Shown here one piece after another: positions 1 through 64,000 of a stretch of DNA of 64,000 nucleotides; the first letter of the stretch is position 1, and each line of letters starts with the position of its first letter. The notes under the pieces were generated by a model that saw only the letters and a program-made list of their open reading frames with translations, searched no databases and was not told the DNA's origin. The position numbers were made by a program, and so were the translations under genes. This DNA comes from an uncultured Alphaproteobacteria bacterium (GTDB lineage Bacteria > Pseudomonadota > Alphaproteobacteria > Dongiales > Dongiaceae): positions 345,465 through 409,464 of the forward strand of contig CAWKOG010000017.1 in the NCBI GenBank assembly GCA_963851215.1, written 5' to 3'.

Positions 1-772
1 TGGCTGCCGCAACCGCCGAGGCGATCGGCTGATACTCGGCGCGGCGGACCTCGCGGCCGCCGACGACGAAACCGCGATAGCGGAATTCGTTGCCAGAGAT
101 TTCGATGAGTTGCTCATTGCAGGTGAGCAACCACGCAGCGCCGTCACGGCAAAGCAGGGACAGGCTCGCCGCAGGTCCGCTGACATAGGGCTGCAGGATC
201 ATGTCTGAGTTCGGGTTTGCGGCCATCCAGCCATCGAGAGTGCCGGCAGATTCGAACATCAGCGTATTCGCCGCGCCAGCACCATCGTCGGGCTTGACGA
301 CCCAGGCCGACGCCTTGCGGAAGTTCTCGCCGTTCCTGAGCGGCGCCGTCGGCACTGTCGGGATTCCGGATTTCGACAGATGCCTTGCCGTCGCCAGCTT
401 GCTGCTGGTCAACCGCACGGATTGGGGATCGCTAGCCAGCAGGCGGCGGCCCGCTTCCACCGCGAGCTCGCAGACACGGGACAGAACGCCGCCGCTCTCC
501 GGAGCTATCGGCCAAACCGCATCTGCCGAACGGATCAGTTCGGTCCAACGGGGCCAGAATTCGCCAGGTTTATCGATCGTCAAAACCTCTGCTTCAGCCC
601 GAAGCGCGGGCAGGCGCTTGTCACGAGTCGTGATGATTTCAACGCCGTCCAGCGACGCGAGATCCTTGACAAGCGCCGTCAGCATCATGTCGCCTTCACG
701 CGACAAGTTGGCGGGGAGCGGCTGGCCGCTGAGACCGCCGCCTGTCACATACTCGCAGACGAATATCCGCAA
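1..772 (-). CDS. ATP-grasp superfamily protein (partial, C-terminus off window start); H4MPT-cluster orf9-like
   Basis: Open minus-strand frame from about 772 to position 1, not in the ORF track because it runs off the edge. Hand translation gives ...TSSKLATARHLSKSGIPTVPT...VVKPDDGAGAANTLMFES...MILQPYVSGPAASLSLL..., ATP-grasp-like motifs. Candidate TTG start at 772 with GGAG upstream; other candidates are GTG 748 and ATG 688. Confidence 0.5.
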   Translation of the reverse strand, partial: MRIFVCEYVTGGGLSGQPLPANLSREGDMMLTALVKDLASLDGVEIITTRDKRLPALRAEAEVLTIDKPGEFWPRWTELIRSADAVWPIAPESGGVLSRVCELAVEAGRRLLASDPQSVRLTSSKLATARHLSKSGIPTVPTAPLRNGENFRKASAWVVKPDDGAGAANTLMFESAGTLDGWMAANPNSDMILQPYVSGPAASLSLLCRDGAAWLLTCNEQLIEISGNEFRYRGFVVGGREVRRAEYQPIASAVAAA

Positions 773-783
773 GGCGACACTCC

Positions 784-1491
784 GTGGAAGTCATTCCAGT
801 CATCGACCTGATGGGCGGCATTGTCGTCCATGCCCGCCGCGGCGAGCGGCAGAACTATCAACCCCTGCAGTCGCCCCTCTGCGCCGGCTGCGAGCCCGCC
901 GCCGTGGTTGGCGGCTATCTGACGGTCCACCCATTCTCGATCGTCTACATCGCCGATCTCGATGCCATCACCGGGAAAGGCGACAGCGGTCCGGTCATCG
1001 CCCGGCTGCGGCGACATTTCCCTGACCTGCGGTTCTGGGTGGACAATGGGCTTACCGATGCAGGGGCCTGTCGAAACTGGCTGCAACAGGGATATGGCGA
1101 TCTCGTCATCGGCAGCGAAGCGCAGCGCGATGCATCCGCGATCAACGGCCTGGCGCAGGAGGGAGCGGCCGACCGGATCGTCCTCTCCCTCGACTTCAAG
1201 GATGGGAAGTTCCTGGGCCCCGAAGGCCTGCGGCAGCAGCCGTCGCTGTGGCCGCAGCGCATCATCGCCATGACACTGAGCCGTGTCGGCAGCGATACCG
1301 GCCCCGATTTCGAACTGTTGGATCAATTGCGGACGAAGGCTCCCGCCAAAAAGCTCTTCGCCGCCGGCGGCGTGCGCGGCGGCGAAGATCTCATCGAGTT
1401 GAACCGTCGAGGCATCAGCGGCGTCCTCGTGGCCAGCGCCCTCCATGCGGGGCGGATTGGCAAGCGCGAGATCGCCGCTGTCTGCGCCTGA
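784..1491 (+). CDS. HisA/HisF-like TIM-barrel protein of the H4MPT biosynthesis cluster
   Basis: 235-aa ORF with GTG start. N-terminus VIPVIDLMGG and C-terminal AAGGVRGGEDL...GVLVASALHAG are typical of the HisA/HisF family. It sits next to fae. Confidence 0.7.
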   Translation: MEVIPVIDLMGGIVVHARRGERQNYQPLQSPLCAGCEPAAVVGGYLTVHPFSIVYIADLDAITGKGDSGPVIARLRRHFPDLRFWVDNGLTDAGACRNWLQQGYGDLVIGSEAQRDASAINGLAQEGAADRIVLSLDFKDGKFLGPEGLRQQPSLWPQRIIAMTLSRVGSDTGPDFELLDQLRTKAPAKKLFAAGGVRGGEDLIELNRRGISGVLVASALHAGRIGKREIAAVCA

Positions 1492-1520
1492 CAGACAGTG
1501 GCGCCGAAGCGCCGCGGCTG

Positions 1521-2030
1521 TTAGCCGGCGTAGAACGGATGCTTCACGGAGTCCTTCTTCGCGGTGACGTCGCGAGCCTTCGGCTCACCGGCGACAGCGC
1601 GCTTAATGGATTCCTTCACGGCCTGATAGTTGTAGTTGTGGATCTTCTTGTCGTCGGCGGCTTCCCAGTGGATGAACACGCCAACGCAGATGAACAGATC
1701 GTCGGCTTCATCCGCCGGGATCGTGCCATCGGCAACGCAATCCTGCACGGCCATCGCGACAGCATGCTGTGCCGGACCGAACATCTGCACCGCCTGCTTC
1801 GCGCCCTTGATGGTCACTTTGTTGAACATCACGGTGTTCGGCTTGCAGGCCAGGTTCGGCGAAATCACGGCCAGCAGTGACGTGAAGCCGTCCTTGTTGT
1901 TGACCAGCGCATTGCAGAACGCGGTCTCTGCCGCGCTGTTACGCGGTCCGATGAGCAAATCGATGTGAGCGACTTCATTGCCCTCGCCGACCAACGATTC
2001 ACCGACACAGACCTTGTTGATCTTCGCCAT
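1521..2030 (-). CDS. fae: formaldehyde-activating enzyme (5,6,7,8-tetrahydromethanopterin hydro-lyase)
   Basis: 169 aa, [30 protein letters not shown]...FIHWEAADD, matching the known Fae sequence family. GGGAGG RBS upstream of the ATG. Confidence 0.9.
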
Positions 2031-2343
2031 CAGTTAATCCTCCCTATATGTGAATGGCTCTGAAACGAAGCCTCACCATCCGCCTGCCCGGGGCCGGTCG
2101 GCCTCGGGCTCGGTGAGGCAACTTCTCTCCCACCGCCTGGAGCCATCCTTGTTTGCAGCATCCGGCCGTTGGGCGGCCGGACCGGTTGACCAGACAACAC
2201 TCCCCTGACGGGCAGAGTACTTGCGAGCCGATGGTAGTCTCAATCATCGCCCATCATCAAGCGCCTAATGAAACAGCAGGAAATTGCCCCGGTGCGGTGC
2301 ACAAACAGGCTGCCCAACACCGCCGGATTTGCACCTGCCGCTG

Positions 2344-3177
2344 CTATTGCAGATTTGAAACAAACAGCGTTGCCACCGTGAGATCGGCGCTGGTGCCTGG
2401 ATTGATATCCTTATCCTTCAATGCGCTGTCGAATGCCTGAAGATCGGACAAGATGACGCGCGGGTCCGCGGCCCCGGACAGGATCGTATCGAACTTCCGC
2501 GCCTCCAACATGATGGCTTCGGCTGTCTCCAAGCCGAACTTGCGCTCGATGTGACTGTCCGGAAACGCGCCGAGAAAACCCAGATAGGTCGATGAAACGG
2601 CCCATTCGAAATCGCGCCAGCGCTGTCCGCCGGCAGTCAGGCGTTCGAGGCCGAGACCGAAAACGTCGCTGAAATCGGTGACATACTGAGCCGCGATGCG
2701 ATCCCGGTCCGATGCAGCGCGCATGGCCTCCAGCAGCGTGACCTGCGGCGGCTCCCGAACATCGTGGCGCGGACTGCTGCCGAGGCCGCCTGGGTTCGCC
2801 AACCTGATCGCCTCATAGGCGCTGGCCGCATCGTCGACAGTCAGCGCTTCCAGAACGGCGTGCAGTGCCTGACGCAGCTCGCCGCCGGCCGAATGGAGCG
2901 CGGCCTGAGCCAGTGGCGCGCAGAGCAGCAGGATGCCCAGGTTAGTGTTGGTGGAAACGGCTTCGCGGGTCCGGCGCAGCGCCGCCAGCATTCGTTCGCC
3001 CACCGTCAAATCGGGAGCCGCGATCGCCGGCGCGCTCAGCCTGGCGCTGGCTTCGAAATCCGCAACGGTCATCCGATGGCCGGCCGCATAGGCGTGGACA
3101 TTGCCCGGCTTCAGCGCCGCCAATTCAGCCAGGCAAGCCGTCAGATAAGCCTGCTCGACGCGCCTCGCGGCGACCAT
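2344..3177 (-). CDS. triphosphoribosyl-dephospho-CoA synthase (CitG/MdcB)-like protein, H4MPT-cluster orf7-like
   Basis: 277 aa with real-protein composition, translationally coupled to the upstream ATP-grasp gene. The position between fae and the RimK-like gene matches archaeal-type H4MPT biosynthesis clusters of methylotrophs. The family call is from memory. Confidence 0.65.
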   Translation of the reverse strand: MVAARRVEQAYLTACLAELAALKPGNVHAYAAGHRMTVADFEASARLSAPAIAAPDLTVGERMLAALRRTREAVSTNTNLGILLLCAPLAQAALHSAGGELRQALHAVLEALTVDDAASAYEAIRLANPGGLGSSPRHDVREPPQVTLLEAMRAASDRDRIAAQYVTDFSDVFGLGLERLTAGGQRWRDFEWAVSSTYLGFLGAFPDSHIERKFGLETAEAIMLEARKFDTILSGAADPRVILSDLQAFDSALKDKDINPGTSADLTVATLFVSNLQ

Positions 3178-4121
3178 CAGCGGGTCAGGGAACGCTTGGC
3201 AGGCGAAGGACCGCGCCGCTTCTCGCCCGCGATCTTTGCCACGACGTGGCCGGCAAGAGTCTCGGCGATATCGATGCCGGTCGCCGTCTGCAACGCCCGC
3301 CAGGCCGGCATGCTGTTCACCTCCAGCACGAGGTAGCGGCCGGACTGGTCCTGAATAATGTCCACGCCGGCATAGTCGGCACCCATGGCCGACGTGGCGC
3401 GGATGGCGAGATCGGCGATTTCACCCGTGGCAGGCACGGCCTGGCAGCGGGCGCCCTGGGCGGCGTTCGTCCGCCATTGCACGCCGTGACGGATCATGGC
3501 GCCCACGGCACGGCCGCCGATGACGAAGACCCGCCAATCGCGCCATCCGGCCGTCGGGCCGGTAACGTAGCGCTGCAGATAGAAAACGCCCTGCGCTTCC
3601 TCCGCGGTTGGCAGATCGCGCAGCTTCTCGATCAGCTTGAGGCCCCGGCCCTGGGAGCCGAACAGGGGCTTCAGCACCAGCGGCCGTCCGGGCCGCGCCT
3701 CGCTCCTGACGATCTCCTTCGCGACGCCGGGCGTCTCGATCGCCCAGGTCGGCGGTGTCGGAATGTCTTGCTGCTGCAAGAGGAAGCTGGTCATGGATTT
3801 GTCGACGCAGCGTTCGATGGCGCGGGCATCGTTGATCACCTGCACGCCGAGTTCCCGCAGGCCATGCAGCACGCCTAAGCGCATGGTCACCTGTTCGAAA
3901 CTCCCGGTGGCCACCGTCTTCACGATCACGGCCGCGGGCAATTGATCATCGAACTTGGGCAAGTCGACGCCCGGACCGCCAAGCCCCACGCGAAAGCCGC
4001 AGCTTGCCAGCGGCATGCAGCGCACGTCGGCGCCGAGATGGGCGAAGGCGTTCTTCAGCCGGCGGGCGTGCCAGTCCAGCTTTTCAGCGAATATGGCAAC
4101 CTTAGCCGCCGGCATATCCAA
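3177..4121 (-). CDS. RimK-family ATP-grasp ligase (tetrahydromethanopterin:alpha-L-glutamate ligase MptN-like)
   Basis: 314 aa. ATP-grasp motifs (…RPLVLKPLFGSQGRGLKLI…, …YLVLEVNSMPAW…). Overlaps the mch stop by 20 nt. Confidence 0.75.
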   Translation of the reverse strand: MDMPAAKVAIFAEKLDWHARRLKNAFAHLGADVRCMPLASCGFRVGLGGPGVDLPKFDDQLPAAVIVKTVATGSFEQVTMRLGVLHGLRELGVQVINDARAIERCVDKSMTSFLLQQQDIPTPPTWAIETPGVAKEIVRSEARPGRPLVLKPLFGSQGRGLKLIEKLRDLPTAEEAQGVFYLQRYVTGPTAGWRDWRVFVIGGRAVGAMIRHGVQWRTNAAQGARCQAVPATGEIADLAIRATSAMGADYAGVDIIQDQSGRYLVLEVNSMPAWRALQTATGIDIAETLAGHVVAKIAGEKRRGPSPAKRSLTR

Positions 4122-5100
4122 ATGATTTGTCGATCAGCACTTCGTCCAGCGCGCCGCCATGGAAGGTATTGCCGCTGTCGAGGGCCGTCACGATCGCCTG
4201 CGCCGGGCTGAACAGCAGGCGGTCCATGGCATAAAAATCGCCATCGTAGGCGTTGAAGATCTCCGCGAATGGCCGGCCGTAGTCGCGAGAGCCTTTGCTT
4301 GGCATATCCGCGGCGAGTTGCCGCGCCTCGTCATCGGGGCCGGTGACGAACAACTGCACCGAGCCGCCATAGATGATCGCGTCGTTCGTCCGGCCCATGG
4401 CGTCGATGAAAGATTTCGCCGGCGGCGGCAGCGGCGCGGCGCCCATGCCATCGATCACCCGGTCGAGCGGAAACTTCAGCTCATGCAGCTTGTGCAGCGC
4501 CACCTCGAGCACGCGGCCGACGATCTGCACGGTGCCTGCCAGGCTGCGCGTCGGCGTCAGGATGAGCGTCAAATTCTTGGCGGCGACGCCGCAGGCCTCG
4601 AGGATCTTCTGGATGAGTTCCGCTGGCGGACGCTTGTCCACTTCCAGCACCAGGCAGGTCGAGTCGGACTGATCCTGGTATCGCAGTTCGTCGAACAGGG
4701 ATTCCTTGCGCGCGATCGCGCGCGCGGGTCCCGATCCCAGGGCATAGAAGGCCGTCTTGCCCTCGCCCGATGTCAGCTGCCAGCCCGCGAGCTGGCTGCC
4801 GAGGCAGGCGAGCACCGGTGCCGCGCTATGAACGTTCAGCATCCAGGGCCAATGCTTGAATGAGTTACCGGCCGTCAAGCTGACGCGGCCAAGCCCCGCC
4901 ATGCAGATCTCAGTGATCAGGCGGCCGGCCTCCAGGCCGCCGGTGCAGCCGATACCGGCATCGACCAGCCGATAGCCTTCGGGTGGCGCTTCGACATTGA
5001 TGCCCAGACTGGCGGCGTCATCGATCAAGCGCCGGAGCGCCGGCGCCGCTGTCCGGTTCAGGCTCAATGCCCTCGTGCCGATGCTCCTGCGTTCAGACAT
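4102..5100 (-). CDS. mch: N5,N10-methenyltetrahydromethanopterin cyclohydrolase
   Basis: 332 aa, the typical Mch size and sequence character. Lies between the ATP-grasp genes and mtdB as in known clusters. Confidence 0.85.
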   Translation of the reverse strand: MSERRSIGTRALSLNRTAAPALRRLIDDAASLGINVEAPPEGYRLVDAGIGCTGGLEAGRLITEICMAGLGRVSLTAGNSFKHWPWMLNVHSAAPVLACLGSQLAGWQLTSGEGKTAFYALGSGPARAIARKESLFDELRYQDQSDSTCLVLEVDKRPPAELIQKILEACGVAAKNLTLILTPTRSLAGTVQIVGRVLEVALHKLHELKFPLDRVIDGMGAAPLPPPAKSFIDAMGRTNDAIIYGGSVQLFVTGPDDEARQLAADMPSKGSRDYGRPFAEIFNAYDGDFYAMDRLLFSPAQAIVTALDSGNTFHGGALDEVLIDKSFGYAGG

Positions 5101-6277
5101 GCCCCGCTTCCGCCAATGCCTGTTCTATGTTGCCAGGCAATCCAGCCTGCAGCTCGTCGCCTTCCAGCAGCGCCGACACCATCGACCTTCGCTGTGCCAT
5201 CATCCGCCGCACGGCCGGCGCCGCTGCCCCGGCTGCCAGCACCGTGCAAACCGGCGCACCCTCGGCGATACGGGCACCCGGCGCTGGCCGGTCTGCGACC
5301 CATTCCGGCCAATCTGTATCCGGGGGTACCCGGCATCGCCGCACCGCATAGAGGATGGACATCGCCGACGCGGAAGCCAAAGCCAGAGGCCCGTCAGGCA
5401 ACCGCCCTTCGCAGGCCGCAGTATGCCAAGGGAACAGCAGTGCCGTCCCGGAACTGTCATAGACATCAAGATTGGCTCCCGGCCGCGGATTAACTTCCAG
5501 GATCCAATAGTTTGCGCCGTCATCGATGACATCCAGACTGTTGAGTCCCACCAGGCCGAATTCGCGGACCAGCGCATCGAGCATTCCTGCCGCATCGCGG
5601 CGCAGACGATCGCTCACCGCGGCCGGCAGCAGCCCGCCGGCAAACCGATAAGGCTGCTGTGGTTCGCCGGGGTCGGCCCATTGTTCGTTGAAGCCTATGA
5701 GGACGGCCCGGCAACCATCGGCCAGAAACGAGATTCCGACCGGCTGTCCCGCCACAAGGCGCTGGAAGTAGATCTTGTTGCCGTCGCGGCGACGCGCGGC
5801 CGGTTGCACATGCGCACCGCCGGAGCCCCCAATCCTTTTCGACAGCCAGCCGCGAGCATCGGCCGGCGCCGACAAGCGAACCTCCGGATGCGGCATGCCG
5901 AGGTGATCGAGGCTGGCGAAGAAATCGCCGGGATTCTTCAGCCGGCGCACGGTCTCCGGCGGATTGCCATAGAGCTTACGGCCCCGCGAGAGGCGCTCGA
6001 TCAGTTCGGGTTGCGCTTCCAGTCCGGTGCCATACACGAAACCGAACGGCCTGGCGGATGAAGCGGGTGCCAGCTTATCCGCTGTCGCCACCAGCGCATC
6101 GGCATCGAAGCCGGAGTCCAGATTGCCCTCGGCGATCGCAAAATCGTCGGCGGCCGCCCGCATGTCCATGTCGCCAAACAGATCGATTGCCGCCACGCGG
6201 TAACCGGCGCGCTTCGCCGCCACGGCCAGCGCGCGGCCGGACAATGCAACAACCAGAACTGCCGCGGCGTCAGGCAA
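5093..6277 (-). CDS. ATP-grasp domain protein (H4MPT-cluster orfY-like)
   Basis: 394 aa. N-terminus AAVLVVALSGRALAVAAKRAGYRVAAIDLFGD is a pre-ATP-grasp domain. Probable TTG start. Overlaps the mtdB stop by 8 nt. Confidence 0.7.
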   Translation of the reverse strand: MPDAAAVLVVALSGRALAVAAKRAGYRVAAIDLFGDMDMRAAADDFAIAEGNLDSGFDADALVATADKLAPASSARPFGFVYGTGLEAQPELIERLSRGRKLYGNPPETVRRLKNPGDFFASLDHLGMPHPEVRLSAPADARGWLSKRIGGSGGAHVQPAARRRDGNKIYFQRLVAGQPVGISFLADGCRAVLIGFNEQWADPGEPQQPYRFAGGLLPAAVSDRLRRDAAGMLDALVREFGLVGLNSLDVIDDGANYWILEVNPRPGANLDVYDSSGTALLFPWHTAACEGRLPDGPLALASASAMSILYAVRRCRVPPDTDWPEWVADRPAPGARIAEGAPVCTVLAAGAAAPAVRRMMAQRRSMVSALLEGDELQAGLPGNIEQALAEAGHV

Positions 6278-7160
6278 CGATTTCGCGCGCCAGTTTGAAG
6301 GCGTCGCGGAAATCGAGATAGAGCGGCTTGTCCGTTTCGATCATGCGGCGGAGCAGGCCCGCCTCGACCCGGTATTTCACGCCGCCGACGGCAAGCGCCC
6401 CGATGCCGAGACCGGACCCCACTTTGACGCCATTGTCCTGCGCGCCGATGCCCTCGATGCCCGAAGGCGGCACGGCGTTGATGTCGGCGGCCACTTTCAG
6501 AGTTTTGGATTCCGAAATCTGCTGCGCGGACAGGATCTGCACGCCGGCCCGGCCGGCGCAAAGCACCACTTCGGCATCCTTGAGCAGCGCGGCCTTCAAC
6601 GCATCGGTGCTGCCATCCGCCGACTGGAGATCGACCTGAAACCGCTCCTTGGCCGTCTCGGCCAAGCCTTTCACGCGCGCCGGCCCGTCATAGCCTACCA
6701 GCGTCACTTTTGCCTGCTCCAGGGCCGCGATCACGCTGGCGGCAAAACCGACCACACCGGTGGCGCCAAATACGACGACCCGCCGGCCGCTGAGCGGCGT
6801 CTGGAATTTATCGCGCAGTGTCTTCTCAACGCAGGCCACCATCGCCGCCGCCGTGGTGAAGGAACCCGCCGGATCGGCCAGCACCGAAACGGCAAACGGC
6901 GGCACCATCGCCTTCTTTGCCGCGTTCAGCATGTCCAGCGCCAGGATGGCGTTCTTGCCGCCGATGAAGACCGATGTGCGCTGCGCCAGCTTCGGGCCGC
7001 GGGAGAAAATCGCGTCCTGCACCAGGCCCGCAACCTCCGCCAGTTCGACATTCGTGTAGGGCACCGCAGCATTAAATCCCGCATCCAGCGCCATGTTGAT
7101 GTCGAACGGACTCACATGCCGAAGCGGACTCAACATATGCAGGATGTAGGGCGCGTCCAT
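6270..7160 (-). CDS. mtdB: NAD(P)-dependent methylene-tetrahydromethanopterin dehydrogenase
   Basis: ORF track gives 6270..7262, but the first 34 codons are non-protein-like. ATG at 7160 (MDAPYILHMLSPL…) follows a GGAGGAG RBS, giving 297 aa, the MtdA/MtdB family size. Confidence 0.85.
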   Translation of the reverse strand: MDAPYILHMLSPLRHVSPFDINMALDAGFNAAVPYTNVELAEVAGLVQDAIFSRGPKLAQRTSVFIGGKNAILALDMLNAAKKAMVPPFAVSVLADPAGSFTTAAAMVACVEKTLRDKFQTPLSGRRVVVFGATGVVGFAASVIAALEQAKVTLVGYDGPARVKGLAETAKERFQVDLQSADGSTDALKAALLKDAEVVLCAGRAGVQILSAQQISESKTLKVAADINAVPPSGIEGIGAQDNGVKVGSGLGIGALAVGGVKYRVEAGLLRRMIETDKPLYLDFRDAFKLAREIVA

Positions 7161-7271
7161 GACTCCTCCGCGGCGGCCGGGACCTGGATCAAGAGGGCGG
7201 AGAGTGTTGCCCACAACCGCGCGGAAGCACAAGAGCCTTAGCCGGGCCGCTGCCCGCAACACAGACGCCGA

Positions 7272-8306
7272 TTAGGCGGCGTTGTGAATCACGTCGATAT
7301 CGCCGCCGCGATTTCGGCCGCGTGCGATTACAAATTTCAGACCCGCCCCGGAAGGCCATTTCTGCTGCATTTCCTGCAACAGCGCGGTGGCCTTTGCCTC
7401 CGACTCCACCAGGCCGAATCCAGTCGGACCCCAGGAGCTCTGCCCCACGCCCTGAACCCCTTGGGCGCGAAGCCAATCCAGAGTCTGCGTCACCGCGGCG
7501 CTGAGAAACCGCGCGCCCTGTACCGGTGCAAAGTGATCGCCGATGGCCGCCTGCAATTCAGCAATGGCGCCGCCGAAACGATTTAGATCCTCCTCGGCGA
7601 GCGCCGGCAGCGCTACCATCAGGACCAGACGGCAAAGCTGTGCCGCGCGATCCGCCGGCATCGGCGGCAATTTCTGGAATGCTTCGCTTTCGGCAGTGCC
7701 ATGCAAGCCGCGCCGCGCCTGGTCGAAGATCAAGAGGATGCGCCAGGATTCCGGAAACGGCAGCCGGCTGATGACCGGCGGCGGCTGATCCACCGCGCCG
7801 CGGCCGCCATCGAGCACCACGCCGCCTTGTTCGAAAGTGGCGATGCCGATGCTGGAGCGTGCGCCGCGATCCAGCAGCTGTGCAATTTCGCGGGCATCGC
7901 TCTCCAGGCCGAAGAATCGCGAAACCGACGTGCCGACCGCCAGGCAGAGCTGCGTGCCCGAACCAAGTCCAACATGGTCCGGTATCGCGGACTCGACGCG
8001 AAGCGCCAAGTCGGCGCCAAGCCGATAGTGGCGGATCAGCCGCTCGGCATAGGTTCTTGCCCGCTCGGCATCGGCGCCGGATATCGTGAGACCCGTGCCG
8101 GGCGTCACCGTCACGCGCGTGACCGGCGCATCCAGGGCGATCCCCAGGCTGCCGAAACGGCGACCCAAATCGCCGTTAAGATCGACAAAACCCGCATGCA
8201 ACCGGCCGGGAACGGTCACGGTTACGCGATCGATCGTGCCCGATCGCGCCGCATCCGAAGTTCCGCCGAGGTTCGCGTTGCTGGCCTTGTTGTCAGCGAG
8301 TATCAT
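7272..8306 (-). CDS. mptG: beta-ribofuranosylaminobenzene 5'-phosphate synthase (GHMP-kinase fold)
   Basis: …VTVPGRLHAGFVDLNGDLGRRFGSLGIALD… with GHMP-like glycine-rich motifs. ATG at 8306 has an AAGGGA RBS. The ORF-track start at 8342 is a TTG. Confidence 0.8.
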   Translation of the reverse strand: MILADNKASNANLGGTSDAARSGTIDRVTVTVPGRLHAGFVDLNGDLGRRFGSLGIALDAPVTRVTVTPGTGLTISGADAERARTYAERLIRHYRLGADLALRVESAIPDHVGLGSGTQLCLAVGTSVSRFFGLESDAREIAQLLDRGARSSIGIATFEQGGVVLDGGRGAVDQPPPVISRLPFPESWRILLIFDQARRGLHGTAESEAFQKLPPMPADRAAQLCRLVLMVALPALAEEDLNRFGGAIAELQAAIGDHFAPVQGARFLSAAVTQTLDWLRAQGVQGVGQSSWGPTGFGLVESEAKATALLQEMQQKWPSGAGLKFVIARGRNRGGDIDVIHNAA

Positions 8307-8376
8307 GATCCCTTCACTGCTGACTTGCCTGAGCGATGTCAAGCTTTGCGTCTGTCGCCCATGGAGACGTCCGTCG

Positions 8377-8754
8377 ATGGCCGAGAAAGAACGCGTTTAC
8401 AGCGAGGATGAGATCGTTGATCGCCTGAAGCGGGACCTGCCGCATTGGCATTACGAGGGCGGCTGGATCCGGCGAAAATACAAGACGCATAGCTGGAAAA
8501 GCACGCTCATGGTCATCAATACCGTGGGCCATCTGGCGGAATCGGCCTGGCATCATCCTGACATCACGGCCTCCTATGCCTGGGTCGAAGTGCGGCTGAT
8601 GAACCATGCGGCAAAGGGCGTGACCGACAAGGATTTCGCACTGGCCAAAAAGATCGAAGACGTCGTTCAATGGCAGCCGGGTAAGGAGGGCAGCGGGCTC
8701 GAGGGCACGCCGCAGACCGACCAGCGCTTCGCCTACATCAAGTACGACGCTTAG
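8377..8754 (+). CDS. pterin-4a-carbinolamine dehydratase (PCD/DCoH family)
   Basis: 125 aa from ATG 8377: MAEKERVYSEDEIVDRLKRDLPHWHYEGGWIRRKYKTHSWKSTLMVINTVGHLAESAWHHPDI…, the PCD signature. The ORF-track N-terminal extension is antisense to mptG. Confidence 0.75.
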   Translation: MAEKERVYSEDEIVDRLKRDLPHWHYEGGWIRRKYKTHSWKSTLMVINTVGHLAESAWHHPDITASYAWVEVRLMNHAAKGVTDKDFALAKKIEDVVQWQPGKEGSGLEGTPQTDQRFAYIKYDA

Positions 8755-8767
8755 CGGTCCGGTTTTC

Positions 8768-10042
8768 ATGACAAAGGGGGGCACGACATTGGTGCGCGAT
8801 GTGGCATGCCCTTTCTGCGCCCTCGCCTGTGACGATCTGGTCGTCGAACCGGCCGGCAAAGCGGGTGTGACCGTGCGCGAGAACGGCTGCGAGCTGAGCC
8901 GGCGCGCCTTTGCGGTCCCTTCGACCAATGCATCGCCGGCAATCGGCGGCAAGGCGGCAAGTCTCGAGGACGCCATTTCAGCGGCGGCGAGCTTGCTCGG
9001 CCGCAGCCGGGCGCCGCTGTTCGCCGGCCTCGCGGCCGATGTCGCGGGCATCCGCGCCGCGCTCGGCCTTGCGGAGCGACTGGGTGCCGTCGTCGACGAC
9101 ATCAACAGCGACGGCCTGTTCCGCAACCTGCGGATGCTGCAGGATAGCGGCTGGATCACCACCACCTTGAGCGAAGTGCGCAACCGCATGGATGTCATGC
9201 TGATCGTCGGCCCGGATCCGTCGGCGACATTCCCGCGCTTCTATGAACGCTGCGTCACGCCCCGCGATACGCTGTTCGGCGAGATCAAGGAACCGCGCCG
9301 CTTGTACCGCATCGGTGCACCGTCGGACGCAGGAGGTCCGGACAAGATGGAGATCGCCTGCGACGATGGCAGTCTGCCGGCGGCGCTGACCGCCCTGCGC
9401 GCGCTCATCAACGAAAAACCTGTGGCCGCCGACATCGGTGCGAACCTGCCGCTGGCCGCGCTGCGCGAGGTGGCCGCGGCGCTGCGCAATGCCAAATACG
9501 GCGTCGTCGCCTGGAGCGCCGGCGCGTTCGAGGCTTCCTCGTCGGAACTCATCGTGCAGGTCACTGCCGAGTTGGTCCGCGATCTCAACCGCACGACGCG
9601 CTGCGGCGGGCTGCCGCTCGGCGGCAATGACAATCTGATGGGCGCCAACCAGATCTGCACCTGGCAGTATGGCCTGCCGCTCCGCACCAGTTTCGCCGGC
9701 GGCGTTCCCGTTCACGATCCCTTGATCAACTCTGCGCGTCGCCGGATTGCCGCGGGGGAGGCGGACGCCACCATCTGGATTTCGGCCTTCCGAACCGATA
9801 TGCCCGCCGCGCTGCCGGCAAACCTGATCGCCCTGGCGCCGCCTGCGGCAAAGTTCGAGCGCCCGCCCGCTGTCCTGATCCCCATCGGCACGCCGGGAGT
9901 CGATCATGCCGGGCAGATCTTCCGCATGGACAATCTGGTCGCGCTGCCGGTGCGGGGGCTGCTGCAGCGGAACCTGCCGAGCGTCGCCGACGTGCTGAAC
10001 CGGATCGCCCAGGCGATGGCGAAGGAGCGGTCCGCGGCATGA
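8768..10042 (+). CDS. fhcB: formyltransferase/hydrolase complex subunit B (FwdB homologue)
   Basis: N-terminal VACPFCALACDDLVV cysteine motif as in FwdB. Translationally coupled to fhcA. Start may be TTG 8789 or GTG 8792 (AAGGGGGG RBS) rather than ATG 8768. Confidence 0.85.
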   Translation: MTKGGTTLVRDVACPFCALACDDLVVEPAGKAGVTVRENGCELSRRAFAVPSTNASPAIGGKAASLEDAISAAASLLGRSRAPLFAGLAADVAGIRAALGLAERLGAVVDDINSDGLFRNLRMLQDSGWITTTLSEVRNRMDVMLIVGPDPSATFPRFYERCVTPRDTLFGEIKEPRRLYRIGAPSDAGGPDKMEIACDDGSLPAALTALRALINEKPVAADIGANLPLAALREVAAALRNAKYGVVAWSAGAFEASSSELIVQVTAELVRDLNRTTRCGGLPLGGNDNLMGANQICTWQYGLPLRTSFAGGVPVHDPLINSARRRIAAGEADATIWISAFRTDMPAALPANLIALAPPAAKFERPPAVLIPIGTPGVDHAGQIFRMDNLVALPVRGLLQRNLPSVADVLNRIAQAMAKERSAA

Positions 10043-11712
10043 CTTATGTGAAGCTCGCCGGCGGCCGCATCTTCGATCCCGCCAATCGCCGCAACGATGT
10101 CACCGGCGATATCTTCATCCATGACGGCCGCATCGTCGCCGATCCCGGTCCCGGCGCGAAGATTGACAAAGTCATCGACATCTCCGGCCGCGTCGTGATG
10201 GCCGGCGGCATCGACATCCACAGCCATATCTGCGGCGGCAAGATGAACCTGGCCCGCACGCTGATGACGGCGGAACACCGCGAGCATCAGACGCCGGCCA
10301 CCGCCCTTACCCATGGCGGCAGCGGCCATATGACGCCGTCGGCGGCGATCACCGGCTACCGCTATGCCGAGATGGGCTATACCGCCGCCTTCGAGCCCGC
10401 GATGGTGGCCGCCAACGCGCGGCAGGCCCATGCCGAATTGGCCGACACGCCGATGATCGACAAGGGCTGCTATGTCGTGCTCGGCAACGAGGATGCGTTC
10501 CTGCGCATGCTGGCGGAGAAGGCGCCGCAAGCGGCCATCAACGACTATGTCGGCTGGATGGTGCAGGCGACCCAGGCCCTGGCGATCAAGGCGGTCAATC
10601 CCGGCGGCATCAGCGCCTTCAAATTCAATGGCCGCAATCTCGGCTTCGAGAGCGCGAGCCCGCATTACGGCCTGACGCCCCATCGCATCGTGACCACGCT
10701 GGCCCAGGCGGCGCGCGATCTCGGCCTGACCCATCCGCTGCATCTCCACTGCAATGATCTCGGAGTGCCCGGCAATATCGACACGACCCTGCAGACCATC
10801 GGCGCCGTCGACGGCCTGCCGCTGCATCTGACCCATGTACAGTTTCATGCCTATGGCACCGAGGGCGACCGGAAATTTTCCTCCGGCGCCGCGGCGATCG
10901 CCGAGGCCGTCAACAAGCGGCCGAACATCAGCATCGATGTCGGACAGATCATGTTCGGCCAGACCATCACCGCGTCGGCCGATTCCATGTCGCAACACCG
11001 CAACCACGCGCTCGGCCGGCCGCGCAAATGGGTTTGCATGGATATCGAATGTCAGGCCGGCTGCGGCCTGGTGCCGTTCCAGTATCGCGACCGCAATTTC
11101 GTCAACGCGCTGCAATGGGCGATCGGGCTGGAGTTGCTGTTGCTGGTGGAAGATCCCTGGCGGGTCTTCCTGACCACCGATCATCCGAACGGCGCCCCCT
11201 TCACCACCTATCCCCATCTCATCCGGCTGCTGATGGATCGCGACTTCCGTGACGACCGGCTGCGATCGGTCAACAAGCACGCCGCCGCCGCGAGCGCCTT
11301 GCGCAGCATCAAGCGGGAATATTCCCTGTCGGAGATCGCCATCCTGACCCGCGCCGGGCCGGCCCGCATTCTCGGACTTGCCGGGCGTGGACATCTCGGG
11401 CCGGGTGCCGCCGCCGATATCGTGGTCTACAGCGACCAGCCCGACCGCGAAGCGATGTTCGGCAAACCGGATTACGTCTTCAAGGACGGCCGGCTGGTCG
11501 TGCGCGACGGGAAGCTGATCGAAGTCACCTGGGGCGCCACCCATGTCGCCCGTCCCGCCTTCGATGGCGCCATGGATCGTCAGATGGGCGCCTATTTCGA
11601 GCGTTTTCAGACGATCCGCAGCGCCAATTTCCGTGTCGCCGACGGCGAGATCGAGGACGTTGCCGGCGGCCGCCTGGTCAAGCATGCACCGGCGGGAGCC
11701 CGCGCGTCGTGA
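10039..11712 (+). CDS. fhcA: formyltransferase/hydrolase complex subunit A (amidohydrolase, FwdA homologue)
   Basis: 557 aa. Metal-dependent amidohydrolase motifs (GGIDIHSHICGG). 4-nt overlap with fhcB. Confidence 0.9.
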   Translation: MTYVKLAGGRIFDPANRRNDVTGDIFIHDGRIVADPGPGAKIDKVIDISGRVVMAGGIDIHSHICGGKMNLARTLMTAEHREHQTPATALTHGGSGHMTPSAAITGYRYAEMGYTAAFEPAMVAANARQAHAELADTPMIDKGCYVVLGNEDAFLRMLAEKAPQAAINDYVGWMVQATQALAIKAVNPGGISAFKFNGRNLGFESASPHYGLTPHRIVTTLAQAARDLGLTHPLHLHCNDLGVPGNIDTTLQTIGAVDGLPLHLTHVQFHAYGTEGDRKFSSGAAAIAEAVNKRPNISIDVGQIMFGQTITASADSMSQHRNHALGRPRKWVCMDIECQAGCGLVPFQYRDRNFVNALQWAIGLELLLLVEDPWRVFLTTDHPNGAPFTTYPHLIRLLMDRDFRDDRLRSVNKHAAAASALRSIKREYSLSEIAILTRAGPARILGLAGRGHLGPGAAADIVVYSDQPDREAMFGKPDYVFKDGRLVVRDGKLIEVTWGATHVARPAFDGAMDRQMGAYFERFQTIRSANFRVADGEIEDVAGGRLVKHAPAGARAS

Positions 11713-12605
11713 AGATCAACGGCGTCGCCATCGACGATACCTTTGCCGAAGCCTTCGGTATGCGGGCGACGCGTCTGATCATCACCGCCGACACGCCGGG
11801 TTGGGCGCAGACTGCGGCGGCGAGCCTCTGTGGCTTCGCAACCTCGGTGATCGCCTGCGGCTGCGAAGCCGCTATCGAACGCGAACTGCCGCCGGCCGAG
11901 ACGCCGGACGGACGGCCCGGTATCGCCGTGTTGATGTTTTCCATGTCGCTCGCAGATCTGCAGAAGCAGGTCCGCGACCGCGTCGGCCAAAGCGTGCTGA
12001 CGACGGCGGGCTCGGCCTGCTATTCCGGGATCGACGGCGAGGAGGCGGTCAAGATCGGCGGCGCCCTACGCTATTTCGGCGACGGCTTCCAGATCGCGAA
12101 GAAGGTCGGCGACCGGCGTTTCTGGCGCATTCCCGTGATGGATGGCGAGTTCGTCTGCGACGATCGTGCGGGCGTCGTGAAGGCCGTCGGCGGCGGCAAC
12201 ATCCTGATCGTAGCAAAATCGCGGGCCGCAGCGCTGGAGGCGGCAGAGCGCGCCGTCGCCGCCATGCGGAAGTTGCGTGATGTCATTCTGCCGTTCCCCG
12301 GCGGCATCGTCCGCTCCGGCTCCAAGGTCGGATCGAAGTACAAGGCGCTGGTCGCCTCCACCAACGATGCTTATTGCCCGACGTTGAAGGGCCAGACGGC
12401 GACGGCGCTTCCGCCTGAGGCCGCGTCGGTGCTGGAGATCGTCATCGACGGCCTGACGCCTGAGTCCGTGCAAGCGGCGATGCGCGCCGGCATTGCTGCC
12501 GCCTGCGGCGTTGGCGCTGCCGGCGGCATCATCAATATCAGCGCCGGCAACTACGGCGGCAAGCTGGGCAAGTTCCAGTTCCCCTTGCGGGAGATCATGG
12601 CGTGA
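11709..12605 (+). CDS. fhcD: formylmethanofuran:tetrahydromethanopterin formyltransferase (Ftr)
   Basis: 298 aa, MKINGVAIDDTFAEAFGMRATRLIITA… Ftr family. Overlapped starts and stops with fhcA and fhcC. Confidence 0.85.
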   Translation: MKINGVAIDDTFAEAFGMRATRLIITADTPGWAQTAAASLCGFATSVIACGCEAAIERELPPAETPDGRPGIAVLMFSMSLADLQKQVRDRVGQSVLTTAGSACYSGIDGEEAVKIGGALRYFGDGFQIAKKVGDRRFWRIPVMDGEFVCDDRAGVVKAVGGGNILIVAKSRAAALEAAERAVAAMRKLRDVILPFPGGIVRSGSKVGSKYKALVASTNDAYCPTLKGQTATALPPEAASVLEIVIDGLTPESVQAAMRAGIAAACGVGAAGGIINISAGNYGGKLGKFQFPLREIMA

Positions 12606-13423
12606 GCGGCCTCACCTTCCGCCTGAAGGCCGCGCCGACTTGGCGCCTGGATATGTCGCCGCTGACGCCGAACCGGCTTGCCGGCATGAGTGCGCGCGAC
12701 ATCGGGCGGGTCGGCCTGCTCAGCGGCAACAGCCGGATTCCCGCCGGCGACCTGTTCGACGTGGCGGCGGGCAATTCTGCCGACATCCGCGTCCAGAGCG
12801 ACAGCGACAAGCTCGATTTCATCGGCAGCGGCATGGACCGGGGCCGGTTGACGGTCGAGGGTTCCGCCGGCGCCTATTGCGGACTCAATCTCGCGGGTGG
12901 CGAACTCATCCTGCGCGGCCAGACGGGACCCTATGCCGCCGCCGGCATGACCGGCGGCAGCTTCGAAGCGACGGGCGATGTCGGCGACAACTTCGGCGGC
13001 GCCCTGCCGGGCGAAATGCGCGGCATGAGCGGCGGGATCGCCATCCTGCGTGGCAATGCCGGGCAGAGGATCGGGGACCGCATGCGCCGGGGCACGATCA
13101 TTGTCGAAGGCAATGTCGGCGCCTACGCCGCCTCACGCATGATCGCCGGCACGATCATCGCGCTCGGCGCCACGGTCGGCGCCTATCCCGGCTTCGCCAT
13201 GAAACGCGGGACGCTCATCCTCCGCGCCGCCGCGAATCAGATGCTGCCGACCTTCGCGGATTGCGGGCGGCACGAGCTTGGATTCCTGAATCTGCTCTTT
13301 CTGCAGCTCCGTAATACGAGCAGTCAGCTCGATCAGTTGGCAGCGCAAACAAAGATTGTGCAGCGCAGGGTCGGCGATCAAGCCGCTGGCGGAAAGGGCG
13401 AATTGCTCTTCTGGCGCGACTGA
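12602..13423 (+). CDS. fhcC: formyltransferase/hydrolase complex subunit C (FwdC homologue)
   Basis: 273 aa with repeated G-x-G-x-G beta-helix repeats (GSAGAYCG, GQTGPYAAAG, GDVGDNFGG, GNAGQRIG) typical of FwdC/GltB C-terminal domain proteins. Confidence 0.85.
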   Translation: MSGLTFRLKAAPTWRLDMSPLTPNRLAGMSARDIGRVGLLSGNSRIPAGDLFDVAAGNSADIRVQSDSDKLDFIGSGMDRGRLTVEGSAGAYCGLNLAGGELILRGQTGPYAAAGMTGGSFEATGDVGDNFGGALPGEMRGMSGGIAILRGNAGQRIGDRMRRGTIIVEGNVGAYAASRMIAGTIIALGATVGAYPGFAMKRGTLILRAAANQMLPTFADCGRHELGFLNLLFLQLRNTSSQLDQLAAQTKIVQRRVGDQAAGGKGELLFWRD

Positions 13424-13659
13424 GGTTGCGGCGGGCAAGGCATTTCATATCGCACTGCGGAATAAATCCCGCTGCCGTCAAGAGAATCTTTCACGCAAAT
13501 TTGTCACTGTGTTAGGCTCCTGCCGTCGTCTGGGCTGCCGGACGTCACGGGGGACTCTACAAAACAAGAAGCTGCACATGACGTGCCGGAGCGGCAGGGC
13601 ACGTTTGCCTCCATCAAAGGCGGTCCTTGCGATTTTTCGCAACACATGACGGAGGAGTC

Positions 13660-14199
13660 ATGCCACAACTTGTCGCACTTTCTGTGAGTATCGCTGTACT
13701 TGGCGCCATCTGGGCCTTTCTGGCGCTCGGTCCGCTTGCTGGTTTTGTCCTGGTTTGGGCCGGATTCATTGCCTGGGGTTGCTTCTTTCACACCGGTGGC
13801 GATCAGAAGGCTCTGATCAAGACGATCTGCGGAAACATCTTCGGAATCGTCGTCGCCTGGATCGCATTGCTGCTCATCGTCAAGATCGGCGGCGGCCTAG
13901 TGGTCAATGCGATCATCGTCGGCATCACCGTGTTCTTCCTGGTGATTGTCGCGAAGATCGATCAACTGTCGGCTGTGCCCGCGAATGTCTATGGCTACGC
14001 GGCTACCGTCGCCTATTCGCTGCATCAACCGTCAGCGGCCGGCGCGACGCCCGACGTGATGGGATCCGGACCGCTATTCAGCCTGACCGCGCCGACCTTC
14101 GCCAATCCATTGGTTCTGTTGATCGTCTCCATGGTTCTGGGTGCCATCTTCGGCTTCGTTTCCGGTAAAGTAGCCGGCGCATTGACGAAGAAGGCGTGA
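13660..14199 (+). CDS. inner-membrane protein (DUF1097-like, about 5 TM)
   Basis: ATG 13660 preceded by GGAGGAG. Highly hydrophobic 179-aa product. Confidence 0.6.
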   Translation: MPQLVALSVSIAVLGAIWAFLALGPLAGFVLVWAGFIAWGCFFHTGGDQKALIKTICGNIFGIVVAWIALLLIVKIGGGLVVNAIIVGITVFFLVIVAKIDQLSAVPANVYGYAATVAYSLHQPSAAGATPDVMGSGPLFSLTAPTFANPLVLLIVSMVLGAIFGFVSGKVAGALTKKA

Positions 14200-14260
14200 A
14201 GACGCTCTAGGAATCACGAACGCTCGAACTGACGCCGCCGCAGGTTTCTTGCGGCGGCGT

Positions 14261-14851
14261 CTATTCGGCGGCGCGCTGATCCGTGACTGACTTGCCGAGG
14301 AAATTGCGCAAGAGATCGTAGCCATGCTCGGTCAGCACGGCTTCCGGATGGAATTGCAGTCCGACGATCGGATGGCGGCGATGGGCGAGCGCCATGATCT
14401 CGCCTTCCTGGCTTTCGGCCGTGATTACAAGATCTTCGGGCAGATCTTCTTTGGCGACTACCAGGGAATGGTACCGCGTCGCCCGCAGCGGATTTGGCAG
14501 GCTGGCGAAAATGCCGGCGCCATTGTGCCGGATCATCGACGTCTTGCCATGCATCGGCCGCCGGGCGCGGACGATCCTGCCGCCGAAAGCCTGGCCGATG
14601 CTTTGATGGCCGAGGCAGACGCCCAGGATCGGAATGGACGGACCGAAGCGCCGCACCGTCGCCACGGAAATTCCGGCTTCATTGGGTGTGCAGGGACCGG
14701 GCGAGATCACGATGTGGGACGGTTTCAGCGCTGCGATTTCGTCCAGGCTGAAGCCGTCATTGCGTACGACCTGCGTGGACCAGCCGAGTTCGCGAAGATA
14801 GCGCGCCAGGTTGTGGACGAAGGAGTCGTAATTGTCGATCACCAGGATCAT
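14261..14851 (-). CDS. pabA: aminodeoxychorismate/anthranilate synthase glutamine amidotransferase component
   Basis: MILVIDNYDSFVHNLARYL… is the canonical TrpG/PabA N-terminus, with the catalytic Cys in GVCLGHQ. GGGAGGCGG RBS. Its neighbour is pabB-like in an H4MPT cluster (pABA is an H4MPT precursor). Confidence 0.85.
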   Translation of the reverse strand: MILVIDNYDSFVHNLARYLRELGWSTQVVRNDGFSLDEIAALKPSHIVISPGPCTPNEAGISVATVRRFGPSIPILGVCLGHQSIGQAFGGRIVRARRPMHGKTSMIRHNGAGIFASLPNPLRATRYHSLVVAKEDLPEDLVITAESQEGEIMALAHRRHPIVGLQFHPEAVLTEHGYDLLRNFLGKSVTDQRAAE

Positions 14852-16319
14852 GACCGCCTCCCGGGCCGGTCAGCGCCGCAATCAAGGCCCGCGCCTTGGC
14901 GACCGTCTCGTCATATTCGTCCGCCGGGCGAGAATCCGCGACAATGCCGCCGCCCGCCTGGAACGTCACCATGCCGTCCTTGATGCCGTAGGTGCGGATG
15001 GTGATGCTGGTATCCATCGAGCCGTCAAAGCCGATATAGCCGATGCTGCCGCAATAAGGGCCGCGGCGGGTCGGTTCGAGTTCCGCAATAATCTCCATCG
15101 CCCGGATCTTCGGGGCGCCGGTGATCGATCCCCCGGGGAAGCAGGCCGCCAGCAGATCGACCGCCGTCTTGCCCGGCTGCAATTCGCCGGTGACCGTCGA
15201 CACCAGATGAAACACCGTGGCGAAGGTTTCGAGCTCGCACAGCCGCGGCACGTCGACCGATCCGTCGCGGCAGACACGGGAGAGATCGTTGCGCAGGAGG
15301 TCGACGATCATCACATTCTCGGCGCGGTCCTTCTCGCTGGCCAGAAGCTCGGCGGCCAGCACCTCATCCGCCTGGGGCGTCGATCCGCGCGGCCGGGTTC
15401 CCTTGATCGGGCAGGTTTCGACCTGACCATGCTGCAGTCTCAGGAAGCGTTCGGGCGACGCTGAAACGATCTCGACATCGCCAGACTTGATCAGGGCCGC
15501 AAATGGCGCAGGATTTATCTTTCGCAACCTGCGATAGAGATCGAAACCAGTGAGTCCCTTTGGCAGTCTTGCTTGCAAGCACTGTGAAAGGTTGGCTTGA
15601 AATATGTCGCCGGCGAGGATGTAGCTTATGACCCGCTCCACGGCGGTTTCATAACCGGGCTGCGTGAAGTTGGATTGCAATTCGACCCGTCCGCTTACCG
15701 GCGCCGGCTGCGGCAGCGTTGCCGCCGACTCGATCCGGCGAAGGATGTGGTTGAGTCTCTCAATTGCAAGTTGTTCTCGATTGGCCGCGTCGGCATTGGG
15801 AAATCCGCTCGAAAAAATCCAAGCGCGTTGCGCCTGATGATCGACGGCGATGACGACATCGTGGAATCCGATCACCAAATCCGGAAACTGCATCTCGTCA
15901 TAGCGCGCCATCGGCACGCGCTCCAGATGCTGCGCAAGCTCATAGCCGAAATAGCCGACCGCTCCGCCTTGAAACGGCGGCAGATCTGGCGCCGGCGAAA
16001 AGCTGAATCGGCTGAGCTGTTCATCCAGCAGTTGAAACGGATTGCCCTGAAGTACGCGCTCGCCCAGGGCAATATTGCCATTCTTGCTGCTCAGAATCTG
16101 GAATGGCTCGATAGCGATATAGGAGTAGCGGCCGCGCTCGCCGTCGGTTACCGCGCTCTCCAGCAACACGGCATGGCGATCCCTGGCGAAGGGCGCAAAG
16201 AGTTCCAGCGGATCGCGATAGGCGATCTCCCGGACCAGCGGAGAAACAGCCTGGCCGGCAGCCGCGATATCGGGCACCCGCGGATGCGGCGGTATTTTCG
16301 GCAAGGTCTGTTGCATCAT
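14757..16319 (-). CDS. pabB: aminodeoxychorismate synthase component I (chorismate-binding enzyme)
   Basis: …PGGSITGAPKIRAMEIIAELEPTRRGPYCGSIGYIGFDGSMDTSITIRT…GGGIVADSRPADEYDETVAKARAL. Start ambiguous: TTG 16349 or ATG 16319. The reading frame extends 37 codons past the conserved C-terminus into pabA. Confidence 0.8.
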   Translation of the reverse strand: MMQQTLPKIPPHPRVPDIAAAGQAVSPLVREIAYRDPLELFAPFARDRHAVLLESAVTDGERGRYSYIAIEPFQILSSKNGNIALGERVLQGNPFQLLDEQLSRFSFSPAPDLPPFQGGAVGYFGYELAQHLERVPMARYDEMQFPDLVIGFHDVVIAVDHQAQRAWIFSSGFPNADAANREQLAIERLNHILRRIESAATLPQPAPVSGRVELQSNFTQPGYETAVERVISYILAGDIFQANLSQCLQARLPKGLTGFDLYRRLRKINPAPFAALIKSGDVEIVSASPERFLRLQHGQVETCPIKGTRPRGSTPQADEVLAAELLASEKDRAENVMIVDLLRNDLSRVCRDGSVDVPRLCELETFATVFHLVSTVTGELQPGKTAVDLLAACFPGGSITGAPKIRAMEIIAELEPTRRGPYCGSIGYIGFDGSMDTSITIRTYGIKDGMVTFQAGGGIVADSRPADEYDETVAKARALIAALTGPGGGHDPGDRQLRLLRPQPGALSSRTRLVHAGRTQ

Positions 16320-16363
16320 GGCGCCGCATTGTTCCCAGGCGCGGCGCAATGTGCAACATTTGA

Positions 16364-17521
16364 ATGGAGCCGCCCATCGGCGCTAACCTATTCATGCATA
16401 TGGCAAAATCAGACCTGCCCGCGACCGCTCCGGAGACTGCGCGCTGCTATCTGCGCCCGCTGGGGCTGTTCCGCCGCGGCGAGGAGGATAGCGCGGGCGA
16501 GTTTCCCCGGCTGCTTGGAGGTGCGCAGCGCATCGGCGCCTGGGAGATAACAATCCGCAACGGCGCGACAATCCAGCGAGCGGTCGCGACGGCGCCGGCC
16601 CTCAATGACTGGCGCGAACGGCAGCCGGCCGCCGTGAAGGCCAGGTTGGCGGTGCTAATCGATCGTTTGACCGCTTCGCGCTGGCACGCCATCGACCGGA
16701 CGGATGCTGGGCCCTTGCTCATGGGCATCGTCAATGTGACGCCCGACAGTTTCTCCGACGGCGGCCGGCATGAAGATCCCGCGGCTGCCCTGGCCCACGC
16801 CCGCGAACTCGTCGACGCCGGGGCGCGTATCCTGGATATCGGCGGGGAATCGACCCGGCCCGGTGCGGCGCCGGTATCTCCGCCTGATGAAATCCGGCGG
16901 GTGGTGCCGGTGCTTCAAGGGCTGCAGGATCTGCGTCAGGGTTCGCCGCGGATCATGCTCTCGATCGATACCCGGCATGCCGCCGTGATGAGGGCTGCGC
17001 TGCAGATCGGCGTGGATATCATCAACGACGTCACCGCCCTGACCGGCGACCTGGAGAGCTTCGCAGTCGCGGCCAGGAGCAGCGCCGATATCGCGCTCAT
17101 GCATATGCAAGGCGAGCCGCCGACCATGAACCAGGCGCCGGTTTATGCCGACGTCCTGTTGGATGTCTTCGACTATCTGGAGTCGCGCATCGCGGCCTGC
17201 GTAGCGGCGGGAATCCCTCGCGACAAGCTGATCGTGGACCCCGGCATCGGCTTCGGCAAAAAGAGCGCCGAAAATCTGGCGATCCTGCGCAATCTCGCCC
17301 TCTTCCACGGCCTCGGCTGCCGGACGCTCCTGGGTGCGTCGCGAAAGGGTTTCGGGGCGAAAACTCAGGCGCTGGCGCCCCGGGATCGGCTGCCGACATC
17401 CCTGGCGGCGGCTGTGTCGGCGGCAGCGCAGGGCTTTCATATGCTGCGCGTGCACGACGTGGCGGAGACAAAGCAGGCGCTGGAAATCTGGCGGCGCATC
17501 GCCGAAAACTCAACGGATTGA
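16364..17521 (+). CDS. dihydropteroate synthase-like pterin-binding protein with ~115-aa N-terminal extension (probable H4MPT-pathway DHPS homologue)
   Basis: C-terminal 270 aa carry DHPS motifs (GIVNVTPDSFSDGG, DIGGESTRPG, DPGIGFGK). The N-terminal extension is not DHPS-like. Confidence 0.8.
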   Translation: MEPPIGANLFMHMAKSDLPATAPETARCYLRPLGLFRRGEEDSAGEFPRLLGGAQRIGAWEITIRNGATIQRAVATAPALNDWRERQPAAVKARLAVLIDRLTASRWHAIDRTDAGPLLMGIVNVTPDSFSDGGRHEDPAAALAHARELVDAGARILDIGGESTRPGAAPVSPPDEIRRVVPVLQGLQDLRQGSPRIMLSIDTRHAAVMRAALQIGVDIINDVTALTGDLESFAVAARSSADIALMHMQGEPPTMNQAPVYADVLLDVFDYLESRIAACVAAGIPRDKLIVDPGIGFGKKSAENLAILRNLALFHGLGCRTLLGASRKGFGAKTQALAPRDRLPTSLAAAVSAAAQGFHMLRVHDVAETKQALEIWRRIAENSTD

Positions 17522-17714
17522 GCCCGTTTGGCAGTTTAGACCAATTCCAAACCACTCACCTGGGTCTTCAATCGAGGCAGGTTCATTACGAACAAGCGCT
17601 TGCGGGCCATCCGCCGCCGCGCTTTGATACCAACTCGATAAGAACGGGCTTTGCACTGAGGCTAGGTATCGAAGGCAGACCCGAGCAAAACAAGTCCAGC
17701 AGGGAGATAAATGC

Positions 17715-18686
17715 ATGAGTTACAAATTACGCACCACCGCCATTGCCGCGGCGCTCGCGGCGGCCGTGATGGCGGGTGGGGGCAGCCCGGCGACGGCGGC
17801 GGCGCCGGAATCGTCTGACCCCATCAAGATCGCGCTGTTCGATTGGACCAGCGTGAACATCAACGCCAACATCCTCGGCGGCATCCTGAAGCGGCTCGGC
17901 TACAATGTCGAATACGTCCCGGCGGACTACATTTCCAGCATGACCACCGGCCTGACGACCGGCGACATCACCATCGCCCTGGAGTATTGGGATACGACGG
18001 CCGGCGAAGCCATGGCGGCCTCCGATGCCACCGGAAAGACGGAGCGTCTCGGCGCGCTCGGACCGAAGGCGAAAGAGGAATGGTGGTATCCCCTCTATAT
18101 GAAGGACAAATGCCCGGGCCTGCCGAACTGGGAAGCGTTGAAGGATCCAGCCTGTGCCGCGGCCTTCGCGACGCCGGATACGGCGCCGAACGGCCGCTAC
18201 CTCGGCGGCCCCGTCACCTGGGAAGGCTTCGACGACGAGCGGGTGCAGGCGCTGGGCCTGCCCTTCACGGTCATCCATGCCGGCACCGATGCGGCGATGT
18301 TCGCCGAGCTGGCCTCCGCCATCGAGCGCAAGGCGCCGATCATGATGTGGATCTACTCGCCCCACTGGGCGCCCGCGAAGTATGAAGGCGAATGGGTGGA
18401 GTTCCCGGAACACACGCCGGAGTGCTATACCGACCCGGCTTGGGGTTCCAACAAGGACATGGCGTATGACTGCGGCAAGCCCTTCGGCGAGATCTGGAAG
18501 TATTCCTGGATCGAGCTGAAGACCAAGTGGCCGGTCGCCTACAACGTGGCGAAAAACTACAGCATGGACGCCAAGGAATTGGGTCTGTTGGGCGGCCAGG
18601 TCGACCTCGACGGCAAGACGATCGAGGAAGTCGCGGAAGCCTGGATCGTCGCCAACGAGGCTAAGTGGCAAGCCTGGGCGAAATAG
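17715..18686 (+). CDS. proX: glycine betaine/proline ABC transporter substrate-binding protein (ProX/OpuAC-like)
   Basis: 323 aa, signal peptide (AAALAAAVMAGGG), Trp-rich OpuAC-type fold signatures. Confidence 0.8.
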   Translation: MSYKLRTTAIAAALAAAVMAGGGSPATAAAPESSDPIKIALFDWTSVNINANILGGILKRLGYNVEYVPADYISSMTTGLTTGDITIALEYWDTTAGEAMAASDATGKTERLGALGPKAKEEWWYPLYMKDKCPGLPNWEALKDPACAAAFATPDTAPNGRYLGGPVTWEGFDDERVQALGLPFTVIHAGTDAAMFAELASAIERKAPIMMWIYSPHWAPAKYEGEWVEFPEHTPECYTDPAWGSNKDMAYDCGKPFGEIWKYSWIELKTKWPVAYNVAKNYSMDAKELGLLGGQVDLDGKTIEEVAEAWIVANEAKWQAWAK

Positions 18687-18726
18687 GCCCACGGCGTAGT
18701 CTGCCTCAGTGTGTTTTGTTGACGGG

Positions 18727-18754
18727 TGAGCGGACGAGTTTTCGTCCGCTCACT
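18727..18754 (+). terminator. perfect hairpin between proX and proV (possible attenuator or partial terminator)
   Basis: GTGAGCGGACG-AGTTTT-CGTCCGCTCAC followed by TTCAATT. Could set binding-protein versus permease stoichiometry. Confidence 0.35.
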
Positions 18755-18771
18755 TCAATTGGTGTAAATCG

Positions 18772-19854
18772 TTGAATGGTATGATCCAGGCAGGGACGAC
18801 CGAGATCGCGCCGGCGCGGCCGGCCTCGCAGCCGGTCCAAATCGCTTGCCGCAATGTGTGGAAGGTCTTCGGCCGCAACGCCGAGGAATTTCTGCGCGGG
18901 CGGGCGGCAAATCCGACAGCCGACGAATTGGCAAGCGGAGACCTGATCGGCGCGGTGCAGGCCGTCAGCATCGACGTCCATCAAGGCGAGATCTTCGTCA
19001 TCATGGGCCTGTCGGGCTCCGGCAAATCGACGCTGGTGCGCTGCATGTCGCGGCTGATCGAGCCGACCGCCGGCGAGATCATCTTCGACGGCCGCGACCT
19101 GTTGAAGGCGACGGAGCGCGAGCTGATCGAGATCCGCCGCCACAAGATGGGCATGGTGTTCCAGCATTTCGCCTTGCTGCCGCATCAGACCGTGCTGGGC
19201 AATGTGGCGTTTCCGCTGGCGATCCAGGGCATCGACCGGGCGACGCGGGAGGCGCGGGCGCGCAAGATCATCGAGCTGGTCGGATTGAAGGGCCGCGAAC
19301 TCTATTTTCCGCGGCAACTTTCCGGCGGCCAGCAGCAGCGCGTCGGCATCGCCCGCAGCCTGGCGGTCGAGCCGGAGATCTGGTTCCTCGACGAACCGTT
19401 CTCCGCTCTCGATCCGCTGATCCGCCGGGAGATGCAGGATGAGTTCCTGCGCCTCCAGAACATGCTGCATAAGACGATCGTGTTCATCACCCACGATTTT
19501 GACGAGGCCATCCGGCTGGCCGATCGCATCGCCATCATGAAGGACGGCGCCATCATCCAGGTCGGCTCGCCGGAGGATTTGGTGACGCGGCCGGCCACCG
19601 ATTATGTGCGCGAATTCACCCGCGACGTGCAGCGTGCCAAGGTGATTTCCGCCCGCTCGCTGATGCGGCCTGCGGCGCCGGGCGGCCGCTATGCCAGCCA
19701 TGTGCAGGCCGGCGCGCGCATCGCCAGCTTCGCCGCGCAGATCGTGGCATCCGACCAGCCCTTCGGCGTCATCGGCGAGAACGGCCAGCTCGCCGGCGAG
19801 ATCCATCGCGACGCCGTGGTGGCGCTGCTGGCCGGGCGCGATCATCAGGCATGA
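18772..19854 (+). CDS. proV: glycine betaine/proline ABC transporter ATP-binding protein with C-terminal CBS region
   Basis: Walker A GLSGSGKST, LSGGQQQRV signature, Walker B IWFLDEPFSALD. Confidence 0.9.
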   Translation: MNGMIQAGTTEIAPARPASQPVQIACRNVWKVFGRNAEEFLRGRAANPTADELASGDLIGAVQAVSIDVHQGEIFVIMGLSGSGKSTLVRCMSRLIEPTAGEIIFDGRDLLKATERELIEIRRHKMGMVFQHFALLPHQTVLGNVAFPLAIQGIDRATREARARKIIELVGLKGRELYFPRQLSGGQQQRVGIARSLAVEPEIWFLDEPFSALDPLIRREMQDEFLRLQNMLHKTIVFITHDFDEAIRLADRIAIMKDGAIIQVGSPEDLVTRPATDYVREFTRDVQRAKVISARSLMRPAAPGGRYASHVQAGARIASFAAQIVASDQPFGVIGENGQLAGEIHRDAVVALLAGRDHQA

Positions 19855-21845
19855 GCGCAGCGACGGCCATCGGCAGCGCCCCGCGACCGGCCATCCGGCC
19901 TTGGCCGCTGTTCTGGCTGGCGGTCCTGGCGGCGACGATCATCCTGGTCGCGTTCCGAGAACAGCTGCAGCCGCTGTTCCCGCAGCTTTTCGACTACCCG
20001 CGGGCCTGGATCATTCCGGTGGCGAACTGGACGACGATCTTCATGCGCGACGTCGTCATCGAGTATTTCTTCACGATCACCCGGGCTTTCTCGGAAGTCT
20101 TGAGCCTGCCGCTGCAGCTCTCCTACGGGCTGTTCGACCGCGGTTTCACCTTCGGCAATGGCGCGGAAGCGGTCACGATCCCGCCGCTCTCCTGGGTCGG
20201 CGTGGTGGCCACGCTCGCGATCATCGGCCATGCCTATGGCGGCTGGCGACTGGCGCTGGTTGGCGGCTTGGGTTTCCTCTATCTCGCGGTATTCGGCCAG
20301 TGGTCCAGCGCCATGCCGACGATGGCAATGATCGTTATCTCCGTGCCTCTCGGAGTCCTCATCGGATTGTTGTTGGGAATCCTCGGCCACCGGCACCCGC
20401 GTTTCAACAGGGCGGTGCTCGTGCCGACGCTGGACATCGCCCAGGCGACGCCGCAATACGCCTATCTGGTGCCGATCCTCATGCTGTTCGGCAACAACCC
20501 GGTGTCGGCGATGATCGCCACGCTGGCCTTTGCCGTGCCGCCGATGGTGCGGGTGACGACGCTGGCGCTCGGCCAGGTGCCGGGCGAAATCCAGGATTTC
20601 GGCAACATGGCCGGCTGCACGCGCCGCCAGCATCTTTGGCGCATCCTCGTCCCGTCGGCGCGGCCGACGCTGATGGTGGGCGTCAACCAGGTCATCAACA
20701 TGACGCTGAACATGGTGATCATCGCCTCGATGATCGGCGCCGGCGGCCTGGGCTTCGACGTACTGACCGCGCTGCGGGCACTGAAGATCGGCCCGGCGCT
20801 GGAGGCCGGCATCGCCATCGTCGTGCTGGCGATCGTGTTCGACCGCATCAGCCAGGCCGCCGCGGCTCAGCCGCCGGGCATGCTGGTGCCCGGCCTGCCG
20901 TTCTGGCGCCGGCATCCCCACATCCTGCTGGCGGTCGCCGCGCTGCTGTCGACGACGCTGCTGAGTCTCTTCCTGCCCGCGCTGCGCGTGTTGCCGGACA
21001 GCGCCACGATCTCGACCGGCGCCATCTGGCAGTCGGCGATTACCTGGATCAACGTCAATTTCTTCGACTATATCGAGGCGGTGCGGGTGTGGCTGGTGCT
21101 GAACATCCTGCGGCCGGTGAAGGACTTCCTGCTCACCCTGCCCTGGATATTTGTCGTCGCCGTGCTTGGTGCGGCGGGTTATCAGCTCGGGCGCTGGCGG
21201 CTGGCGCTGGGGGTCATGCTGACGACGATGTTCTTCGCCGTCACCGGACTCTGGGATATCACGATGACGACGATCTACCTGGTTGCCGTTTCCAGTGTCA
21301 TCGCCGCCATGATCGGCATCCCGCTGGGCATATGGGCGGCGCGCAACGACCGGGCCGACCGCGTCCTGGCTGTTATCGTCGACATCCTGCAGACAATTCC
21401 CGCCTTCTGTTATCTGATTCCCGCGGTCATGCTGTTGCGGGTCGGCGATGTCGCCGCCATGCTCGGCATTGTCCTCTATGCCGTAGCACCGGCCATCAGA
21501 TACACGCGGCACGGCATCCGCCGGGTCTCGCCGCAACTGATCGAGGCCGGCAATGTATCCGGCTGCACCCGCTGGCAGCTGCTATGGCGCATCCAGCTGC
21601 CGCTGGCCCTGCCGGAGATCATGCTGGGCATCAACCAAGTGGTGTTCCTGGCGCTGTCCATGGACATCATCGCCGCCATGGTCGGCACGTCGGATCTCGG
21701 TCAGGAAGTGTTCAAGGCCCTGTCTAAGGTCGACGCCGGGCGCGGCTTGATGGGCGGCCTTGCCGTTGCCTTCATCGGCATCATCGCCGACCGGCTGATC
21801 AGCGCCTGGAGCCAACGGGTGAAGGAACGCTACGGCCTCGCCTGA
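19851..21845 (+). CDS. proW: betaine-type ABC transporter permease, duplicated/fused ProW-like (664 aa)
   Basis: Two tandem permease modules each with an EAA-like loop region. 4-nt overlap with proV. Confidence 0.8.
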   Translation: MSAATAIGSAPRPAIRPWPLFWLAVLAATIILVAFREQLQPLFPQLFDYPRAWIIPVANWTTIFMRDVVIEYFFTITRAFSEVLSLPLQLSYGLFDRGFTFGNGAEAVTIPPLSWVGVVATLAIIGHAYGGWRLALVGGLGFLYLAVFGQWSSAMPTMAMIVISVPLGVLIGLLLGILGHRHPRFNRAVLVPTLDIAQATPQYAYLVPILMLFGNNPVSAMIATLAFAVPPMVRVTTLALGQVPGEIQDFGNMAGCTRRQHLWRILVPSARPTLMVGVNQVINMTLNMVIIASMIGAGGLGFDVLTALRALKIGPALEAGIAIVVLAIVFDRISQAAAAQPPGMLVPGLPFWRRHPHILLAVAALLSTTLLSLFLPALRVLPDSATISTGAIWQSAITWINVNFFDYIEAVRVWLVLNILRPVKDFLLTLPWIFVVAVLGAAGYQLGRWRLALGVMLTTMFFAVTGLWDITMTTIYLVAVSSVIAAMIGIPLGIWAARNDRADRVLAVIVDILQTIPAFCYLIPAVMLLRVGDVAAMLGIVLYAVAPAIRYTRHGIRRVSPQLIEAGNVSGCTRWQLLWRIQLPLALPEIMLGINQVVFLALSMDIIAAMVGTSDLGQEVFKALSKVDAGRGLMGGLAVAFIGIIADRLISAWSQRVKERYGLA

Positions 21846-21922
21846 CCGCCGCAATTGGAACCTCGCGGCGAGGCCCGCATTGAATTTCCAGTGATGGAAA
21901 GCAACCGGCAGCGAGGTGTTCC

Positions 21923-22237
21923 ATGCCCCGGGGCGACAAATCGGCTTATACCGACAAACAGAAACGCCAGGCGCGTCACATCGAGAAAGGCTATGAGAAG
22001 CAGGGCTTGTCCGAGGACGAGGCCGAGCGCCGCGCCTGGGCCACGGTGAACAAGATGACCGGCGGCGGCAAGAAGAGCGGATCCGGCGTCGGCAAGCCGG
22101 TCAATAAAGCCCCGGCGCGCAAGGGCGGCCGGCTGGGCGGCAAGGCCGCCGCGGCGCGGCCGGCCGCGGAACGGTCGGCTTCGGCCAGGAAAGGCGCGGC
22201 GACGAGGGCGCGGCGGCAGCGGCGCGGGCGGGGTTAG
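21923..22237 (+). CDS. small basic Lys/Arg-rich protein (stress-protein-like, often annotated plasmid stabilization protein in rhizobia)
   Basis: 104 aa MPRGDKSAYTDKQKRQARHIEKGYEKQGLSEDEAERRAWATVNKMTGGGKK…, a conserved-looking N-terminal domain plus a basic low-complexity tail. GGAAC-N16-CATT lies 60 nt upstream (imperfect EcfG-type promoter). Confidence 0.5.
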   Translation: MPRGDKSAYTDKQKRQARHIEKGYEKQGLSEDEAERRAWATVNKMTGGGKKSGSGVGKPVNKAPARKGGRLGGKAAAARPAAERSASARKGAATRARRQRRGRG

Positions 22238-22383
22238 GCGCTGCCAAACGGGCGAATGCGGCATGTCGCCGCCCGGCTATGTCGTTGCAACTCGCTGCCT
22301 TGCCGCATGCCTGGGCGGACATTTTTGCACTATTTTCCGCCGCTGAAGTATCTCACCGGACATGACAATTTACTGATAAGCGG

Positions 22384-22499
22384 GATTCCCGGGGGACCCT
22401 GAATTTCGGGAACGATGCCATACAAGGGAATCCCGCCGCGTCCGGGCACTCTCGCCGGATGCCATAATCCGATACACAATGTCCAACATCGAGGCCGCC
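22384..22499 (+). ncRNA. conserved ~120-nt intergenic element, copy 1 (candidate cis-regulatory RNA or dispersed repeat)
   Basis: Two blocks, GATTCCCGGGGGACCCTGAATTTCGGGAACGATGCCATACAAGGGAATC and ATGCCATAATCCGATACACAATGTCCAACATCGAGGCCGCC, are 93-96% identical to 62313..62441. The GC-rich segment between them differs in sequence but can form a hairpin in both copies. Flanking GATTCCC/GGGAATC pairing is conserved. Confidence 0.3.
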
Positions 22500-22797
22500 A
22501 TCACTGGCTGCGGAACAGACAGGTGGGAGCGCTGGCGGCGAGGTTCAAGGAAAATTATCCTGTCCCTGACGATCCCTTTCCGGCCGCTATGTAGGTGGCT
22601 GCGGGAGGTGACGCCTCGCCCTCACCCGTTCCGCAGGCTAAGCGACAGGCGTGCCTAACTCTTTCGAATGGCAACGAAATTCCTGTCACCGCCAAGCGCC
22701 GGAACAAAATTCCGGGATCGTACATTGTTCAGTTTGGGTCGCAGGATGCCGCGCAGACGCATCCATCAGGGCAAGCAGGCGTAGCAGCTTGGATAGG

Positions 22798-23154
22798 ATG
22801 GCCCCGATGAACACGGACAATCGCCTTATTGCTTCTTCTTCCATGACAATGCTCGCCGGCCTCGCGGTGATTGCCGTGCCGATCGTTCTCGACACGCAAT
22901 CGGCCGAGGCCGGCACAATTTATTGCGGCGCGCGGCCGGATGTCGTCGAACTGTTGGCGAGTGATTTTCGCGAGCAGCCTTCCTCCGTTGGCGTAACCGG
23001 CGATGGGCGGTTGCTTGAGGTGCTCACAAACGAGGACGGCGCGACTTGGTCAATCGTCTTGACGGACAGCCGCGGCCAGAGCTGCATCGTCGCCACTGGT
23101 GAAGGATGGCAGAACCGCAAGGTGGATCCGGTCATGCTCGAACCGCAGCTCTAG
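22798..23154 (+). CDS. small secreted protein (signal peptide), first gene of the ExbB/ExbD-like module
   Basis: ATG 22798 or 22807 after GGATAGGA. MAPMNTDNRLIASSSMTMLAGLAVIAVPIVL… signal peptide, then a ~90-aa mature domain. Confidence 0.5.
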   Translation: MAPMNTDNRLIASSSMTMLAGLAVIAVPIVLDTQSAEAGTIYCGARPDVVELLASDFREQPSSVGVTGDGRLLEVLTNEDGATWSIVLTDSRGQSCIVATGEGWQNRKVDPVMLEPQL

Positions 23155-23166
23155 GGGCGTTCGATC

Positions 23167-23751
23167 ATGACCATTGCGAACTTCGAAGCGCCGGCCGAGG
23201 ACGAACCCCGGGACGCCGACTGGTATCGAGGGGCCATCGATGCGGCACGCAGCTCCACCGCGAGCACACAAATCGGCGTACAGCCCGACCCAAGAGTTGG
23301 CGATATCGCAACAGCACGCGCCGCATCTTTGGATGCGGCGTTTCTTTCGCGCTTCATCGTTCTCCAGGCCATCGGTGCCTCATTCGTCACGGCATTGTGG
23401 ATCGCCGGCGTCGCGACCCGTCCTTTCGAGGGCGCGACCGCGGCACTCTGCTGGATCATCGTCGCGGTCGGCAGCGTCGGCGTTCTCTGCACCCTCCTCC
23501 AGCGCTGGCGTGACGTGCAGTGGATCGCCACGCATGTAGTGCGCATCGGACTGCTGGGCACCGTCGTCGGCCTGATCATCGCCTTCTCCGCGGCGCGCGA
23601 CAGCGGCGGCGCCGATGTGAATGGGGTGAAAGCCATGATCTCGGCCGTCGTGGACGGGATGTATGTCTCGCTCTACGCCACGCTTCTGGGGATCGGCATC
23701 AATCTCTGGCTCAAGATCAATCTGCGTCTGCTCGGCAACAGCGATGGATGA
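23167..23751 (+). CDS. MotA/TolQ/ExbB-family proton-channel protein (short, 194 aa, 4 TM)
   Basis: C-terminal GLLGTVVGLIIAF…ISAVVDGMYVSLYATLLGIGINLW matches the MotA/TolQ/ExbB channel signature. Confidence 0.65.
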   Translation: MTIANFEAPAEDEPRDADWYRGAIDAARSSTASTQIGVQPDPRVGDIATARAASLDAAFLSRFIVLQAIGASFVTALWIAGVATRPFEGATAALCWIIVAVGSVGVLCTLLQRWRDVQWIATHVVRIGLLGTVVGLIIAFSAARDSGGADVNGVKAMISAVVDGMYVSLYATLLGIGINLWLKINLRLLGNSDG

Positions 23752-24331
23752 GGAGACGCTCACCGTCTGGCTGGACACGGCGCTGCTGATGCTCGGCGGC
23801 TTCGTGCTGATGACGGTGCTGATGATGACCGTTGTCAATCCGCCGGCCAAGTCGGCGGAACAAGAGGGCGATCGAGCGCCCGGCAACGTGGTCATTGAAG
23901 CTCAATGGCAGGATCGGCTCGACGCCGATGTGGATTTGTGGGTGGCGGCGCCCGGCGATACGCCAGTGGGCTACTCCAACAAGAACGGCCGCGTATTCAA
24001 CCTGCTGCGCGACGACCTCGGCATGGCGCAGGATATGACCGATGTGAACTACGAGATCGCCTATAGCCGCGGCATGCCGGCCGCCGAGTATGTGGTCAAT
24101 GTGCATCTCTACCGGGTTATCGGCTCCACCGGTCCGATCGAAGTGAAGCTGATCGCGAGCCGGCGGACCGACGAGGCGGGCCAGACGCAGCAGCTCGCGT
24201 CCACCACCGTCCGGTTGCTGCATCTTAACGACCAGGTGACCGCCTTCAGGTTCGATCTCGATAGCGACGGCGACCTGGTTCCCGGCAGCATGAATACGCT
24301 GTTCAAGGAATTGCGCGTGGCCTCGCAATGA
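23744..24331 (+). CDS. ExbD/TolR-like membrane-anchored periplasmic protein (atypically long periplasmic domain)
   Basis: ATG 23744 overlaps the previous gene by 8 nt. N-terminal TM (TVWLDTALLMLGGFVLMTVLMMTV), then a ~150-aa soluble domain. Confidence 0.5.
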   Translation: MDEETLTVWLDTALLMLGGFVLMTVLMMTVVNPPAKSAEQEGDRAPGNVVIEAQWQDRLDADVDLWVAAPGDTPVGYSNKNGRVFNLLRDDLGMAQDMTDVNYEIAYSRGMPAAEYVVNVHLYRVIGSTGPIEVKLIASRRTDEAGQTQQLASTTVRLLHLNDQVTAFRFDLDSDGDLVPGSMNTLFKELRVASQ

Positions 24332-24816
24332 TCGCCACCGCCATCATTTTCGCATTGCTGCTGGGCGGATTCGTGTTCCGCGTCCTGCCACAAGGTGTCA
24401 TGTGGCAACGTGGCGTGTCGGCGGCCCTGTTCTTGCTGTTGGTTGGGCTCGTCTATGGCGGCGCGGTCGAGCTGCTGGGCCAGCCCAAACCGATGCGGCT
24501 TGAGTGGCGCGGCGGGGCCGAGGAAGCCGATGTTCTTGGCGCCTCGATGGCGGAGGGCGAAGCGATCTACGTCCTGCTGCAGTATCCCGACGGCATGCCG
24601 CCGCGATACTATCAGATTCCCTGGTCGCAACCGGCCGCGGAAGCGCTGCAGCAGGCACTGCGGGACGGCCAGGAACAGGGCACCGGCGTCAAGATGACAA
24701 TGGCCGACGGACCGGGCGGTCAGCCCGGCAACGACACGCGCGAGCCGATGTTCTACGCCCCGCCCCAGGCGGCCCTGCCGGACAAGAACTACAGCGCGAA
24801 TCTTTCGTCGAACTAG
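24328..24816 (+). CDS. small membrane protein with Pro-rich C-terminal tail
   Basis: 4-nt overlap with the previous gene. Two N-terminal TM helices. Confidence 0.5.
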   Translation: MIATAIIFALLLGGFVFRVLPQGVMWQRGVSAALFLLLVGLVYGGAVELLGQPKPMRLEWRGGAEEADVLGASMAEGEAIYVLLQYPDGMPPRYYQIPWSQPAAEALQQALRDGQEQGTGVKMTMADGPGGQPGNDTREPMFYAPPQAALPDKNYSANLSSN

Positions 24817-25320
24817 AGACCAGCCAAAGTTGAAAGTGCCGCATTGAATGTCCTCTGTTTCCGTCGTACGGAAACGAGGCGGCAGTGTTCATGTTCGGTC
24901 ACCGGCGCCGGTCTAACAGAGACCGCGCCGACGAATGTCGGCCAGGCAAGCCGACCAGGAGCTATAGTTGCCGAACTATCTGCAGACCTGTTAATATTCC
25001 TTAATCACTGACCAAATTTTGCCACGCAGAACCGACGAATATTGTGCCCAAATAAGTAATTATTATGCGCCTGCTGCCGGCGCACGATAACTCGTTGGTA
25101 CTGTTGATAAATTTTACTTTGAATGAGACAGACTCGGCGCAGGCGGCAACTGCCGCATGTGACAATACTCACAGTAGATTTTGAATACTCGGCGTTCATT
25201 CCGCCTTTAATCAGCAGTGATCTGCGGGCCGCAGCCCGGTGGGCCAGACTCTGCATCTAAGTCCGGCCCTCAGAATAGATCCGCTGAAGTGCGCGAACAC
25301 TCGACGAACGAGAGCGCATC

Positions 25321-26439
25321 ATGACACTGAGCCTGACAATCACTGGTCAATCGGACTCCAAGCTCAAACTGGCTTGGCGTGACGATGAGCAGTCTTTCAG
25401 CCCGGCGCCCTATTGCGTCGGCCAGAACATTGTCCTGGATGCCAGCAAGCAAGTCCGCGACGTGCTGACCAGGATAAGCACGCACTATCGCACGTCCGAC
25501 GCGCCGAGCTATGCCGCGTTTCTGCCAGAGCTGTCGCAACGCGGTATCGAGCTCCACGAGTCGCTCTTTCTGCCCATTGAATTGGGTCAGAGCGACGCGG
25601 ATGAGGTGAAGGATTACATAGCAGACTTATCGGCCCGGGAAGCGTTGACCATCTACTCGGATGCAAGCGCGCACGTGCCCTGGGGCTTCGTGTTTCCGGG
25701 GCCGGAGGCGATCAGGAGCGAAGATGCCGTCGGCTCAATTGTCGACTTCAAGGACTTCTGGTTGTCCCGCTTCTGCATTGCCACGAGGTTCAGCAAGACA
25801 TCGCACCTGAAGGATGAAGTCCGGAGCCGGACAAATTTTCGGGTCCTCTATGTGCTTCACAAGGACGCCTTTCAGAAAGCACGGAGCCAATTGGCGCCGC
25901 CAGACCAGCTTTGCCTGGACCGGCTGATCGCAGAGGATGCGGCGAACGCCGTGGATTGGAACTCGGCCCGCGACAAGTGGCGCGCGATCGCGGAAAACGA
26001 CAGCATCATCTACATCTTCGGCCACTCGAACGGGCAGGAGATCGCTCTCTCGGACGGTGATGAACCTCATCACCGCCTGAGCGCCGGCGCATTTCGCAGC
26101 TCGTTCAAGAAGAAGGGAACCAGGTCCGCCACGATCTGCTTCACCAACGGATGCTGGACAGCGGCAGGGCACAAGGACCAGAGCTTCCTCACGGCGACGG
26201 CGCTGCCGGGATTTCATGGATTCATCGGCAGCGAGGCCGAGGTCTCCAACGAATTCGCGACGCGGTACGGCCTGGAATTCATGCGCGACATCTGCGACCG
26301 CGGTTGTTCGATCCAGGAGACATTCGAGCACCTGCGGCAAGAGCTCTTTCCCTTGAGCCTCCTCTACTCCTGCTTCGCGCACGGAAAATTCCGGATCGAG
26401 CCACGCGCGGCACCGGCGAGTCAAAGCAATGCGGCGTAG
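25321..26439 (+). CDS. CHAT-domain (caspase-like cysteine protease) protein
   Basis: 372 aa. His motif IIYIFGHSNGQEIAL and Cys motif ATICFTNGCWTAAG, followed by GFIGSEAEVSNEFATRYGLEFMRDICDRG. This is the CHAT His/Cys dyad layout. The gene follows a 470-bp AT-rich spacer and has lower GC than its surroundings. Confidence 0.75.
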   Translation: MTLSLTITGQSDSKLKLAWRDDEQSFSPAPYCVGQNIVLDASKQVRDVLTRISTHYRTSDAPSYAAFLPELSQRGIELHESLFLPIELGQSDADEVKDYIADLSAREALTIYSDASAHVPWGFVFPGPEAIRSEDAVGSIVDFKDFWLSRFCIATRFSKTSHLKDEVRSRTNFRVLYVLHKDAFQKARSQLAPPDQLCLDRLIAEDAANAVDWNSARDKWRAIAENDSIIYIFGHSNGQEIALSDGDEPHHRLSAGAFRSSFKKKGTRSATICFTNGCWTAAGHKDQSFLTATALPGFHGFIGSEAEVSNEFATRYGLEFMRDICDRGCSIQETFEHLRQELFPLSLLYSCFAHGKFRIEPRAAPASQSNAA

Positions 26440-27832
26440 CGCGGCCCAGAAAAGGTCTCCCGATATCGGGACACCGCCCGCGACCGGCGCATGGCCTGCG
26501 GAACCCTATCTCGGCATGAATTTCTACACAGCGGCCGAAGCACCCCTGTTTGGAGAGCGCGATCAGGAGATAGAGCAATGCGCGGCGCTGGTTGGTGAGT
26601 TCTCGACTCGATTACTCGTCCTGCAAGGGAAAAGCGGTACGGGGAAATCCTCATTCCTGCGGGCCGGCCTGATCCCAAAGCTGGAGCAGCAGGGCTCTCC
26701 TTTCTACTTCCTGCGAGCGGAGAAAGGAAACGCCGAGCCCACTTTCGTTCGGTGCACGGACGATCCCGTGAGCCGAATCCACGCGCTTCTGGTGTCCGCG
26801 CTCGAGAACGATCCACAGCTCGGACGGCTTCCCATCGGCTTCCGGCAAGCAGTCGGAGAATTGCTCGCATCCGCGGCGTCAGACGATCGAGTTGATACAG
26901 CGGCCGCCATCCTCAAGGTACTCGCCGTGCTTTCAGAAGGTCTGCCGCAAACGCTGGTGCTGATCATCGATCAAAGCGAGGAAATACTGACCCTGCAGAC
27001 ATCGCGCGATCCGAACAACCGGCGCAAGGCGTTCTTCTATCTGCTCGAGGAACTTTGCCTGCGCAGTCTTGACGTCAGGGTCATTGTTGCGCTTCGAACC
27101 GAGTTCTGCGGCCGTTTCTATGACGCCTTTGGCATCAATCCCAGCCTCAGGGTCACATCGGACGTGCGCGCCGGTCTCGAGCAATTCATGCTCGGCGCAT
27201 TGCCGCGGGAAGGAATTGTCGCGGCGATCCTGCGGCCAACGCTGGCGACACCGATCGAAGGCTATGGCGTCCCGCGGGAACAATACCGATTCAAGTACGG
27301 CGAAGGCGTGGCCGAACACATCGCGGAGGATCTGCTCAGCCATTGCGGCGACTCCAGCACATTGCCGGTCCTGCAAATCGCCTGCAAGGCGCTCCACAAT
27401 CAAGTGGTCATCGGGAAGAAATGCCCGAAGATCACGATCGAACACTACAAAGCCCTTGGGGGCGTCAAAGGGCGAGTCGACGCATATATCGACGACGTCT
27501 TACGGGGTGCGCTGCAGGAAACCGGCGCAACTTCAGTGAGTTCCCGCCGACCTCGTTCGCTGGCGCCGGGTATTGGCAACATTGGCCGCGCGGCAAGAGG
27601 GGAATGCCGTAACCACCCTGATTCGCGCGGAGCACGACATCGTCAACGAGGCGGACCGGCAAGAGCTCCGCGGCGACATTCCAAGGATCTTGAAAACACT
27701 TGCCAAGCACAAGTGGCGGCTTTTGAGATCCGTCATAGGCGGTACAAACGGGGCAGCCCGTCAGTACAGCCTCGGTCACGATGCGCTTGCTGTTGCGTTA
27801 CTCAAATGGGACGAGGCGCAGCAGGGCCTTGA
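26429..27832 (+). CDS. STAND-type P-loop NTPase, N-terminal segment (the last ~95 codons are out-of-frame junk)
   Basis: PYLGMNFYTAAEAPLFGERDQEIEQCAALVGEFSTRLLVLQGKSGTGKSSFLRAGLIP (Walker A) and LVLIIDQSEE (Walker B), typical of STAND NTPases that pair with CHAT proteases. After …ALQETGATSVSS the frame turns Arg-rich nonsense, while frame 0 becomes protein-like from 27540. Confidence 0.65.
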   Translation: MRRSAAQKRSPDIGTPPATGAWPAEPYLGMNFYTAAEAPLFGERDQEIEQCAALVGEFSTRLLVLQGKSGTGKSSFLRAGLIPKLEQQGSPFYFLRAEKGNAEPTFVRCTDDPVSRIHALLVSALENDPQLGRLPIGFRQAVGELLASAASDDRVDTAAAILKVLAVLSEGLPQTLVLIIDQSEEILTLQTSRDPNNRRKAFFYLLEELCLRSLDVRVIVALRTEFCGRFYDAFGINPSLRVTSDVRAGLEQFMLGALPREGIVAAILRPTLATPIEGYGVPREQYRFKYGEGVAEHIAEDLLSHCGDSSTLPVLQIACKALHNQVVIGKKCPKITIEHYKALGGVKGRVDAYIDDVLRGALQETGATSVSSRRPRSLAPGIGNIGRAARGECRNHPDSRGARHRQRGGPARAPRRHSKDLENTCQAQVAAFEIRHRRYKRGSPSVQPRSRCACCCVTQMGRGAAGP

Positions 27833-28496
27833 AAGCGCAGAGAGGGAACGCCTCGGCGCGCGCCGGAAGCTGCAAACCTATTCTCTCGCGTTCCTCTGCT
27901 TGTTGCTGTTTATCGTTGGCTCCCTGCTTTGGAAAGAAGGCACGCAGACGGTCGACCGGAGTGAAAGGCTGATCGAGTTCTCGAATGTCGAACAGGGCGG
28001 CAATTTCAGACTGAGGATACAGCTGCTGCTGAGCGCGCTGGCTCTTTCAGATGGGCTTTGGAGCCCATTCATAGATGGCGAGAGAGCCCGCAGCGAACTG
28101 ATCGCCGCCCTTGCGGTTTCGCCCATCCTTGCCGGCCAGGGAGTAGCGGTCGGGCTGAATGACGAGGGAACCAGGATTGCGGTACTTCGAGACGAGTCGG
28201 CGTTCGTTGTCGATCTTGAACGTGACAACAAGGAAGAAGTATCGACCTTCAAATTTGTGCCTGGCGAGGTTCTCGAAGCATTCAGGCAGCACCTGCCTGC
28301 AATCGGCTTTGTCTCCGGCATGGCGGCGCCGGTTGTATACGATGCGGGATATCTGTACTGGAACTCCGGTACGGCGGGATCAACGCAAATCCAGGAACTT
28401 TCACAGGACATCAGAGAGTTCTCAGAATCTGGGATTTTCGCCTGTGGGGTTTGCATCCGGCTTTGTGCAAGTGCTGATCTCCAATCGCCCCAATGA
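27573..28496 (+). CDS. middle segment of the same STAND gene (helical region with one TM-like stretch); probably not an independent gene
   Basis: Frame 0 is protein-like from 27540 (…WRRVLATLAARQEGNAVTTLIRAEHDIVNEADRQELRGD…) with no ATG. The only possible starts are weak TTGs. It ends in short junk after 28430, where frame 1 becomes protein-like. Confidence 0.4.
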   Translation: MATLAARQEGNAVTTLIRAEHDIVNEADRQELRGDIPRILKTLAKHKWRLLRSVIGGTNGAARQYSLGHDALAVALLKWDEAQQGLESAERERLGARRKLQTYSLAFLCLLLFIVGSLLWKEGTQTVDRSERLIEFSNVEQGGNFRLRIQLLLSALALSDGLWSPFIDGERARSELIAALAVSPILAGQGVAVGLNDEGTRIAVLRDESAFVVDLERDNKEEVSTFKFVPGEVLEAFRQHLPAIGFVSGMAAPVVYDAGYLYWNSGTAGSTQIQELSQDIREFSESGIFACGVCIRLCASADLQSPQ

Positions 28497-29382
28497 GACT
28501 GAGAATTGGATCAAGGTCCTCCGCGTAACGCCTCAAATGATTCAGAATGGCTCTCTCCCGAGTTCGACCAGGATTAGCTGGAGGGGGCCACTTTCCTGGC
28601 CGATCATTTCGACGCAATCAGACAAGTTTGCCTACGTGGGCAATTCTCGCGAGCAGGAAATATACAACAGCATCATGCTTTCCTCGCTGTCCGATCCAAC
28701 GCTTGTCTCGCTTGTCTACGGCTTGCCGAGTATGCGAAGCAGCGGTTTCGACCCATCCATTTCGCTGACTTTCGCCAACTCGGGGAATTCGCTGATCGTT
28801 CGCGACACTCGAGAAACACTGAGGATTTTGCCATCGGCGCAGGACCGGCGGGCCCGGCTCCTTGCACGAGCCGCTCCGGTTGTTACGATTCCGGAGGGGC
28901 TGCGGGACGATCCCGTTCAGCCGCGCCGGCTAACGATGCGGCCACTCCTCGCCGCGGCAAAAATCGACAGCGAATGGCGATTTGCATGGTTGACGGAAAA
29001 CGGAATTGCCGTGATCAGAAGCGAGGCGAGCGACCCAGAGAATGCGCAGCCGGTCGTTGACGCAAGACTTCTCACGGGAGCCGCCGACCTGGCGAACGCC
29101 TTCAAGCTGAGTTTCAGCAAGGACGGGCGCTTTCTTGTAGTGCTTCTGCGCTCGCGCATGCAGCCGCAGAGCCGGCAGCGCGGACCGATGCGGTACCTGG
29201 TCTGGGATCTCAATTACAGCAAGGCCGATCTTCGGAATGCGACCAATCAGGAGTTGCGCGACAAAGCCTGCGCCACAGCCGCGCTCGACAAGGCGGAGGC
29301 GCTTGTCACGCCCGTCGAGAAATTCGTCTGGTTTCACGACTCGGCGCTGCCCTGCGGCGAACCTCCCACCGCAGCGCCCTGA
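28159..29382 (+). CDS. C-terminal beta-propeller (WD40-like repeat) segment of the same STAND gene
   Basis: From about 28430, frame 1 shows repeated blade-like units (FAYVGNSREQEIYN, ISLTFANSGNSLIVRDTRETLRI, WRFAWLTENGIAVIRSEAS, AFKLSFSKDGRFLVVLLRS, MRYLVWDL). Upstream of 28430 this frame is junk. Confidence 0.45.
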   Translation: MTREPGLRYFETSRRSLSILNVTTRKKYRPSNLCLARFSKHSGSTCLQSALSPAWRRRLYTMRDICTGTPVRRDQRKSRNFHRTSESSQNLGFSPVGFASGFVQVLISNRPNETENWIKVLRVTPQMIQNGSLPSSTRISWRGPLSWPIISTQSDKFAYVGNSREQEIYNSIMLSSLSDPTLVSLVYGLPSMRSSGFDPSISLTFANSGNSLIVRDTRETLRILPSAQDRRARLLARAAPVVTIPEGLRDDPVQPRRLTMRPLLAAAKIDSEWRFAWLTENGIAVIRSEASDPENAQPVVDARLLTGAADLANAFKLSFSKDGRFLVVLLRSRMQPQSRQRGPMRYLVWDLNYSKADLRNATNQELRDKACATAALDKAEALVTPVEKFVWFHDSALPCGEPPTAAP

Positions 29383-29386
29383 AGCG

Positions 29387-30466
29387 ATGACCGACTTCCT
29401 CGCCAGAATGGGGGGATTTGTAGAGAAGCTGCGTTCCAGCCCGATGCCGCTGCCGACGGTCTCGGAAATCGCCCATGATCGCTGCTTGCCATCAGGCGTC
29501 GCCGGCCGTGAGATCGTCAAGGACAATGGCTACTTTACGGTGTGGCTCAACGAGCTGTTCCTTGCGGAGGGGCGCAACTGGTGGGCAACTTACGACCCCG
29601 TCGCCATTGTCGTCACGGAATTCGGCTATGGCACCGGAAGAGTCTCGGTGCCGGTCATTGTCGGACCCAATCTCATTTCGGCAAAGAATCCCGGCGTCCC
29701 GCACGGCATTGTGCTCCGCGACACCTGCGTCGCCGGGCCATATCCCTTCCGCGGCGGCAATGTCGCGATTACCGTCATCCTGTACAAGGTGAAGCATCAG
29801 GACTATGCCCGCGGATTGCTGCGTTTCGTCGAGAGTCTTTCTTCGGCGATTGGAACGCCTGCCGACATTGGCATGCTGGCGAAGGTCGGGGGCACTGTCC
29901 TCGATGGCCTGGAGTCTCTGTTGAATCTGGGCGACACGGTGCCGGTGGCCGGCCACAGGATTGAGATCGACACGTCAACATTGAGCGGCTTCGTTTCCTC
30001 CTATACGGCGCTGATCGCCGAGCGCGATGTCGACATGTCGCAGCTTCGGGTCGAGGAACGACGGCTCCTGCTGCAACAGTCCGATGGGACGAACACGAGA
30101 TTCGAGAAGGCCGACTATGTCCTGTACAGCGTTCTCGGCCGGGAACGCCGGGGCGACGAGAGCACGTTGCCGTTCTATCGCGCGTTCTTGCAGGCTCGAA
30201 ATGCCGCCATGGTGAACAATCCGGACAACTGGAAGCGCGCCAAAGCGATGCTCCTGTCGATTTACGAGCAGATGGTCCTAAGCCCGGATCTTACGTTGCG
30301 GGAGGCCGACGCATTGTTTGACTCCTACCGCGAAGATCTGTTGGCCATCCGGAAGAAATCGCAGGCCGTACATGCCATGCCCCTGGGACAGGAGCCGCCC
30401 CGGCCCGACGCCAGGGAAACCCGCGTGAACAACGCCACCTCGGTGCTGGACCTGGAGCCAACCTAA
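29387..30466 (+). CDS. hypothetical protein, 359 aa, third gene of the CHAT/STAND islet
   Basis: ATG 29387 lies 4 nt after the STAND stop. No recognisable motifs. Lower GC like the two preceding genes. Confidence 0.55.
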   Translation: MTDFLARMGGFVEKLRSSPMPLPTVSEIAHDRCLPSGVAGREIVKDNGYFTVWLNELFLAEGRNWWATYDPVAIVVTEFGYGTGRVSVPVIVGPNLISAKNPGVPHGIVLRDTCVAGPYPFRGGNVAITVILYKVKHQDYARGLLRFVESLSSAIGTPADIGMLAKVGGTVLDGLESLLNLGDTVPVAGHRIEIDTSTLSGFVSSYTALIAERDVDMSQLRVEERRLLLQQSDGTNTRFEKADYVLYSVLGRERRGDESTLPFYRAFLQARNAAMVNNPDNWKRAKAMLLSIYEQMVLSPDLTLREADALFDSYREDLLAIRKKSQAVHAMPLGQEPPRPDARETRVNNATSVLDLEPT

Positions 30467-30550
30467 GCTCCGATGGCAGACAGAACGCGGGGCGCGGGGA
30501 GCCCGCACCCGGCGCCGGACGATGTACGACCGGCGCCGGCCTGATCAGAC

Positions 30551-30820
30551 CTAGCAGAGCACGCCGGATGACGGATCGCCGCAAGGACCCTCGCCGGTGT
30601 CGACGACGCCCGACTCGGCGTCGTTCAGAACCTTGGCGACCTTATCGGCCGCTTTCCTGCCCTTGGTGTGAATCGTGCCCGTTTCATCGTCGGTGACAAT
30701 GTAGCCCGGCCCCATCGGATCCTCGCGCACCACCCATTCGCCGGCCAACACGACGGCAGGCGCGGTGAGCGCATAGACCAGCCCGAGGAAGCTTGCACTT
30801 CTCGAAATGAGATTCGCCAT
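30551..30820 (-). CDS. small secreted protein, paralogue 1 (C-terminus …VDTGEGPCGDPSSGVLC)
   Basis: ATG 30820 with GGAGA RBS. Signal peptide MANLISRSASFLGLVYALTAPAVVLAGE. 89 aa. Confidence 0.55.
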   Translation of the reverse strand: MANLISRSASFLGLVYALTAPAVVLAGEWVVREDPMGPGYIVTDDETGTIHTKGRKAADKVAKVLNDAESGVVDTGEGPCGDPSSGVLC

Positions 30821-30849
30821 GATCGATGTCTCCAATCGGTTTCTGGGTT

Positions 30850-31125
30850 TCAGCAAAGCACGCCGGAGCTGGGATCGCCGCAGGGACCTTCGCCGGTGTC
30901 GACGAATTCCTTGTCCTTATCCAGCGCCTTGTTGACCTTCTTGGCGGTGCGTGTGGCTTCTTTCTCCGTGAGGTCCAGTGGAATTCTGTTATCACCCTCG
31001 CGAATGCCGTAGTGCGTGCCGTCGTCGGTATAGGCGCTCCAGGTTGCGAACGCCGCGCCGGGGAACACCGCAAGCGCCGCCACCAGAATGAGCGCCGGCA
31101 TGCCTGCGAACTTCATGAGTTTCAT
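30850..31125 (-). CDS. small secreted protein, paralogue 2 (identical 17-aa C-terminus)
   Basis: ATG 31125 with GAAGGAGGAGAAG RBS. Signal peptide MKLMKFAGMPALILVAALAVFPGAAFA. 91 aa. The last 17 residues and their DNA are near-identical to paralogue 1. Confidence 0.6.
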   Translation of the reverse strand: MKLMKFAGMPALILVAALAVFPGAAFATWSAYTDDGTHYGIREGDNRIPLDLTEKEATRTAKKVNKALDKDKEFVDTGEGPCGDPSSGVLC

Positions 31126-31360
31126 CTTCTCCTCCTTCGCCGCGGACGGTCTCTGGTCTCGCGGCCTTGGTGCCAATGGCTGGAACATGGGCACGTCGCG
31201 CGACAGCGAATGTGATGCGCAGCACACCCGCGGGCGAATTAACGTTGCTGTTCCGATCTCAACTGAATCTTTCCCGGCGATTCACGCTAGCTTCACGGAT
31301 GCCGAAGGAATGGGGCGGGACTGAAACCCGCCCCTACATGCGGTTCGCGATTCATGTGTA

Positions 31361-31397
31361 GAAGCGAAAAAGGCCGCACCGTTGCCGGTGCGGCCTT
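31361..31397 (-). terminator. rho-independent terminator downstream of the SPFH gene
   Basis: 12-bp perfect stem AAGGCCGCACCG/CGGTGCGGCCTT with a 4-nt loop, followed on the minus strand by TTTTTCGCTTC. Confidence 0.55.
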
Positions 31398-31424
31398 CTC
31401 CGTCCCGTCCTCGTCACCATCGCC

Positions 31425-32576
31425 TCACGCCGGCTCCGGCGCCTTCAGGCGCAGGAGCTTGCTGAGGAGGGCGTCGAGGCCCTGGGCTTCGCCGGCGTGG
31501 AGGTCGATGCGGCCGACCTTCTCCACCAGCTTCTCGAGGCTCTCGAGCTCCTTCAGCCGCAGGAGGAGCGGGTTGTCCTCCATCAGCTTGGCGGTGTTCA
31601 GGAGCGAGCGCGTCGCCGCGGTCTCCTCCTGGCGGCGGATCAGGTTGGCCTTCGCCGTCCGCTCCGCCTCCACCACTTTGTTCACGAGCTCGCGGATCTC
31701 GCCGGGCAGGATCACGTCCTTCACGCCGAGCTCCGTCACCTCGATGCCCGTCTCGCCCAGGCGCTCACGCACGAACGTACGCAGCTCCTGATCGAGCGCG
31801 CCCTTGGCGGAGAGCACCTCGTCCAACGTCCGCGCCGCCACCGCCTCGCGGATGGCGAACTGCACCAGGCGGTACAGCCAGCCGTCCACATCCGCGACCG
31901 CGCTCGCCGCGCGCTCGGGATCGACGATGCGGCGCAGCGCGGAGAGCGTCACGCGCAGGGCGATGCGGTCCTTGGTCAGCATCTCCTGCGCGGTGATCTC
32001 CACCGCCTGCGGCCGCAGATCCACCCGCTTGACCTCTACCTTGCGGTTGACGGTCCAGTAGGCGTGGCGGCCCGGCGCCAGGCGTTCCACCAGGCGGCCC
32101 TCGACATAGAGCAGGCCGGCCTCGTGGTTCTCCACCACCGTCTCCGCCAGGTAGACGCTCCGCGCGCGGTCGAGCAACGTCAGGTGCCGCGCGGCCACGC
32201 GGGGCTCGCGCGCGACATCGATGCGCTCGACCTCGACGGCCGTGGCCACCTTCCAGAACACGCGCACCTGCCACGGACCGGCCAGATGGACCGGCCGGCC
32301 GTCGAGGCTGACGATGGCGAGCTCATCGGCCCGCGTCTCCACCGCCTCGAACAGTTCGGCCGCCATCGCCGGCCGCTCCGCCTTCATCACGGCGTAGCGG
32401 TCTGCCGCGAACTCGGCGCGAACCACCTGGAAGATCTCGGCCTTCAGCGTGCTCAGCGGATCGAAGACCCAGTGACGGCCCGGGCCGAGCACGCGCTCGT
32501 ACCGGCCGTTCCGCGTCAGGAGGGCGCGCTCGCCATCCTTCACGGTAACGCGGAGACTCAGAATAAGCCTACTCAT
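31425..32576 (-). CDS. SPFH/band-7 (stomatin/flotillin-like) domain protein
   Basis: ATG 32576 with GGAGG RBS (the ORF-track 17-aa N-terminal extension is unlikely). Long coiled-coil C-terminal part typical of SPFH proteins. Confidence 0.8.
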   Translation of the reverse strand: MSRLILSLRVTVKDGERALLTRNGRYERVLGPGRHWVFDPLSTLKAEIFQVVRAEFAADRYAVMKAERPAMAAELFEAVETRADELAIVSLDGRPVHLAGPWQVRVFWKVATAVEVERIDVAREPRVAARHLTLLDRARSVYLAETVVENHEAGLLYVEGRLVERLAPGRHAYWTVNRKVEVKRVDLRPQAVEITAQEMLTKDRIALRVTLSALRRIVDPERAASAVADVDGWLYRLVQFAIREAVAARTLDEVLSAKGALDQELRTFVRERLGETGIEVTELGVKDVILPGEIRELVNKVVEAERTAKANLIRRQEETAATRSLLNTAKLMEDNPLLLRLKELESLEKLVEKVGRIDLHAGEAQGLDALLSKLLRLKAPEPA

Positions 32577-32907
32577 GGTAACCTCCACACTTCGGCCTTG
32601 CGGCCATGCCGCAAGACTCTGTTGCAACTCTGAGGATACGGGTTCCGGACGCGTCTTCGCGAAAGACCGGCGGGCCAGGGCTTGAGCCCGCGGGAATCAG
32701 CGGGCGCGCGCCGGCGCGCACCGCACCGAGGTGCTGTGAACGGCAGCCGAACCCGACGATCCGCGCGGGCGATATCCGCCCCGGCGCAGAGCCGGTCTCA
32801 AGTTGTCTGGTACGTTCGATGGGCCTCTCGGCCAGCCGACCGGACCGCGACTGAAGCGCGCGTCCGGTTCCCTAAAATGGGTTTCAGTTTTTCAGGCTGA
32901 ACCGGAG

Positions 32908-32980
32908 CGTTGGAGCGGGACTCGAACCCGCAACAAGATGCTTAACAGGCATCTGCTCTTACCATTTGAGCTATCCTCAC
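32908..32980 (-). tRNA. tRNA-Asn(GTT)-like sequence with defective acceptor stem (possible pseudo-tRNA)
   Basis: Hand-folded. D arm GCTC-AAATGGTAA-GAGC, anticodon arm GATGC-CTGTTAA-GCATC (anticodon GTT), T arm GCGGG-TTCGAGT-CCCGC. The 5' acceptor GTGAGGA pairs with 3' TCCAACG at only 3 of 7 positions. No CCA. Confidence 0.4.
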
Positions 32981-32983
32981 TTA

Positions 32984-33056
32984 GGCGTTCGGACGGAATC
33001 GAACCGTCACCTCCGGGGACAATCCCCGCTGCTCTGACCACAGAGCTTCGATCGCG
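32984..33056 (-). tRNA. adjacent tRNA-like sequence (acceptor 6/7 bp, aberrant anticodon loop; likely pseudo-tRNA)
   Basis: Acceptor GCGATCG/CGAACGC, D arm GCTC-TGTGGTCA-GAGC, T arm GACGG-TTCGATT-CCGTC. The anticodon stem CGGGG/CCCCG encloses only 5 nt, or a 7-nt loop GATTGTC without U33. Confidence 0.3.
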
Positions 33057-33268
33057 TTCCTCGTCAGGCGGTACACGGACACGCAGAGCGCACCGCGCCG
33101 GCCGGGACATCAACGAGCCCGGACCCGAGGCCGAACGAAGGAGCGGGCTTATGCGCCAACCGGATTTCGAATTCAAGATGGAATCTGCACCGCATGGTTG
33201 CGGTCGCGCATTTTTGCAATGCGTTGTGGCGCGGTGGCCACAAAGAGTTGGACAGGATGGGAGACGAA

Positions 33269-33815
33269 CTAACCGCCTGCCTTGGCCTCGGTTACCGCCT
33301 TCATCTGCGCCAGGCCCTTCTCCATGTCGCCGCCGAGCATCTTGTCCATGTCGACGAACAGGCACATGGCCTTGCCGATAAAACCGTTGCGCCCGGACAT
33401 GGTCCAGGTGACGGCGGTCTGGGCGCCGTCGGGCTTGAAGGCGAACTCACTGAAATTGCCGCCTTCGAACGGCCTGACGAAGGCAACCTGGATACGGATC
33501 AGCTCGTTCGGCCGGCTCTCGGCGAGGGTCATGCTGCCTTCGCCCACATCGTCATTGCCGGACCAGGTGAAGACGGCGCCCTGCCCGGCCGGCGGGCCGG
33601 CGAAGGAGACCTTCGCCTGGGGATCCAGCTTGGCCCAGGGCGACCAGGCCTGCCAATTGTGGAGATCATTCACCTGCACGAAAACGTCGGGCGCCGGCGC
33701 CGCGATGGTTGCCGTACGCTCGATGCGGAACTCGGCGGGCTGCAGCGCCACGAAGACCGCGAAGGCGCCGATGATGACGGCAATCGCGGCGATGACGATG
33801 AGGATTTTCTTGATC
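33269..33815 (-). CDS. SRPBCC-superfamily (polyketide cyclase/AHSA1-like) protein with N-terminal membrane anchor
   Basis: Start at MIKKILIVIAAIAVIIGAFAV. Family call from memory. Confidence 0.65.
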
Positions 33816-33846
33816 ATGGGGTACCCGGCAGTTTCAGAGTTGTGTT

Positions 33847-34128
33847 CTAGCGGATGCGGACATCGTCCCAGAAACTGATCCAATGATCGACGCGCTTCAT
33901 GCCCGCGCGCGGCTTTTCATAGGACCAGGCGGCGCGCTTGCTGCGCACGGTCTTGCCGCCGACGTCGTAAAACTGCACGCCATGGGGGCATTCGAGATCG
34001 CTCTTGGTCTTGCGCGCCTTGCGCAGCAGATCCATGCGCACGGAGTCGCGGGGGAAATAGCGGTAGCCGTGGGCCTCGCGGATGCGGCCGCTCTCGGCGA
34101 TCACCTTGCCTCGCCAGATGGCTTTCAT
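33847..34128 (-). CDS. DUF427-family protein
   Basis: 93 aa MKAIWRGKVIAES…, a conserved small-protein family by recollection. Confidence 0.6.
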   Translation of the reverse strand: MKAIWRGKVIAESGRIREAHGYRYFPRDSVRMDLLRKARKTKSDLECPHGVQFYDVGGKTVRSKRAAWSYEKPRAGMKRVDHWISFWDDVRIR

Positions 34129-34183
34129 GGCGGAACTCCCTTGTTGCAGCCTGCCGCGATCATAGCACGGGCGCAGCCGCGCG

Positions 34184-34543
34184 CTAGCCGTTCACCATGA
34201 CCTTGAATCCGCCATAGCTCATGCGCTTGAGTTCGAACGGCATCTTCACGTTCTTCATCATCCTGTTCATGCGCGGATCCTTCATCACTTTCGCGTTGAC
34301 CCGGTCGCGGTCGGCGCGGGACTTAAAGCGGATCCAGGAGAACACCACTGTCTCGCCCCGCTTGAGCTTGGCGAGCTTCGGAAACGGCAGGCCGAATTTC
34401 ATCTGCAGATCGTCGCCGCTGCATTCCAGCACTTCGAGCGCGCCGTAATCGCGCCAGACCTTCGCCGCCTTGCGGGCGATGCTGCGATAGGTGCCGAGGT
34501 GCTTCTTGGGAACCGGGATCACAAATCCGTCGACATAGGGCAT
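34184..34543 (-). CDS. DUF1428-family protein
   Basis: 119 aa MPYVDGFVIPVPKK…. Confidence 0.6.
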   Translation of the reverse strand: MPYVDGFVIPVPKKHLGTYRSIARKAAKVWRDYGALEVLECSGDDLQMKFGLPFPKLAKLKRGETVVFSWIRFKSRADRDRVNAKVMKDPRMNRMMKNVKMPFELKRMSYGGFKVMVNG

Positions 34544-34672
34544 GGCAAACTCCTTGCGGTCATGTGGCGAACACAGCGGGGCGGCCCGGCAGGCGGTGCT
34601 GCCGGGCGGTTCTTTGCTATTTAGGCGTGCGATGGCGGAAAGTTAAGGCCCGGCCTTCATTTGCAACAGGCC

Positions 34673-35380
34673 TTATGCCGCCGGATAGCGATCGTGGTGG
34701 CGCACCCAAGACATGGTCCAGGGCAGCTTGTCCTCGTCGCGGCCCTTGGGCACGAGGTCGAGGAAATTGTAGGCGCCGACCAGGATGTCCAAGCCCCGGG
34801 CATAGGCGGAGTAGGTGTGGAAGATCCCGCCTTTCTTGTCCCGGTAGAAAACGCTCGCGCCCGGCATTTCCTCGCCCATGGATTCCTGGAGCTTGTAATT
34901 GTAGAGCACCTTGCCGTTGCCGGATTTCTCCTCGGGGAAGGAGACGTGGAAATCCTCGTTGAAGTCATTGCCGTGGGACGACACCCACTTGAACTGCCAG
35001 CCCATGCGCTTCTGAAAGGCCTTGATTTCCTTTAGAGGCGCCCGCGACACGACCACGAATGTCACATCGCGCTGGGCCAGATGCACCGCGGCGCCATCGA
35101 AGTGATCGGCGAGGAAGGAGCAGCTCGGGCAGCCCTGCTTCCAGCCAGGGCCGAGCATGAAGTGATAGACGACGAGCTGGCTGCGCCCGTCGAAGAGATC
35201 GGCGAGCGTCTCCTTCCCCGACGGTCCATTGAAGACATAGTCTTTCTCCACCTTTTCCCAGGGGAGCTTGCGCCGCTCGGCGCTTAGCTTGTCCCGCAGC
35301 CGGGTGAATTGCTTCTCCCGGGCCAGCAGCTTCTTGCGCGCGGCAACCCATTTGTCGCCAGATACGACAGCGTGCTTCAT
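34673..35380 (-). CDS. DUF899 thioredoxin-like family protein
   Basis: ATG 35380 with AAGGAG RBS. CPSC motif (…WKQGCPSCSFLAD…). Confidence 0.7.
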   Translation of the reverse strand: MKHAVVSGDKWVAARKKLLAREKQFTRLRDKLSAERRKLPWEKVEKDYVFNGPSGKETLADLFDGRSQLVVYHFMLGPGWKQGCPSCSFLADHFDGAAVHLAQRDVTFVVVSRAPLKEIKAFQKRMGWQFKWVSSHGNDFNEDFHVSFPEEKSGNGKVLYNYKLQESMGEEMPGASVFYRDKKGGIFHTYSAYARGLDILVGAYNFLDLVPKGRDEDKLPWTMSWVRHHDRYPAA

Positions 35381-35409
35381 CTGAAATCTCCTTCCCCGAT
35401 GCACGGCGT

Positions 35410-35899
35410 TCAGAGCAACTCGACGTAAGCCGCCAGACGGAGCATGGACTCGCTCCAGCCCGCGTTGTGGGCATCGCGCGAAGTGACGGATTCGAAGACG
35501 GCCTGATGCAGCGTGAGCTTGGTCTTTGCGCCCTGCTCCACCATCGTCACGGTGACCAGGGTCTCATGGCCGAGCTGGCCGTTCTCGTCCTCCCAGGCCC
35601 AGGTGAAGACCAGCCGCTCCGGCGGCTTGATCTCGCGGAACACGCCGCGGAGCCGGTGCTCGGTGTTCGGCGAATGGCTGCCGGAGCAGCCCTCTTCGCC
35701 CGAGCGCATGATGTAGTGGAACGCGCCGCCGGGACGCAGGTCCATCTTGCATTGCGGCAGCGTGAAGCCGCCCGGGCCCCACCAGCGCACCAGATGCTCG
35801 GGCCGGGTCCAGACGCGAAAAACGAGATCGCGGGGCGCGTCAAGGACGCGGGTGATCGTCAATTCCGGCTGCGCGGATTCCGCCGACTTCGTGGCGGCG

Positions 35900-35916
<17 letters not shown>
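35410..35916 (-). CDS. SRPBCC/AHSA1 (activator of Hsp90 ATPase-like) domain protein
   Basis: 168 aa. ITRVLDAPRDLVFRVWTRPEHLVRWWGP is typical of the family. Forms the common ArsR–SRPBCC pair with the next gene. Confidence 0.75.
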
Positions 35917-36250
<334 letters not shown>

Positions 36251-36324
36251 TCGAACTAAACTACCCGGTTATGTAACCTATAGGTTAAATAAGACGGATC
36301 GCGGCGAATGTCAAGTGGGTCCAC

Positions 36325-36570
36325 TTACCCAACCAATTCGATGATTTCGCTGTTCGGCTTTTCCGTGCGGACGCGCACTTTGCCGCCCCGCTCGCTGGCG
36401 GCACGCAGGTTGTTCAACGCTTCGTCAAACCGGGAATTGGTCCGCAAAAGCTTGTAGATACGTGCGGACTCCGCAAACATGACCTCCGCGCAGTCCGCGC
36501 GCAGGCGCAGATTGACAACGGTCATCCACCGCTCTTGCTGCTCATCGCCGCCGGCTGAAGCCGATCCCAT
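36325..36570 (-). CDS. small hypothetical protein (66-81 aa)
   Basis: Protein-like composition (…MFAESARIYKLLRTNSRFDEALNNLRAASERGGKVRVRTEK…). No other support. Confidence 0.3.
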   Translation of the reverse strand: MGSASAGGDEQQERWMTVVNLRLRADCAEVMFAESARIYKLLRTNSRFDEALNNLRAASERGGKVRVRTEKPNSEIIELVG

Positions 36571-36623
36571 CTTTGCGCGACCGCTTGGGCCTATCTTGTT
36601 GCCGCGCCATCAACCTGCCGGCA

Positions 36624-37577
36624 TCACGGGCAGGTGGTCAAGCCGCTGTAGCCCACAAGCGTATTCAACGTGTCCACATATCCGGGATCGGTGACAAAGG
36701 CCGTGCCCGCATAATTTGCTGGGCCATAGGCGGATCCCGGCTGAATCGAGTAGGCCGAGACATTGGCATCCGGGCTGCAGCCCGTGTTCTCCTGGGCGGC
36801 GAGCCAGGTGCTGAGCAGCACCGGCTTGTCGAACATGCCGGGGTCGATGACCATCGCCAGTACGAGCTTGGCGCCCCGGCAGCCTCTCAACCTAAGTCGC
36901 ACACGGATGAGCGGCGCCACGTGATACCACCAGGTGACGCAGCAGCCGCCCCATTTGTCGGCCTTCACGGCAAGCGTGTCGTTGCCTTGGTTCGCAAAGC
37001 TGAACACCTTTTCGCAACAATATCCGTAGCGCGTCGTGATGATCCGCCGCATCTGGTGCGCCCGCGCATAGCAGCCGTCGCGGACATATTGAAAGGGAAT
37101 GCAGGGCGGCACAGGGTATGGGCCGGGCAGATGGCAGGAGAGCTGCGCGCAAAAGTCAAAGATCTGCTTCGCCTTGGCGTAGTTCGGCACGATCTTTGTG
37201 CAGCGCCGGAAAGCCGGCCATTTCAGATAGGTATCGGCAAAGTTGAAAGTGGTCGGGTCGATCTTCCCGACCTGGATGCGCACCACCTTGTCCGGTTTTT
37301 CCAGCGGCACGCGCTTGCGCGTGTATTCTTCCAGCTCCCGCTTCGTCGGCTCGGACACGCGCTCGATCAGCCCGCGCCTGAGGTTCATCACGACCTTTAC
37401 GGGCCGGTTCCGGCCGCGCGCAGCCTTCAGGTAGCCTGACTTCCGCTCGTCCGAAGCAGCCTTCTCGGCAAGGGTGAATATCCGCTGCCGCTCGTTGAAA
37501 ATGTACTCGACGGGTCTGTTCTTGCCTCGGCGTATGGCCGCAACAGTCAGAATGCCGGTTTCACGTGCGGTGGTCAT
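36624..37577 (-). CDS. hypothetical Cys-rich protein (317 aa)
   Basis: ATG 37577 with GGAGGAGG RBS. The ORF-track 65-aa N-terminal extension is rejected. Cys-rich C-terminal half (…GYCCEKVFSF…WGGCCVTWWYHV…). Confidence 0.6.
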   Translation of the reverse strand: MTTARETGILTVAAIRRGKNRPVEYIFNERQRIFTLAEKAASDERKSGYLKAARGRNRPVKVVMNLRRGLIERVSEPTKRELEEYTRKRVPLEKPDKVVRIQVGKIDPTTFNFADTYLKWPAFRRCTKIVPNYAKAKQIFDFCAQLSCHLPGPYPVPPCIPFQYVRDGCYARAHQMRRIITTRYGYCCEKVFSFANQGNDTLAVKADKWGGCCVTWWYHVAPLIRVRLRLRGCRGAKLVLAMVIDPGMFDKPVLLSTWLAAQENTGCSPDANVSAYSIQPGSAYGPANYAGTAFVTDPGYVDTLNTLVGYSGLTTCP

Positions 37578-37857
37578 GATGCCTCCTCCACGTCGTTGTG
37601 TGATGGGCCGGTAAGCGCTTCTTACTGCTGTTGTGCGGTCCGGCCGGGAATATTGCAGGAAGTAGCCGCGGTATGATGATCCGGGCGACAGCTTCCTATG
37701 ATGCGCGCCATCGGCGCGGTCGAATGCCGGACAATACGCCGCATGCTCGGAACAGGGTGTGACTAATCTCACACCTCGCGAGTGGCCCGGTCACAGCGGG
37801 GTACGCCGCGTCTTGGCGGCTATCTTGAATATGCGAGCACGGTATCCCGTGAGCGAT

Positions 37858-38148
37858 CTATTCAATCCCGTCGACGAATACCGCATTGCCGACCGCGGCC
37901 TTCAGTCTGAGCGGCAGGATCGCCTGGTACTCCGGCGACCGGTACCAGCCCTCGGCGGCGGAGCGCGAGGCGAACTCGATAATCACCAGCCGCGGATGCG
38001 GCCATTCGCCTTCGACGACTGATATCGCGCCGCCCCGCACCACGAACTTCCCGCCATGGGCGGCGAGCGTCGGCATCACAAGCTTGCGGTATTCCGCAAA
38101 CATCGCCTCGTCCTTCACGGTCTCCTGGAAGATGCCGTAGGCTTTCAT
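37858..38148 (-). CDS. DUF1330-family protein
   Basis: ATG 38148 with AGGAGA RBS. 96 aa MKAYGIFQETVKDEAMFAEYRKLVMPTLAAHGGKFVVRGG…. Confidence 0.7.
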   Translation of the reverse strand: MKAYGIFQETVKDEAMFAEYRKLVMPTLAAHGGKFVVRGGAISVVEGEWPHPRLVIIEFASRSAAEGWYRSPEYQAILPLRLKAAVGNAVFVDGIE

Positions 38149-38225
38149 GTCATTCTCCTGTTGTCGGCTGGGTGAACATGCTTGCTTGCCCGACTGCTGC
38201 TTGCCAAGCCGCGCGGCATTCTGCC

Positions 38226-39101
38226 CTACCGCAATGTCGGATCCAGCTTGTCGCGCAGCCAGTCGCCCAAAAGGCTGATGGCCAGCGTCCCCAGGAAGAT
38301 CGTCGCGGCGGGGAAGATGGCGATCCACCAGGCGGTCAGCAGATAGTCGCGGCCGAAGCCCACCATGTTACCGAGGCTTGTCATCGGCGGCTGAATGCCG
38401 ACGCCCAGGAAACTCAATGAGGTCTCCAGTAGCACGATCTGCGGGAAGTTCAGCGTCATGGTGACGATCAGCGTGTTCGCGATGTTGGGAAGAATGTGCC
38501 GGACATAAATGCGCACGGGCCTGGCGCCCAGGGTATGCACGGCCACGGCATAGCCATGCGAAAGGGCAGACAGGGTCATGGCCCGCGTCAGCCGCGTGTA
38601 TCTTTCCCAGCCATAGATTCCCATCAGCCCGACGAAAAGCACGATGTTGCTGTTGAAGAAGGCGACAACGGCCAGGGCGAGGATGATGAACGGCAGCGCC
38701 GCCTGGAAATCCACCGCACCCATCACGACCTCGTCCACCCAGCCGCGGAAATGGGCCGACAGGAAACCCAGCCAGGTGCCGAGTATCGCGCTTATGATGC
38801 AGCCGAGCAGGGCCACGATCAGGCTGGTGCGGATGGAATGAATGAGCCGGCTCAGGACATCGCGGCCCAGTTCGTCGGTCCCCAGCATGTGCGCCAACGA
38901 ACCCTTCGGAAGCCAGGCCGGCGGCGCCAGGCGCGCGCGCAGATCGATGGCAGCGTAGTCATAGGGTGCGATCCAGCCCGCGAAGCAGGCCACCAGGACG
39001 AGCGCACCGACAATCAGCAAAGACAGCAGAATCAGGAAGGGGACGCGGCGGCGCTTGCGCCCCTGGACCTCGTCAGCCGGTATATTCACGTCGACGGCCA
39101 T
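38226..39101 (-). CDS. peptide/nickel (Dpp/Opp-type) ABC transporter permease, DppC-like
   Basis: ABC transmembrane type-1 domain with N-terminal DppC-type region. Start at MAVDVNIPADEV. Confidence 0.85.
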   Translation of the reverse strand: MAVDVNIPADEVQGRKRRRVPFLILLSLLIVGALVLVACFAGWIAPYDYAAIDLRARLAPPAWLPKGSLAHMLGTDELGRDVLSRLIHSIRTSLIVALLGCIISAILGTWLGFLSAHFRGWVDEVVMGAVDFQAALPFIILALAVVAFFNSNIVLFVGLMGIYGWERYTRLTRAMTLSALSHGYAVAVHTLGARPVRIYVRHILPNIANTLIVTMTLNFPQIVLLETSLSFLGVGIQPPMTSLGNMVGFGRDYLLTAWWIAIFPAATIFLGTLAISLLGDWLRDKLDPTLR

Positions 39102-39105
39102 GGCA

Positions 39106-40038
39106 TCACGTCTCCGCGCGCAATTGGCGGATCCGGGGATCGAGCCAGCCATAGGCCATGTCGACGGCGAAGTTCACCGTCACCATCGACAGCGCGATCA
39201 TCACCACGATGACCTGAACGACGGAGCTGTCGCGGTTCTGGACCGAGGATATCAGCAAGCGGCCGATGCCCGGCCAGGCGAAGACATTCTCGGTCACCAC
39301 GCCGCCGGCAATCAGGGAACCGACGAAGAATCCGACGATCGTCACCAGTGGAATGGCGGCATTCGGCAGCGCATGCCGGCGGACGGCGATGGGCCAGCGC
39401 AGACCCTTCGCCAGGGCCGTGCGCATGTAGGGACGCGACAGCACCTCCAGCATGGCCGAGCGGGTCAGCCGCGCGAAGACCGCCGCGTCGATCGTCGACA
39501 TGGTGACCACGGGCAGCACGTAATGCCGCCAGGTATCGCTGCCCGCGGTCGGCAGGACCCTCAAGGCGACAGAGAAGATCAGGATCAAGAAAATGCCGAT
39601 CACGAAACTCGGAATGCTGAACGCGGCGACGCCCATCGCCATGATGGCGCGGTCGCGCAGGCTGCCCCGATGCAAGGCGGCATAGATGCCGATCGGGATG
39701 CCGATGACGAGGGTCACCACGGCCGAAAGGCCCATGAGCTGCAGCGTCTTGGACAGGCGATCGAGCACGACCTCCAGCGCATCCTTGCCCTCCACTAGCG
39801 AGATGCCGAAGTTGCCGTGCAATAAGTCACCCAGATAGCGGAGATATTGTTGCCAGATCGGATCGTTCAGGCCCCATTTTTCGCGAAAGGCTTCGAGCGC
39901 CTCGAAGCCCGCATCGGTGCCCAGGATCTGAACCGCCGGGTCGCCCGACAGGCGCAGAATGATGAACACAAAGGTGACGATCGCCAGGATGGTCACGAAG
40001 GCGCGGGACAATTTTCTGGCGAGAAAGGCCCAGGGCAT
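39106..40038 (-). CDS. peptide/nickel ABC transporter permease, DppB-like
   Basis: Start MPWAFLARKLSRAFVTILAIVTFVFIIL (ATGA overlap with the upstream ATPase gene). The ORF-track N-terminal extension is non-coding. Confidence 0.85.
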   Translation of the reverse strand: MPWAFLARKLSRAFVTILAIVTFVFIILRLSGDPAVQILGTDAGFEALEAFREKWGLNDPIWQQYLRYLGDLLHGNFGISLVEGKDALEVVLDRLSKTLQLMGLSAVVTLVIGIPIGIYAALHRGSLRDRAIMAMGVAAFSIPSFVIGIFLILIFSVALRVLPTAGSDTWRHYVLPVVTMSTIDAAVFARLTRSAMLEVLSRPYMRTALAKGLRWPIAVRRHALPNAAIPLVTIVGFFVGSLIAGGVVTENVFAWPGIGRLLISSVQNRDSSVVQVIVVMIALSMVTVNFAVDMAYGWLDPRIRQLRAET

Positions 40039-41063
40039 CAGGCGATCTCGCCATGGGCAAGATGACAGGCAACGTCGTGGCTCTGCTTCACGGCCCGCAG
40101 GACCGGCTCCCGCTCCAGACAGAGCGGCGCGCAATGGCGGCAGCGTGGATTGAAGCGGCAGCCTGGCGGCAGGTTGACGGGGCTGGGCGGTTCGCCTTCC
40201 AGCAGGATGCGGTCGCGGCGCGCACCGGAACTCGGGATTGGGATCGCCGAGATCAGGGCCTTCGTATAGGGGTGCTGCGGATCGTCGAAGAGGGTCTTGG
40301 TGTCGGCAAGCTCGACGATCCTGCCGAGATACATGACGGCGACACGGTCGCACAGAAAGCGCACGATGCTGAGATCGTGGCTGATGAACAGGATGGTGAG
40401 GCCCAGTTCCACCCGCAGCTTCTGCAACAGCTTCACGACCTGGGCCTGGATGGAGACATCCAGCGCCGATATCGGCTCGTCGCAGAGAATGATGTCCGGC
40501 TCCAGGACCAGCGCACGGGCCAGCACCACCCGCTGTTGCTGTCCGCCGCTCAGCTCATGGGGGAACTTGGCGAAATGGCTCGTGCCCATGCCGACCGCGT
40601 CGAGAATACGCCGCGCCTTGTCCGCCCTCTCCCGCCCTGCGCCCAGTTCATGGATGGTCAGCGGCTCGATCACCTGATCGAGCACTTTCATGCGGGGGTC
40701 GAGAGCGCTCAGCGGGTCCTGGAAGACATACTGGATCTTCCGGCGCATCTGCCGCCATGCCGCCGCGGAAAGTTTGGTGAGCTCCGTATTGTTGAGCCGC
40801 ACGCTGCCGGACTGCGGTGGATGAATGTTGAGAATGGCCTTGGCGACCGATGATTTGCCGCAGCCGCTCTCGCCGACAATGCCGAGAACTTCGCCCTTGT
40901 TGATCCAGAACGAGACATCATCCACCGCCTTCACCGTCGGCCGCTGGCCGAACAGCCCGCTTCGGCTCAGCCGGAAATGCCGGCTCAGGCCCTCGACCGC
41001 CAGCAGCGGATCGCCGCCGATGGGCGATGAAGGATTGCCGGACACAGGCAATGCGGCGGTCAC
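40038..41063 (-). CDS. peptide/nickel ABC transporter ATP-binding protein, DppF-like
   Basis: Walker A GESGCGKSS, LSGGQQQRV, C-terminal oligopeptide-ATPase domain. Confidence 0.9.
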   Translation of the reverse strand: MTAALPVSGNPSSPIGGDPLLAVEGLSRHFRLSRSGLFGQRPTVKAVDDVSFWINKGEVLGIVGESGCGKSSVAKAILNIHPPQSGSVRLNNTELTKLSAAAWRQMRRKIQYVFQDPLSALDPRMKVLDQVIEPLTIHELGAGRERADKARRILDAVGMGTSHFAKFPHELSGGQQQRVVLARALVLEPDIILCDEPISALDVSIQAQVVKLLQKLRVELGLTILFISHDLSIVRFLCDRVAVMYLGRIVELADTKTLFDDPQHPYTKALISAIPIPSSGARRDRILLEGEPPSPVNLPPGCRFNPRCRHCAPLCLEREPVLRAVKQSHDVACHLAHGEIA

Positions 41064-42041
41064 GCGGCCTCGCCGGCGGGATTGAAGCAGGCCAGGCGAT
41101 GGCCCGCCTCATGCTCGCTGAGAGGCGGCACATGACGGCTGCAATCGCCTAGCATGCGGCTGCAACGCGGCGAGAAGGCGCAGCCTGGCGGCAGCGCCAG
41201 CGGCGGCGGCACCATTCCTTCGATGGGATGCAGCGCCGAGATGGTCTGGTCGATACGTGGCCGCGAATTCAGCAGTCCTACGGTGTAGGGATGGCGCGGC
41301 CGCAGGAAGAGGTCCGACACGCTGCCCATTTCGACAATGCGGCCGCAATACATCACCGCGACCACATCGCAAGTCTCCGCGATGACGCCGAGATCGTGGC
41401 TGATGAGGATGACCGTCATGCCGCGGCGGTCCCGCAGATCGAGGAGCAGGCGCAGGATCTGCGCCTGGATGGTGACGTCGAGCGCCGTCGTCGGCTCGTC
41501 GGCGATCAGCAACTGCGGATCGCCGGCCAGCATCATGGCGATGAGGGCGCGCTGGTTCATGCCGCCGGAAAGCTGATGCGGGAACTCGCGCAGGCGCCGC
41601 TCCGGGTCCGGCATCCGGACCTCCCGCAGTAAGCGGATCGCTTCGGCGCGGATTTCAGGCTCGGACCGAGCCGACTGGCCGTCAGGGGAACGGTTCAACC
41701 GAATCGCCTCGCAGAGTTGCCAGCCGATGCTGCGGACGGGATTCAGCGCCGCCGCCGGATCCTGAAAGATCATGGCGATCTTCCGGCCGCGCGCCCTGGT
41801 GATGGCGGCCTCGTCCAGAGCGAGCAGGTCGACATCGTCAAGCCAGGCCTTCCCGCCGATAGTCGGCGGACTTGCCCAGCAACTGCATCAACGCAAGGCA
41901 GGTGACGCTCTTGCCGCTGCCGCTTTCGCCGACGATGCCGAGGATCTGTCCCCGGTCGACTTGAAAATCGACCCCCTGGACGATCGGAATGCGATCGCCA
42001 GGGGGTCCGAAAGAGACAGTCAGATTTGAAACGCGAAACAT
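41060..42041 (-). pseudogene. peptide/nickel ABC transporter ATP-binding protein, DppD-like, split by a frameshift near 41870-41885
   Basis: N-terminal 67-aa ORF (41838..42041, Walker A GESGSGKSV) and C-terminal ORF (41060..41773, Q-loop [13 protein letters not shown], Walker B) are in different frames. The second frame is already DppD-like upstream of 41773 (…PPTIGGKAWLDDVDLLALDEAAITRARGRKIAMIFQDP). Confidence 0.6.
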
Positions 42042-42117
42042 CGCGATTGTCCGGCCGCAAAGCTGTGGTCCGATAGCCGAGCGGCGATCGAACCGCCTCC
42101 GGGACTACTGCCGCACA

Positions 42118-43662
42118 CTAGAAACTGAGGTTGCCGGCCCTGAAGTCCATGAAGGCGCGATTGGTCGGCGCCCAGTTCAAATCCTTCCGCTTTCCATAGA
42201 ACATCGTCAACTGGTGCAGATAGGTGCCCGGCGGATCCTGCTCGAAGACATCGAGCATCTTTGTAAAGGCCGCCTTGCGCGCCATCTTGTCGGTGGTGAA
42301 AAGCTCTTCGCCCAGCTTGTTGAATTCATCGCTCACCCACCAGCCCGGCGGCTGAACGTCGCCGTTCGGACCGAACAGGCGATAGACCTGCCCGATCGGA
42401 TCGGGGAAGTAGGCGCCGTTGGAGGAATTGATGATGCCGCGGCCCTCGTCGGACTCCTTGTCCTCGATCTGGCCCCAGTTCTCCTTCAGCTCGAGCTGGA
42501 TGTTGACGCCCACTTCCTTCCACATGGCCGCCAGGACCTGGGCGGTGGAAACCTCCGCCGTGTAGTAGTCCTGGAGGTAGCGGTAGGAGATCGGCTCGCC
42601 CTTATACCCGGCTTCTTGCAGCAGCGCCTTGGCCTTCTCGGGATCGTAGGCAACGGCCTTGTGCTCGGGGACGAACATGTCGCCGAACACATCCATCTGC
42701 ATGCCCTGAGGCACCTTCGTCTTGCCGCCATACAGCGAATCGACGATCAGCTGCCGATCGATGGCGGCGGCGAGAGCCTGGCGCACGCGCGGATCCTTCA
42801 GCACGGGATTGCGCGTGTCGAACAGGATGACGCGGATGTTGAGGATCGCCCCGCCGACCACCTCGGCATTCGGTTCGCCGTTGATCGCATCGATCTGATC
42901 CGGCGTGACCTCGGAGATGATGTCATACTCGCCGGTCATCAGGCCGGCGATCCGCGCCGCGAGCTCCGGCACCACTCTGAACGTCAGCGTATCCGCCGGC
43001 GCCTTGTCGCCCCAGTAGCCGTCGAACCGCTTGAACTTCTGGTACTCGCCGGGCTTGAACTCCACGAGCTGGTAAGGGCCGGTGCCGACGACGCTCAGGC
43101 CCCACTTCTCCCAGGTCTCCGCCGCCTTGAAGGCGTCGGCGCAGGGGATCTGGCTCATCCAGCTTGCCAGCCTGATCTCCAGCAGCGGGTCCGGCTTTTC
43201 CACTTCGACTCGGACAGTGTGGGAATCCACCGCCTTCACTGCGGAGATCGGGCCCAGGAACTGCTTGGCCAGCGCATTACCGGGCGCTTCCTTGCCCATA
43301 TAGCGCGCGGGACCGAACATGTATTCGACATCCTCGGCGTTGAACTCCTCGCCGTTATGGCACTGGACGCCCTCGCGGATCTTGAGGGTCAGCGCGCCAT
43401 CGCTTTCCAGAGTCCAGCTCTCCGCGAGGCCGGGACCGATCGCCCCCGTCTTTGGATCGATGCGCAATAGCGTCTCGATCAGATTGTTCGAGATGCGCTC
43501 GTTGACGTTGGAATTCGCCCCCATGGGATCGAGGGCCTTCGAGAGCGTGGTGACGCCGATGACGAGATCGCGGCCGGCGGCGTTTGCGCCGTCTACCGGC
43601 CAAAGCGCGCCCAGGATGGCCGCGGTGAAAATCGAAATGCGTAGGCTTTGTTTTGGGAACAT
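42118..43662 (-). CDS. ABC transporter substrate-binding protein, family 5 (DppA/OppA-like)
   Basis: 514 aa, signal peptide, SBP_bac_5-type sequence. Confidence 0.85.
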   Translation of the reverse strand: MFPKQSLRISIFTAAILGALWPVDGANAAGRDLVIGVTTLSKALDPMGANSNVNERISNNLIETLLRIDPKTGAIGPGLAESWTLESDGALTLKIREGVQCHNGEEFNAEDVEYMFGPARYMGKEAPGNALAKQFLGPISAVKAVDSHTVRVEVEKPDPLLEIRLASWMSQIPCADAFKAAETWEKWGLSVVGTGPYQLVEFKPGEYQKFKRFDGYWGDKAPADTLTFRVVPELAARIAGLMTGEYDIISEVTPDQIDAINGEPNAEVVGGAILNIRVILFDTRNPVLKDPRVRQALAAAIDRQLIVDSLYGGKTKVPQGMQMDVFGDMFVPEHKAVAYDPEKAKALLQEAGYKGEPISYRYLQDYYTAEVSTAQVLAAMWKEVGVNIQLELKENWGQIEDKESDEGRGIINSSNGAYFPDPIGQVYRLFGPNGDVQPPGWWVSDEFNKLGEELFTTDKMARKAAFTKMLDVFEQDPPGTYLHQLTMFYGKRKDLNWAPTNRAFMDFRAGNLSF

Positions 43663-43857
43663 GGAACGCCCCTCCTCCCTTGAATGCTGTTTTTGCCGAG
43701 GTAACGCACCGCCATCCTAGTCAGCCAATTTTCACCATTCAATCATTTTGTGATCGATGTTGATTATTTTGTGCGGGAACTGGCAGAATTTCTTTGTGGA
43801 TAATCATTGATCTGTCACATAATGATCGAGAATCGGCAACGGGATGCGCGGACAAGC

Positions 43858-44646
43858 ATGACCACAGGACAAAAACGGCAGCCAATTTCCAGGCGCAATT
43901 CGCTGCGCCGGGTGATGACCGTCCGCGGGACGGCCACCGTGGAAGAGCTTTGCGAGGAGCTCGGCGCCTCGCCCGCCACCATCCGCCGCGACCTGCTGGC
44001 GCTGGAGCAGGAGGGCGTCCTCGAGCGCGGCTATGGCGGCGCCACCATCCGCACGATCCGGCCGGCGGATGAGGATCTCGCCATCCGCGAGCAGCAGGAT
44101 GTCGAAGCGAAACGCGCGATCGCCCTGGCGACGATGCAGTTCATCAAGTCGGGCAGCACGGTGTTCCTCAATGACGGATCGACGATCACCGTCCTCGCCC
44201 AACAGATCGCCGCGTCTGATCTTGAGATCTATATCGTCACGCCCGCCGTCAACGTCGCCAATATCCTGGTGATGAATCCCAAGCTGACCGTCTGCCTGCT
44301 CGGCGGCTATGTGCGGCGCACTTCGCTGGCCACGGGCGGGCCTTTCACGGAATCGATGCTGGAGATGATCAGCGCCGATCTCGCCATCATCTCCTGCGAC
44401 GCGTTTTCGATGCGGGACGGCATGTGCTGGAACCATGCCGAGGATGCGGCCATCGCCCGGAAGATGACCGATCGCGCGGCCGAGACCATCGCCGTCATTA
44501 CAGGCACGAAGTTCGACCGCAGGGCGCGGATCTCCGGCGTCACCGCGTCGGATCTCGACATCGTCGTGACCGACAATGTGCGCCATGCGGCGGCGGCTAG
44601 GCTGGCGCAAGCGGACGTGCGGATCATCGAAGCAAGCGCGAACTGA
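43858..44646 (+). CDS. DeoR/GlpR-family transcriptional regulator
   Basis: HTH TVEELCEELGASPATIRRDLLALEQEGVLER, then a DeoR C-terminal sugar-binding domain. Start ATG 43858 (the track start 43807 is less likely). Confidence 0.8.
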   Translation: MTTGQKRQPISRRNSLRRVMTVRGTATVEELCEELGASPATIRRDLLALEQEGVLERGYGGATIRTIRPADEDLAIREQQDVEAKRAIALATMQFIKSGSTVFLNDGSTITVLAQQIAASDLEIYIVTPAVNVANILVMNPKLTVCLLGGYVRRTSLATGGPFTESMLEMISADLAIISCDAFSMRDGMCWNHAEDAAIARKMTDRAAETIAVITGTKFDRRARISGVTASDLDIVVTDNVRHAAAARLAQADVRIIEASAN

Positions 44647-44650
44647 GGGC

Positions 44651-45787
44651 ATGATGGATCACGGAGCCGAGGCACGCTTCAAACGGCTGATGCTGAAACA
44701 TGCCAACCCGCCGACCGAGCCGCCGCCGCTGGATTTAGCGCATGCCGCGCGGCTTCTGGAGCGCACGGCCAATGTGCCGTTCTTCGCCCATAGCTATTCG
44801 TTCTATCGCAGCATGGAGCATGGGTTTGCGCCCCGCGACCTCATGGACTTCGTCTACATCCACGACCTGCATGGCGCCTGCCTCCATCTCAATGACGGCG
44901 GTGACACTTCGGTCGGCAAGATGTCGGGAAAAGACCGGGAGGTATTCCGGCGCCAGCTCGAAGATCTGGGCTTGACGCTGCATCTGGAGATCAGCTCGAC
45001 CGAGCGCCCGGAGATCGACCGGGCTATCGACTGTGCCCGCGCACTGGGCGTTACCAACATCCGGGTCTATGCCCGGCACCAGGGCACGCTCGCCGAGGTG
45101 ATGGAAAGCGTCTATGCCGATCTCGCCTATGCCTGCGAACGCGCCAACAAGCTGGATCTGCAGTTCGACTACGAACAGCACGAGGACCTCAAGGCCGCGG
45201 AGATCGCCGCGATCCTGCAGCGTCTCGGCGACCGCCGCATGAATGCGCTGTTCGATTATTCCAATTCCCTCAACGCCTATGAGGAGCCGCTGGCCGCACT
45301 CCACATCCTGGCGCCCTATATCCGGCAGGTGCATATCAAGGGCGCCCGCAAGACCGTCGAGGGCAACGGCTGGGGCCAGATCGGCGTGCCCCAAGGTTGC
45401 GACGAGGACGAGCTGCCGGGTGCCAGGATGCTGCATGACCTGCTGATGCTGGGCGACGGGATACCGCAGGTGATCTGCTTTGCGCTGGAGCAGGAAGTAG
45501 ACTACTACGCGCCCGCCTTCCGACTGAAGGATGAACCGCGCGAACCGGTCATCCGCTACCGCGAGCCGAGCGAGACGCCGCAGGACAAGAGCAAATCAAC
45601 GGACCGCCTGATTGCCGACGAACGGCGGTGGGCGGTGCAGCAGTTGAACTGGAACCGCGCCTTGATCGCGACTTTTCGCGAGCTTGCTCTGCAAGTCGCG
45701 CCCGAAAAACGCGACCGCGATTTGCCGTCGGTCGTGAGTTTGCCGGAGACAAGCTACGCGATGAAGAATGTGACTCGGGTGGCTTGA
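44651..45787 (+). CDS. sugar-phosphate isomerase/epimerase (xylose-isomerase-like TIM barrel) family protein
   Basis: 378 aa from ATG 44651. TIM-barrel AP-endonuclease-2-like composition. Possibly co-regulated with the adjacent DeoR gene. Confidence 0.65.
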   Translation: MMDHGAEARFKRLMLKHANPPTEPPPLDLAHAARLLERTANVPFFAHSYSFYRSMEHGFAPRDLMDFVYIHDLHGACLHLNDGGDTSVGKMSGKDREVFRRQLEDLGLTLHLEISSTERPEIDRAIDCARALGVTNIRVYARHQGTLAEVMESVYADLAYACERANKLDLQFDYEQHEDLKAAEIAAILQRLGDRRMNALFDYSNSLNAYEEPLAALHILAPYIRQVHIKGARKTVEGNGWGQIGVPQGCDEDELPGARMLHDLLMLGDGIPQVICFALEQEVDYYAPAFRLKDEPREPVIRYREPSETPQDKSKSTDRLIADERRWAVQQLNWNRALIATFRELALQVAPEKRDRDLPSVVSLPETSYAMKNVTRVA

Positions 45788-45906
45788 AGCCGGCGGCGAC
45801 GCCGTGGACAGCGGCGCGGGCAGCGCTGCAATGCAACAGTCCGTACGGATTCGTACACAACTGAAAATTGACAATGCCACGATAGCGGCACTTAGAATCC
45901 CGCCAG

Positions 45907-46275
45907 ATGGTCGGGCCGATGCTGAAGAACTGCCGAATCATGATTGTCGAAGACGAGCCGGTGCTCGCGCTTGAACTCGTCTCGATTCTTGAGGATGAAG
46001 GCGCCATCGTCGTTGCAGTGGCGCAATGCGTGGCGTCAGCGCTCGACTCCGTACGCGAGTACTGGATCAACTGCGCGATTCTCGACATCGACCTGAACGG
46101 CGAAACCTCGTATCCCATCGCGGACGCGCTTTCAGAACTCAATTTGCCGTTTGCGTTTGTGACGGGTTACACGGAGTCCGAACCGCCACCGCGGCACATC
46201 CATCGGCCTGTCATCAACAAGCCGTTCAGTGCGACGCACGTAGTTGAGGCAGTCGCGGTCATGGCGTGGCGGTAA
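45907..46275 (+). CDS. single-domain response regulator (CheY-like receiver)
   Basis: IMIVEDEPVLALEL…CAILDIDLNGE… receiver motifs. Confidence 0.7.
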   Translation: MVGPMLKNCRIMIVEDEPVLALELVSILEDEGAIVVAVAQCVASALDSVREYWINCAILDIDLNGETSYPIADALSELNLPFAFVTGYTESEPPPRHIHRPVINKPFSATHVVEAVAVMAWR

Positions 46276-46435
46276 CAGTGAGGAGCGGCAGCCCATCGGA
46301 ACGTTTCACTGGGCCGTGAACAGCCGGGACAAGCTTTTCACGGTTGCTCAGGCTTCGGCTTCCATTCGCGTGCCTTCCGCTTAGCGTCTGCGATTTGTTT
46401 GGGATGTCATCTTGTTGGCAAAGCTATTGCGGAAT

Positions 46436-47049
46436 TTAGACCGCGTCTTTGAAACCAGCAACGGCCGCCAAGTCGCACCACATATGCGCAAGCACCAGGT
46501 CTTGCGGGACGCCGCGGCCGTTGGCGTACATGACGCAAAGGCCGGCCTGAGCTGCGCCAAATCCCTGATCGGCAGCCTTGCGATACCAGGACACCGCTTC
46601 ATTGTAATCCAGTGTCACGCCCTGGCCCTTCGCATACGCCACGCCAAGATTATGCTGGCATTGGACAAAACCTTGATCCGCAGATTTGCGCGCCCAACTT
46701 GCCGCTTCACTGTAGTCTCGTGGCACACCGAGACCAGAATAATAGGCGGTCGCAACGCGGCACTGGGCCTCTGCCAATCCCTGATCGGCAGCTTTGCGAT
46801 ACCAAGCTGTCGCTGTTCTTTGATCCTGGGGAACGCCCTGACCGGTGGAATACATCGCACCAAGCGCGTTCTGGGCCGCGGCATTGCCCTTTTCGGCAAG
46901 ACGGCGGCACGCGGATACCGCCTTGGAAGCGTCATTGGCGATTAGTGCGTTTGCATTGGCGCAATCTTCGAAATCGCCAGCCAAGGCTGATGTTGACCAA
47001 GCGGCTATCGCCATCGCGGCGGAGAACGCAAAGGGTATTATGAGTTTCA
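46436..47049 (-). CDS. Sel1-repeat (TPR-like) secreted protein
   Basis: Multiple Sel1 repeats (AQNALGAMYSTGQGVPQD, AEAQCRVATAYYSGLGVPRD, …). Likely GTG start 47049, giving signal peptide MKLIIPFAFSAAMAIAAWSTSALAG. Confidence 0.7.
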
Positions 47050-47194
47050 CTGGCCGATGCGCTTTGTTTCTGCCGCCCAAATGCGCTTCAACTCCGGCAC
47101 GCCATTGCCGCCCCAGTCCGGCAGGGCATCGGGGAGAGCTGGATCCCGTTGAGAAACCGTTCTGGGACAACGTTCCTCCAGCCCGCCCCGATCT

Positions 47195-47259
47195 ATTGCT
47201 ATTTGATTTTACTGGCGACCCCACGGGGATTCGAACCCCGGTTTGCGCCGTGAGAGGGC
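47195..47259 (-). repeat. direct repeat of the 3' end of tRNA-Glu (47 nt identical to 50145..50191, plus ~18 nt of flanking similarity), att-site-like
   Basis: TGGCGACCCCACGGGGATTCGAACCCCGGTTTGCGCCGTGAGAGGGC occurs at 47213..47259 and again in the intact tRNA-Glu gene. The upstream half of the tRNA is missing here. Confidence 0.6.
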
Positions 47260-47474
47260 AAATCAGAGCCATTTCCGGACGCCACGGGACACCCTAGGAC
47301 CATGCGCATGCTGACCAAATAACGTGCACGGAACCTTTGCACTCAAAATCGGCTTGAATATAGATGTGTACGATAACGTACAATTCGAGGACGCTCGGCC
47401 AAGGCCGATAGCTCAAGGGTCGCGATTGACGCGACGGCGTGCTCCACCCCGATCCATCGTGGGAGGGCCGCGTT

Positions 47475-47879
47475 ATGCCTTTGAATCCTTCAACAATCTG
47501 CATTCTCGTCGTCGACGACGAAGCCCTGCTGCGTCTAGATCTCGGCGACGCCCTGAGGGAGGCCGGATACGACGTTTTGGAGGCAAGCGATGCCGATCAG
47601 GCCCTTTGTTACTTGCGCAATAGATGCCCGATTGATGTCGTAATCACCGATATCGAACTCGGCGCGGGCCCAACGGGATGGGATGTCGCTGAGACCTTCA
47701 GGGCGGCACGGTCGGATATACCGATAATCTATATCTCCGGGGTTGCAGGCGATCGGCGTCGAAGAGTCTCTGGAAGCACCTTTTTTGCCAAACCCTACGC
47801 GATGTTGGAAATCGTGGATTTCTGCCGCGGCTTAAATGGGGCCAAATCGCACCAGAGAAACTCGAACCCTCCATCATAG
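47475..47879 (+). CDS. response regulator receiver-domain protein (islet-encoded)
   Basis: ICILVVDDEALLRLDLGDALREAGYDVLEASDADQAL…VVITDIELG… receiver motifs. Lower-GC context. Confidence 0.65.
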   Translation: MPLNPSTICILVVDDEALLRLDLGDALREAGYDVLEASDADQALCYLRNRCPIDVVITDIELGAGPTGWDVAETFRAARSDIPIIYISGVAGDRRRRVSGSTFFAKPYAMLEIVDFCRGLNGAKSHQRNSNPPS

Positions 47880-47882
47880 CCA

Positions 47883-48086
47883 TTAATCTGAAGGACGCGA
47901 TTCGTCCCGCCGATCCGATGAGTCTTTTGTATCTCCTGCGTGCTGCTGATTGAGCGGTGCTGCGCCAAACGATTTCGTAAATGGCGTTTCGGTGCCGCAC
48001 TCAATGCACTTCGCTACCGGTCTGCCAACACTGTCGTAGAATATCTTGAAGGCGGTGGTAAAGCATTTCGGGCAAGCAGAGCTCAT
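47883..48086 (-). CDS. small zinc-ribbon protein, paralogue A (CPKC…CIECG)
   Basis: ATG 48086 with GGGGAGGGG RBS. MSSACPKCFTTAFKIFYDSVGRPVAKCIECGTETPFTK…. Confidence 0.5.
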   Translation of the reverse strand: MSSACPKCFTTAFKIFYDSVGRPVAKCIECGTETPFTKSFGAAPLNQQHAGDTKDSSDRRDESRPSD

Positions 48087-48302
48087 GTACCCCTCCCCGA
48101 GCATGGAGATCACGCCTCTTCGGCGCGGAGTATTCCCACTACCACGACTTTGTTACGGGAAATGGTTCCGCAGGTCGATTTCGGAGTCTAAGACGGTGGT
48201 TGGCGAGGATGCCGTACGCCGCCGCCTCGCGGGCGACTATCGGATCTGGTTCGCTGGCGATGGATGCGCGATTCCTGACCGAAGCGCCGACTGGAATCAC
48301 CG

Positions 48303-48494
48303 TCAGTCCGTCAAACTACCTAGGTCTGGTGCGTCTTGTTCTGCAGGCTGCTGACTGAGTGGCGTTGCGCTGGAAGCGGTCTTTGTAAACAGTGTTTCTG
48401 TGCCGCACTGAACACACTTCGCTACTGGCCGTCCGACACTGTCGTAGAAAATTTTGAATGCGCTGGTAAAGCACTTAGGGCAAGCGGAGACCAT
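48303..48494 (-). CDS. small zinc-ribbon protein, paralogue B (CPKC…CVQCG)
   Basis: ATG 48494 with GGGGAGGGAAAC RBS. N-terminal 38 aa ~85% identical to paralogue A. Confidence 0.5.
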   Translation of the reverse strand: MVSACPKCFTSAFKIFYDSVGRPVAKCVQCGTETLFTKTASSATPLSQQPAEQDAPDLGSLTD

Positions 48495-48722
48495 GTTTCC
48501 CTCCCCGACTTAGGATATTTCGCCGCTTCGGCGCGGAGTATTTCCGGATAACACAAGTTTATTGCGGAAATTCATTCCGCCGTTCGATTTAGGCGTCAAG
48601 AGCCTTCGGGATTTCCTTTGTGCGGTTTCGTACAAATCCCCAAATTGCGACAAGTGCGATCCTCAGTTTGGAGTATCGTTGGCGGGTAATGGCGTCGGCA
48701 TAACGGTGACGAGACGAACGTC

Positions 48723-48989
48723 ATGCCGAAACCTTCAGGGAAGTTGTCCAATGATCCAAAAGACAAGATCCAGGCTTGTCTGAATCATTGCTGGGCGCGT
48801 TCCAACGCCATCTCCGGACGGGATTACTTCAATGCGTGCAAACGTTGGTGGATAACCCTGACTTCAGAGCAACAGGAATCATGTGTTGCCGTGGTTGACG
48901 CGTATCGGCTCACGCACTGGAAAGCCGCAGAGCGGAAGGCCTCAACCTTACCGGCAGCGCCGAAGTGTCCGGCGAGTTTCCTCGAATAA
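48723..48989 (+). CDS. hypothetical small protein (88 aa)
   Basis: ORF in the low-GC islet. Composition is protein-like but there is no further support. Confidence 0.3.
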   Translation: MPKPSGKLSNDPKDKIQACLNHCWARSNAISGRDYFNACKRWWITLTSEQQESCVAVVDAYRLTHWKAAERKASTLPAAPKCPASFLE

Positions 48990-49135
48990 TCCCGACGCTG
49001 CTGCGGCATAGCCGGCGTACTGCGCAGGAAGAGATTGATGGCGTTCTCGTCCTGGGTTATTATTGTGGATTGAGTTTGCGGAATTAGGGCCACCTACCAA
49101 GTCGGCCGACACAGGACATCAGCGGGGGCGATGTC

Positions 49136-49501
49136 ATGATGGTGCGGTACAGGGTTGGCCACGTTTGGATCCATAATCTGTTCCACGTGGCAGTATTGGG
49201 GATTGCAGCAACGACTTATCTGGTTGGCGTCGTAGCGCTGATCTTCGGCACGTTGCTGTCAGCATTGTACCTGACCTTTCAATGGCTGCGCGATGGCGTA
49301 TGGCATTCCTACACGCTTGCTGACCTGTTCGCGAGAGGATTGGCGCCAGATCGGCCGACACAGCCCGAAGCGTGGCTTCTCGAAGCACCGCTGTTGATTG
49401 CCATGCCCACTATCGGTGCCACACTGACGATTGCCAGCATAGCTCTTTTCGTGGCCGCGGAACTGCAACGGATGGCCTCGGGGGCAGTGGGGATGGAGTA
49501 G
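49136..49501 (+). CDS. hypothetical membrane protein (121 aa, 3 TM)
   Basis: Hydrophobic helices. Islet-encoded. Confidence 0.4.
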   Translation: MMVRYRVGHVWIHNLFHVAVLGIAATTYLVGVVALIFGTLLSALYLTFQWLRDGVWHSYTLADLFARGLAPDRPTQPEAWLLEAPLLIAMPTIGATLTIASIALFVAAELQRMASGAVGME

Positions 49502-49520
49502 CGGCCGCACACAGCTATGC

Positions 49521-50024
49521 CTAAGGGATAAACGACTCGGCAAGATTTTCTGCAATCAAATGTAGCCGCTTTGTCAAATCCTGACATTGGCCGCTGATCC
49601 TGAGCATGTCGCGCATCGGTATCCGCTCTTCATCGATTTTCTGCCCTAGTCCGTCGGAATCGAACATATCAAAAATCACGGTCTGGGATTCTGCATCATA
49701 GCCTGCCAAGGTTCCGTGGACGGCAGTATGGCGAATGTGGGCTAGGTGCTTTGCCAGAGAGAACTGCGGGACTGAGTTGGCGAACGGCGCCAATTCGGGG
49801 ATCTCTTTGAATGCTCGCTTGAGAAACTGCACCTTGCGCTTTGTGCCTTGGGGAAACGTGGTTTGAATCCTCGAACAATCGAGGTTGCCAAAGACGATGC
49901 CCACGCAGATGTCGATTTTCTGCTCAACAAAGGCCCAACTGATAATGAGTTCGCCGACAGCCATATAGAGAGGCAACGGGAACTCTTCAGGAAACGGTTC
50001 TGACACGCTTAAGTCTCCGCGCAA
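49521..50024 (-). CDS. hypothetical protein (167 aa)
   Basis: Protein-like composition and lower GC. No motifs recognised. Confidence 0.4.
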   Translation of the reverse strand: MRGDLSVSEPFPEEFPLPLYMAVGELIISWAFVEQKIDICVGIVFGNLDCSRIQTTFPQGTKRKVQFLKRAFKEIPELAPFANSVPQFSLAKHLAHIRHTAVHGTLAGYDAESQTVIFDMFDSDGLGQKIDEERIPMRDMLRISGQCQDLTKRLHLIAENLAESFIP

Positions 50025-50144
50025 TACGATTTGATCGCAATTCAGGGCGACATTAGCAGCGCTACCGGCCAGGATTATATTCGGGAACCGTTGGGGAAGA
50101 TTTCCCTATAAGCCCGGCTCCGCCCTGTGAGTTATTGCTTTTAT

Positions 50145-50220
50145 TGGCGACCCCACGGGGATTCGAACCCCGGTTTGCGCCGTGAGAGGGCGCCGTCCTG
50201 GGCCTCTAGACGATGGGGTC
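50145..50220 (-). tRNA. tRNA-Glu (anticodon CTC)
   Basis: GACCCCA-TC-GTCTAGAGGCCCAGGAC-G-GCGCC-CTCTCAC-GGCGC-AAAC-CGGGG-TTCGAAT-CCCCG-TGGGGTC-G-CCA. All stems are perfect. Closely resembles the E. coli tRNA-Glu scaffold. Confidence 0.85.
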
Positions 50221-50355
50221 GTGCCGGAGGCCGAAGGGCCCTGACTTAGTGGAAGGGCGGCGCAGGATCAAGCCCTTTCCGGCCGCGGATCGGGGCGCCG
50301 CGCCGAAAGCGTTGAAATTACGGGATTTCGTGAGATGGGAGGGACGCCGGGCGGC

Positions 50356-51411
50356 CTACGCCGTCATCGTCACCGGGCCGCCGGTGGCGAGCTGCTGGGC
50401 GGCTGTGACGAAGGCGTCCACGGCTGTCACATCGGTATTGTACGCCGTCACCAGGCGGATCGTGCGCACGCCGCCCTCGCGGTAGAAGCCGAAGCCGGCC
50501 TGTTCCAGTCCGTCGATCACCCGGTGCGGCAGGGTGACGAACAGCAGGTTGGCCTCGCGCGGATGCACCAGCCGGCAGCCCTGGATCTTGGCCAGCCCGT
50601 CGGCCATGCGCCGCGCCATGGCGTTGGCGTGGCGCGCATTGCGCAGCCAGAGATCGTCGGTGAGATAGGCTTCCATCTGCGCGCTGACGAAGCGCATCTT
50701 CGAGAACAGATGGCCGCCGCGCTTGCGGCGGAAGGCGACGGTCGCCGCCATCGCGGGATCGAAGAAGATCATCGCCTCCGCCGCCATGGCGCCGTTCTTG
50801 GTGGCGCCGAGCGACAGCACATCGACGCCGGCGCGCCAGGTGGCGTCGGCCGGCGAGCAGTTGAGCGACACCAGCGCATTGGCAAAGCGCGTGCCGTCCA
50901 TATGCACCAACAGCCGGTGGGAATGGGCGATCTCGGCCAGCGCGCGGAGCTCCTCGATGCGGTAGACGGTGCCGCATTCCGTCGCCTGGGTCAGGCTCAA
51001 CACCGCCGGCTGGGAATGATGCACGTTGCCGCGCCATTCCTGCGCCAGGACCGCATTCAATACCGGCGGCGTCAGCTTGGCGCCGGAGCCGCCCAGGGGG
51101 ATCAGCTTGGCGCCGCCGGTGAAGAGCTCGGGCGCGCCGCATTCATCCACATGGATATGGGCAAGCTCGTGGCAGTAGATGGCGCCGAAGGGCGGCGTGA
51201 TCGCCGACAGCGCGAGCGAATTGGCCGCGGTGCCCGTGGCCACGGGGAACATGGCGACGCTGCGTTCAAATATATCGGCGACGCGCTGCTCCAGCCGCTT
51301 GGTAATCTCGTCATTGCCATAGGGCATGGCGGGGCCGCTATTGGCCCGCTCGAGCGCCGCCATGATCTCCGGCGCGATGGTCGTGACGTTGTCGCTGCAG
51401 AAATTATGCAT
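50356..51411 (-). CDS. ltaE: low-specificity L-threonine aldolase
   Basis: 351 aa. PLP fold-type I threonine aldolase motifs (…FCSDN…, …LSLGATKNGAMAAEAMIFF…). Confidence 0.85.
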   Translation of the reverse strand: MHNFCSDNVTTIAPEIMAALERANSGPAMPYGNDEITKRLEQRVADIFERSVAMFPVATGTAANSLALSAITPPFGAIYCHELAHIHVDECGAPELFTGGAKLIPLGGSGAKLTPPVLNAVLAQEWRGNVHHSQPAVLSLTQATECGTVYRIEELRALAEIAHSHRLLVHMDGTRFANALVSLNCSPADATWRAGVDVLSLGATKNGAMAAEAMIFFDPAMAATVAFRRKRGGHLFSKMRFVSAQMEAYLTDDLWLRNARHANAMARRMADGLAKIQGCRLVHPREANLLFVTLPHRVIDGLEQAGFGFYREGGVRTIRLVTAYNTDVTAVDAFVTAAQQLATGGPVTMTA

Positions 51412-51444
51412 GATCCCCGCGCAATCCTAAGATGCCCGGCCCCT

Positions 51445-51800
51445 AGGGGCTCGGGACAAAATTGAGCCGGCCGGTGACGGCGCCGGACCGGATGTCGATG
51501 ACCAGCAGCTGGTCGCAACGACCGCCGCTGCCCAGCCTGACGATCAGCCGGTTGCCCTCGGCCCGCGTTTCCACGATGGCGCAGCCGGCGGGAATCGGCA
51601 CCGATGCCTCGCCGAAACCGCCCGCGCGCAGCCGCCGGTTTTTCGCCTTCGCCCAGATTACTCAACCTGTTGGCGATGGTCACGCCCACCACCACCATGC
51701 CGGCGACGATCACGATGCCCATGAAGATGACAAGCGCCAGCAGCGCCCGTAGGTTGGACGGGGATTCGGGTTTCGGGCGCGGGGATTCGGTATTGGACAT
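51445..51800 (-). CDS. small membrane-anchored protein with an apparent -1/+2 frameshift at an A5 run (about 51641-51645)
   Basis: N-terminal MSNTESPRPKPESPSNLRALLALVIFMGIVIVAGMVVVGVTIANRL (TM) then junk. One frame over, a protein-like continuation …FGEASVPIPAGCAIVETRAEGNRLIVRLGSGGRCDQLLVIDIRSGAVTGRLNFVPSP ends at a TAG 34 nt before ltaE. Confidence 0.4.
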
Positions 51801-51806
51801 CTATCT

Positions 51807-52781
51807 ATGCCAGGGAATGACGAGCCAGCGCAGTATCAGGTAACCGCCGGCACGTCCCAGGCCGGCGAACGGCTGGACCGTCTGCTGGCCGGCACCCTGC
51901 CGGACCTGTCGCGGAGCCGCCTCAAGAACCTGATCATCGAGGGCCGCGTCCGCCTGGGCGAGGCGACCTTAAGAGACCCCTCCCACCGGGTCAAACCCGG
52001 GCAAATATTCACGATTTCCATCCCGCCGGCCCGCGAGGCGAAGCCTGCCGGCCAGGCGATCGGCCTGGATGTCGTCTATGAGGATGACGATCTGATCGTC
52101 GTGAACAAGCCGGCCGGCATGGTGGTGCATCCGGCGCCGGGCAATCCGGACGCCACGCTGGTGAATGCGCTGATCGCCCATTGCGGCGCGTCTTTGTCGG
52201 GCATTGGCGGCGTGCTGCGGCCGGGCATCGTCCACCGCCTGGACAAGGACACCAGCGGCCTGATCGTTGCGGCGAAGAACGACGCCGCGCACCGGGCGCT
52301 TTCCACCGCCTTCGCCGCCCACGATATCGAGCGCGCCTATATGGCCGTGGTCTGGGGTGTGCCGGCGCGGCCCCAGGGCGAAATCACCGGGAATATCGGC
52401 CGCCATCCGGTGGACCGGAAGCGGATGGCGATCGTGAAGCGCGGCGGCAAGCCGGCCCTGACCCGCTATAAGGTGATGCGACGCCTCGGCCGCGGCGCGA
52501 GCCTGGTGGAATGCCGGCTGGCCACCGGGCGGACCCATCAGATCCGCGTGCATCTGGCGGCCCTGGGCCATCCGGTCATCGGCGATCCCGTCTATGGCCG
52601 CTCCACTCCGGGTCGGATCGCCGCCCTGGAACCGGCCGCGCGGGCTGCGGTTAAGTCTTTTGGGCGCCAGGCGCTGCACGCCTACCTGCTCGGTTTTTCG
52701 CACCCGCGAACGGGGGTTCCGATCCGCTGGGAGGGGCAACTCCCCCAGGATATTATGAGCCTGATCAATAATTTAGAATGA
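51807..52781 (+). CDS. rluD: 23S rRNA pseudouridine synthase, RluA family (RluD-like, with S4 domain)
   Basis: S4-like N-terminus (ERLDRLLAGTLPDLSRSRLKNLIIEGRVRLG), catalytic HRLDKDTSGL motif. Confidence 0.85.
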   Translation: MPGNDEPAQYQVTAGTSQAGERLDRLLAGTLPDLSRSRLKNLIIEGRVRLGEATLRDPSHRVKPGQIFTISIPPAREAKPAGQAIGLDVVYEDDDLIVVNKPAGMVVHPAPGNPDATLVNALIAHCGASLSGIGGVLRPGIVHRLDKDTSGLIVAAKNDAAHRALSTAFAAHDIERAYMAVVWGVPARPQGEITGNIGRHPVDRKRMAIVKRGGKPALTRYKVMRRLGRGASLVECRLATGRTHQIRVHLAALGHPVIGDPVYGRSTPGRIAALEPAARAAVKSFGRQALHAYLLGFSHPRTGVPIRWEGQLPQDIMSLINNLE

Positions 52782-52823
52782 TTGTAATCAAGGCCCTATT
52801 CTTGACTAATTTGGTCTGATATA

Positions 52824-52853
52824 CTTGATTGCGGAATTCGGGGGGCCATCTTA
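52824..52853 (+). promoter_or_regulatory. candidate sigma-32-type promoter upstream of rpoH
   Basis: CTTGATT-N14-GCCATCTT resembles CTTGAAA-N13/14-CCCCATNT. A sigma-70-like CTTGAC is also at 52801. Sequence resemblance only. Confidence 0.25.
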
Positions 52854-52902
52854 ACGGGCTGGCCGAGTTGGCCGATCCGACCGGTCACTCAGGGAGCGTT
52901 CA

Positions 52903-53796
52903 ATGGCTGCAGCCACCAGTACTCGTAATCTTCCGACGGTCGTCTCCGAGAGCAACCTCACCCGCTACCTCCAGGAGATCCGCAAGTTCCCCATGCTGGA
53001 GCCGCAAGAGGAATATATGCTGGCCAAGGGCTGGCGCGAGCATGGCGAAGTCGAGTCAGCCCACAAGCTGGTCACCAGCCATCTGCGCCTGGTGGCGAAG
53101 ATCGCCATGGGCTATCGCGGCTATGGCCTGCCGCTCAACGAGCTGATTTCCGAAGGCAATGTCGGGATGATGCAGGCGGTGAAGCGCTTCGAGCCGGAGC
53201 GCGGCTTCCGCCTGGCCACCTATGCCATGTGGTGGATCCGCGCCGCGATCCAGGAATACATCCTGCACTCCTGGTCGCTGGTGAAGATGGGCACCACCGC
53301 GGCGCAGAAGAAGCTGTTCTTCAACCTGCGCAAGATGAAGAACCAGATCAAGGCCGTCGAGGAAGGCGACCTGACGCCCGAGCATGTGACGAAGATCGCC
53401 ACCGAGCTCAATGTCGCCGAGGACGATGTCGTGCAGATGAACCGCCGCCTCGCGGCACCGGATCATTCGCTGAATGCGCCGCTGCGCATCGATGGCGATG
53501 GCGAATGGCAGGACTGGCTGGTCGACGAAACCGCGAGCCAGGAGATCACGCTGTCGGAGTTGCAAGAACTTTCCCAGCGCAAGAAGCTGCTGGAAAAGGC
53601 GCTGAAGGTGCTGAACCCGCGCGAGCGGCGCATCCTGATGGAGCGCCGGCTGAAGGAAGAGCCGACCACGCTCGAGGACCTGTCGAAGGAATACAACATC
53701 AGCCGGGAACGCGTGCGGCAGATCGAGGTCCGCGCCTTCGAGAAGCTGCAGAAGGCGATCCGCAACTCCGCCATCGAGCAGCGGCTGACGACCTAG
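52903..53796 (+). CDS. rpoH: RNA polymerase sigma-32 (heat-shock sigma factor)
   Basis: 297 aa with region 2/3/4 motifs and the RpoH box QKKLFFNLRK. Confidence 0.9.
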   Translation: MAAATSTRNLPTVVSESNLTRYLQEIRKFPMLEPQEEYMLAKGWREHGEVESAHKLVTSHLRLVAKIAMGYRGYGLPLNELISEGNVGMMQAVKRFEPERGFRLATYAMWWIRAAIQEYILHSWSLVKMGTTAAQKKLFFNLRKMKNQIKAVEEGDLTPEHVTKIATELNVAEDDVVQMNRRLAAPDHSLNAPLRIDGDGEWQDWLVDETASQEITLSELQELSQRKKLLEKALKVLNPRERRILMERRLKEEPTTLEDLSKEYNISRERVRQIEVRAFEKLQKAIRNSAIEQRLTT

Positions 53797-53830
53797 CAAA
53801 TCCGGCGTACAGACCGCGAGACTGAAAGCA

Positions 53831-53854
53831 AAGGGCGCCCCTCGGGGCGCCCTT
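53831..53854 (+). terminator. hairpin downstream of rpoH
   Basis: AAGGGCGCCCC-TCG-GGGCGCCCTT, a perfect 11-bp stem. Weak U tract. Confidence 0.4.
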
Positions 53855-54003
53855 AACCATTCCGGATCCCCCGAATATTTCTGCCGGCGATGGCCGGCGG
53901 ACGGCAACCCGCCGGCAAACATACGGAGAGCTTCCTGTCGGCGGAAGCGCCGGCGGCGCGCGGTGCGGCGTCGGGCACCGCCGGCAAATCCTGGGAGATC
54001 AAC

Positions 54004-55635
54004 GTGAAAAGGTCATTCCTGGCGGCTACGGCCGTCATTATGTTCCTGCCGGCGGCGCAACTCAGCGCGGCCGAACTGACGGCGCTCGCGCCGATCAGCA
54101 ATGTCATTGTTTATCCGGACCGGGCCGAAGTCACCCGCAGCATCGAGGTCAGGGTTCCCGAGGGCTCGACCACCCTGATCGTCCCGGGATTGCCGATCGA
54201 TATCGTTCCGCAGTCGATCCGGGTCTTCGGTGAAGCCGATGGCGGCGTGCAAGTGACGACCATCGCCACGGAGCTGGTGCGGGCGGAGATCGTGCCCTTC
54301 AAGCCCGACCCCAAGATCGAAGCCGAAATCCAGGCGCTGCTGAAACAGAAGCCGCCGATCGAAGACCGGATCGCGCTGGCGCAGATGCAATGCGATTACT
54401 ACAAGCTGCTGCTGGCGGAGGCGCCGCAGGTCTCCGACAAGGAGCTGATCAAGTCGCTGGACCCGCAGCAATGGGACAGCGTTTGGTCCAAGCTAAGCGC
54501 CAAGCTGGCGCAGGCGCAGGACACGATCCGACTGGCAAAAGCGGAGCTGCAGTCGATCGCTGACAAAATCACCCGGCATCGGGAGCGGCAGAAGCCCAGC
54601 CAAACTACGCCGATCGAACGCCCGACGCTTGCCGCCCATGTCGGCGTCGATGCGGACAGTGCCGCGACCGCCAAGCTTCGCATCTCCTATCAGATAGCGG
54701 GAGTTTCCTGGCAGCCCTTCTACCACGCCAGCCTGAACTCCGGGACCGGCGAGGTCGCGCTGATCCAATATGGCGAAGTGCGTCAGCACACCGGCGAGGA
54801 CTGGCACGGCGTTACGCTGGTCCTGTCGACGGCGCGCCCCGCCGTCGGCGCGGTATTGCCGGAACTGACCACCTGGCGCCTGCAGGATTATCTGCTGCAG
54901 CGATCGAGAGAGGAATTGTCGAAGACCGCGTTTGGTGCGGATATTGCCGGCGGGGTCGCGGCTCCCGAGGCCGTGGCAATCCAGCCTTCAATTGCGCAGG
55001 TCGCGGCGACGGAGTTTGCTGCGGAGTACCGGATCCCTGGAAAAATCGACCTGGTCTCCGGCGATGATGCACAGCGCGTCGCCATTGCCGAGCATCGGCT
55101 GAAGAGCCGCCTGGCGGCGCGTGTCGTGCCGAAGGTTTCTCTACAGGCCCATCTCTATGCCACGGCCGCCTATGACGGCCGGGATCCGCTGCTGCCCGGC
55201 GCCCTTACCGTCTTCCGCGACGGCGCCCTGTTGGGAACCAGCAACCTGCCGCTGCTGCGCCCACAGGAGGAGTTCCACCTGGGCTTCGGCGCCGACGACA
55301 AGATCCGCATTGAGCACAATGAAACGCCGGTCGATCCCGAATCCGCCGGCCTCTTCGGCGACAAGCGCCGCGTCGAGCGGCAGTTCGTGACAACGATCGC
55401 CAACTATCATCAACAGCCGATCGAAATCACCCTGCTGGATCAATTGCCGGTCAGCAGCAGCGACTCGATCGAGGTGGAGCTGACACGCAACACGACACCG
55501 GCTTCCGAAACGAAGTGGCAGGATCAGGACGGCGTGATCGCCTGGACCGGCACTTACGCGCCAGCCGAAGAGAAAGCGATCAATTTCGGCTACACCATCA
55601 CCTATCCGCAGGAGATGGTGATCGGCGGCATGTGA
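54004..55635 (+). CDS. DUF4139 (mucoidy-inhibitor MuiA-like) family secreted protein
   Basis: GTG 54004 with GGGAGA RBS gives signal peptide MKRSFLAATAVIMFLPAAQLSAAEL. The track N-terminal 38 aa are rejected. Confidence 0.65.
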   Translation: MKRSFLAATAVIMFLPAAQLSAAELTALAPISNVIVYPDRAEVTRSIEVRVPEGSTTLIVPGLPIDIVPQSIRVFGEADGGVQVTTIATELVRAEIVPFKPDPKIEAEIQALLKQKPPIEDRIALAQMQCDYYKLLLAEAPQVSDKELIKSLDPQQWDSVWSKLSAKLAQAQDTIRLAKAELQSIADKITRHRERQKPSQTTPIERPTLAAHVGVDADSAATAKLRISYQIAGVSWQPFYHASLNSGTGEVALIQYGEVRQHTGEDWHGVTLVLSTARPAVGAVLPELTTWRLQDYLLQRSREELSKTAFGADIAGGVAAPEAVAIQPSIAQVAATEFAAEYRIPGKIDLVSGDDAQRVAIAEHRLKSRLAARVVPKVSLQAHLYATAAYDGRDPLLPGALTVFRDGALLGTSNLPLLRPQEEFHLGFGADDKIRIEHNETPVDPESAGLFGDKRRVERQFVTTIANYHQQPIEITLLDQLPVSSSDSIEVELTRNTTPASETKWQDQDGVIAWTGTYAPAEEKAINFGYTITYPQEMVIGGM

Positions 55636-55697
55636 TTGGCAAGTCTGGCTGTGCGTTCCCGTCCTATTCGGCGCCGACGACGTCAAGCGGATACTGC

Positions 55698-55730
55698 ACG
55701 TCTCTCCCCCGCTCCGTGGGGGAGAGACGT
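55698..55730. terminator. bidirectional hairpin between convergent genes
   Basis: ACGTCTCTCCCCC-GCTCCGT-GGGGGAGAGACGT, a 13-bp perfect stem, in the 116-bp gap between convergent CDS ends. Confidence 0.5.
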
Positions 55731-55751
55731 CATTACAGTTGCGCTCGAGAG

Positions 55752-57152
55752 TTACGCCGCCTGTTGCAGTGCCGCGGTGCGGTTGGATTGCGCGGCGGCG
55801 CGGGCCTTGTCGGCGGCCGGGCTGTCGCCCAGGCCGTCCAGCGACCGCGCCGTCAGGATCCAGTTGAACGGGCTGGAGGGCTTCAGCTCCGTGCGCTCAG
55901 CCGCCAGCTCGCGGGCCAGCCGCGACCGGTTGCCCCGCAACGCCGCCTCGATCAAGGTGAGGCTGAGCACGTCGCGCTGCGCATGGCTCCCGCCGAAGCG
56001 GTTGGCGATCGGCCGCACCGGCAACAACAGATCGACGGTCTTGCTGTAATCACCGGCAGCATAGGACTCGATCGCCTGGCAGACCGGCAGGCCGACATCG
56101 CGGGTCATCATGGCGTTGGTGCCGCCATTCTGCGCCCGCTGCTCCATGTTCTTCAGCAGCGTCTTGGCTGCAGCGGATCGCCCGTCGCCGATGAATGACA
56201 TCATCGCATGCATGTCGTTGAAGGCGTAGTTGAGATCGCCCGTGCGCGCTTCCCACTTGTCCGCCAGCTCGTTCCAGCGATTGCCGACGTCGATATCCCG
56301 CAAATGCAGGCGCCAGAGCAGCGCCGTGCCGTCCAGCATCTCCATCGGCAGGTTCGAACCGGTGTTCCGGATGCGCGTGTCATAGAGATCGAGCACCCGG
56401 TCGAACTCGCCGAGATCCAGATGATAGAGCGCCAGATGCCACCAGTTGTGGAAGGCGAAACCGTTATCGGGCGCCCAATCGCCGATGCGCTGGGTCATGA
56501 ACTTGATGCCATCGGCCTGGCGGCCCTGCATCTCCATGACGTGGGCCGCCGCATGGACCGCCCAGGGATCGCGCTTGTTGAGGTCGAGTGCCTTGCGCGC
56601 CCGGTCCTCGGCCCGGGCATAGTCGCCCATCTCTTCCAGACCAAAGGCGTGCATGCCCAGCACATAACCGTAGCCGGGCGTTTCCTCGTTCCAGAACGGC
56701 AGCACCCGCGCCACGCGGTCGCGAAGTTGCACGGCATGGCCGAGCAGAAAGTCGCCGAGATGGGCGATCTGCAATGCCAGCCCGTCGAGCGGATAATCCT
56801 CGAGGATCCTGCCGTAGCGGGTCATGCTGCCGGCGTAGTCGCCGTCGAGCCAGGCGCGCGCCGCCGCCATGTGCTGGCGCTCGCGGTCATTGGCCTTGGG
56901 CGCCAGGGCCTCGAGCCGTTCCACCGTGCTCTTGAGCTCCGATTCGAAATTGCGGTCGGTGGCGGACACGATCAGCGCCGCGCGCAGGCAGAGGCCCATG
57001 ATGAACTCGGGATCTTCCGCCAGCGCCGAATCGATGGTTGCGAATGGATCGTTGAAGTAGCCTAGGAAGAGGTCGGCCGCGCGCTCGTATTTCTCGAGCG
57101 AGGCCCGGTTGGTCGTCGAAACGGGGACACCGCGAATGTCCGTCAGTGACAT
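55752..57152 (-). CDS. tetratricopeptide-repeat protein (TTC38-like family)
   Basis: ATG 57152 with GGAGGAAG RBS. 466 aa of TPR-like helical repeats. Confidence 0.7.
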   Translation of the reverse strand: MSLTDIRGVPVSTTNRASLEKYERAADLFLGYFNDPFATIDSALAEDPEFIMGLCLRAALIVSATDRNFESELKSTVERLEALAPKANDRERQHMAAARAWLDGDYAGSMTRYGRILEDYPLDGLALQIAHLGDFLLGHAVQLRDRVARVLPFWNEETPGYGYVLGMHAFGLEEMGDYARAEDRARKALDLNKRDPWAVHAAAHVMEMQGRQADGIKFMTQRIGDWAPDNGFAFHNWWHLALYHLDLGEFDRVLDLYDTRIRNTGSNLPMEMLDGTALLWRLHLRDIDVGNRWNELADKWEARTGDLNYAFNDMHAMMSFIGDGRSAAAKTLLKNMEQRAQNGGTNAMMTRDVGLPVCQAIESYAAGDYSKTVDLLLPVRPIANRFGGSHAQRDVLSLTLIEAALRGNRSRLARELAAERTELKPSSPFNWILTARSLDGLGDSPAADKARAAAQSNRTAALQQAA

Positions 57153-57400
57153 GGAATTCTTCCTCCGAATTTCCGTCGCCATGATAGTTCTTTCTAAGTT
57201 TGGGTGCCTGGTCTATGCGCAAGCCCATTGGCCTGCGGGGACCGGGAACCTATGTCGGCGGCGTCATTGAAGCGTGATAAAGCCCACTCTAACCCGTCAC
57301 AAGCGGGGAACGAATGTTTCCTTTTTACCCGGTTCGCGATAACTATAGCCTTGGCGTAACGCTGGCGATAGGCCGCGCCGACGGCTCCTACCCTCCGGAA

Positions 57401-59359
57401 ATGGCTATGGATATCAGACTGCTGGGTCAGTTCGAAGTACGGACGGGCGATCCGGAACCGCTCAAATTGCCGACCCGGAAAGCGGAGGCGCTGCTGGCCA
57501 TGCTGGCGGCGAAACCGGAAACGCGACATCGGCGCGACCATCTGGCGGGCGTGCTTTGGCCGCAAAGCGACAGCAAGCAGGCCCGGGGCAGCCTGCGGCA
57601 AACCCTGAATCTCCTGCGCAAGGCATTGGGTGAAAAGGGCGCCGCGGCCGTTTGCGCGACCGGCGACGATCTCTGGCTGGATCCCTCTGGCGCATCGATC
57701 GATACCCGTCTGTTCGAGAACGGCGCATCGGCCGCAACGGCGGCGGCGCTGGAGCAGGCCGTCACCCACTATCGCGGCGACTTTCTCGAAGGCCTGGAAG
57801 TGGAAGGCGAGGAGTTCGAGGATTGGCGCATGGCCGAGCGGATGCGGCTGCGGGAGGTCGCCATCGCCGCGCTGTCCCGCCTGCTCGAGCAGCATGTGGC
57901 CGACGGCGCCGCCGAGAAGGCGATTGCCGCCGGCGAAAGACTGCTGTCGCTGGATTCGACGTCTGAGGCGGCCTACCGCTCCCTCATGCAGGCCTATCTG
58001 ACCCAGGGCGCGCGCGGCGGCGCCATCAGGCAGTATCAGCGCTGCCGCAAGATCCTGCGGCGCGAGCTCTCGGTCGATCCGTCGCCGGAGACGGAAGACC
58101 TTTATCGGCGAATCACCGACGGCGTCGCCGTTTCGGCGCGGTTGCCGGCGCGGGAGCGGCCGAGCATCGCCATCCTGCCGTTCGACATACCGCATGGAGA
58201 TGAAGACATCTACTTCGCGCAAGGCGTGGTTGACGACATACTCAGCGAGCTGTCGCGGTTCCGCAGCCTGCGGGTTATCGCCCGCCATTCATCGTTCTCG
58301 GCGGCGCGGCTCGGGCGCGCGGCGAACGAGATCGGCCGCGAGCTGGGCGCGGATTTCGTGCTGGAGGGCAGCATCCGGCGCAGCGATGGTGAAATGCGAA
58401 TCGCCACCCATCTCAGCAGCACGGCCAGCGGTTTGCATGTCTCCTCCGACCGCTACGACGTTCCCGCGAAGGCGGTTTTCGATCTCGAGGATCGGATTGT
58501 CCGCCAGGTCGCCGGCGCGCTGGCCATCCGCATCGACAGCGAGATTCTCGACCGGGCGCAGCGGCGCGGCGCCGAGGATCTTGGCGCCTATGATTGCTGG
58601 CTGCAGGCGATGTATCATCTGCATCGGGACAAGCCCCGCGGCGTCGAGAAGGCGCGCAAATTCTTCCAGCGGGCGATCGCGGTCGACGCGAACTATGCGC
58701 GGGCCTATTCCGGCCTGGCGCTCACGCACTACAACGACTGGAACTGCCACAACTGGGATCGCTGGGCGGAATGCCAGTCGGAAGCCTTCGCCCATGCGCG
58801 CAAGGCAACGGAGCTGGATCCATCGGATCACATTCCCCACTGCATCCTGGGCCAGGTGCATATCTATCGCCGCGAGTTCGAGCTGGCCGAGAAGCATCAC
58901 GGCCGCTCCCTCGCCCTCAACCCGAACGACGCCGACTGCCTGGCGCGCATGGCGCAGGCGAATTGCCAGCAGGGCGACCCCGCGGCCGGCATCGAACTGG
59001 GCGAGGCGGCGCGGAAGCTCAACCCGCGCTTTCCCGACTGGTATGTGGGCTTTCTCGGCCTGCCCTACCTGATGGCCGGCCGGCCGGACGAGGCCGTGGC
59101 CGTCATGGAGCAAGCGCCGGATGCCTTCATCGACACGCGCGGGTTTCTGGCGGCGGCCTATGGATTTCTCGGCAACAAGGCCAAGATGCGCGAGCATGGC
59201 GACGCCTTCATCGCCGGCTTCGAAGCCAAGATCATGCCCGGCCGCAAGGCGGAGGCCGCCGATGCCGTGCGCTGGCTGCAGCAGGTCACGCCGTTCCGGC
59301 AGGAAACCGACGCGCGCTATTTCCGCAAGGGGCTGAAGAAAGCCGGCCTGCTGACCTAG
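57401..59359 (+). CDS. transcriptional regulator with OmpR/PhoB-type winged helix + BTAD + TolB-like N-domain + TPR (SARP-like)
   Basis: MAMDIRLLGQFEVRTGDPEPLKLPTRKAEALLAMLAA… is a winged-helix DNA-binding domain. …SIAILPFDIPHGDEDIYFAQGVVDDILSELSR… is a TolB-N-like domain. C-terminal TPRs follow. Confidence 0.7.
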   Translation: MAMDIRLLGQFEVRTGDPEPLKLPTRKAEALLAMLAAKPETRHRRDHLAGVLWPQSDSKQARGSLRQTLNLLRKALGEKGAAAVCATGDDLWLDPSGASIDTRLFENGASAATAAALEQAVTHYRGDFLEGLEVEGEEFEDWRMAERMRLREVAIAALSRLLEQHVADGAAEKAIAAGERLLSLDSTSEAAYRSLMQAYLTQGARGGAIRQYQRCRKILRRELSVDPSPETEDLYRRITDGVAVSARLPARERPSIAILPFDIPHGDEDIYFAQGVVDDILSELSRFRSLRVIARHSSFSAARLGRAANEIGRELGADFVLEGSIRRSDGEMRIATHLSSTASGLHVSSDRYDVPAKAVFDLEDRIVRQVAGALAIRIDSEILDRAQRRGAEDLGAYDCWLQAMYHLHRDKPRGVEKARKFFQRAIAVDANYARAYSGLALTHYNDWNCHNWDRWAECQSEAFAHARKATELDPSDHIPHCILGQVHIYRREFELAEKHHGRSLALNPNDADCLARMAQANCQQGDPAAGIELGEAARKLNPRFPDWYVGFLGLPYLMAGRPDEAVAVMEQAPDAFIDTRGFLAAAYGFLGNKAKMREHGDAFIAGFEAKIMPGRKAEAADAVRWLQQVTPFRQETDARYFRKGLKKAGLLT

Positions 59360-60069
59360 GCGCCGATCAGATCGATCCAGCGGTCGGTGACGGCCTCGGC
59401 AAAGCTGCGCTGCGCCGCGGCTTTCTGTTTGTTGTCGGCGCGCGCGGCCGCGATGACCGAGTTGGCTTTCGCACCGAGATGGCGCCGCAGGTTGGAATCG
59501 CAAACCTTGATCCAGTGATCGACGATCGGCTGCGTCGCCTCGAAATGGCATTGGAAGGCATAGGTGGCGCGGCCGATGCGGAAGGCCTGGTTGGCGCAGC
59601 CCGTGCCGGCCAGCAATTGCTCGCCCTCGTCGGGAATGTCGAAGGTGTCTTCGTGGAACTGCATGATCGCCGGCTGCGGCAGGCCCTGCAGCAGCGTGTC
59701 GCGTTCCGCGGCGTTGGTCCTGGTCAGCGGCACATAGCCGAATTCCAGCTCGCTATGGCGCCGCACGGTCTTGCCGAAGCAGCGCGCCAGGATCTGCGAG
59801 CCCAGGCAGATGCCGAGCAGCGGCTTGTCGGCGCCGTGGAAACCCCGCAGGAGATCGCGCATCGGCGCCAGGTTGGGAAACTTGCCGTCGTCATTGGCGC
59901 TCATCGCGCCGCCGAGAATCACGGCGGCATCATAGCCGCGATGGGAGCCGGGCAGCGCGTCGCCATGGAGCACGCAGCGCTTTTCCATCTCGCCGCCGCG
60001 CGCGGCGATGCGGTCGCCGATGGTGCCGGCCGGCGAGATGGGATCGTTTTCCAGGATCAGGATTTTCAT
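59356..60069 (-). CDS. class I (type 1) glutamine amidotransferase-like protein
   Basis: Catalytic Cys in GICLGSQ and His in FQCHFE. Confidence 0.8.
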   Translation of the reverse strand: MKILILENDPISPAGTIGDRIAARGGEMEKRCVLHGDALPGSHRGYDAAVILGGAMSANDDGKFPNLAPMRDLLRGFHGADKPLLGICLGSQILARCFGKTVRRHSELEFGYVPLTRTNAAERDTLLQGLPQPAIMQFHEDTFDIPDEGEQLLAGTGCANQAFRIGRATYAFQCHFEATQPIVDHWIKVCDSNLRRHLGAKANSVIAAARADNKQKAAAQRSFAEAVTDRWIDLIGA

Positions 60070-60115
60070 GGCGCTGGAAGGTGGCGATAACAGGGCATTT
60101 CGTCAATCCGGCCGG

Positions 60116-60772
60116 TCATGCAATGGCGTTGAGGGAGGGCCGCGTTGCCGTCATGCCGGGCCGGGCGGCCATTTCGCGCCACCAGCCGGCCAGAGCCGGC
60201 CGCTCCGCCAGCATCGCGGCACCTTCCGGCGCCGCCAGGAAATAGGCGAACATCGGCGCGGCGTGGAGATCGGCCAGGGTCAGCGCCTCGCCGGCCAGGA
60301 ACGGCGCCTGGTCCATCAACCGCGCCAGCTCGTCGAGGCAGATGCGGGCGCGCGGCAAGGCAGCGGCGATCTTCGCCTCGTCGGCGGCGCGGCCTTCCCG
60401 CGGCGCGCCGACGCGTTCCATGTAGATGTCCCAGACCAGCGTCCGATAGGCGTAGCTGTCGAGGATGCCGACGATCTGGTTCATGCGGGCGCGCAGCTTC
60501 GCATCGTCGGGCTGCAGCCGCGGGCCGTCGAAGGCTTCGTCGACATAGCGGGTAATGGCGGACGTTTCATAGAGACGGAAGCCATCATGCTCGAAAGCGG
60601 GAATGCGGCCGAAGGGCTGGCGCGCGAGATAGTCCGCCGGCGGCCCGCCGGGCGCGAAGGCATCGACCTCCTGCAGCCGGTAGGACACCCGCTTCTCCCA
60701 CAGCGTCAGCCGCACGGCGCGGACATAGACGCTGTAGGCGGCGCCGAAGACGATGGGCTGGCTCACCTTCAT
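60116..60772 (-). CDS. glutathione S-transferase family protein
   Basis: GST N- and C-terminal domain character. ATG 60772 lies 2 nt after the purA stop. Confidence 0.75.
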   Translation of the reverse strand: MKVSQPIVFGAAYSVYVRAVRLTLWEKRVSYRLQEVDAFAPGGPPADYLARQPFGRIPAFEHDGFRLYETSAITRYVDEAFDGPRLQPDDAKLRARMNQIVGILDSYAYRTLVWDIYMERVGAPREGRAADEAKIAAALPRARICLDELARLMDQAPFLAGEALTLADLHAAPMFAYFLAAPEGAAMLAERPALAGWWREMAARPGMTATRPSLNAIA

Positions 60773-60774
60773 CC

Positions 60775-62067
<1,293 letters not shown>

Positions 62068-62312
62068 CCGCCGAGTCTCCCGTCCGATCCCGCGCCCAGC
62101 CATCCAAATCCACCGGGGCGCGGCAGGTTGATAATCGGTTAGGCCGGGAAACCGGCAACCGGCGGCGGCGGGTCTATGTCCTTCTCCCCGGCGGTTGAGT
62201 TTTTCTTCCCTGCCCCCGCTTTCGCGGGGGAAGAAAAATTGGCAGGCTATTTTTCGCTATTTTCCGCTGGCTCAAGCCATTCAGCGGACAAGCGCTTTTC
62301 CGCGGAATCCGC

Positions 62313-62441
62313 GATTCCCGGGGGACCCTGATTTTTGGGAACGATGCCATACAAGGGAATCACCCCGCCGGCGACGCCGTCCTGCCTCGCAGGCGGCGCA
62401 TGCCATATTCCGATAGACAATGTCCAACATCGACGGCCGCC
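62313..62441 (+). ncRNA. conserved ~120-nt intergenic element, copy 2
   Basis: See the copy 1 entry at 22384..22499. Same orientation. Lies 250-370 nt upstream of the divergent purA start and 600 nt upstream of the bicupin gene. Confidence 0.3.
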
Positions 62442-62534
62442 GGGCAGAGCCTGGAGGCAGGAGCGGATATGGGAACATTTTCCGGCGGGACAAGGTGCGG
62501 GGGTGAGAAAGTTCGTTTCACCACAAAGTCACAA

Positions 62535-62967
62535 AGGACACGAAGCTGCCTGTGTTCCCGTGCTTGTGTTTGCCGGGCTGAGCTAGTTCAGAAGAATGTG
62601 TGATCACGCGAAGGCGCGAAGACGCGAAGTAGCAAGAAAGTGAGGTGAACCACAGATAAACACAGATAAACACAGATGATCGAGATTTGGGCGGTGATTG
62701 CATCGCGCTGCAGCCAATGACGGATTCCTGCGCGCCTTTGGCGCGCAAGCAAACAATCGAAGCAAGAATTGCGCGATGCATCCAACGTACTCGGCACATC
62801 TGTGTTTATCTGTGTGCATCTGTGGTTAGCGTTTCTTGCTTGCTCCTTCGCGTGCTTCGCGTCTTCGCGTGCCGATTCTTTCGTCGCCTGCATTTCTCGG
62901 CTTCGCCCATAAGCTCGCTATCTTCGTGCTCTTTGTGACTTTGTGGTGAAACCCCCTTTCTTCCCCC
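62535..62967. repeat. ~430-bp compound inverted repeat with tandem sub-repeats (MITE-like or regulatory palindrome)
   Basis: Outer arms GTTTCACCACAAAGTCACAAAGG (62535-62557) and its reverse complement (62946-62967). Inner ~75-nt arms (62626-62697 and 62808-62889) contain CGCGAAG x3 and CACAGATAAA x2 + CACAGATG. Central ~110-nt spacer. Confidence 0.6.
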
Positions 62968-63036
62968 CATTGCCTCCCAGCCCGCTCTCCGCCAGCATGG
63001 GCGCCACACCCATCGCGATAGACCGGAGGCCCCGCC

Positions 63037-63888
63037 ATGACTGCTCCCCGCATCCAGAAACTCGAGCCCTTCGGCCCCGGCGGGACCGCCGCCACGACCG
63101 GCCTCGCCCCGTGGCCGGAGATCCCGGCCGCCGCCCTCGCCGCCGGCAAGCCGGTGCAGCGCGGGCATTACTATCTGGAGGACAAGGCGCGCGGCCTCAC
63201 CGCCGGGGTGTGGGACTGCACCGCCATGACCGAAAAGGGCAGCCCCTACAGCGTCAACGAGTTCATGATCCTGCTGGAGGGCGAGGTCACGCTCATCGAG
63301 GCCGACCGCCGCACGACCTACAAGGCCGGCGAGAGCTTCATCATCCCCAAGGGCCTGCCCTGCCAGTGGCACCAGGACGGCTATGTGCGGAAGTTCTTCG
63401 TCATCTTCGACGACGCCTCGGGCCTCGCTGCCGGAAAACCCGGCCGACCTGGCGCCGCTCCGCCCCGACCCGCGCGCGGACCTGGCACCCTCGGCCGGCC
63501 CGGCGCCGGAGCTGCTGCTGAGCGGCGCGCCGCAGCAGCGGGACAAGCGCTACTACGCCGACCTCACCGGGCAATGGACCGTGGGCGTCTGGAGCTCCAC
63601 GCCCTATCACCGCAAGACCATCCCCTTCCCGCGCCACGAGCTGATGCACATCCTCGAGGGCGAGGTGACCATCACCGAAGACGGCCAGCCGCCGCGGACC
63701 TTCAAGGCCGGCGACACGTTCGTGGTGCCGCTGGGCACGCTCTGCGACTGGAAGTCGACGGTGGATATCAGGAAGTTCTACTGCATCTTCCAGCCGAAGG
63801 CGGAGGCGGCAGCGAAGGGGAAAGAGGCGGCGGAGTGAGGGCGATCCGGCCGACCACCAGTCGATCTCGAAACTCAACTTGGCCGTGA
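63037..63888 (+). CDS. bicupin protein (two cupin/DUF861-type domains)
   Basis: Two repeats of the motif …NEFMILLEGEVTLIE…TYKAGESFIIPKG…KFFVIF / …HELMHILEGEVTITE…TFKAGDTFVVPLG…KFYCIF, joined by a Pro/Ala-rich linker. GGAGG RBS. Confidence 0.75.
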   Translation: MTAPRIQKLEPFGPGGTAATTGLAPWPEIPAAALAAGKPVQRGHYYLEDKARGLTAGVWDCTAMTEKGSPYSVNEFMILLEGEVTLIEADRRTTYKAGESFIIPKGLPCQWHQDGYVRKFFVIFDDASGLAAGKPGRPGAAPPRPARGPGTLGRPGAGAAAERRAAAAGQALLRRPHRAMDRGRLELHALSPQDHPLPAPRADAHPRGRGDHHRRRPAAADLQGRRHVRGAAGHALRLEVDGGYQEVLLHLPAEGGGGSEGERGGGVRAIRPTTSRSRNSTWP

Positions 63889-64000
63889 AATCCTCCAGCG
63901 CCAGCAGGATGTGCCTGACGGCGCCGGGGCCGATGGCCTGTCCGTCCGGCGGCACCACATGCGCGAAGGCGGCGTCGTTGACGGCTTCGATCGAGTCGGC

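Follow-up and report, generated by a model that had tools for sequence, protein, structure and literature searches.

The genes g2, g3 and g4 described here are best read as a previously unannotated, self-contained family of ion-driven motor genes, common to the chromosomes of Alphaproteobacteria and to their phages, both temperate and lytic. As to the type of mechanism we favour, with no more than modest confidence, a minimal machine of the inner membrane that is driven by ions and belongs with the MotA/ExbB (5:2) motors. Proton-driven 5:2 motors power flagella, TonB-dependent uptake, the Tol-Pal system, gliding and type IX secretion, and Zorya defence, and each new family of these motors has so far led to a new way of energising the envelope. 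In the present family the putative channel subunit is cut down to a membrane core (138–194 aa) and its partner carries a different, highly conserved domain, predicted to be periplasmic, which together make the module attractive as a minimal model. Literature searches on phage-encoded MotA/ExbB-type proteins, on p038–p042 of phage 16-3 and on new 5:2 motor families returned no description of the triad, and the g3 and g4 families are absent from Pfam, NCBIfam, PADLOC and PHROGs despite their thousands of members.

The genes were studied in a window of 64,000 nt (contig CAWKOG010000017.1 of assembly GCA_963851215.1, forward strand), position 1 being its first letter. The putative channel gene g2 occupies 23167–23751 (194 aa), the B-type subunit gene g3 23744–24331 (195 aa) and g4, encoding a predicted two-TM (transmembrane) hairpin protein, 24328–24816 (162 aa), all on the plus strand and preceded on the same strand by g1 (22798–23154, 118 aa), which encodes a small, probably secreted protein. 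The reading frames of g2 and g3 overlap by 8 nt (ATGGATGA) and those of g3 and g4 by 4 nt (ATGA), while g1 and g2 are close without overlapping, since 12 nt lie between them. When the window genes were compared with those of a 95% relative (L005), differences at codon positions 1/2/3 numbered 6/3/19 in g1, 5/4/27 in g2, 5/6/26 in g3 and 13/5/17 in g4, and the 56 unconserved N-terminal codons of g2 taken alone gave 1/1/12. This third-position bias demonstrates that g1 to g4 are all translated, with purifying selection on each, and together with the open reading frames and their junctions it bears out the four co-directional genes proposed earlier from the sequence alone. A promoter scan of the module gave no sigma-70-like promoter, and a terminator scan found no terminator 3' of g4.

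To judge by its sequence, g2 is a short protein of the MotA/TolQ/ExbB family, in agreement with the sequence-only reading, which had named it a short MotA/ExbB-like channel. It matches the Pfam family MotA_ExbB (PF01618) at 3.1e-7 with 30.6 bits, above the gathering cut-off of 22.9, which is also passed by 8 of 10 g2 homologues from phages and chromosomes. A PDB search with the g2 family profile gave weak matches to chains of ZorA (8vvn), MotA (8gqy), TolQ and ExbB, the best by sequence being the ZorA-type chain 8vvn, to which the TM3-loop-TM4 region aligned free of gaps. In the predicted architecture a variable tail of ~56 aa at the N-terminus precedes four TM helices, a number shared with the channel subunits MotA and PomA and not with ExbB and TolQ. 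The channel helices have the Gly/Thr character of the Ton and Tol channel domains, with G128, G131, T132 and G135 conserved on one (motif GLxGTVxG; G128, G131 and G135 invariant or nearly so) and T172 and G175 on the other. Across an alignment of 132 homologues, G128, G135 and G175 are invariant, position 172 is T in 129 sequences, and position 132 is T in 113, the remaining 19, all viral, having N.

The sizeable cytoplasmic domain between TM helices, a feature of MotA, ExbB and TolQ, is absent from g2. Its cytoplasmic parts are small, consisting of a TM2-TM3 loop of ~14 aa, where MotA and PomA carry their torque-generating domain, and a C-terminal tail of ~8 aa. Phage versions total 138–157 aa; the distant chromosomal homologues are longer and only these have a loop of ~60 aa. 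Scores against more specialised models are low, namely 19.3 bits for the ExbB equivalog TIGR02805 (cut-off 135), 17.9 and 11.8 bits for NCBIfam ZorA_2 (cut-off 100) and ZorA_1 (cut-off 190), and E-values of 1e-4 to 5e-2 for PADLOC ZorA, in the TM region only.

The product of g3 had been described as a long ExbD-like protein, of which the single N-terminal TM helix with its conserved Asp stands and the ExbD assignment does not. From its sequence, likeness to ExbD, TolR and MotB appears confined to this helix, which carries at its cytoplasmic end an Asp of the essential type (Asp11, present in 133 of 135 homologues). No match to ExbD/TolR (PF02472) was found for g3 in Pfam or NCBIfam at E ≤ 1, nor was there any among 51 family members. 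Furthermore, the OmpA-like peptidoglycan-binding domain of MotB and PomB was not found in g3 with Pfam, NCBIfam or PADLOC; the model instead shows a helix at residues 3–30 joined by a short linker to a ~150-aa periplasmic beta-sandwich, a fold that differs from the alpha/beta ExbD type. Each structure prediction was made for a single chain, and confidence is moderate (pLDDT 69.5 and 72.8). Homologues of g3 number in the thousands and are about equal to it in length, and in the periplasmic part ten residues are invariant in all 135 that were aligned. The invariant acidic and polar cluster (D62xD64LW, R89DDLG, N102xE104, N119xH121) looks like a candidate metal (Ca2+) or ligand site, and loop 74–100 is the most conserved loop yet the lowest-confidence part of the model. 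The best fold matches of the g3 model are Ca2+-binding, TerD-like beta-sandwiches, which is a hint at the level of fold. Homology to TerD itself was rejected, with none of the 51 members matching Pfam TerD (PF02342) and an hhalign probability of 3.4% against a TerD alignment; moreover, TerD is soluble and cytoplasmic, whereas g3 is predicted to be membrane-anchored and periplasmic. A single member of the 51 matched DUF2135, at 1e-4, and a literature search on that domain found nothing.

The third protein, g4, is predicted to span the membrane with two TM helices and to carry a small beta-beta-beta-alpha-beta domain; its C-terminal tail is Pro-rich and contains a conserved motif (F142, P146, P151, K153), and by the positive-inside rule the soluble part is probably periplasmic. 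It thereby resembles TonB and TolA as a third membrane-anchored protein with a Pro-rich segment. TonB, on the other hand, has a single TM helix with a conserved His, and a TonB_C or TonB/TolA-type signature was not found in g4 with Pfam, nor a fold match for its predicted structure. PDB sequence searches with the g3 and g4 profiles returned noise only. As neither protein matches a characterised family, the roles assigned to both rest on topology and analogy.

The triad g2-g3-g4 behaves as one unit. In nearly all of 84 bacterial loci the three genes stand together in the same order with overlapping frames, the exceptions being a few truncated or frameshifted loci, and ~47 of 53 viral loci (IMG/VR contigs) hold the triad intact. 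Complete genomes of cultured phages that carry it are those of 16-3, of Sinorhizobium phages NV1.1.1 and AP-16-3, of P10VF, AF3, RL38J1 and RL2RES and of the RHph series. In the temperate Rhizobium phage 16-3 the triad corresponds to p038/p040/p042 and in the lytic, T4-like rhizobiophage P10VF to P10VF_191–193, further T4-like rhizobiophages carrying it too. Since the triad stands in complete genomes of temperate as well as lytic phages, phages would appear to install a motor of their own in the host membrane. If so, these would be the first recognised phage-encoded MotA/ExbB-type 5:2 motors, with a function in phage exclusion, envelope integrity or lysis control, and 16-3 with Sinorhizobium meliloti and P10VF with Rhizobium leguminosarum provide tractable hosts in which to establish it. 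A plasmid search matched only Azospirillum chromids, which were unannotated.

The proposed mechanism proceeds in four steps. Initially g2 would form a channel ring, probably pentameric, consistent with the family membership and the Gly/Thr helices observed. The TM helices of g3, as a putative dimer in the pore, would then lie inside the ring and present the protonatable, near-invariant Asp11, so that proton flow could move g3 relative to g2. Because hardly any of g2 projects into the cytoplasm, the work would have to be delivered in the periplasm, for which the g3 beta-sandwich and g4 are candidates. Here g4 may be an adaptor anchored in the membrane, with its Pro-rich tail extending to a target in the envelope; it would be an analogue and not a homologue of TonB/TolA. 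The candidate role that we prefer is an envelope-level one in phage infection, for example keeping out a second phage or regulating the integrity of the envelope. A broader account is offered as a tentative possibility. In it, a phage-encoded motor family, with a minimal four-TM ring, a periplasmic metal-binding axle and a two-TM adaptor, would be placed by phages of Alphaproteobacteria in the host inner membrane for mechanical or gating work in the envelope, and the hosts would have domesticated it in multiple chromosomal copies. In a rough neighbour-joining tree the phage copies are basal to the chromosomal ones and exceed them in diversity, although the argument on the direction of transfer is weak because the genome sample consists of the best 80 of 467 matches.

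Several known systems share parts of this design. The gene order of channel, axle and third protein is that of tolQRA and exbBD-tonB, whose output must likewise be periplasmic; the module differs from Ton and Tol in being phage-carried and in having no outer-membrane partner genes. A small channel subunit, a single-TM partner with a periplasmic beta-sandwich and a purely periplasmic output are also seen in GldL-GldM and PorL-PorM, the motor of type IX secretion and gliding, in which GldM/PorM has a single TM helix and a periplasmic part made of beta-sandwich domains. No sequence similarity to these was found in any profile search, however, and GldL combines a cytoplasmic domain with two TM helices, while GldM/PorM is far larger, multi-domain and found in other taxa and gene neighbourhoods. 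With MotA-MotB and PomA-PomB the module shares the partner-TM Asp, but flagellar genes are not found near it. Similarity to Zorya lies in the ZorA-type best PDB match, the weak PADLOC and NCBIfam ZorA matches and the link to phage biology. ZorA, however, spans 380–700 aa against the 194 aa of g2, which has no long cytoplasmic tail, and the module has no ZorB-type peptidoglycan-binding domain and is often carried by the phage itself. A ZorC/D or ZorE effector or a nuclease was not found, g1, g3 and g4 having no PADLOC match and the loci no conserved extra neighbour. The earlier suggestion that the sizes fit neither canonical Ton/Tol nor Zorya agrees with the profile scores and with the absence of partners and effectors.

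Within the motor explanation, as a specific role and not an alternative mechanism, the triad may serve superinfection exclusion or anti-phage defence, the motor sensing or resisting a breach of the envelope and blocking DNA entry; we regard this role as plausible but doubtful. Such a module would be akin to Zorya in its use of a MotAB-like unit but, lacking a cytoplasmic effector, would act wholly in the envelope. In the 16-3-type temperate phages the triad has the lysis genes on one side and the int/attP region on the other, where morons are typically found, and in the lytic T4-like phages it stands among early replication genes (as in P10VF), which is also where T4 keeps its own exclusion genes. 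In 9 viral loci the gene immediately upstream encodes a periplasmic, trypsin-like protease, in the window an nSTAND islet is inserted directly beside the module, and the gap-free alignment of g2 to ZorA adds to this side. Against it, g3 and g4 have no PADLOC match and the ZorA matches of g2 are weak, no nuclease or other effector was found, and an identity of ~70% across Dongiaceae with stable synteny is unusual for defence genes. Chromosomal copies, furthermore, lie among varied housekeeping genes, including transport and metabolic ones, and PADLOC applied to 120 neighbour ORFs from 16 loci matched only 5 families (7 matches to family members), a single 'mads' cluster accounting for most. Chromosomal copies in these 16 diverse relatives are thus not enriched near defence genes, contrary to the defence context originally suggested, and what keeps a defence role under consideration is carriage by phages.

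The chromosomal setting suits a different proposal, which we consider unlikely, that the triad is a housekeeping envelope machine of Alphaproteobacteria, concerned for instance with outer-membrane, peptidoglycan or cation homeostasis, which phages would have borrowed as auxiliary genes so as to maintain envelope function in infected cells. Besides the housekeeping neighbours, relatives L001 and L003 share the vertical-looking order of cystathionine genes, entericidin and g1-g4, genomes hold two to three paralogous copies, purifying selection is strong, and the acidic cluster of g3 is compatible with Ca2+ binding as in its best fold matches. The greater diversity and basal placement of the phage copies speak against this proposal, with the weakness of the sample noted above, as does the lack of a conserved partner gene that would indicate a pathway: all-against-all clustering of flanking ORFs gave no conserved neighbour beyond g1 in the bacterial loci.

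Distinctly less probable is a gated proton leak, a plugged channel that opens upon a periplasmic cue and depolarises the membrane to time holin lysis or abort infection. MotAB leaks protons when unplugged and holins fire upon depolarisation; g2 lacks a cytoplasmic torque-generating domain, and in ~20 16-3-like viral loci the triad adjoins endolysin, holin and spanin genes. The early-gene location in T4-like phages, away from lysis genes, opposes this, and stable, conserved, multi-copy chromosomal genes would be unexpected for a toxic leak, while the elaborate, invariant periplasmic site of g3 and its co-evolution with g4 point to a more specific task, mechanical or ligand-related. Annotated viral neighbours also include portal and terminase, and clustering of viral flanking ORFs gave only lineage-specific neighbours and no general one. 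Because the region differs between 16-3-like phages and P10VF, position in the phage genome leaves the role unfixed.

An ordinary exbB-exbD or tolQ-tolR pair of a TonB/Tol system, to which the MotA/TolQ/ExbB domain match of g2, its weak TIGR02805 score and the gene order might point, is highly improbable and is ruled out by profiles and folds (g3 without an ExbD/TolR match and of another fold, g4 with two TM helices and without a TonB_C or fold match), by neighbours (in the window and in relatives, none of TonB, a TonB-dependent receptor, Pal and TolB is adjacent) and by phage carriage. The sequence-only reading had likewise seen no TonB, MotB peptidoglycan-binding domain or Tol partner, and the window and the three called relatives (L001–L003) yielded no TonB, OmpA-like or Tol partner; TonB, Tol and OmpA are also missing among the 25 most recurrent neighbour families listed from 16 loci.

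Returning to the motor module and its surroundings, two further elements had been associated with it. A presumed conserved leader (22323–22512) proved to be a dispersed repeat, unrelated to the module. A second copy lies in the window at 62250–62441, nine more occur in soil metagenome contigs where the element alone matches the window, and among module loci it is seen only in the ortholog L005. It is not a known RNA family, since an Rfam scan of 21800–25400 at E ≤ 1 gave no match, and RNAalifold on six copies found only 2 covarying pairs. In addition, the module had been placed in an accessory stretch with the CHAT/STAND islet. L005 is colinear with the window over 17741–24814 and again from 30551. 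The nSTAND islet in between (24815–30550) is therefore an insertion, beginning at the stop codon of g4; the islet is strain-specific, and the module is part of the conserved backbone.

The small protein g1, at first counted as one of four module components, is a clade-specific accessory. Its homologues immediately precede g2 in 14 of the 84 bacterial loci, too few for a core component, and do so in 5 viral loci as well. No match was found in Pfam, NCBIfam or PADLOC, and g1 matches phrog_25396, which has no assigned function there, at 1.8e-16. The N-terminus is signal-peptide-like, ending AEA|G, and two Cys are conserved. An alternative ATG at 22807 has the better Shine-Dalgarno spacing and may be the true start of g1.

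The module consists of four tightly packed ORFs on the forward strand (22798–24816), g1 (22798–23154, 118 aa), g2 (23167–23751, 194 aa), g3 (23744–24331, 195 aa) and g4 (24328–24816, 162 aa), with a gap of 12 nt between g1 and g2 and overlaps of 8 nt between g2 and g3 and 4 nt between g3 and g4. At the 63% G+C of the window, chance alone yields long ORFs on each strand, and coding was therefore tested directly by counting substitutions at codon positions 1/2/3 against L005, a 95%-identical relative with an orthologous module. The counts were 6/3/19 for g1, 5/4/27 for g2, 5/6/26 for g3 and 13/5/17 for g4; all four are real genes, with purifying selection acting on each. The same third-position bias (1/1/12) extends to the initial 56 codons of g2, which are poorly conserved. 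This variable N-terminal part harbours a terminator-like hairpin (23318–23341) with a T-rich tail behind its 10 bp stem, and directly past it, from about 23335, every more distant relative begins to resemble the window at the DNA level. The codon-position bias indicates that the stretch with the hairpin is translated in this lineage.

A pattern scan limited to a single genome per species yielded 467 confirmed g3 relatives, of which the best 80, along with four fetched individually, were studied as 84 bacterial loci. Across these, g2, g3 and g4 are co-located in the same order and on the same strand, bar a few cases truncated by contig ends or frameshifted. Counting the window, 85 sequences were searched, 83 of them with g2 and 82 with g4. 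The three genes are thus strictly linked. Among this best-80-plus-four sample carriers are mostly Alphaproteobacteria, including Dongiaceae, Azospirillum, Skermanella, Mesorhizobium, Geminicoccaceae, Kiloniellales and Roseomonas, and several genomes contain two or three module copies. One 12.5-kb locus of an alphaproteobacterial MAG (L036) holds at least two (5935–7771 and 11305–11943), with a further g3-like match directly after the first g4.

No other conserved gene was found around the module among the bacterial loci compared. The 120 largest neighbouring ORFs of 16 diverse loci represent ABC-transporter, amino-acid and redox-metabolism genes, PADLOC matching only five families among them, with seven family-member matches in total. 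These unit and neighbourhood data argue against a defence-island location. They also refute a reading of the genes as ordinary exbBD, for which the sequence-only reading had looked to a TonB gene adjacent in relatives: no TonB adjoins the module in the three called relatives, and the recurrent neighbour families of the 16 loci include none of the TonB, Tol or OmpA type.

On sequence grounds g2 is assigned to the MotA/ExbB family. Its MotA_ExbB score in Pfam (30.6 bits) is above the gathering threshold (22.9 bits), as are those of 8 of 10 of its phage and chromosomal homologues individually, and with its channel motifs kept, the earlier claim of a short MotA/TolQ/ExbB-type channel holds. Matches to ExbB and ZorA models all lie below threshold, and a profile of 25 family members gives weak matches to ZorA (8vvn), MotA (8gqy), TolQ and ExbB chains. 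Four hydrophobic helices are evident, with a positively charged TM2–TM3 loop of about 14 aa and a C-terminal tail of about 8 aa, so that g2 lacks the cytoplasmic domain that MotA, ExbB and TolQ typically have. In more distant chromosomal homologues the loop is still about 60 aa long and a C-terminal helix is kept; phage versions measure only 138–157 aa. Across 132 homologues G128, G135 and G175 do not vary, position 132 has T in 113 of them with N in the other 19, and T172 is kept in 129.

Sequence searches with g3 in Pfam, NCBIfam, PADLOC and the PDB gave no family match. A word-indexed search gave 3747 homologues, forming 1272 clusters at 50% identity and nearly all 190–215 aa long. The N-terminus is a TM helix with Asp11 close to its N-terminal, presumably cytoplasmic, end. 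Of 135 homologues from chromosomes and viruses, 133 retain this Asp, and such an Asp-bearing helix is the hallmark of ExbD, TolR, MotB and ZorB. The ExbD likeness previously proposed for this protein therefore stands for the helix and its conserved Asp, but not for family membership, for which Pfam and NCBIfam offer no match. The domain that follows is modelled as a conserved beta-sandwich, and would be periplasmic by analogy with the N-in orientation of ExbD/TolR/MotB-type helices. Ten of its residues (W55, D62, D64, W66, P70, D90, N102, E104, N119 and T166) are invariant in all 135 homologues, which points to a specific metal or ligand site.

Together, g2 and g3 would assemble as a ring and axle of the 5:2 type, powered by proton flow, that delivers its output in the periplasm by way of g3 and g4; g4 would play the adaptor part of TonB or TolA without being related to either. 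ExbBD-TonB and TolQRA share this logic with the triad but differ in the B subunit and the third subunit. Zorya ZorAB provides the closest sequence match to g2 in ZorA, whose tail the module lacks, along with the peptidoglycan-binding domain and effectors; GldLM/PorLM have a B subunit with a beta-sandwich, as in g3, without homology, and MotAB also ranks among the closest known systems. Neither g3 nor g4 is represented in Pfam, NCBIfam, PADLOC or PHROGs. Recent overviews of 5:2 motors and of force transducers describe other new variants; no mention of the triad was found in them, nor any account of it in literature on phage 16-3 and phage-encoded ExbB-type proteins.

Carriage by phages adds to the interest of the module. 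The g3 patterns match 53 IMG/VR contigs (G+C 29%–71%), about 47 with a complete triad, and tblastn against cultured phages places it in a temperate group, Rhizobium phage 16-3 and relatives (p038, p040 and p042 being g2, g3 and g4), and in lytic T4-like rhizobiophages (P10VF_191-193, AF3, RL38J1, RL2RES, P9VFCI, the RHph_N34 group and RHph_I1_18). Its site varies by lineage. In 16-3-like genomes endolysin, holin and Rz-like spanin genes precede it and early genes lie downstream; topoisomerase, gp55-like sigma factor, gp46/47-like and clamp genes neighbour it in P10VF, and low-G+C T4-like contigs have neck and tail-sheath genes, then the triad. Genes for RIIA/RIIB, primase-helicase, portal and small terminase also occur as neighbours of viral copies. 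A periplasmic trypsin-like serine protease (phrog_9683; p036 of phage 16-3, L138 6625–7524) directly upstream in nine viral loci of the 16-3-like lineage could be a lineage-specific functional partner. Small extra genes, p039 and p041, lie between the triad genes of phage 16-3, and in Sinorhizobium phage NV1.1.1 the g2-like and g3-like genes are separated by an inserted 245-aa ORF (L139 6261–6998) that on visual inspection resembles a GIY-YIG-type homing endonuclease. In a rough NJ tree viral copies are more diverse than, and basal to, bacterial ones; as the bacterial sample (best 80 of 467) is restricted to close relatives, no direction of phage–host transfer is concluded.

The varied phage positions and housekeeping chromosomal contexts do not discriminate between three candidate roles. 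Envelope-level exclusion of other phages, or defence against them, is the preferred candidate, followed by a housekeeping envelope function that phages would have borrowed and, third in preference, a gated proton leak linked to lysis or abortive infection.

The remaining gene, g1, encodes a small secreted protein with two Cys residues, whose only match is phrog_25396, a family without assigned function. It is present in just 14 of the 84 bacterial loci, the closest clade, and g1-like genes lie upstream of g2 in five viral loci. In two Dongiaceae-type loci, cystathionine beta-synthase and gamma-lyase genes are followed by an entericidin-like small lipoprotein gene directly upstream of g1 (L001 6817–6972, L003 6873–7034).

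The module had been placed in an accessory stretch with a conserved leader, and neither description holds. The relative L005 is colinear with window 17741–24814 and again from 30551, so the intervening 5.7 kb (24815–30550), lower in G+C, missing from L005 and starting at the g4 stop codon, is an insertion; the module itself is backbone. The insertion encodes an nSTAND1 NTPase (26429–27832) and several ORFs without a Pfam match, among them that of the putative CHAT protein (25321–26439); no integrase was seen. Just right of its boundary lie two units of about 55 nt, some 300 nt apart (30553–30607 and 30852–30905), cross-matching those of L005 (7174–7227 and 7473–7527) at 87% identity. The supposed leader (22323–22512) does not belong to the module and is a dispersed intergenic repeat of about 130–190 nt, shared among module loci only with the ortholog L005. 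Its second window copy (62250–62441) is 75% identical, with a 48-nt near-identical core, and nine more occur in soil metagenome contigs (L143–L151), where the element alone matches the window. Two conserved boxes, GATTCCnGGGGACCCTGAtTTynGGGAACGATGCCATACAAGGGAAT and ATGCCATAwyCCGATAsACAATGTCCAACATCGAGGC, flank a variable GC-rich hairpin; covariation is weak, and Rfam gives no match. It may be a repeat element or a small RNA.

Follow-up and report, generated by a model that had tools for sequence, protein, structure and literature searches.

The segment at positions 24850-30470 of the window, as we call the whole 64,000-nucleotide stretch analyzed, raises the question of what a compact set of three genes of lowered GC does in an alphaproteobacterial genome. 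An earlier note had proposed a CHAT protease, a STAND NTPase and a partner without recognizable motifs, forming a candidate conflict or defense system. The locus looks like a switch for immunity or cell death with a third protein of a new kind at its center, and we lean, by little more than an even chance, towards a mobile three-gene conflict module (immunity or programmed cell death) of the STAND-protease-effector type.

Layout, composition and distribution of the three-gene islet

The features on which the analysis draws are the following, L018 and L019 being two independent relatives.

24817-25320, + strand, low-GC non-coding leader (504 nt, 52% GC)
25158-25173, + strand, CRP/FNR-type palindrome TGTGA-N6-TCACA, candidate operator, 163 nt upstream of the gene 1 start codon
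25321-26439, + strand, gene 1, 372 aa, predicted divergent CHAT-like (separase/Csx29/caspase-fold) cysteine protease (AlphaFold2 model and Foldseek)
26023-26025, + strand, His235 of gene 1, invariant
26152-26154, + strand, Cys278 of gene 1, invariant
26429-29382, + strand, gene 2, predicted membrane-anchored nSTAND1 NTPase, 983 aa after removal of two inserted T's
26504-27517, + strand, nSTAND1 NTPase domain (Pfam match)
26627-26650, + strand, Walker A motif GKSGTGKS of gene 2
26954-26983, + strand, Walker B motif LVLIIDQSEE of gene 2
27541, + strand, frameshift 1, extra T, GAGTC to GAGTTC (alignment with L018 and L019)
27876-27932, + strand, predicted single transmembrane helix TYSLAFLCLLLFIVGSLLW (hydrophobicity in homologues)
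27933-29379, + strand, predicted extracytoplasmic C-terminal domain, divergent beta-propeller (profile matches)
28419, + strand, frameshift 2, extra T, GAGTC to GAGTTC (alignment with L018 and L019)
29269-29271 and 29353-29355, + strand, terminal Cys pair of gene 2, invariant
29387-30466, + strand, gene 3, 359 aa, member of a large unnamed protease-associated family
29735-29758, + strand, GPYPFRGG, most conserved gene 3 motif

The three co-directional genes lie where the earlier note had placed them, and the peptides it quoted (IIYIFGHSNG, ATICFTNGCWTAAG, PYLGMNFY..FGERDQ and LVLQGKSGTGKSSFLRAGLIP) are all present in the translations. They are tightly packed, with an overlap of 11 nt between genes 1 and 2 and a gap of 4 nt between genes 2 and 3. 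The lower GC of the islet held when computed: it amounts to 59.1%, compared with 63.4% in the window and 63.6-63.8% in the 10-kb flanks, which is modestly low and falls within the lowest 5% of windows of equal size. The same tendency is seen in GC3, at 0.68-0.77 for the islet genes versus 0.78-0.88 for neighboring genes. Within this window the islet has no integrase, transposase or phage gene as a neighbor, in agreement with the earlier reading.

The leader, described previously as a 470-bp AT-rich spacer, is low in GC for this genome (among the lowest 1.3% of 470-nt windows), although on an absolute scale it is not AT-rich. From position 24957, where homology to the differently placed L019 cassette begins, it moves together with the cassette, and over its final ~150 nt L018, L006 and L019 show almost no variation. 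The leader has no match in Rfam, and its RNA fold is not significant (z -1.56). The half-sites of the palindrome are invariant in four relatives while the spacer varies, and two distant loci, L012 and L029, likewise have exact TGTGA-N6-TCACA sites upstream of gene 1; the window holds 2 such sites, where 0.03 are expected.

The order gene 1, gene 2, gene 3 is kept in ~15 distinct loci, and the trio with overlapping or abutting genes was found in Azospirillum, Bradyrhizobium, Rubritepida, Neoroseomonas, Acetobacteraceae, Paraburkholderia and many soil metagenome contigs. Because this order held in every proteobacterial locus with enough sequence, the co-location of the three genes in other genomes is borne out. 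Several copies of the cassette adjoin transposase or integrase fragments, and the segment 24957-30465 stands in a different context in L019. The module is conserved and horizontally mobile. A PADLOC scan of the neighbors in four sampled contexts revealed a known defense gene near one of them, a PD-T4-6-like kinase in Paraburkholderia.

Domains of the three proteins

The structure of gene 1 modeled with AlphaFold2 (pLDDT 88, pTM 0.87) was compared with the PDB using Foldseek, which returned separases, Csx29/TPR-CHAT, DdvA and caspases with E values down to 1.4e-7, separases being the best matches. His235 and Cys278 are invariant across 14 gene 1 sequences. The model thus predicts a separase/CHAT/caspase fold with a His/Cys pair, and it is on this predicted structure that the CHAT assignment rests. 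The CHAT dyad of the earlier note is therefore supported by fold and residues but not by CHAT profiles: no CHAT match was obtained in Pfam at E<=1, the PDB profile search for CHAT gave E=0.1, and hhalign against one Pfam-CHAT protein gave a probability of 1.8%. Gene 1 matched none of the Pfam or PADLOC models, and no model in PADLOC, Pfam or NCBIfam ties gene 1 or gene 3 to any defense family.

Gene 2 is a STAND NTPase, as proposed, matching the Pfam nSTAND1 model PF20703 at 5.5e-36 (125 bits against a cut-off of 27.1); in PADLOC it matches only through its P-loop. The view that its N-terminus is a hallmark of STANDs that pair with CHAT was overstated, given that PMC8195603 describes many effector types for nSTAND1. 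In 56 of the 58 full-length homologues the hydrophobicity maximum (19-aa window) falls at aa 450-550, and lysines plus arginines average 5.4 on the N-terminal flank of this helix and 2.0 on the C-terminal flank, with the excess on the N-terminal side in 57 of the 58 (positive-inside signal). These signals indicate that the STAND is membrane-anchored with a probably extracytoplasmic C-terminal domain, which changes the likely mechanism. The conserved helix had been overlooked in the earlier note.

For the WD40-like blades reported previously, the profile of the C-terminal domain gave weak matches to beta-propellers in the PDB, including the PkwA WD40 (3.4e-5), PpgL and TolB, and hhalign probabilities of 80-92% against WD40 regions, but Pfam detected no WD40 blades. 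This putative sensor domain is hypervariable between operons that are otherwise ~90% identical. Comparison of the window with L019 gave 86-100% identity for gene 1, the N-terminal half of gene 2 and gene 3, versus 34-76% from the transmembrane helix to the end of gene 2 (~55% for the C-terminal domain).

The absence of recognizable motifs in gene 3 was confirmed: it matches no known family in Pfam, PADLOC or NCBIfam and no PDB profile, and carries no catalytic, enzymatic or pore-forming signature. It appears to consist of a beta-sandwich, weakly C2-like, plus helical regions, and is not gasdermin-like. Its family comprises 1293 clusters and is associated with proteases. In a Bradyrhizobium trio the third gene is a gene 3 with a C-terminally fused DUF900 alpha/beta hydrolase. 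On a Sporomusa plasmid a homologue directly follows a C1 (papain-like) peptidase, on a Pseudanabaena plasmid another directly adjoins a caspase-family protein in a MoxR/VMAP-like locus, and a Chloroflexi genome has one at a distance of 3-4 kb from both a NACHT and a Pfam-CHAT gene. Some homologues have no obvious protease neighbor.

The two frameshifts in gene 2

The earlier note had treated gene 2 as one open reading frame, which does not hold for this genome. The gene spans three frames (26429-27540, 27542-28418 and 28420-29382), across all of which tblastn of intact homologues is colinear. It carries two +1 frameshifts, and therefore the local copy may be dead, very recently inactivated, or mis-assembled.

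That both T insertions are real mutations, leaving a recently inactivated relic that no longer works, we consider a serious possibility, a little short of even. Across the 17.5 kb syntenic with L018 they are the sole 1-nt indels in coding sequence, the remaining ones lying between genes, and both fall in a gene covering 4.6% of the window. The reading frame is likewise changed in gene 2 of two further loci, L027 and L029, and in gene 3 of L030, as would be expected if a costly module is often lost. Against inactivation, removal of the two T's leaves a gene 2 free of stop codons that shares 94.4% identity with the intact 983-aa orthologue of the syntenic L018 and has a dN/dS of 0.13, like its neighbors (gene 1, 0.08; gene 3, 0.12). 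Moreover, the same T was duplicated in the same pentamer GAGTC both times, which is improbable for independent random mutations because only ~5 GAGTC sites occur in 2.95 kb. GAGTC belongs to the GANTC sites that the alphaproteobacterial CcrM methylase targets, and we give an even chance to the frameshifts being assembly or base-calling artefacts at this specific sequence context, with gene 2 intact in the organism. The identity of context and inserted base at both sites favors such errors, as does a gene otherwise perfectly conserved and under purifying selection; with a 706-kb contig from an uncultured-type lineage as the source, long-read consensus errors would be plausible. However, 11 further GAGTC sites within the 19.5 kb of synteny show no such change, GANTC counts equal those of the syntenic relative, no further split gene emerged when every GAGTTC/GAACTC site in the window was tested, and two errors in one gene have p ~0.05 if randomly spread. 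The pabB/pabA pair, examined as another split gene, proved to be two overlapping genes. Inactivation would concern the local copy only and is compatible with a conflict module as the explanation for the family.

Function of the module and its alternatives

In the conflict module that we favor, the ATPase and winged-helix part of gene 2 would be cytoplasmic and the propeller would act in the periplasm as a variable ligand sensor. Binding of a ligand outside would drive NTP-dependent oligomerization of gene 2 inside, and the oligomer would recruit or activate the CHAT-like cysteine protease that gene 1 encodes on its own. This protease would then cut the gene 3 product and so set free an effector, presumably toxic and probably membrane-directed; in some relatives a lipase-like DUF900 hydrolase is fused to it. 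Expression would probably be governed by the conserved leader with its candidate CRP-type operator, and the module may act against phage. The parts list of the earlier note was essentially right, apart from the reading frame of gene 2 and the blades, and its interpretation is supported in part; a role in defense is what we infer. In L019, genes 2 and 3 are called as one 1328-aa ORF. This fusion, if real, would place gene 3 on the propeller's side of the membrane, in conflict with cleavage by a cytoplasmic protease.

Known systems share parts of this layout. The protease-effector modules of Evans et al. [quoted passage not shown] They offer a precedent for STAND-coupled, protease-licensed effectors, and transmembrane STAND ATPases are listed among their sensors. 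In contrast to those modules, the protease here is a separate gene rather than STAND-fused, the sensor is a predicted extracytoplasmic propeller, and gene 3 has the features of none of the characterized effectors (MBL, alpha/beta hydrolase, Pepco of 117 aa, EACC1 of ~13 kDa, gasdermin). The nSTAND1 conflict systems of Kaur, Burroughs, Iyer and Aravind (PMC8195603, PMC7159879) share with the locus an nSTAND1 protein, gene 2 matching the nSTAND1 model well above threshold, and are described with peptidase effectors and repeat sensors. Their effectors are coupled by domain fusion or by EAD adaptors, whereas this locus showed no EAD, and the conserved transmembrane helix, the outside-facing propeller and the gene 3 partner did not occur in the passages that a keyword search drew from these papers. 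As to the vWA-MoxR-VMAP ternary systems (PMC7159879), the Pseudanabaena gene 3 homologue and caspase-family gene stand right after a MoxR ATPase and a SAV_2336/VMAP-like gene, and the gene 3 family would therefore be common to NTPase-switch systems; the window has a STAND and no MoxR/vWA pair. In Craspase (gRAMP/Cas7-11 + Csx29 TPR-CHAT + Csx30), a sensor-activated CHAT-fold protease that resembles gene 1 in structure cuts the protein of an adjacent gene, as proposed here, but the sensor is an RNA-guided CRISPR effector rather than a STAND, Csx29 bears TPR repeats, and gene 3 is unrelated to Csx30 (no PDB profile match). Bacterial gasdermin systems, reportedly shown by Johnson et al. in 2022 to follow a release-by-cleavage logic, likewise place a caspase-like/CHAT protease gene next to a non-enzymatic protein that is beta-rich in one part and helical in its C-terminal part.

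The extracytoplasmic position predicted for the sensor would also suit physiological outside-in signaling, in which the propeller responds to a cue from the envelope or the environment, the STAND turns on regulated cleavage by gene 1 and gene 3 is a regulatory substrate. The conserved candidate CRP-type operator and leader suggest physiological control, defense-gene neighbors are few, gene 3 lacks catalytic or pore-forming signatures, and DdvA, a transmembrane CHAT anti-sigma factor (PMC11506125), is among the structural matches of gene 1. Such signaling would resemble CHAT-containing anti-sigma factors such as DdvA. We nevertheless hold it to be unlikely, given the patchy, transposon-associated distribution of a mobile cassette, the hypervariable sensor, the lipase-like DUF900 in the gene 3 slot of one variant, the repeated frame disruption in environmental copies, and a conserved trio without a sigma factor or transcription factor.

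We regard as similarly improbable that gene 3 is a securin-like inhibitor, chaperone or adaptor of a separase-like protease that, once released, itself kills by cutting cellular proteins. Separase is kept in check by securin as a bound partner, and the structural matches of gene 1, separases at their head, include PDB 7nj1, a separase-securin complex. The lack of enzymatic motifs in gene 3 would agree with this, as would its ability to bear DUF900 as a separate enzyme, as if it were a carrier or regulatory domain. However, members of the gene 3 family are also paired with peptidases of unrelated kinds (a caspase family protein, a C1 papain-like peptidase), which is easier to understand for a shared substrate or effector than for a dedicated inhibitor, and in characterized modules of such layout the neighbor is the cleaved effector.

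The islet and its interrupted second gene

The candidate defence module proposed in the earlier note is real and its parts list is largely right, but the second of its genes is interrupted in this copy. Three tightly packed genes lie on the + strand between positions 25321 and 30466, as claimed, and all the peptide strings quoted for them occur in their translations.

Genes of the trio
25321-26439, + strand: gene 1, 372 aa, clean ORF
26429-29382, + strand: gene 2, split over three successive frames
29387-30466, + strand: gene 3, 359 aa, clean ORF

Genes 1 and 2 overlap by 11 nt, and a gap of 4 nt separates genes 2 and 3. The GC content of the islet is 59.1%, versus 63.4% in the window as a whole and 63.6-63.8% in the flanks, which ranks in the lowest 5% among windows of the same size. 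The non-coding stretch upstream (24817-25320, 504 nt) has 52% GC, and GC3 is 0.68-0.77 in the trio versus 0.78-0.88 in neighbouring genes. The low-GC observation therefore stands, although the difference is modest. The trio is surrounded by ordinary chromosomal genes (ABC transporters, an SPFH protein, DUF899, AHSA1 and ArsR-type), none of which is an integrase or transposase, in agreement with the earlier description.

A four-gene cluster at 22651-24816, comprising a small MotA/ExbB-like protein (23167-23751; weak, sub-threshold match to ZorA_2) and three family-less proteins, was rejected as a part of the system because it is missing from all distant trio loci and from L019, a relative that carries the cassette in a different place. 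The cluster is variable among close relatives, being partly gone in L006 and wholly gone in L019, and the trio occurs elsewhere without it.

Gene 2 is not an intact coding sequence in the window and contains two +1 frameshifts. Intact homologues from Azospirillum and Bradyrhizobium are colinear across its three frames, and the syntenic relative L018, with 92-93% DNA identity and the same flanking genes, carries an uninterrupted gene 2 of 983 aa. Comparison with L018 and L019 revealed exactly two extra bases in the window, both of them T (27541 and 28419) and both changing GAGTC to GAGTTC. Removal of both yields a gene with no stop codon and 94.4% identity to the L018 protein. The dN/dS of this repaired gene is 0.13, and those of genes 1 and 3 are 0.08 and 0.12. 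Over 17.5 kb of synteny these two insertions are the sole single-base indels in coding sequence, all others being intergenic.

The identical context of the two insertions argues for a context-specific artefact; GAGTC is a GANTC site, the target of CcrM methylation in Alphaproteobacteria. The fact that both fall within one gene while other GAGTC sites stay intact speaks against an artefact and argues instead for a real and very recent inactivation, for which, in turn, the shared context is awkward. A general base-calling error at GANTC was rejected, since other GAGTC and GANTC sites are intact and removing one T from each of the 45 GAGTTC/GAACTC sites restored no further gene. Frame changes were also found in 3 of 12 soil metagenome copies of the module, affecting gene 2 in L027 (about 1722-1740) and L029 (about 4656) and gene 3 in L030 (about 1123-1165), none of them at GAGTC. 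The window copy of the module is thus either broken or mis-assembled.

An apparent repair at 14786 in the same screen is the ordinary overlap of two - strand genes, which mimics a frameshift: the pabB-like gene (14757-16349) and the pabA-like glutamine amidotransferase gene (14261-14851) share 95 nt, and a one-base deletion would fuse them.

Predicted protease, membrane STAND and third gene

The assignment of gene 1 to the CHAT proteases was explored by profile and by structure. No Pfam match was obtained at E<=1, the CHAT profile PF12770 included, and no match in PADLOC or NCBIfam; the family is small, and none of the 15 homologues found has a precomputed Pfam match. A PDB profile search gave the CHAT protein 8tl0 with the same His and Cys aligned, but weakly (E=0.1), and hhalign against a Pfam-positive CHAT protein returned a probability of 1.8%; none of these three routes gave proof of CHAT at the sequence level. 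The AlphaFold2 model built from the family alignment (pLDDT 88, pTM 0.87) has a predicted caspase-haemoglobinase fold that is separase- and Csx29-like. Its top Foldseek matches in the PDB are separase, Csx29/TPR-CHAT of Craspase and the CHAT anti-sigma factor DdvA, followed by caspase-8, caspase-7 and CED-3 (E from 1.4e-7 to 1e-2 overall). His235 (FGHS) follows the strand 227-233 and Cys278 (NGC) follows the strand 271-276, both residues being invariant in 14 of 14 sequences; this order of His then Cys, each ending a β-strand, is the pattern of clan CD peptidases. Because of the structural matches and the invariant His/Cys, we call gene 1 a divergent CHAT-like predicted protease: the fold and the dyad of the CHAT claim hold, but no CHAT profile matches it.

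The N-terminal half of gene 2 is an nSTAND1 NTPase (PF20703, 5.5e-36; 125.4 bits versus a cut-off of 27.1) with both Walker A (GKSGTGKS) and Walker B (LVLIIDQSEE), which bears out its identification as a STAND protein. The membrane anchor had been overlooked. The approximately 58 full-length relatives (940-1050 aa) have one strongly hydrophobic helix near residue 480, flanked by a mean of 5.4 Lys+Arg on the N-terminal side versus 2.0 on the C-terminal side, with the N-terminal flank richer in 57 of 58 sequences. The topology predicted from this asymmetry at a single helix has the NTPase in the cytoplasm and the last 480 residues on the outside.

The C-terminal domain of the window protein and of its full-length relatives has no Pfam match, WD40 included. 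Its family profile gave weak matches to β-propellers in the PDB, led by the WD40 protein PkwA (3.4e-5) and followed by the periplasmic proteins PpgL and TolB, and hhalign against WD40 regions of distant nSTAND1 proteins returned probabilities of 80-92%. The WD40-like blades of the earlier note are therefore plausible but weakly supported. The domain closes with an invariant pair of cysteines. When the operons of the window and L019 are compared, identity is 86-100% over genes 1 and 3 and the first ~470 residues of gene 2, but only 34-76% (about 55% overall) over the rest of gene 2, beginning at the transmembrane helix. Hypervariability of a domain predicted to lie outside, within a conserved operon, would be expected if that domain recognises ligands and is subject to diversifying selection or to cassette exchange.

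Gene 3 matched nothing in any profile library or in the PDB profile search, in keeping with the earlier note. In its model (pLDDT 79), a β-sandwich interrupted by a helical hairpin precedes a set of helices at the C-terminus; the likeness to C2 is weak, and the fold of bacterial gasdermins was not found. The family is large: among 1.84 billion representatives its profile matched 1293 clusters with E<=1e-3, of which 366 reached E<=1e-30 (~1300 clusters at 50% identity), and its members are mostly stand-alone proteins of about 350 aa. The sole significant viral match by structure is a protein of uncharacterised function from the giant virus Hokovirus HKV1 (A0A1V0SF49, E 3.3e-7, TM about 0.4); the phage genomes searched yielded no homologue.

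Homologues of gene 3 also accompany proteases outside the trio. A Pseudanabaena plasmid carries one flanked by a caspase-family gene on one side and a SAV_2336/VMAP-like gene on the other, with a MoxR ATPase ahead of the latter; on a Sporomusa plasmid, one directly follows a C1 papain-like peptidase; and a Chloroflexi genome has one with a NACHT-FGE STAND and a Pfam-positive CHAT gene a few kb away. A peptidase neighbour is not evident for every homologue. One Bradyrhizobium trio has, in third place, a gene 3 that carries a DUF900 α/β hydrolase fused at its C-terminus, and this hints at a membrane or lipid target. The protease neighbours beyond the trio and this fusion mark the third position as a putative effector slot. 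By analogy with the R|G cleavage sites reported for a caspase-activated hydrolase (bioRxiv 10.1101/2025.11.14.688446), PFR-GG (residues 120-124), which is conserved and exposed more than any other motif of gene 3, is a candidate site.

The C1 papain-like peptidase genes are located two genes upstream of the Azospirillum trio (L001, 5771-7460) and directly upstream of the Sporomusa homologue (L036, 6883-7782), and this peptidase may be a recurrent extra partner.

Mobility, leader and putative role

The order gene 1, gene 2, gene 3, overlapping or abutting, is kept in Azospirillum brasilense, Bradyrhizobium, Rubritepida, Neoroseomonas lacus, an Acetobacteraceae MAG, Paraburkholderia ribeironis and all metagenome contigs with sufficient upstream sequence. 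The proposed co-location of the three genes in other genomes is thus found at about 15 distinct loci, which, together with the caspase-family and C1 peptidase neighbours, place gene 3 next to a protease. Several copies adjoin fragments of IS66 or Mutator-type transposases/integrases, and in L019 the block 24957-30465 is in a rearranged context. The trio thus behaves as an accessory, horizontally moving cassette.

In L019 (6009-9995), gene 2 loses both its stop codon and the second of the conserved cysteines through indels at its end, and gene calling merges it with gene 3 into a single ORF of 1328 aa. This ORF may reflect a genuine fusion, decay of the copy or faulty assembly; if real, it would put gene 3 on the periplasmic side, in conflict with the mechanism proposed below.

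The last ~360 nt of the spacer travel with the cassette, and near the start codon its conservation exceeds that of coding sequence. At 25158-25173 this leader contains an exact CRP-type palindrome (TGTGA-N6-TCACA) with invariant half-sites and a variable spacer. The exact palindrome recurs upstream of gene 1 in two distant loci whose gene 1 shares only 28% identity, and the window holds two such sites versus 0.03 expected. It is a reasonable inference that a Crp/Fnr-family regulator controls the trio via this candidate site. The second exact palindrome (37758-37773, TGTGACTAATCTCACA) is near the start of a glutaminase-like gene at 36624-37772. A structured RNA in the leader was rejected, given the lack of any Rfam family match, a fold z-score of -1.56 that is not significant and an almost complete absence of covariation.

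Against PADLOC-DB v2, which covers Avs, bNACHT, gasdermin and others, genes 1 and 3 had no match, and gene 2 gave weak P-loop-level matches alone (best 7.5e-5), short of any known system. In the few contexts covered, genes of known defence systems are rarely neighbours: among 41 neighbours in four loci, a sample too small to support a conclusion, a PD-T4-6-like kinase was the sole find.

NTP-dependent oligomerisation is established for STAND NTPases, and characterised bacterial STAND immune sensors (Avs, bNACHT) detect phage proteins in the cytoplasm. In contrast, the variable sensor of gene 2 is predicted outside the membrane, which would extend STAND logic to surface or periplasmic cues and, if true, bring it nearer to the mode of animal receptors. 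From the observed parts, topology signals, variability and associations, we infer a mechanism in which an extracytoplasmic cue would bind the propeller of the membrane STAND, and the cytoplasmic nSTAND1 module would oligomerise in an NTP-dependent manner. The oligomer would recruit or activate the CHAT-like protease, which would cut the gene 3 protein and free an effector. The weakly C2-like fold and the lipase-like fusion partner suggest that this effector may be directed at the membrane.

STAND-linked protease-effector modules, including some with transmembrane STAND ATPases, act by site-specific cleavage (bioRxiv 10.1101/2025.11.14.688446), and in size, fold and profile gene 3 differs from every effector family in that study. 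The module fits best among these known STAND-protease-effector conflict systems, with a putative role in defence. Three of its features are unusual: a stand-alone, highly divergent predicted CHAT-like protease; a STAND with a predicted membrane anchor and a hypervariable outside sensor; and an undescribed, large, protease-associated family, that of gene 3, with a putative effector role. This unnamed family, beside three peptidase types, is a candidate for a further class of cleavage-activated effectors. We regard as possible, though leaning towards doubtful, the stronger reading that gene 3 founds a new, widespread family of protease-licensed effectors, possibly membrane-directed, within an "outside-in" immune receptor running from a hypervariable periplasmic propeller through STAND to the CHAT-like protease. 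Since the module is compact, with three genes in 5.5 kb, and intact orthologues exist in L018, it is directly testable.

Other features of the window

A high-GC segment of 1.8 kb at 31396-33210 is missing from L018 and from a further relative, L007, which are otherwise syntenic.

Features inside the segment 31396-33210
31425-32627, - strand: SPFH/Band_7 gene
32904-32981: tRNA-Asn
32984-33055: atypical tRNA call

The window has a complete tRNA-Glu(CTC) gene (50145-50220) and, at 47213-47291, a partial copy restricted to the 3' half of it. The approximately 2.9 kb between them have the lowest GC of the window (54-57%) and no long ORFs, and the region 47213-50220 resembles what is left of an element that integrated at tRNA-Glu.

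Follow-up and report, generated by a model that had tools for sequence, protein, structure and literature searches.

The window analysed here, a stretch of 64,000 nucleotides, has at 26429–29382 three overlapping open reading frames (ORFs) on the forward strand (26429..27832, 27573..28496 and 28159..29382), lying in frames 2, 0 and 1, respectively, where the frame is the position modulo 3. The locus raises the question of whether three proteins are encoded here or one and, if one, why its reading frame is interrupted. The whole is best explained, in our view with considerable confidence, by a single nSTAND1 gene in the middle of a cassette, carrying two +1 breaks that are either young or artefactual.

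One coding unit in three reading frames

Joined across the frames, 26429–29382 yields an nSTAND1 NTPase of 982–983 aa (about 982 codons), and alignments with homologues cover 26429–27538 in frame 2, 27540–~28412 in frame 0, and ~28414–29382 in frame 1. Nine homologues were compared with the locus by tblastn (E-values of 1e-113 to 1e-169). All nine switch from frame 2 to frame 0 between 27529 and 27543, and the switch from frame 0 to frame 1 falls between about 28358–28418 and 28399–28441; the codon position with the lowest GC content changes at the same two places. The Pfam nSTAND1 profile (PF20703; gathering cutoff 27.1 bits) matches the first ORF alone with 125 bits over profile positions 1–272 of 379, ending at residue 363, and matches the joined translation with 136 bits over positions 1–366 of 379, running across the first break. 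Judged by sequence comparison, these frame switches and the profile coverage across the break are far beyond chance.

The first piece (26429..27538, frame 2, 370 codons) encodes the nSTAND1 P-loop NTPase (PF20703, E 5.5e-36), and is followed by an out-of-frame tail of 98 Arg-rich codons without homology (27539..27832), the nonsense noted in the preliminary description. The second (27540..28412, frame 0, about 291 codons) encodes the end of nSTAND1 with its winged-helix part, a long helix bearing a transmembrane (TM) segment, a helical linker, and the first propeller blades; its ORF also has an out-of-frame tail (28414..28496). The third (28414..29382, frame 1, about 322 codons and a stop) encodes the remaining beta-propeller blades and C-terminal helices, in which two family-invariant cysteines sit.

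Single-ORF homologues are the rule, as anticipated: approximately 60 relatives of 940–1040 aa, each encoded by one ORF, cover 95–99% of the joined translation, and the middle piece maps almost always to residues ~340–440 of proteins of 940–1060 aa (141 library hits). The tblastn comparisons, the joined-profile match and the intact homologues all agree with the original proposal of one ~980-codon NTPase/helical/beta-propeller gene split by two +1 shifts. Functional nSTAND1 members have one continuous ORF, whereas the window gene occupies three frames with two +1 breaks (one extra base or two missing at each) and is disrupted relative to its intact orthologues. The sequence as it stands is a frameshifted pseudogene, from which no more than an NTPase fragment of 467 aa, nonsense tail included, can be made, and 26429–29382 should be annotated as one frameshifted nSTAND1 gene instead of three hypothetical proteins.

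It had also been claimed that the later pieces lack an ATG or ribosome binding site of their own. An ATG is present in frame 1, at 28159, although ~250 nt ahead of where the homology begins; the absent ribosome binding sites say little, because Shine-Dalgarno motifs are weak also at the true starts of the cassette operon.

Location of the two frame breaks

The alignment of the concatenated translation with intact homologues, suggested in the preliminary description, narrowed both sites. Break 1 lies at 27537..27545 (+ strand), where all nine tblastn comparisons change frame. Frame 0 is closed upstream by a TGA at 27537–39, present as described; the tblastn segments in frame 2 stop at 27517–27535, and the longest homopolymer at the site is CCC. 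Deleting one base at 27537–27542 gives ...ETGATSV(V)PADLVRWRRVL, matching VAPAELIRWRRVL of P0002, the closest relative.

Break 2 was placed at 28375..28434 (+ strand) by frameshift-aware alignment to P0002 and by scoring the deletion of each candidate base in turn. It fits best at 28402, within a TTT, and at 28412–13; the top score spans 28402–28413 and the profile is flat over 28375–28425, a region so poorly conserved that the exact base is not determinable. A T4 run had been proposed as the site of this second shift, but removing a T at 28435–38 scores 16–20 BLOSUM units lower than the best placement.

Architecture of the joined sensor

The Walker A (GKSGTGKSS) and Walker B (LVLIIDQSEE) motifs are intact, the family consensus being GRSGTGKSS and LVLxIDQAEE, and a C-terminal repeat domain follows the NTPase module, as is usual in STAND proteins. 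From its N-terminus the protein has a P-loop NTPase, then a winged-helix/helical part and a single TM helix, and it ends in a WD40-like beta-propeller; for the propeller and the TM topology the model was built on P0002, which is 53% identical, instead of the window's own broken gene. The predicted single TM helix, TYSLAFLCLLLFIVGSLLW, is encoded at 27876..27932 (+ strand) and has a mean Kyte-Doolittle value of 2.12 over 19 residues. It falls inside a 70-residue helix of the P0002 model, and an equivalent segment is found at residues ~470–525 in 20 of 22 homologues. Lys and Arg residues around the segment in homologues number 4–7 upstream and 1–4 downstream; with this enrichment on its N-terminal side, the propeller would be outside the cytoplasm. 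This conserved helix between the NTPase and the propeller was not part of the preliminary description.

A three-gene cassette on an accessory island

The sensor gene is the middle member of a conserved, tightly packed cassette with a CHAT/separase-fold protease upstream and a 359-aa partner downstream. The order of gene A (371–375 aa), a single-ORF nSTAND1 gene (951–1020 aa) and gene C (353–356 aa) is found again in Azospirillum soli, Bradyrhizobium and Tardiphaga, in all of which the genes overlap or abut; intact copies are on JAGINQ010000043 of A. soli and JAUETE010000002 of Bradyrhizobium. In the window, gene A (25321..26439, + strand, 372 aa) is intact and encodes a stand-alone protease of the caspase superfamily; the sensor start overlaps its end by 11 nt. 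Its product has a caspase/CHAT fold with a conserved His and Cys, and the candidate catalytic dyad consists of the invariant His235 and Cys278. The Pfam CHAT profile (PF12770) does not match it, nor does any Pfam family at E <= 0.1, nor any entry in NCBIfam or PADLOC.

Gene C (29387..30466, + strand, 359 aa) is also intact; its start lies 4 nt past the sensor stop, and it is the constant partner in the cassette. It shares 45% identity with the gene that follows the sensor homologue in A. soli and has 69 homologues of about 350–360 aa, none with a Pfam domain. Profile searches of Pfam, NCBIfam, PHROGs, PADLOC and PDB gave no match for gene C, and no similarity to characterised effectors was detected in them. 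No system model in PADLOC-DB v2 matches the cassette, with nothing for gene A, for the second and third sensor pieces or for gene C; the first sensor ORF has only weak P-loop-level matches, the best (7.5e-05) being to a type IV RecD model.

The whole cassette is aboard a 5.7-kb accessory island (24815..30550) of lower GC content (56–61%), which fills the spacer between the convergent genes 24328..24816 (+) and 30551..30856 (-). A locus from a metagenome-assembled genome (MAG) with 94.6–95% nucleotide identity, L009, is collinear on both sides and has about 100 nt instead of the island, which is missing from two further loci (L011 and L012) as well. A 14-nt repeat flanking the island (24901 and 30529) was considered as a target-site duplication and rejected, being too short and not in the L009 empty site. 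A promoter and terminator scan across the island gave chance-level results. Neither the cassette context nor the island was part of the preliminary description.

Relationship to known systems

The nSTAND1 clade of STAND NTPases (PF20703) was named by Kaur, Iyer, Burroughs and Aravind (eLife 2021, PMC8195603). In the joined sensor, as in members of the clade, a P-loop NTPase is followed by a helical/winged-helix part and a C-terminal repeat sensor, and as in the conflict systems described there its neighbour is a caspase-superfamily peptidase. The sensor departs from them in that its ORF is interrupted twice, a TM helix precedes a divergent propeller missed by the Pfam WD40 models, the peptidase is a separate gene and not an N-terminal fusion, and no effector-associated adaptor domain is evident at its short N-terminus.

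Evans et al. (bioRxiv 2025, 10.1101/2025.11.14.688446) list transmembrane STAND ATPases among the sensors tied to protease-effector modules. The window cassette resembles these and the Avs modules in that a STAND sensor is combined with a protease (caspase-like or serine in those modules) and a small constant partner, which in those modules is a latent effector freed by cleavage; however, no sequence search identifies gene C (359 aa) as Pepco (117 aa), EACC1 (about 115 aa), an MBL protein or an alpha/beta-hydrolase. Gene A is 7–14% identical to the CHAT proteases Csx29/TPR-CHAT of the type III-E CRISPR Craspase, SAVED-CHAT and separase. Unlike these it has no Pfam CHAT match and no TPR or SAVED parts, and its activator would be a STAND NTPase, not a CRISPR effector or a cyclic nucleotide.

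In the most likely mode of action of an intact cassette, drawn by analogy, the propeller, placed outside the cytoplasmic membrane through the TM helix, would detect an envelope or invader cue, upon which the cytoplasmic nSTAND1 module may oligomerise in an NTP-dependent manner. The oligomer would license the stand-alone CHAT protease, which could then cleave a target, with the gene C product as the obvious candidate for a latent effector. While the sensor break itself is biologically routine, the cassette is the more useful by-product: a compact three-gene module recurring in Alphaproteobacteria that pairs a stand-alone CHAT protease and a STAND NTPase with a predicted extracytoplasmic propeller with the constant partner gene C.

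Origin of the frame breaks

Two contigs of ~93% nucleotide identity, L008 and L089, were found via gene A and gene C, but L008 ends at 26782 and L089 begins at 28654, so that both miss the break sites. No close relative covers 26783–28653, and at either break none is closer than 53% at the protein level. Scans of genome contigs with the joined protein and of metagenome contigs with an alignment of the window and P0002 returned no close relative spanning the breaks, and exact look-ups with gene A and the first sensor ORF gave no hit; a plasmid collection gave no close DNA match, its nSTAND1 proteins being distant only. In comparison with the ~93%-identical soil contigs, dN/dS is 0.10 for the N-terminal part of the sensor (118 codons) and 0.20 for its C-terminal 242 codons, downstream of both breaks (dS about 0.2–0.28). 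With these values the inactivation, if genuine, can only be very recent, and we infer that the breaks are young or not real.

One of these two causes, to which we would give about an even chance, is a wrong base count in the consensus or assembly at the breaks; the sensor of the organism itself would then be intact. Four frame breaks, every one of them +1, are spread over three unrelated genes of the window: the sensor has two, and dppD and a gene for a small TM protein have one each. The latter two had been reported in the preliminary description; that in dppD, near 41850, is confirmed, and that in the small gene is at an A5 run at 51639–43 on the minus strand. Four other candidates proved to be separate or intact genes: TrpE/TrpG (14261–16349), a cupin region (62943–63888), a beta-eliminating lyase (50356–51411), and a pterin dehydratase gene with an A5 run (8347–8754). 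With four +1 breaks in 64 kb, the concern raised earlier about assembly quality is a genuine one, and the base-level accuracy of the window should be flagged. The nearest relatives are MAGs, one of them with obvious indel problems, and three independent metagenome assemblies break inside the sensor gene, which favours an error and suggests strain heterogeneity there. Long-read MAG consensus sequences often contain indels, and accessory defence genes are often inactivated.

The other cause, genuine and very recent loss-of-function mutation, we rate only somewhat lower. Across all shared coding sequence the window has the same indel state as the independent contigs L008 and L089, and break 1 and the dppD site are outside long homopolymers. 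Two lesions in one accessory, potentially self-toxic gene are also the classic pattern after a first knock-out. By a rough estimate, two among the four window breaks would share one gene with a chance of roughly 15%, so that this clustering is not decisive. Overall we lean slightly toward consensus error over real recent inactivation, and what probability remains falls to mixtures or other causes.

A +1 break within the propeller part is also seen in two further family members from public assemblies; in L090 it is close to T5 runs, and in L091 a C8 run is the site. A more far-reaching proposal, which we consider improbable, is that the cassette represents an immune or suicide system, so far uncharacterised, that senses the envelope through an outward-facing propeller, and that the breaks in three independent assemblies (two in the window and those in L090 and L091) are no sequencing errors but a real, recurrent switching-off of a costly sensor.

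The preliminary description had offered a decaying gene as one of its readings. An old, progressively eroding pseudogene drifting under neutrality would account for two independent breaks within one gene on a dispensable island, and for its deviation from the family at 10 of 89 conserved columns (0–7 in other close members). These deviations are, however, mostly conservative, and V386A and G392N are visibly common to P0002. Long neutrality in one lineage would push dN/dS to about 0.5 or more, and the sensor values are far from such relaxed constraint; the pieces have no internal in-frame stops or deletions, the Walker motifs are intact, and the neighbouring cassette genes A and C are undamaged, with dN/dS of 0.08. 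Old decay is thus largely refuted already, and we regard it as very unlikely.

Programmed recoding, in which the ribosome or RNA polymerase would shift by +1 at both sites to give a full-length sensor, had been ranked as the less likely explanation, and we concur in giving it scarcely any weight. The shift has the same direction at both sites, as in prfB-type +1 frameshifting, and L090 and L091 have comparable breaks. At neither site (27527–27548 and 28375–28440) does a stop or rare codon follow a slippery P-site codon, and past the sites the zero frame continues for another 98 and about 27 codons; of the prfB features, a CUU-U-type slip codon, a stop in frame at the site and a Shine-Dalgarno-like stimulator upstream, none is present. 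A long A/T run on which transcription could slip is absent, the region has no Rfam element, the four breaks in the family are at different protein positions (about 370, 660, 700 and 770), and the ~60 homologues require no shift.

A natural split into three assembling polypeptides (NTPase, winged-helix–TM and propeller) has a negligible probability: although P0002 (626 aa) begins exactly at the equivalent of break 1 and a few short library hits begin near the start of piece 2, the starts of the short hits are scattered, as expected from contig truncation, and pieces 2 and 3 have no plausible start of their own at the homology boundary and overlap out of frame instead of abutting. The first ~100 aa of piece 2 are 83–90% identical to P0002, whose gene starts 16 nt from a contig end. 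A contig from the same sample, encoding a gene A homologue (P0122) and 406 sensor codons up to its end, fits a 127-nt in-frame overlap with the P0002 contig, and by arithmetic on the gene coordinates the two would form a single 995-aa ORF split by the assembler.

A single sensor gene split over three reading frames

A single nSTAND1 sensor gene, an ordinary thing, spans 26429-29382 (+) and is interrupted by two apparent +1 frame breaks, young if they are real. Three plus-strand ORFs cover it and overlap one another: 26429..27832 (467 aa; position mod 3 = 2), 27573..28496 (307 aa; frame 0) and 28159..29382 (407 aa; frame 1). In three-frame translation, frame 2 reads as ordinary protein until about 27538 and then as 98 Arg-rich codons. 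Protein-like sequence begins in frame 0 at 27540, directly past a TGA at 27537-39, and in frame 1 at about 28414, where it lasts until the stop at 29380-82. The GC-poorest codon position changes at both sites, matching the frame switches. Nine homologues compared with the window by tblastn gave three HSPs apiece, one per frame, with E-values down to 1e-169, and place the first switch at 27529-27543 and the second within 28358-28441 (between 28358-28418 and 28399-28441). The three-frame split by two +1 shifts reported in the preliminary description is thereby confirmed.

The sensor belongs to the nSTAND1 NTPase family (Pfam PF20703), with its NTPase motifs, GKSGTGKSS and LVLIIDQSEE, intact. ORF 26429..27832 alone matches profile positions 1-272 of 379, and with the joined translation the match extends to position 366, spanning break 1. 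The joined 982-aa query finds 139 matches, the top ones including about 60 single proteins of 940-1040 aa in which 95-99% of the query is covered; the best full-length match is P0001 (987 aa, 41% identity), and among the named source organisms are Azospirillum soli, Bradyrhizobium, Tardiphaga, Rhizobium and Paraburkholderia. When the middle piece was used by itself in an exhaustive HMMER search, 141 representatives were found. Nearly all are proteins of 940-1060 aa to which the piece aligns starting at residues ~340-440; the few short matches have scattered start positions, the pattern expected from contig truncation. The single-ORF homologues and the internal position of the middle piece make one gene the norm, so that the pieces together correspond to one protein of ~980 aa, as had been proposed, and not to three separate ones.

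Each break amounts to one surplus nucleotide, or two lost. At break 1 (27537-27545) the TGA shuts frame 0 and the conserved ADLVRWRRVL starts at 27546; dropping any single base from 27537-27542 yields ...ETGATSV(V)PADLVRW..., matching VAPAELIRW of the closest relative, P0002, and the longest homopolymer at the site is CCC. For break 2 (28375-28434), each candidate deleted base was scored against P0002. Scores are flat, at 71-81, across 28375-28425, with the top values at 28402 (within TTT) and 28412-13, whereas the T4 run at 28435-38, earlier suggested as the second shift site, scores 61 and is disfavoured, although it could still be the site because the loop is poorly conserved.

Sensor architecture

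P0002 shares 53% identity with the window copy, is intact and starts at the break 1 equivalent; we modelled it with AlphaFold2 (55 family members as input; pLDDT 85.6). In order, the model runs through a winged-helix-like part, a 70-residue helix and a helical linker to a beta-rich domain and, last, C-terminal helices, and it shows the propeller fold in this close relative. Two cysteines close to the C-terminus are invariant in 55 sequences. The preliminary description overlooked a hydrophobic 19-mer, TYSLAFLCLLLFIVGSLLW, at 27876-27932 (Kyte-Doolittle mean 2.12). This transmembrane segment is conserved, with a counterpart in the corresponding position of 20 of 22 homologues, and is flanked by 4-7 K/R upstream and 1-4 downstream. 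We infer a single-pass membrane protein with a predicted topology in which the NTPase is cytoplasmic and the propeller outside.

A three-gene cassette in an accessory island

Sensor homologues in A. soli (L003), Bradyrhizobium (L004) and Tardiphaga (L006/L007) are single ORFs of 951-1020 aa, flanked by a 371-375 aa gene upstream and a 353-356 aa gene downstream, with starts that overlap or abut; the arrangement in the window is alike, and gene order is conserved. The upstream gene A (25321-26439) is intact, 46% identical to its A. soli counterpart, and has a CHAT fold with conserved dyad residues. The downstream gene C (29387-30466), whose ATG position was checked, is also intact and 45% identical to its A. 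soli counterpart; it has 69 homologues of ~355 aa, and similarity searches found nothing characterised.

STAND/NLR-like sensors that act with protease-effector modules (PMC8195603; PMC7159879; bioRxiv 10.1101/2025.11.14.688446) offer an analogy for the intact system: ligand binding by the propeller would lead to NTP-dependent oligomerisation of the nSTAND1 module, which would switch on the CHAT protease, which in turn might cut a latent effector, gene C being a candidate. Study of the cassette would be reasonable, provided that an intact copy is used.

A housekeeping neighbour gene places the lineage as a Dongiaceae-like alphaproteobacterium. The closest genome locus, in a MAG (L009), has 94.6-95% nucleotide identity and is collinear on either side of the cassette, with about 100 nt (14962-15061) replacing window positions 24815-30550; that segment is also missing from two further loci (L011 and L012). 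The cassette thus constitutes a 5.7-kb accessory island lying exactly between two convergent genes. Its GC is lower than that of the surroundings, and no integrase was found within it. Close to each island end (24901-24914 and 30529-30542) there is a palindromic 14-nt near-repeat, ACCGGCGCCGG(T/C)CT, which is absent from the empty site in L009 and may be due to chance. The locus around 23180-30550 is a hotspot of gene-content variation: a soil-metagenome contig 93% identical to the window (L008) lacks 23221-24263 (a MotA/ExbB-like ORF and its neighbour), and L011 and L012 lack 23180-30550. Beside the island, at 30551-31227 (-), a tandem pair of small ORFs (101 and 125 aa) shares a near-identical C-terminal motif, VDTGEGPCGDPSSGVLC; the two resemble paralogous small exported or modified peptides and have no family match.

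Origin of the frame breaks

Two soil-metagenome contigs hold the same island at ~93% nucleotide identity: L008 covers gene A and the first 354 nt of the sensor, ending short of the break sites, and L089 begins past them, covering the last 242 sensor codons and gene C. Nei-Gojobori dN/dS against these contigs (dS ~0.19-0.28) is 0.08 for gene A, 0.10 for the N-terminal part of the sensor, 0.20 for its C-terminal part downstream of both breaks, and 0.08 for gene C. The value of 0.20 implies that frame 1 has been read for essentially the whole time since the lineages split. The window sensor deviates at 10 of 89 conserved columns (at least 85% of 70 homologues), conservatively in all cases except G392N; V386A and G392N are visibly common to the window copy and P0002. 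The pieces contain no internal stops or deletions. Together these observations do not support the earlier suggestion of a decaying defence gene; breaks 1 and 2 are very recent or not real.

Consensus error has, in our estimate, about an even chance of explaining both breaks. The window also contains the two further single frameshifts noted earlier, one near 41850 in the DppD-like first ABC ATPase gene of a dpp/opp-type operon (41060-42060, -; the Walker A part in 41770..42060, the rest of ABC_tran plus oligo_HPY in 41060..41773), and one at or near an A5 run (51639-43) in a small gene (51440-51800, -) encoding an N-terminal TM helix and then a beta-rich part. With the sensor, three unrelated genes in 64 kb hold four breaks, every one of them +1; this points to a systematic process and counts for an artefact. 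On inspection, the other suspected frame breaks in the window resolved into separate or intact genes. That the nearest relatives are MAGs also counts for an artefact, as does the SPFH/band-7 gene, intact in the window (31425-32627, -) and shattered into several ORFs by eight 1-2-nt indels in L009 (15900-17010), lesions that reflect either a consensus full of errors or an old, genuine pseudogene in that MAG. The same gene is missing altogether from L089. Three independent metagenome assemblies end within the sensor, at the equivalents of 26782, 27524 and 28654. This points to strain heterogeneity within the gene, by which a consensus could be corrupted.

Genuine recent inactivation is a serious possibility, at a little under even odds. 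The indel state of the window equals that of L008 and L089 throughout the shared coding sequence, neither break 1 nor the dppD break has a long homopolymer, and a second lesion is expected in an already dead accessory gene. What probability remains falls to mixtures or other causes.

A natural split of the sensor looked to be supported by P0002, which begins precisely at the break 1 equivalent. However, that gene starts 16 nt from a contig end, and a second contig from the same JGI sample holds P0122, a homologue of gene A (77% identical), and after it 406 sensor codons that reach the contig end; by arithmetic on gene coordinates alone, a 127-nt overlap of these contigs would preserve the frame and give one 995-aa ORF. 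Over the first ~100 aa past break 1, the window and P0002 are 83-90% identical, and beyond that 25-60%, with a drop from ~88% to ~45% some 100 codons past the break. This mosaic pattern would account for assemblers branching there and, together with the contig ends inside the sensor, suggests mosaic, recombining sensor-domain alleles in natural populations.

Recoding, already rated the less likely reading, is highly improbable, since neither break shows a long A/T run, or a shift-prone codon that adjoins a stop or a rare one, the zero frame stays open 98 and ~27 codons beyond the breaks, and two family members in public assemblies, which each have one +1 shift within the propeller part, are broken at other positions (L090 at 6300-6345, near two T5 runs; L091 at 2620-2640, a C8 run). 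An Rfam scan of the window found tRNAs only. Across the window, L090 and L091, all six observed breaks are +1.

Elsewhere in the window, at 5093-8342 (-), lie tetrahydromethanopterin-pathway-type genes, whose products (a methylene-H4MPT dehydrogenase N-terminal domain, an ATP-grasp protein and a GHMP-kinase-like protein) hint at C1 metabolism in this Dongiaceae-like organism.
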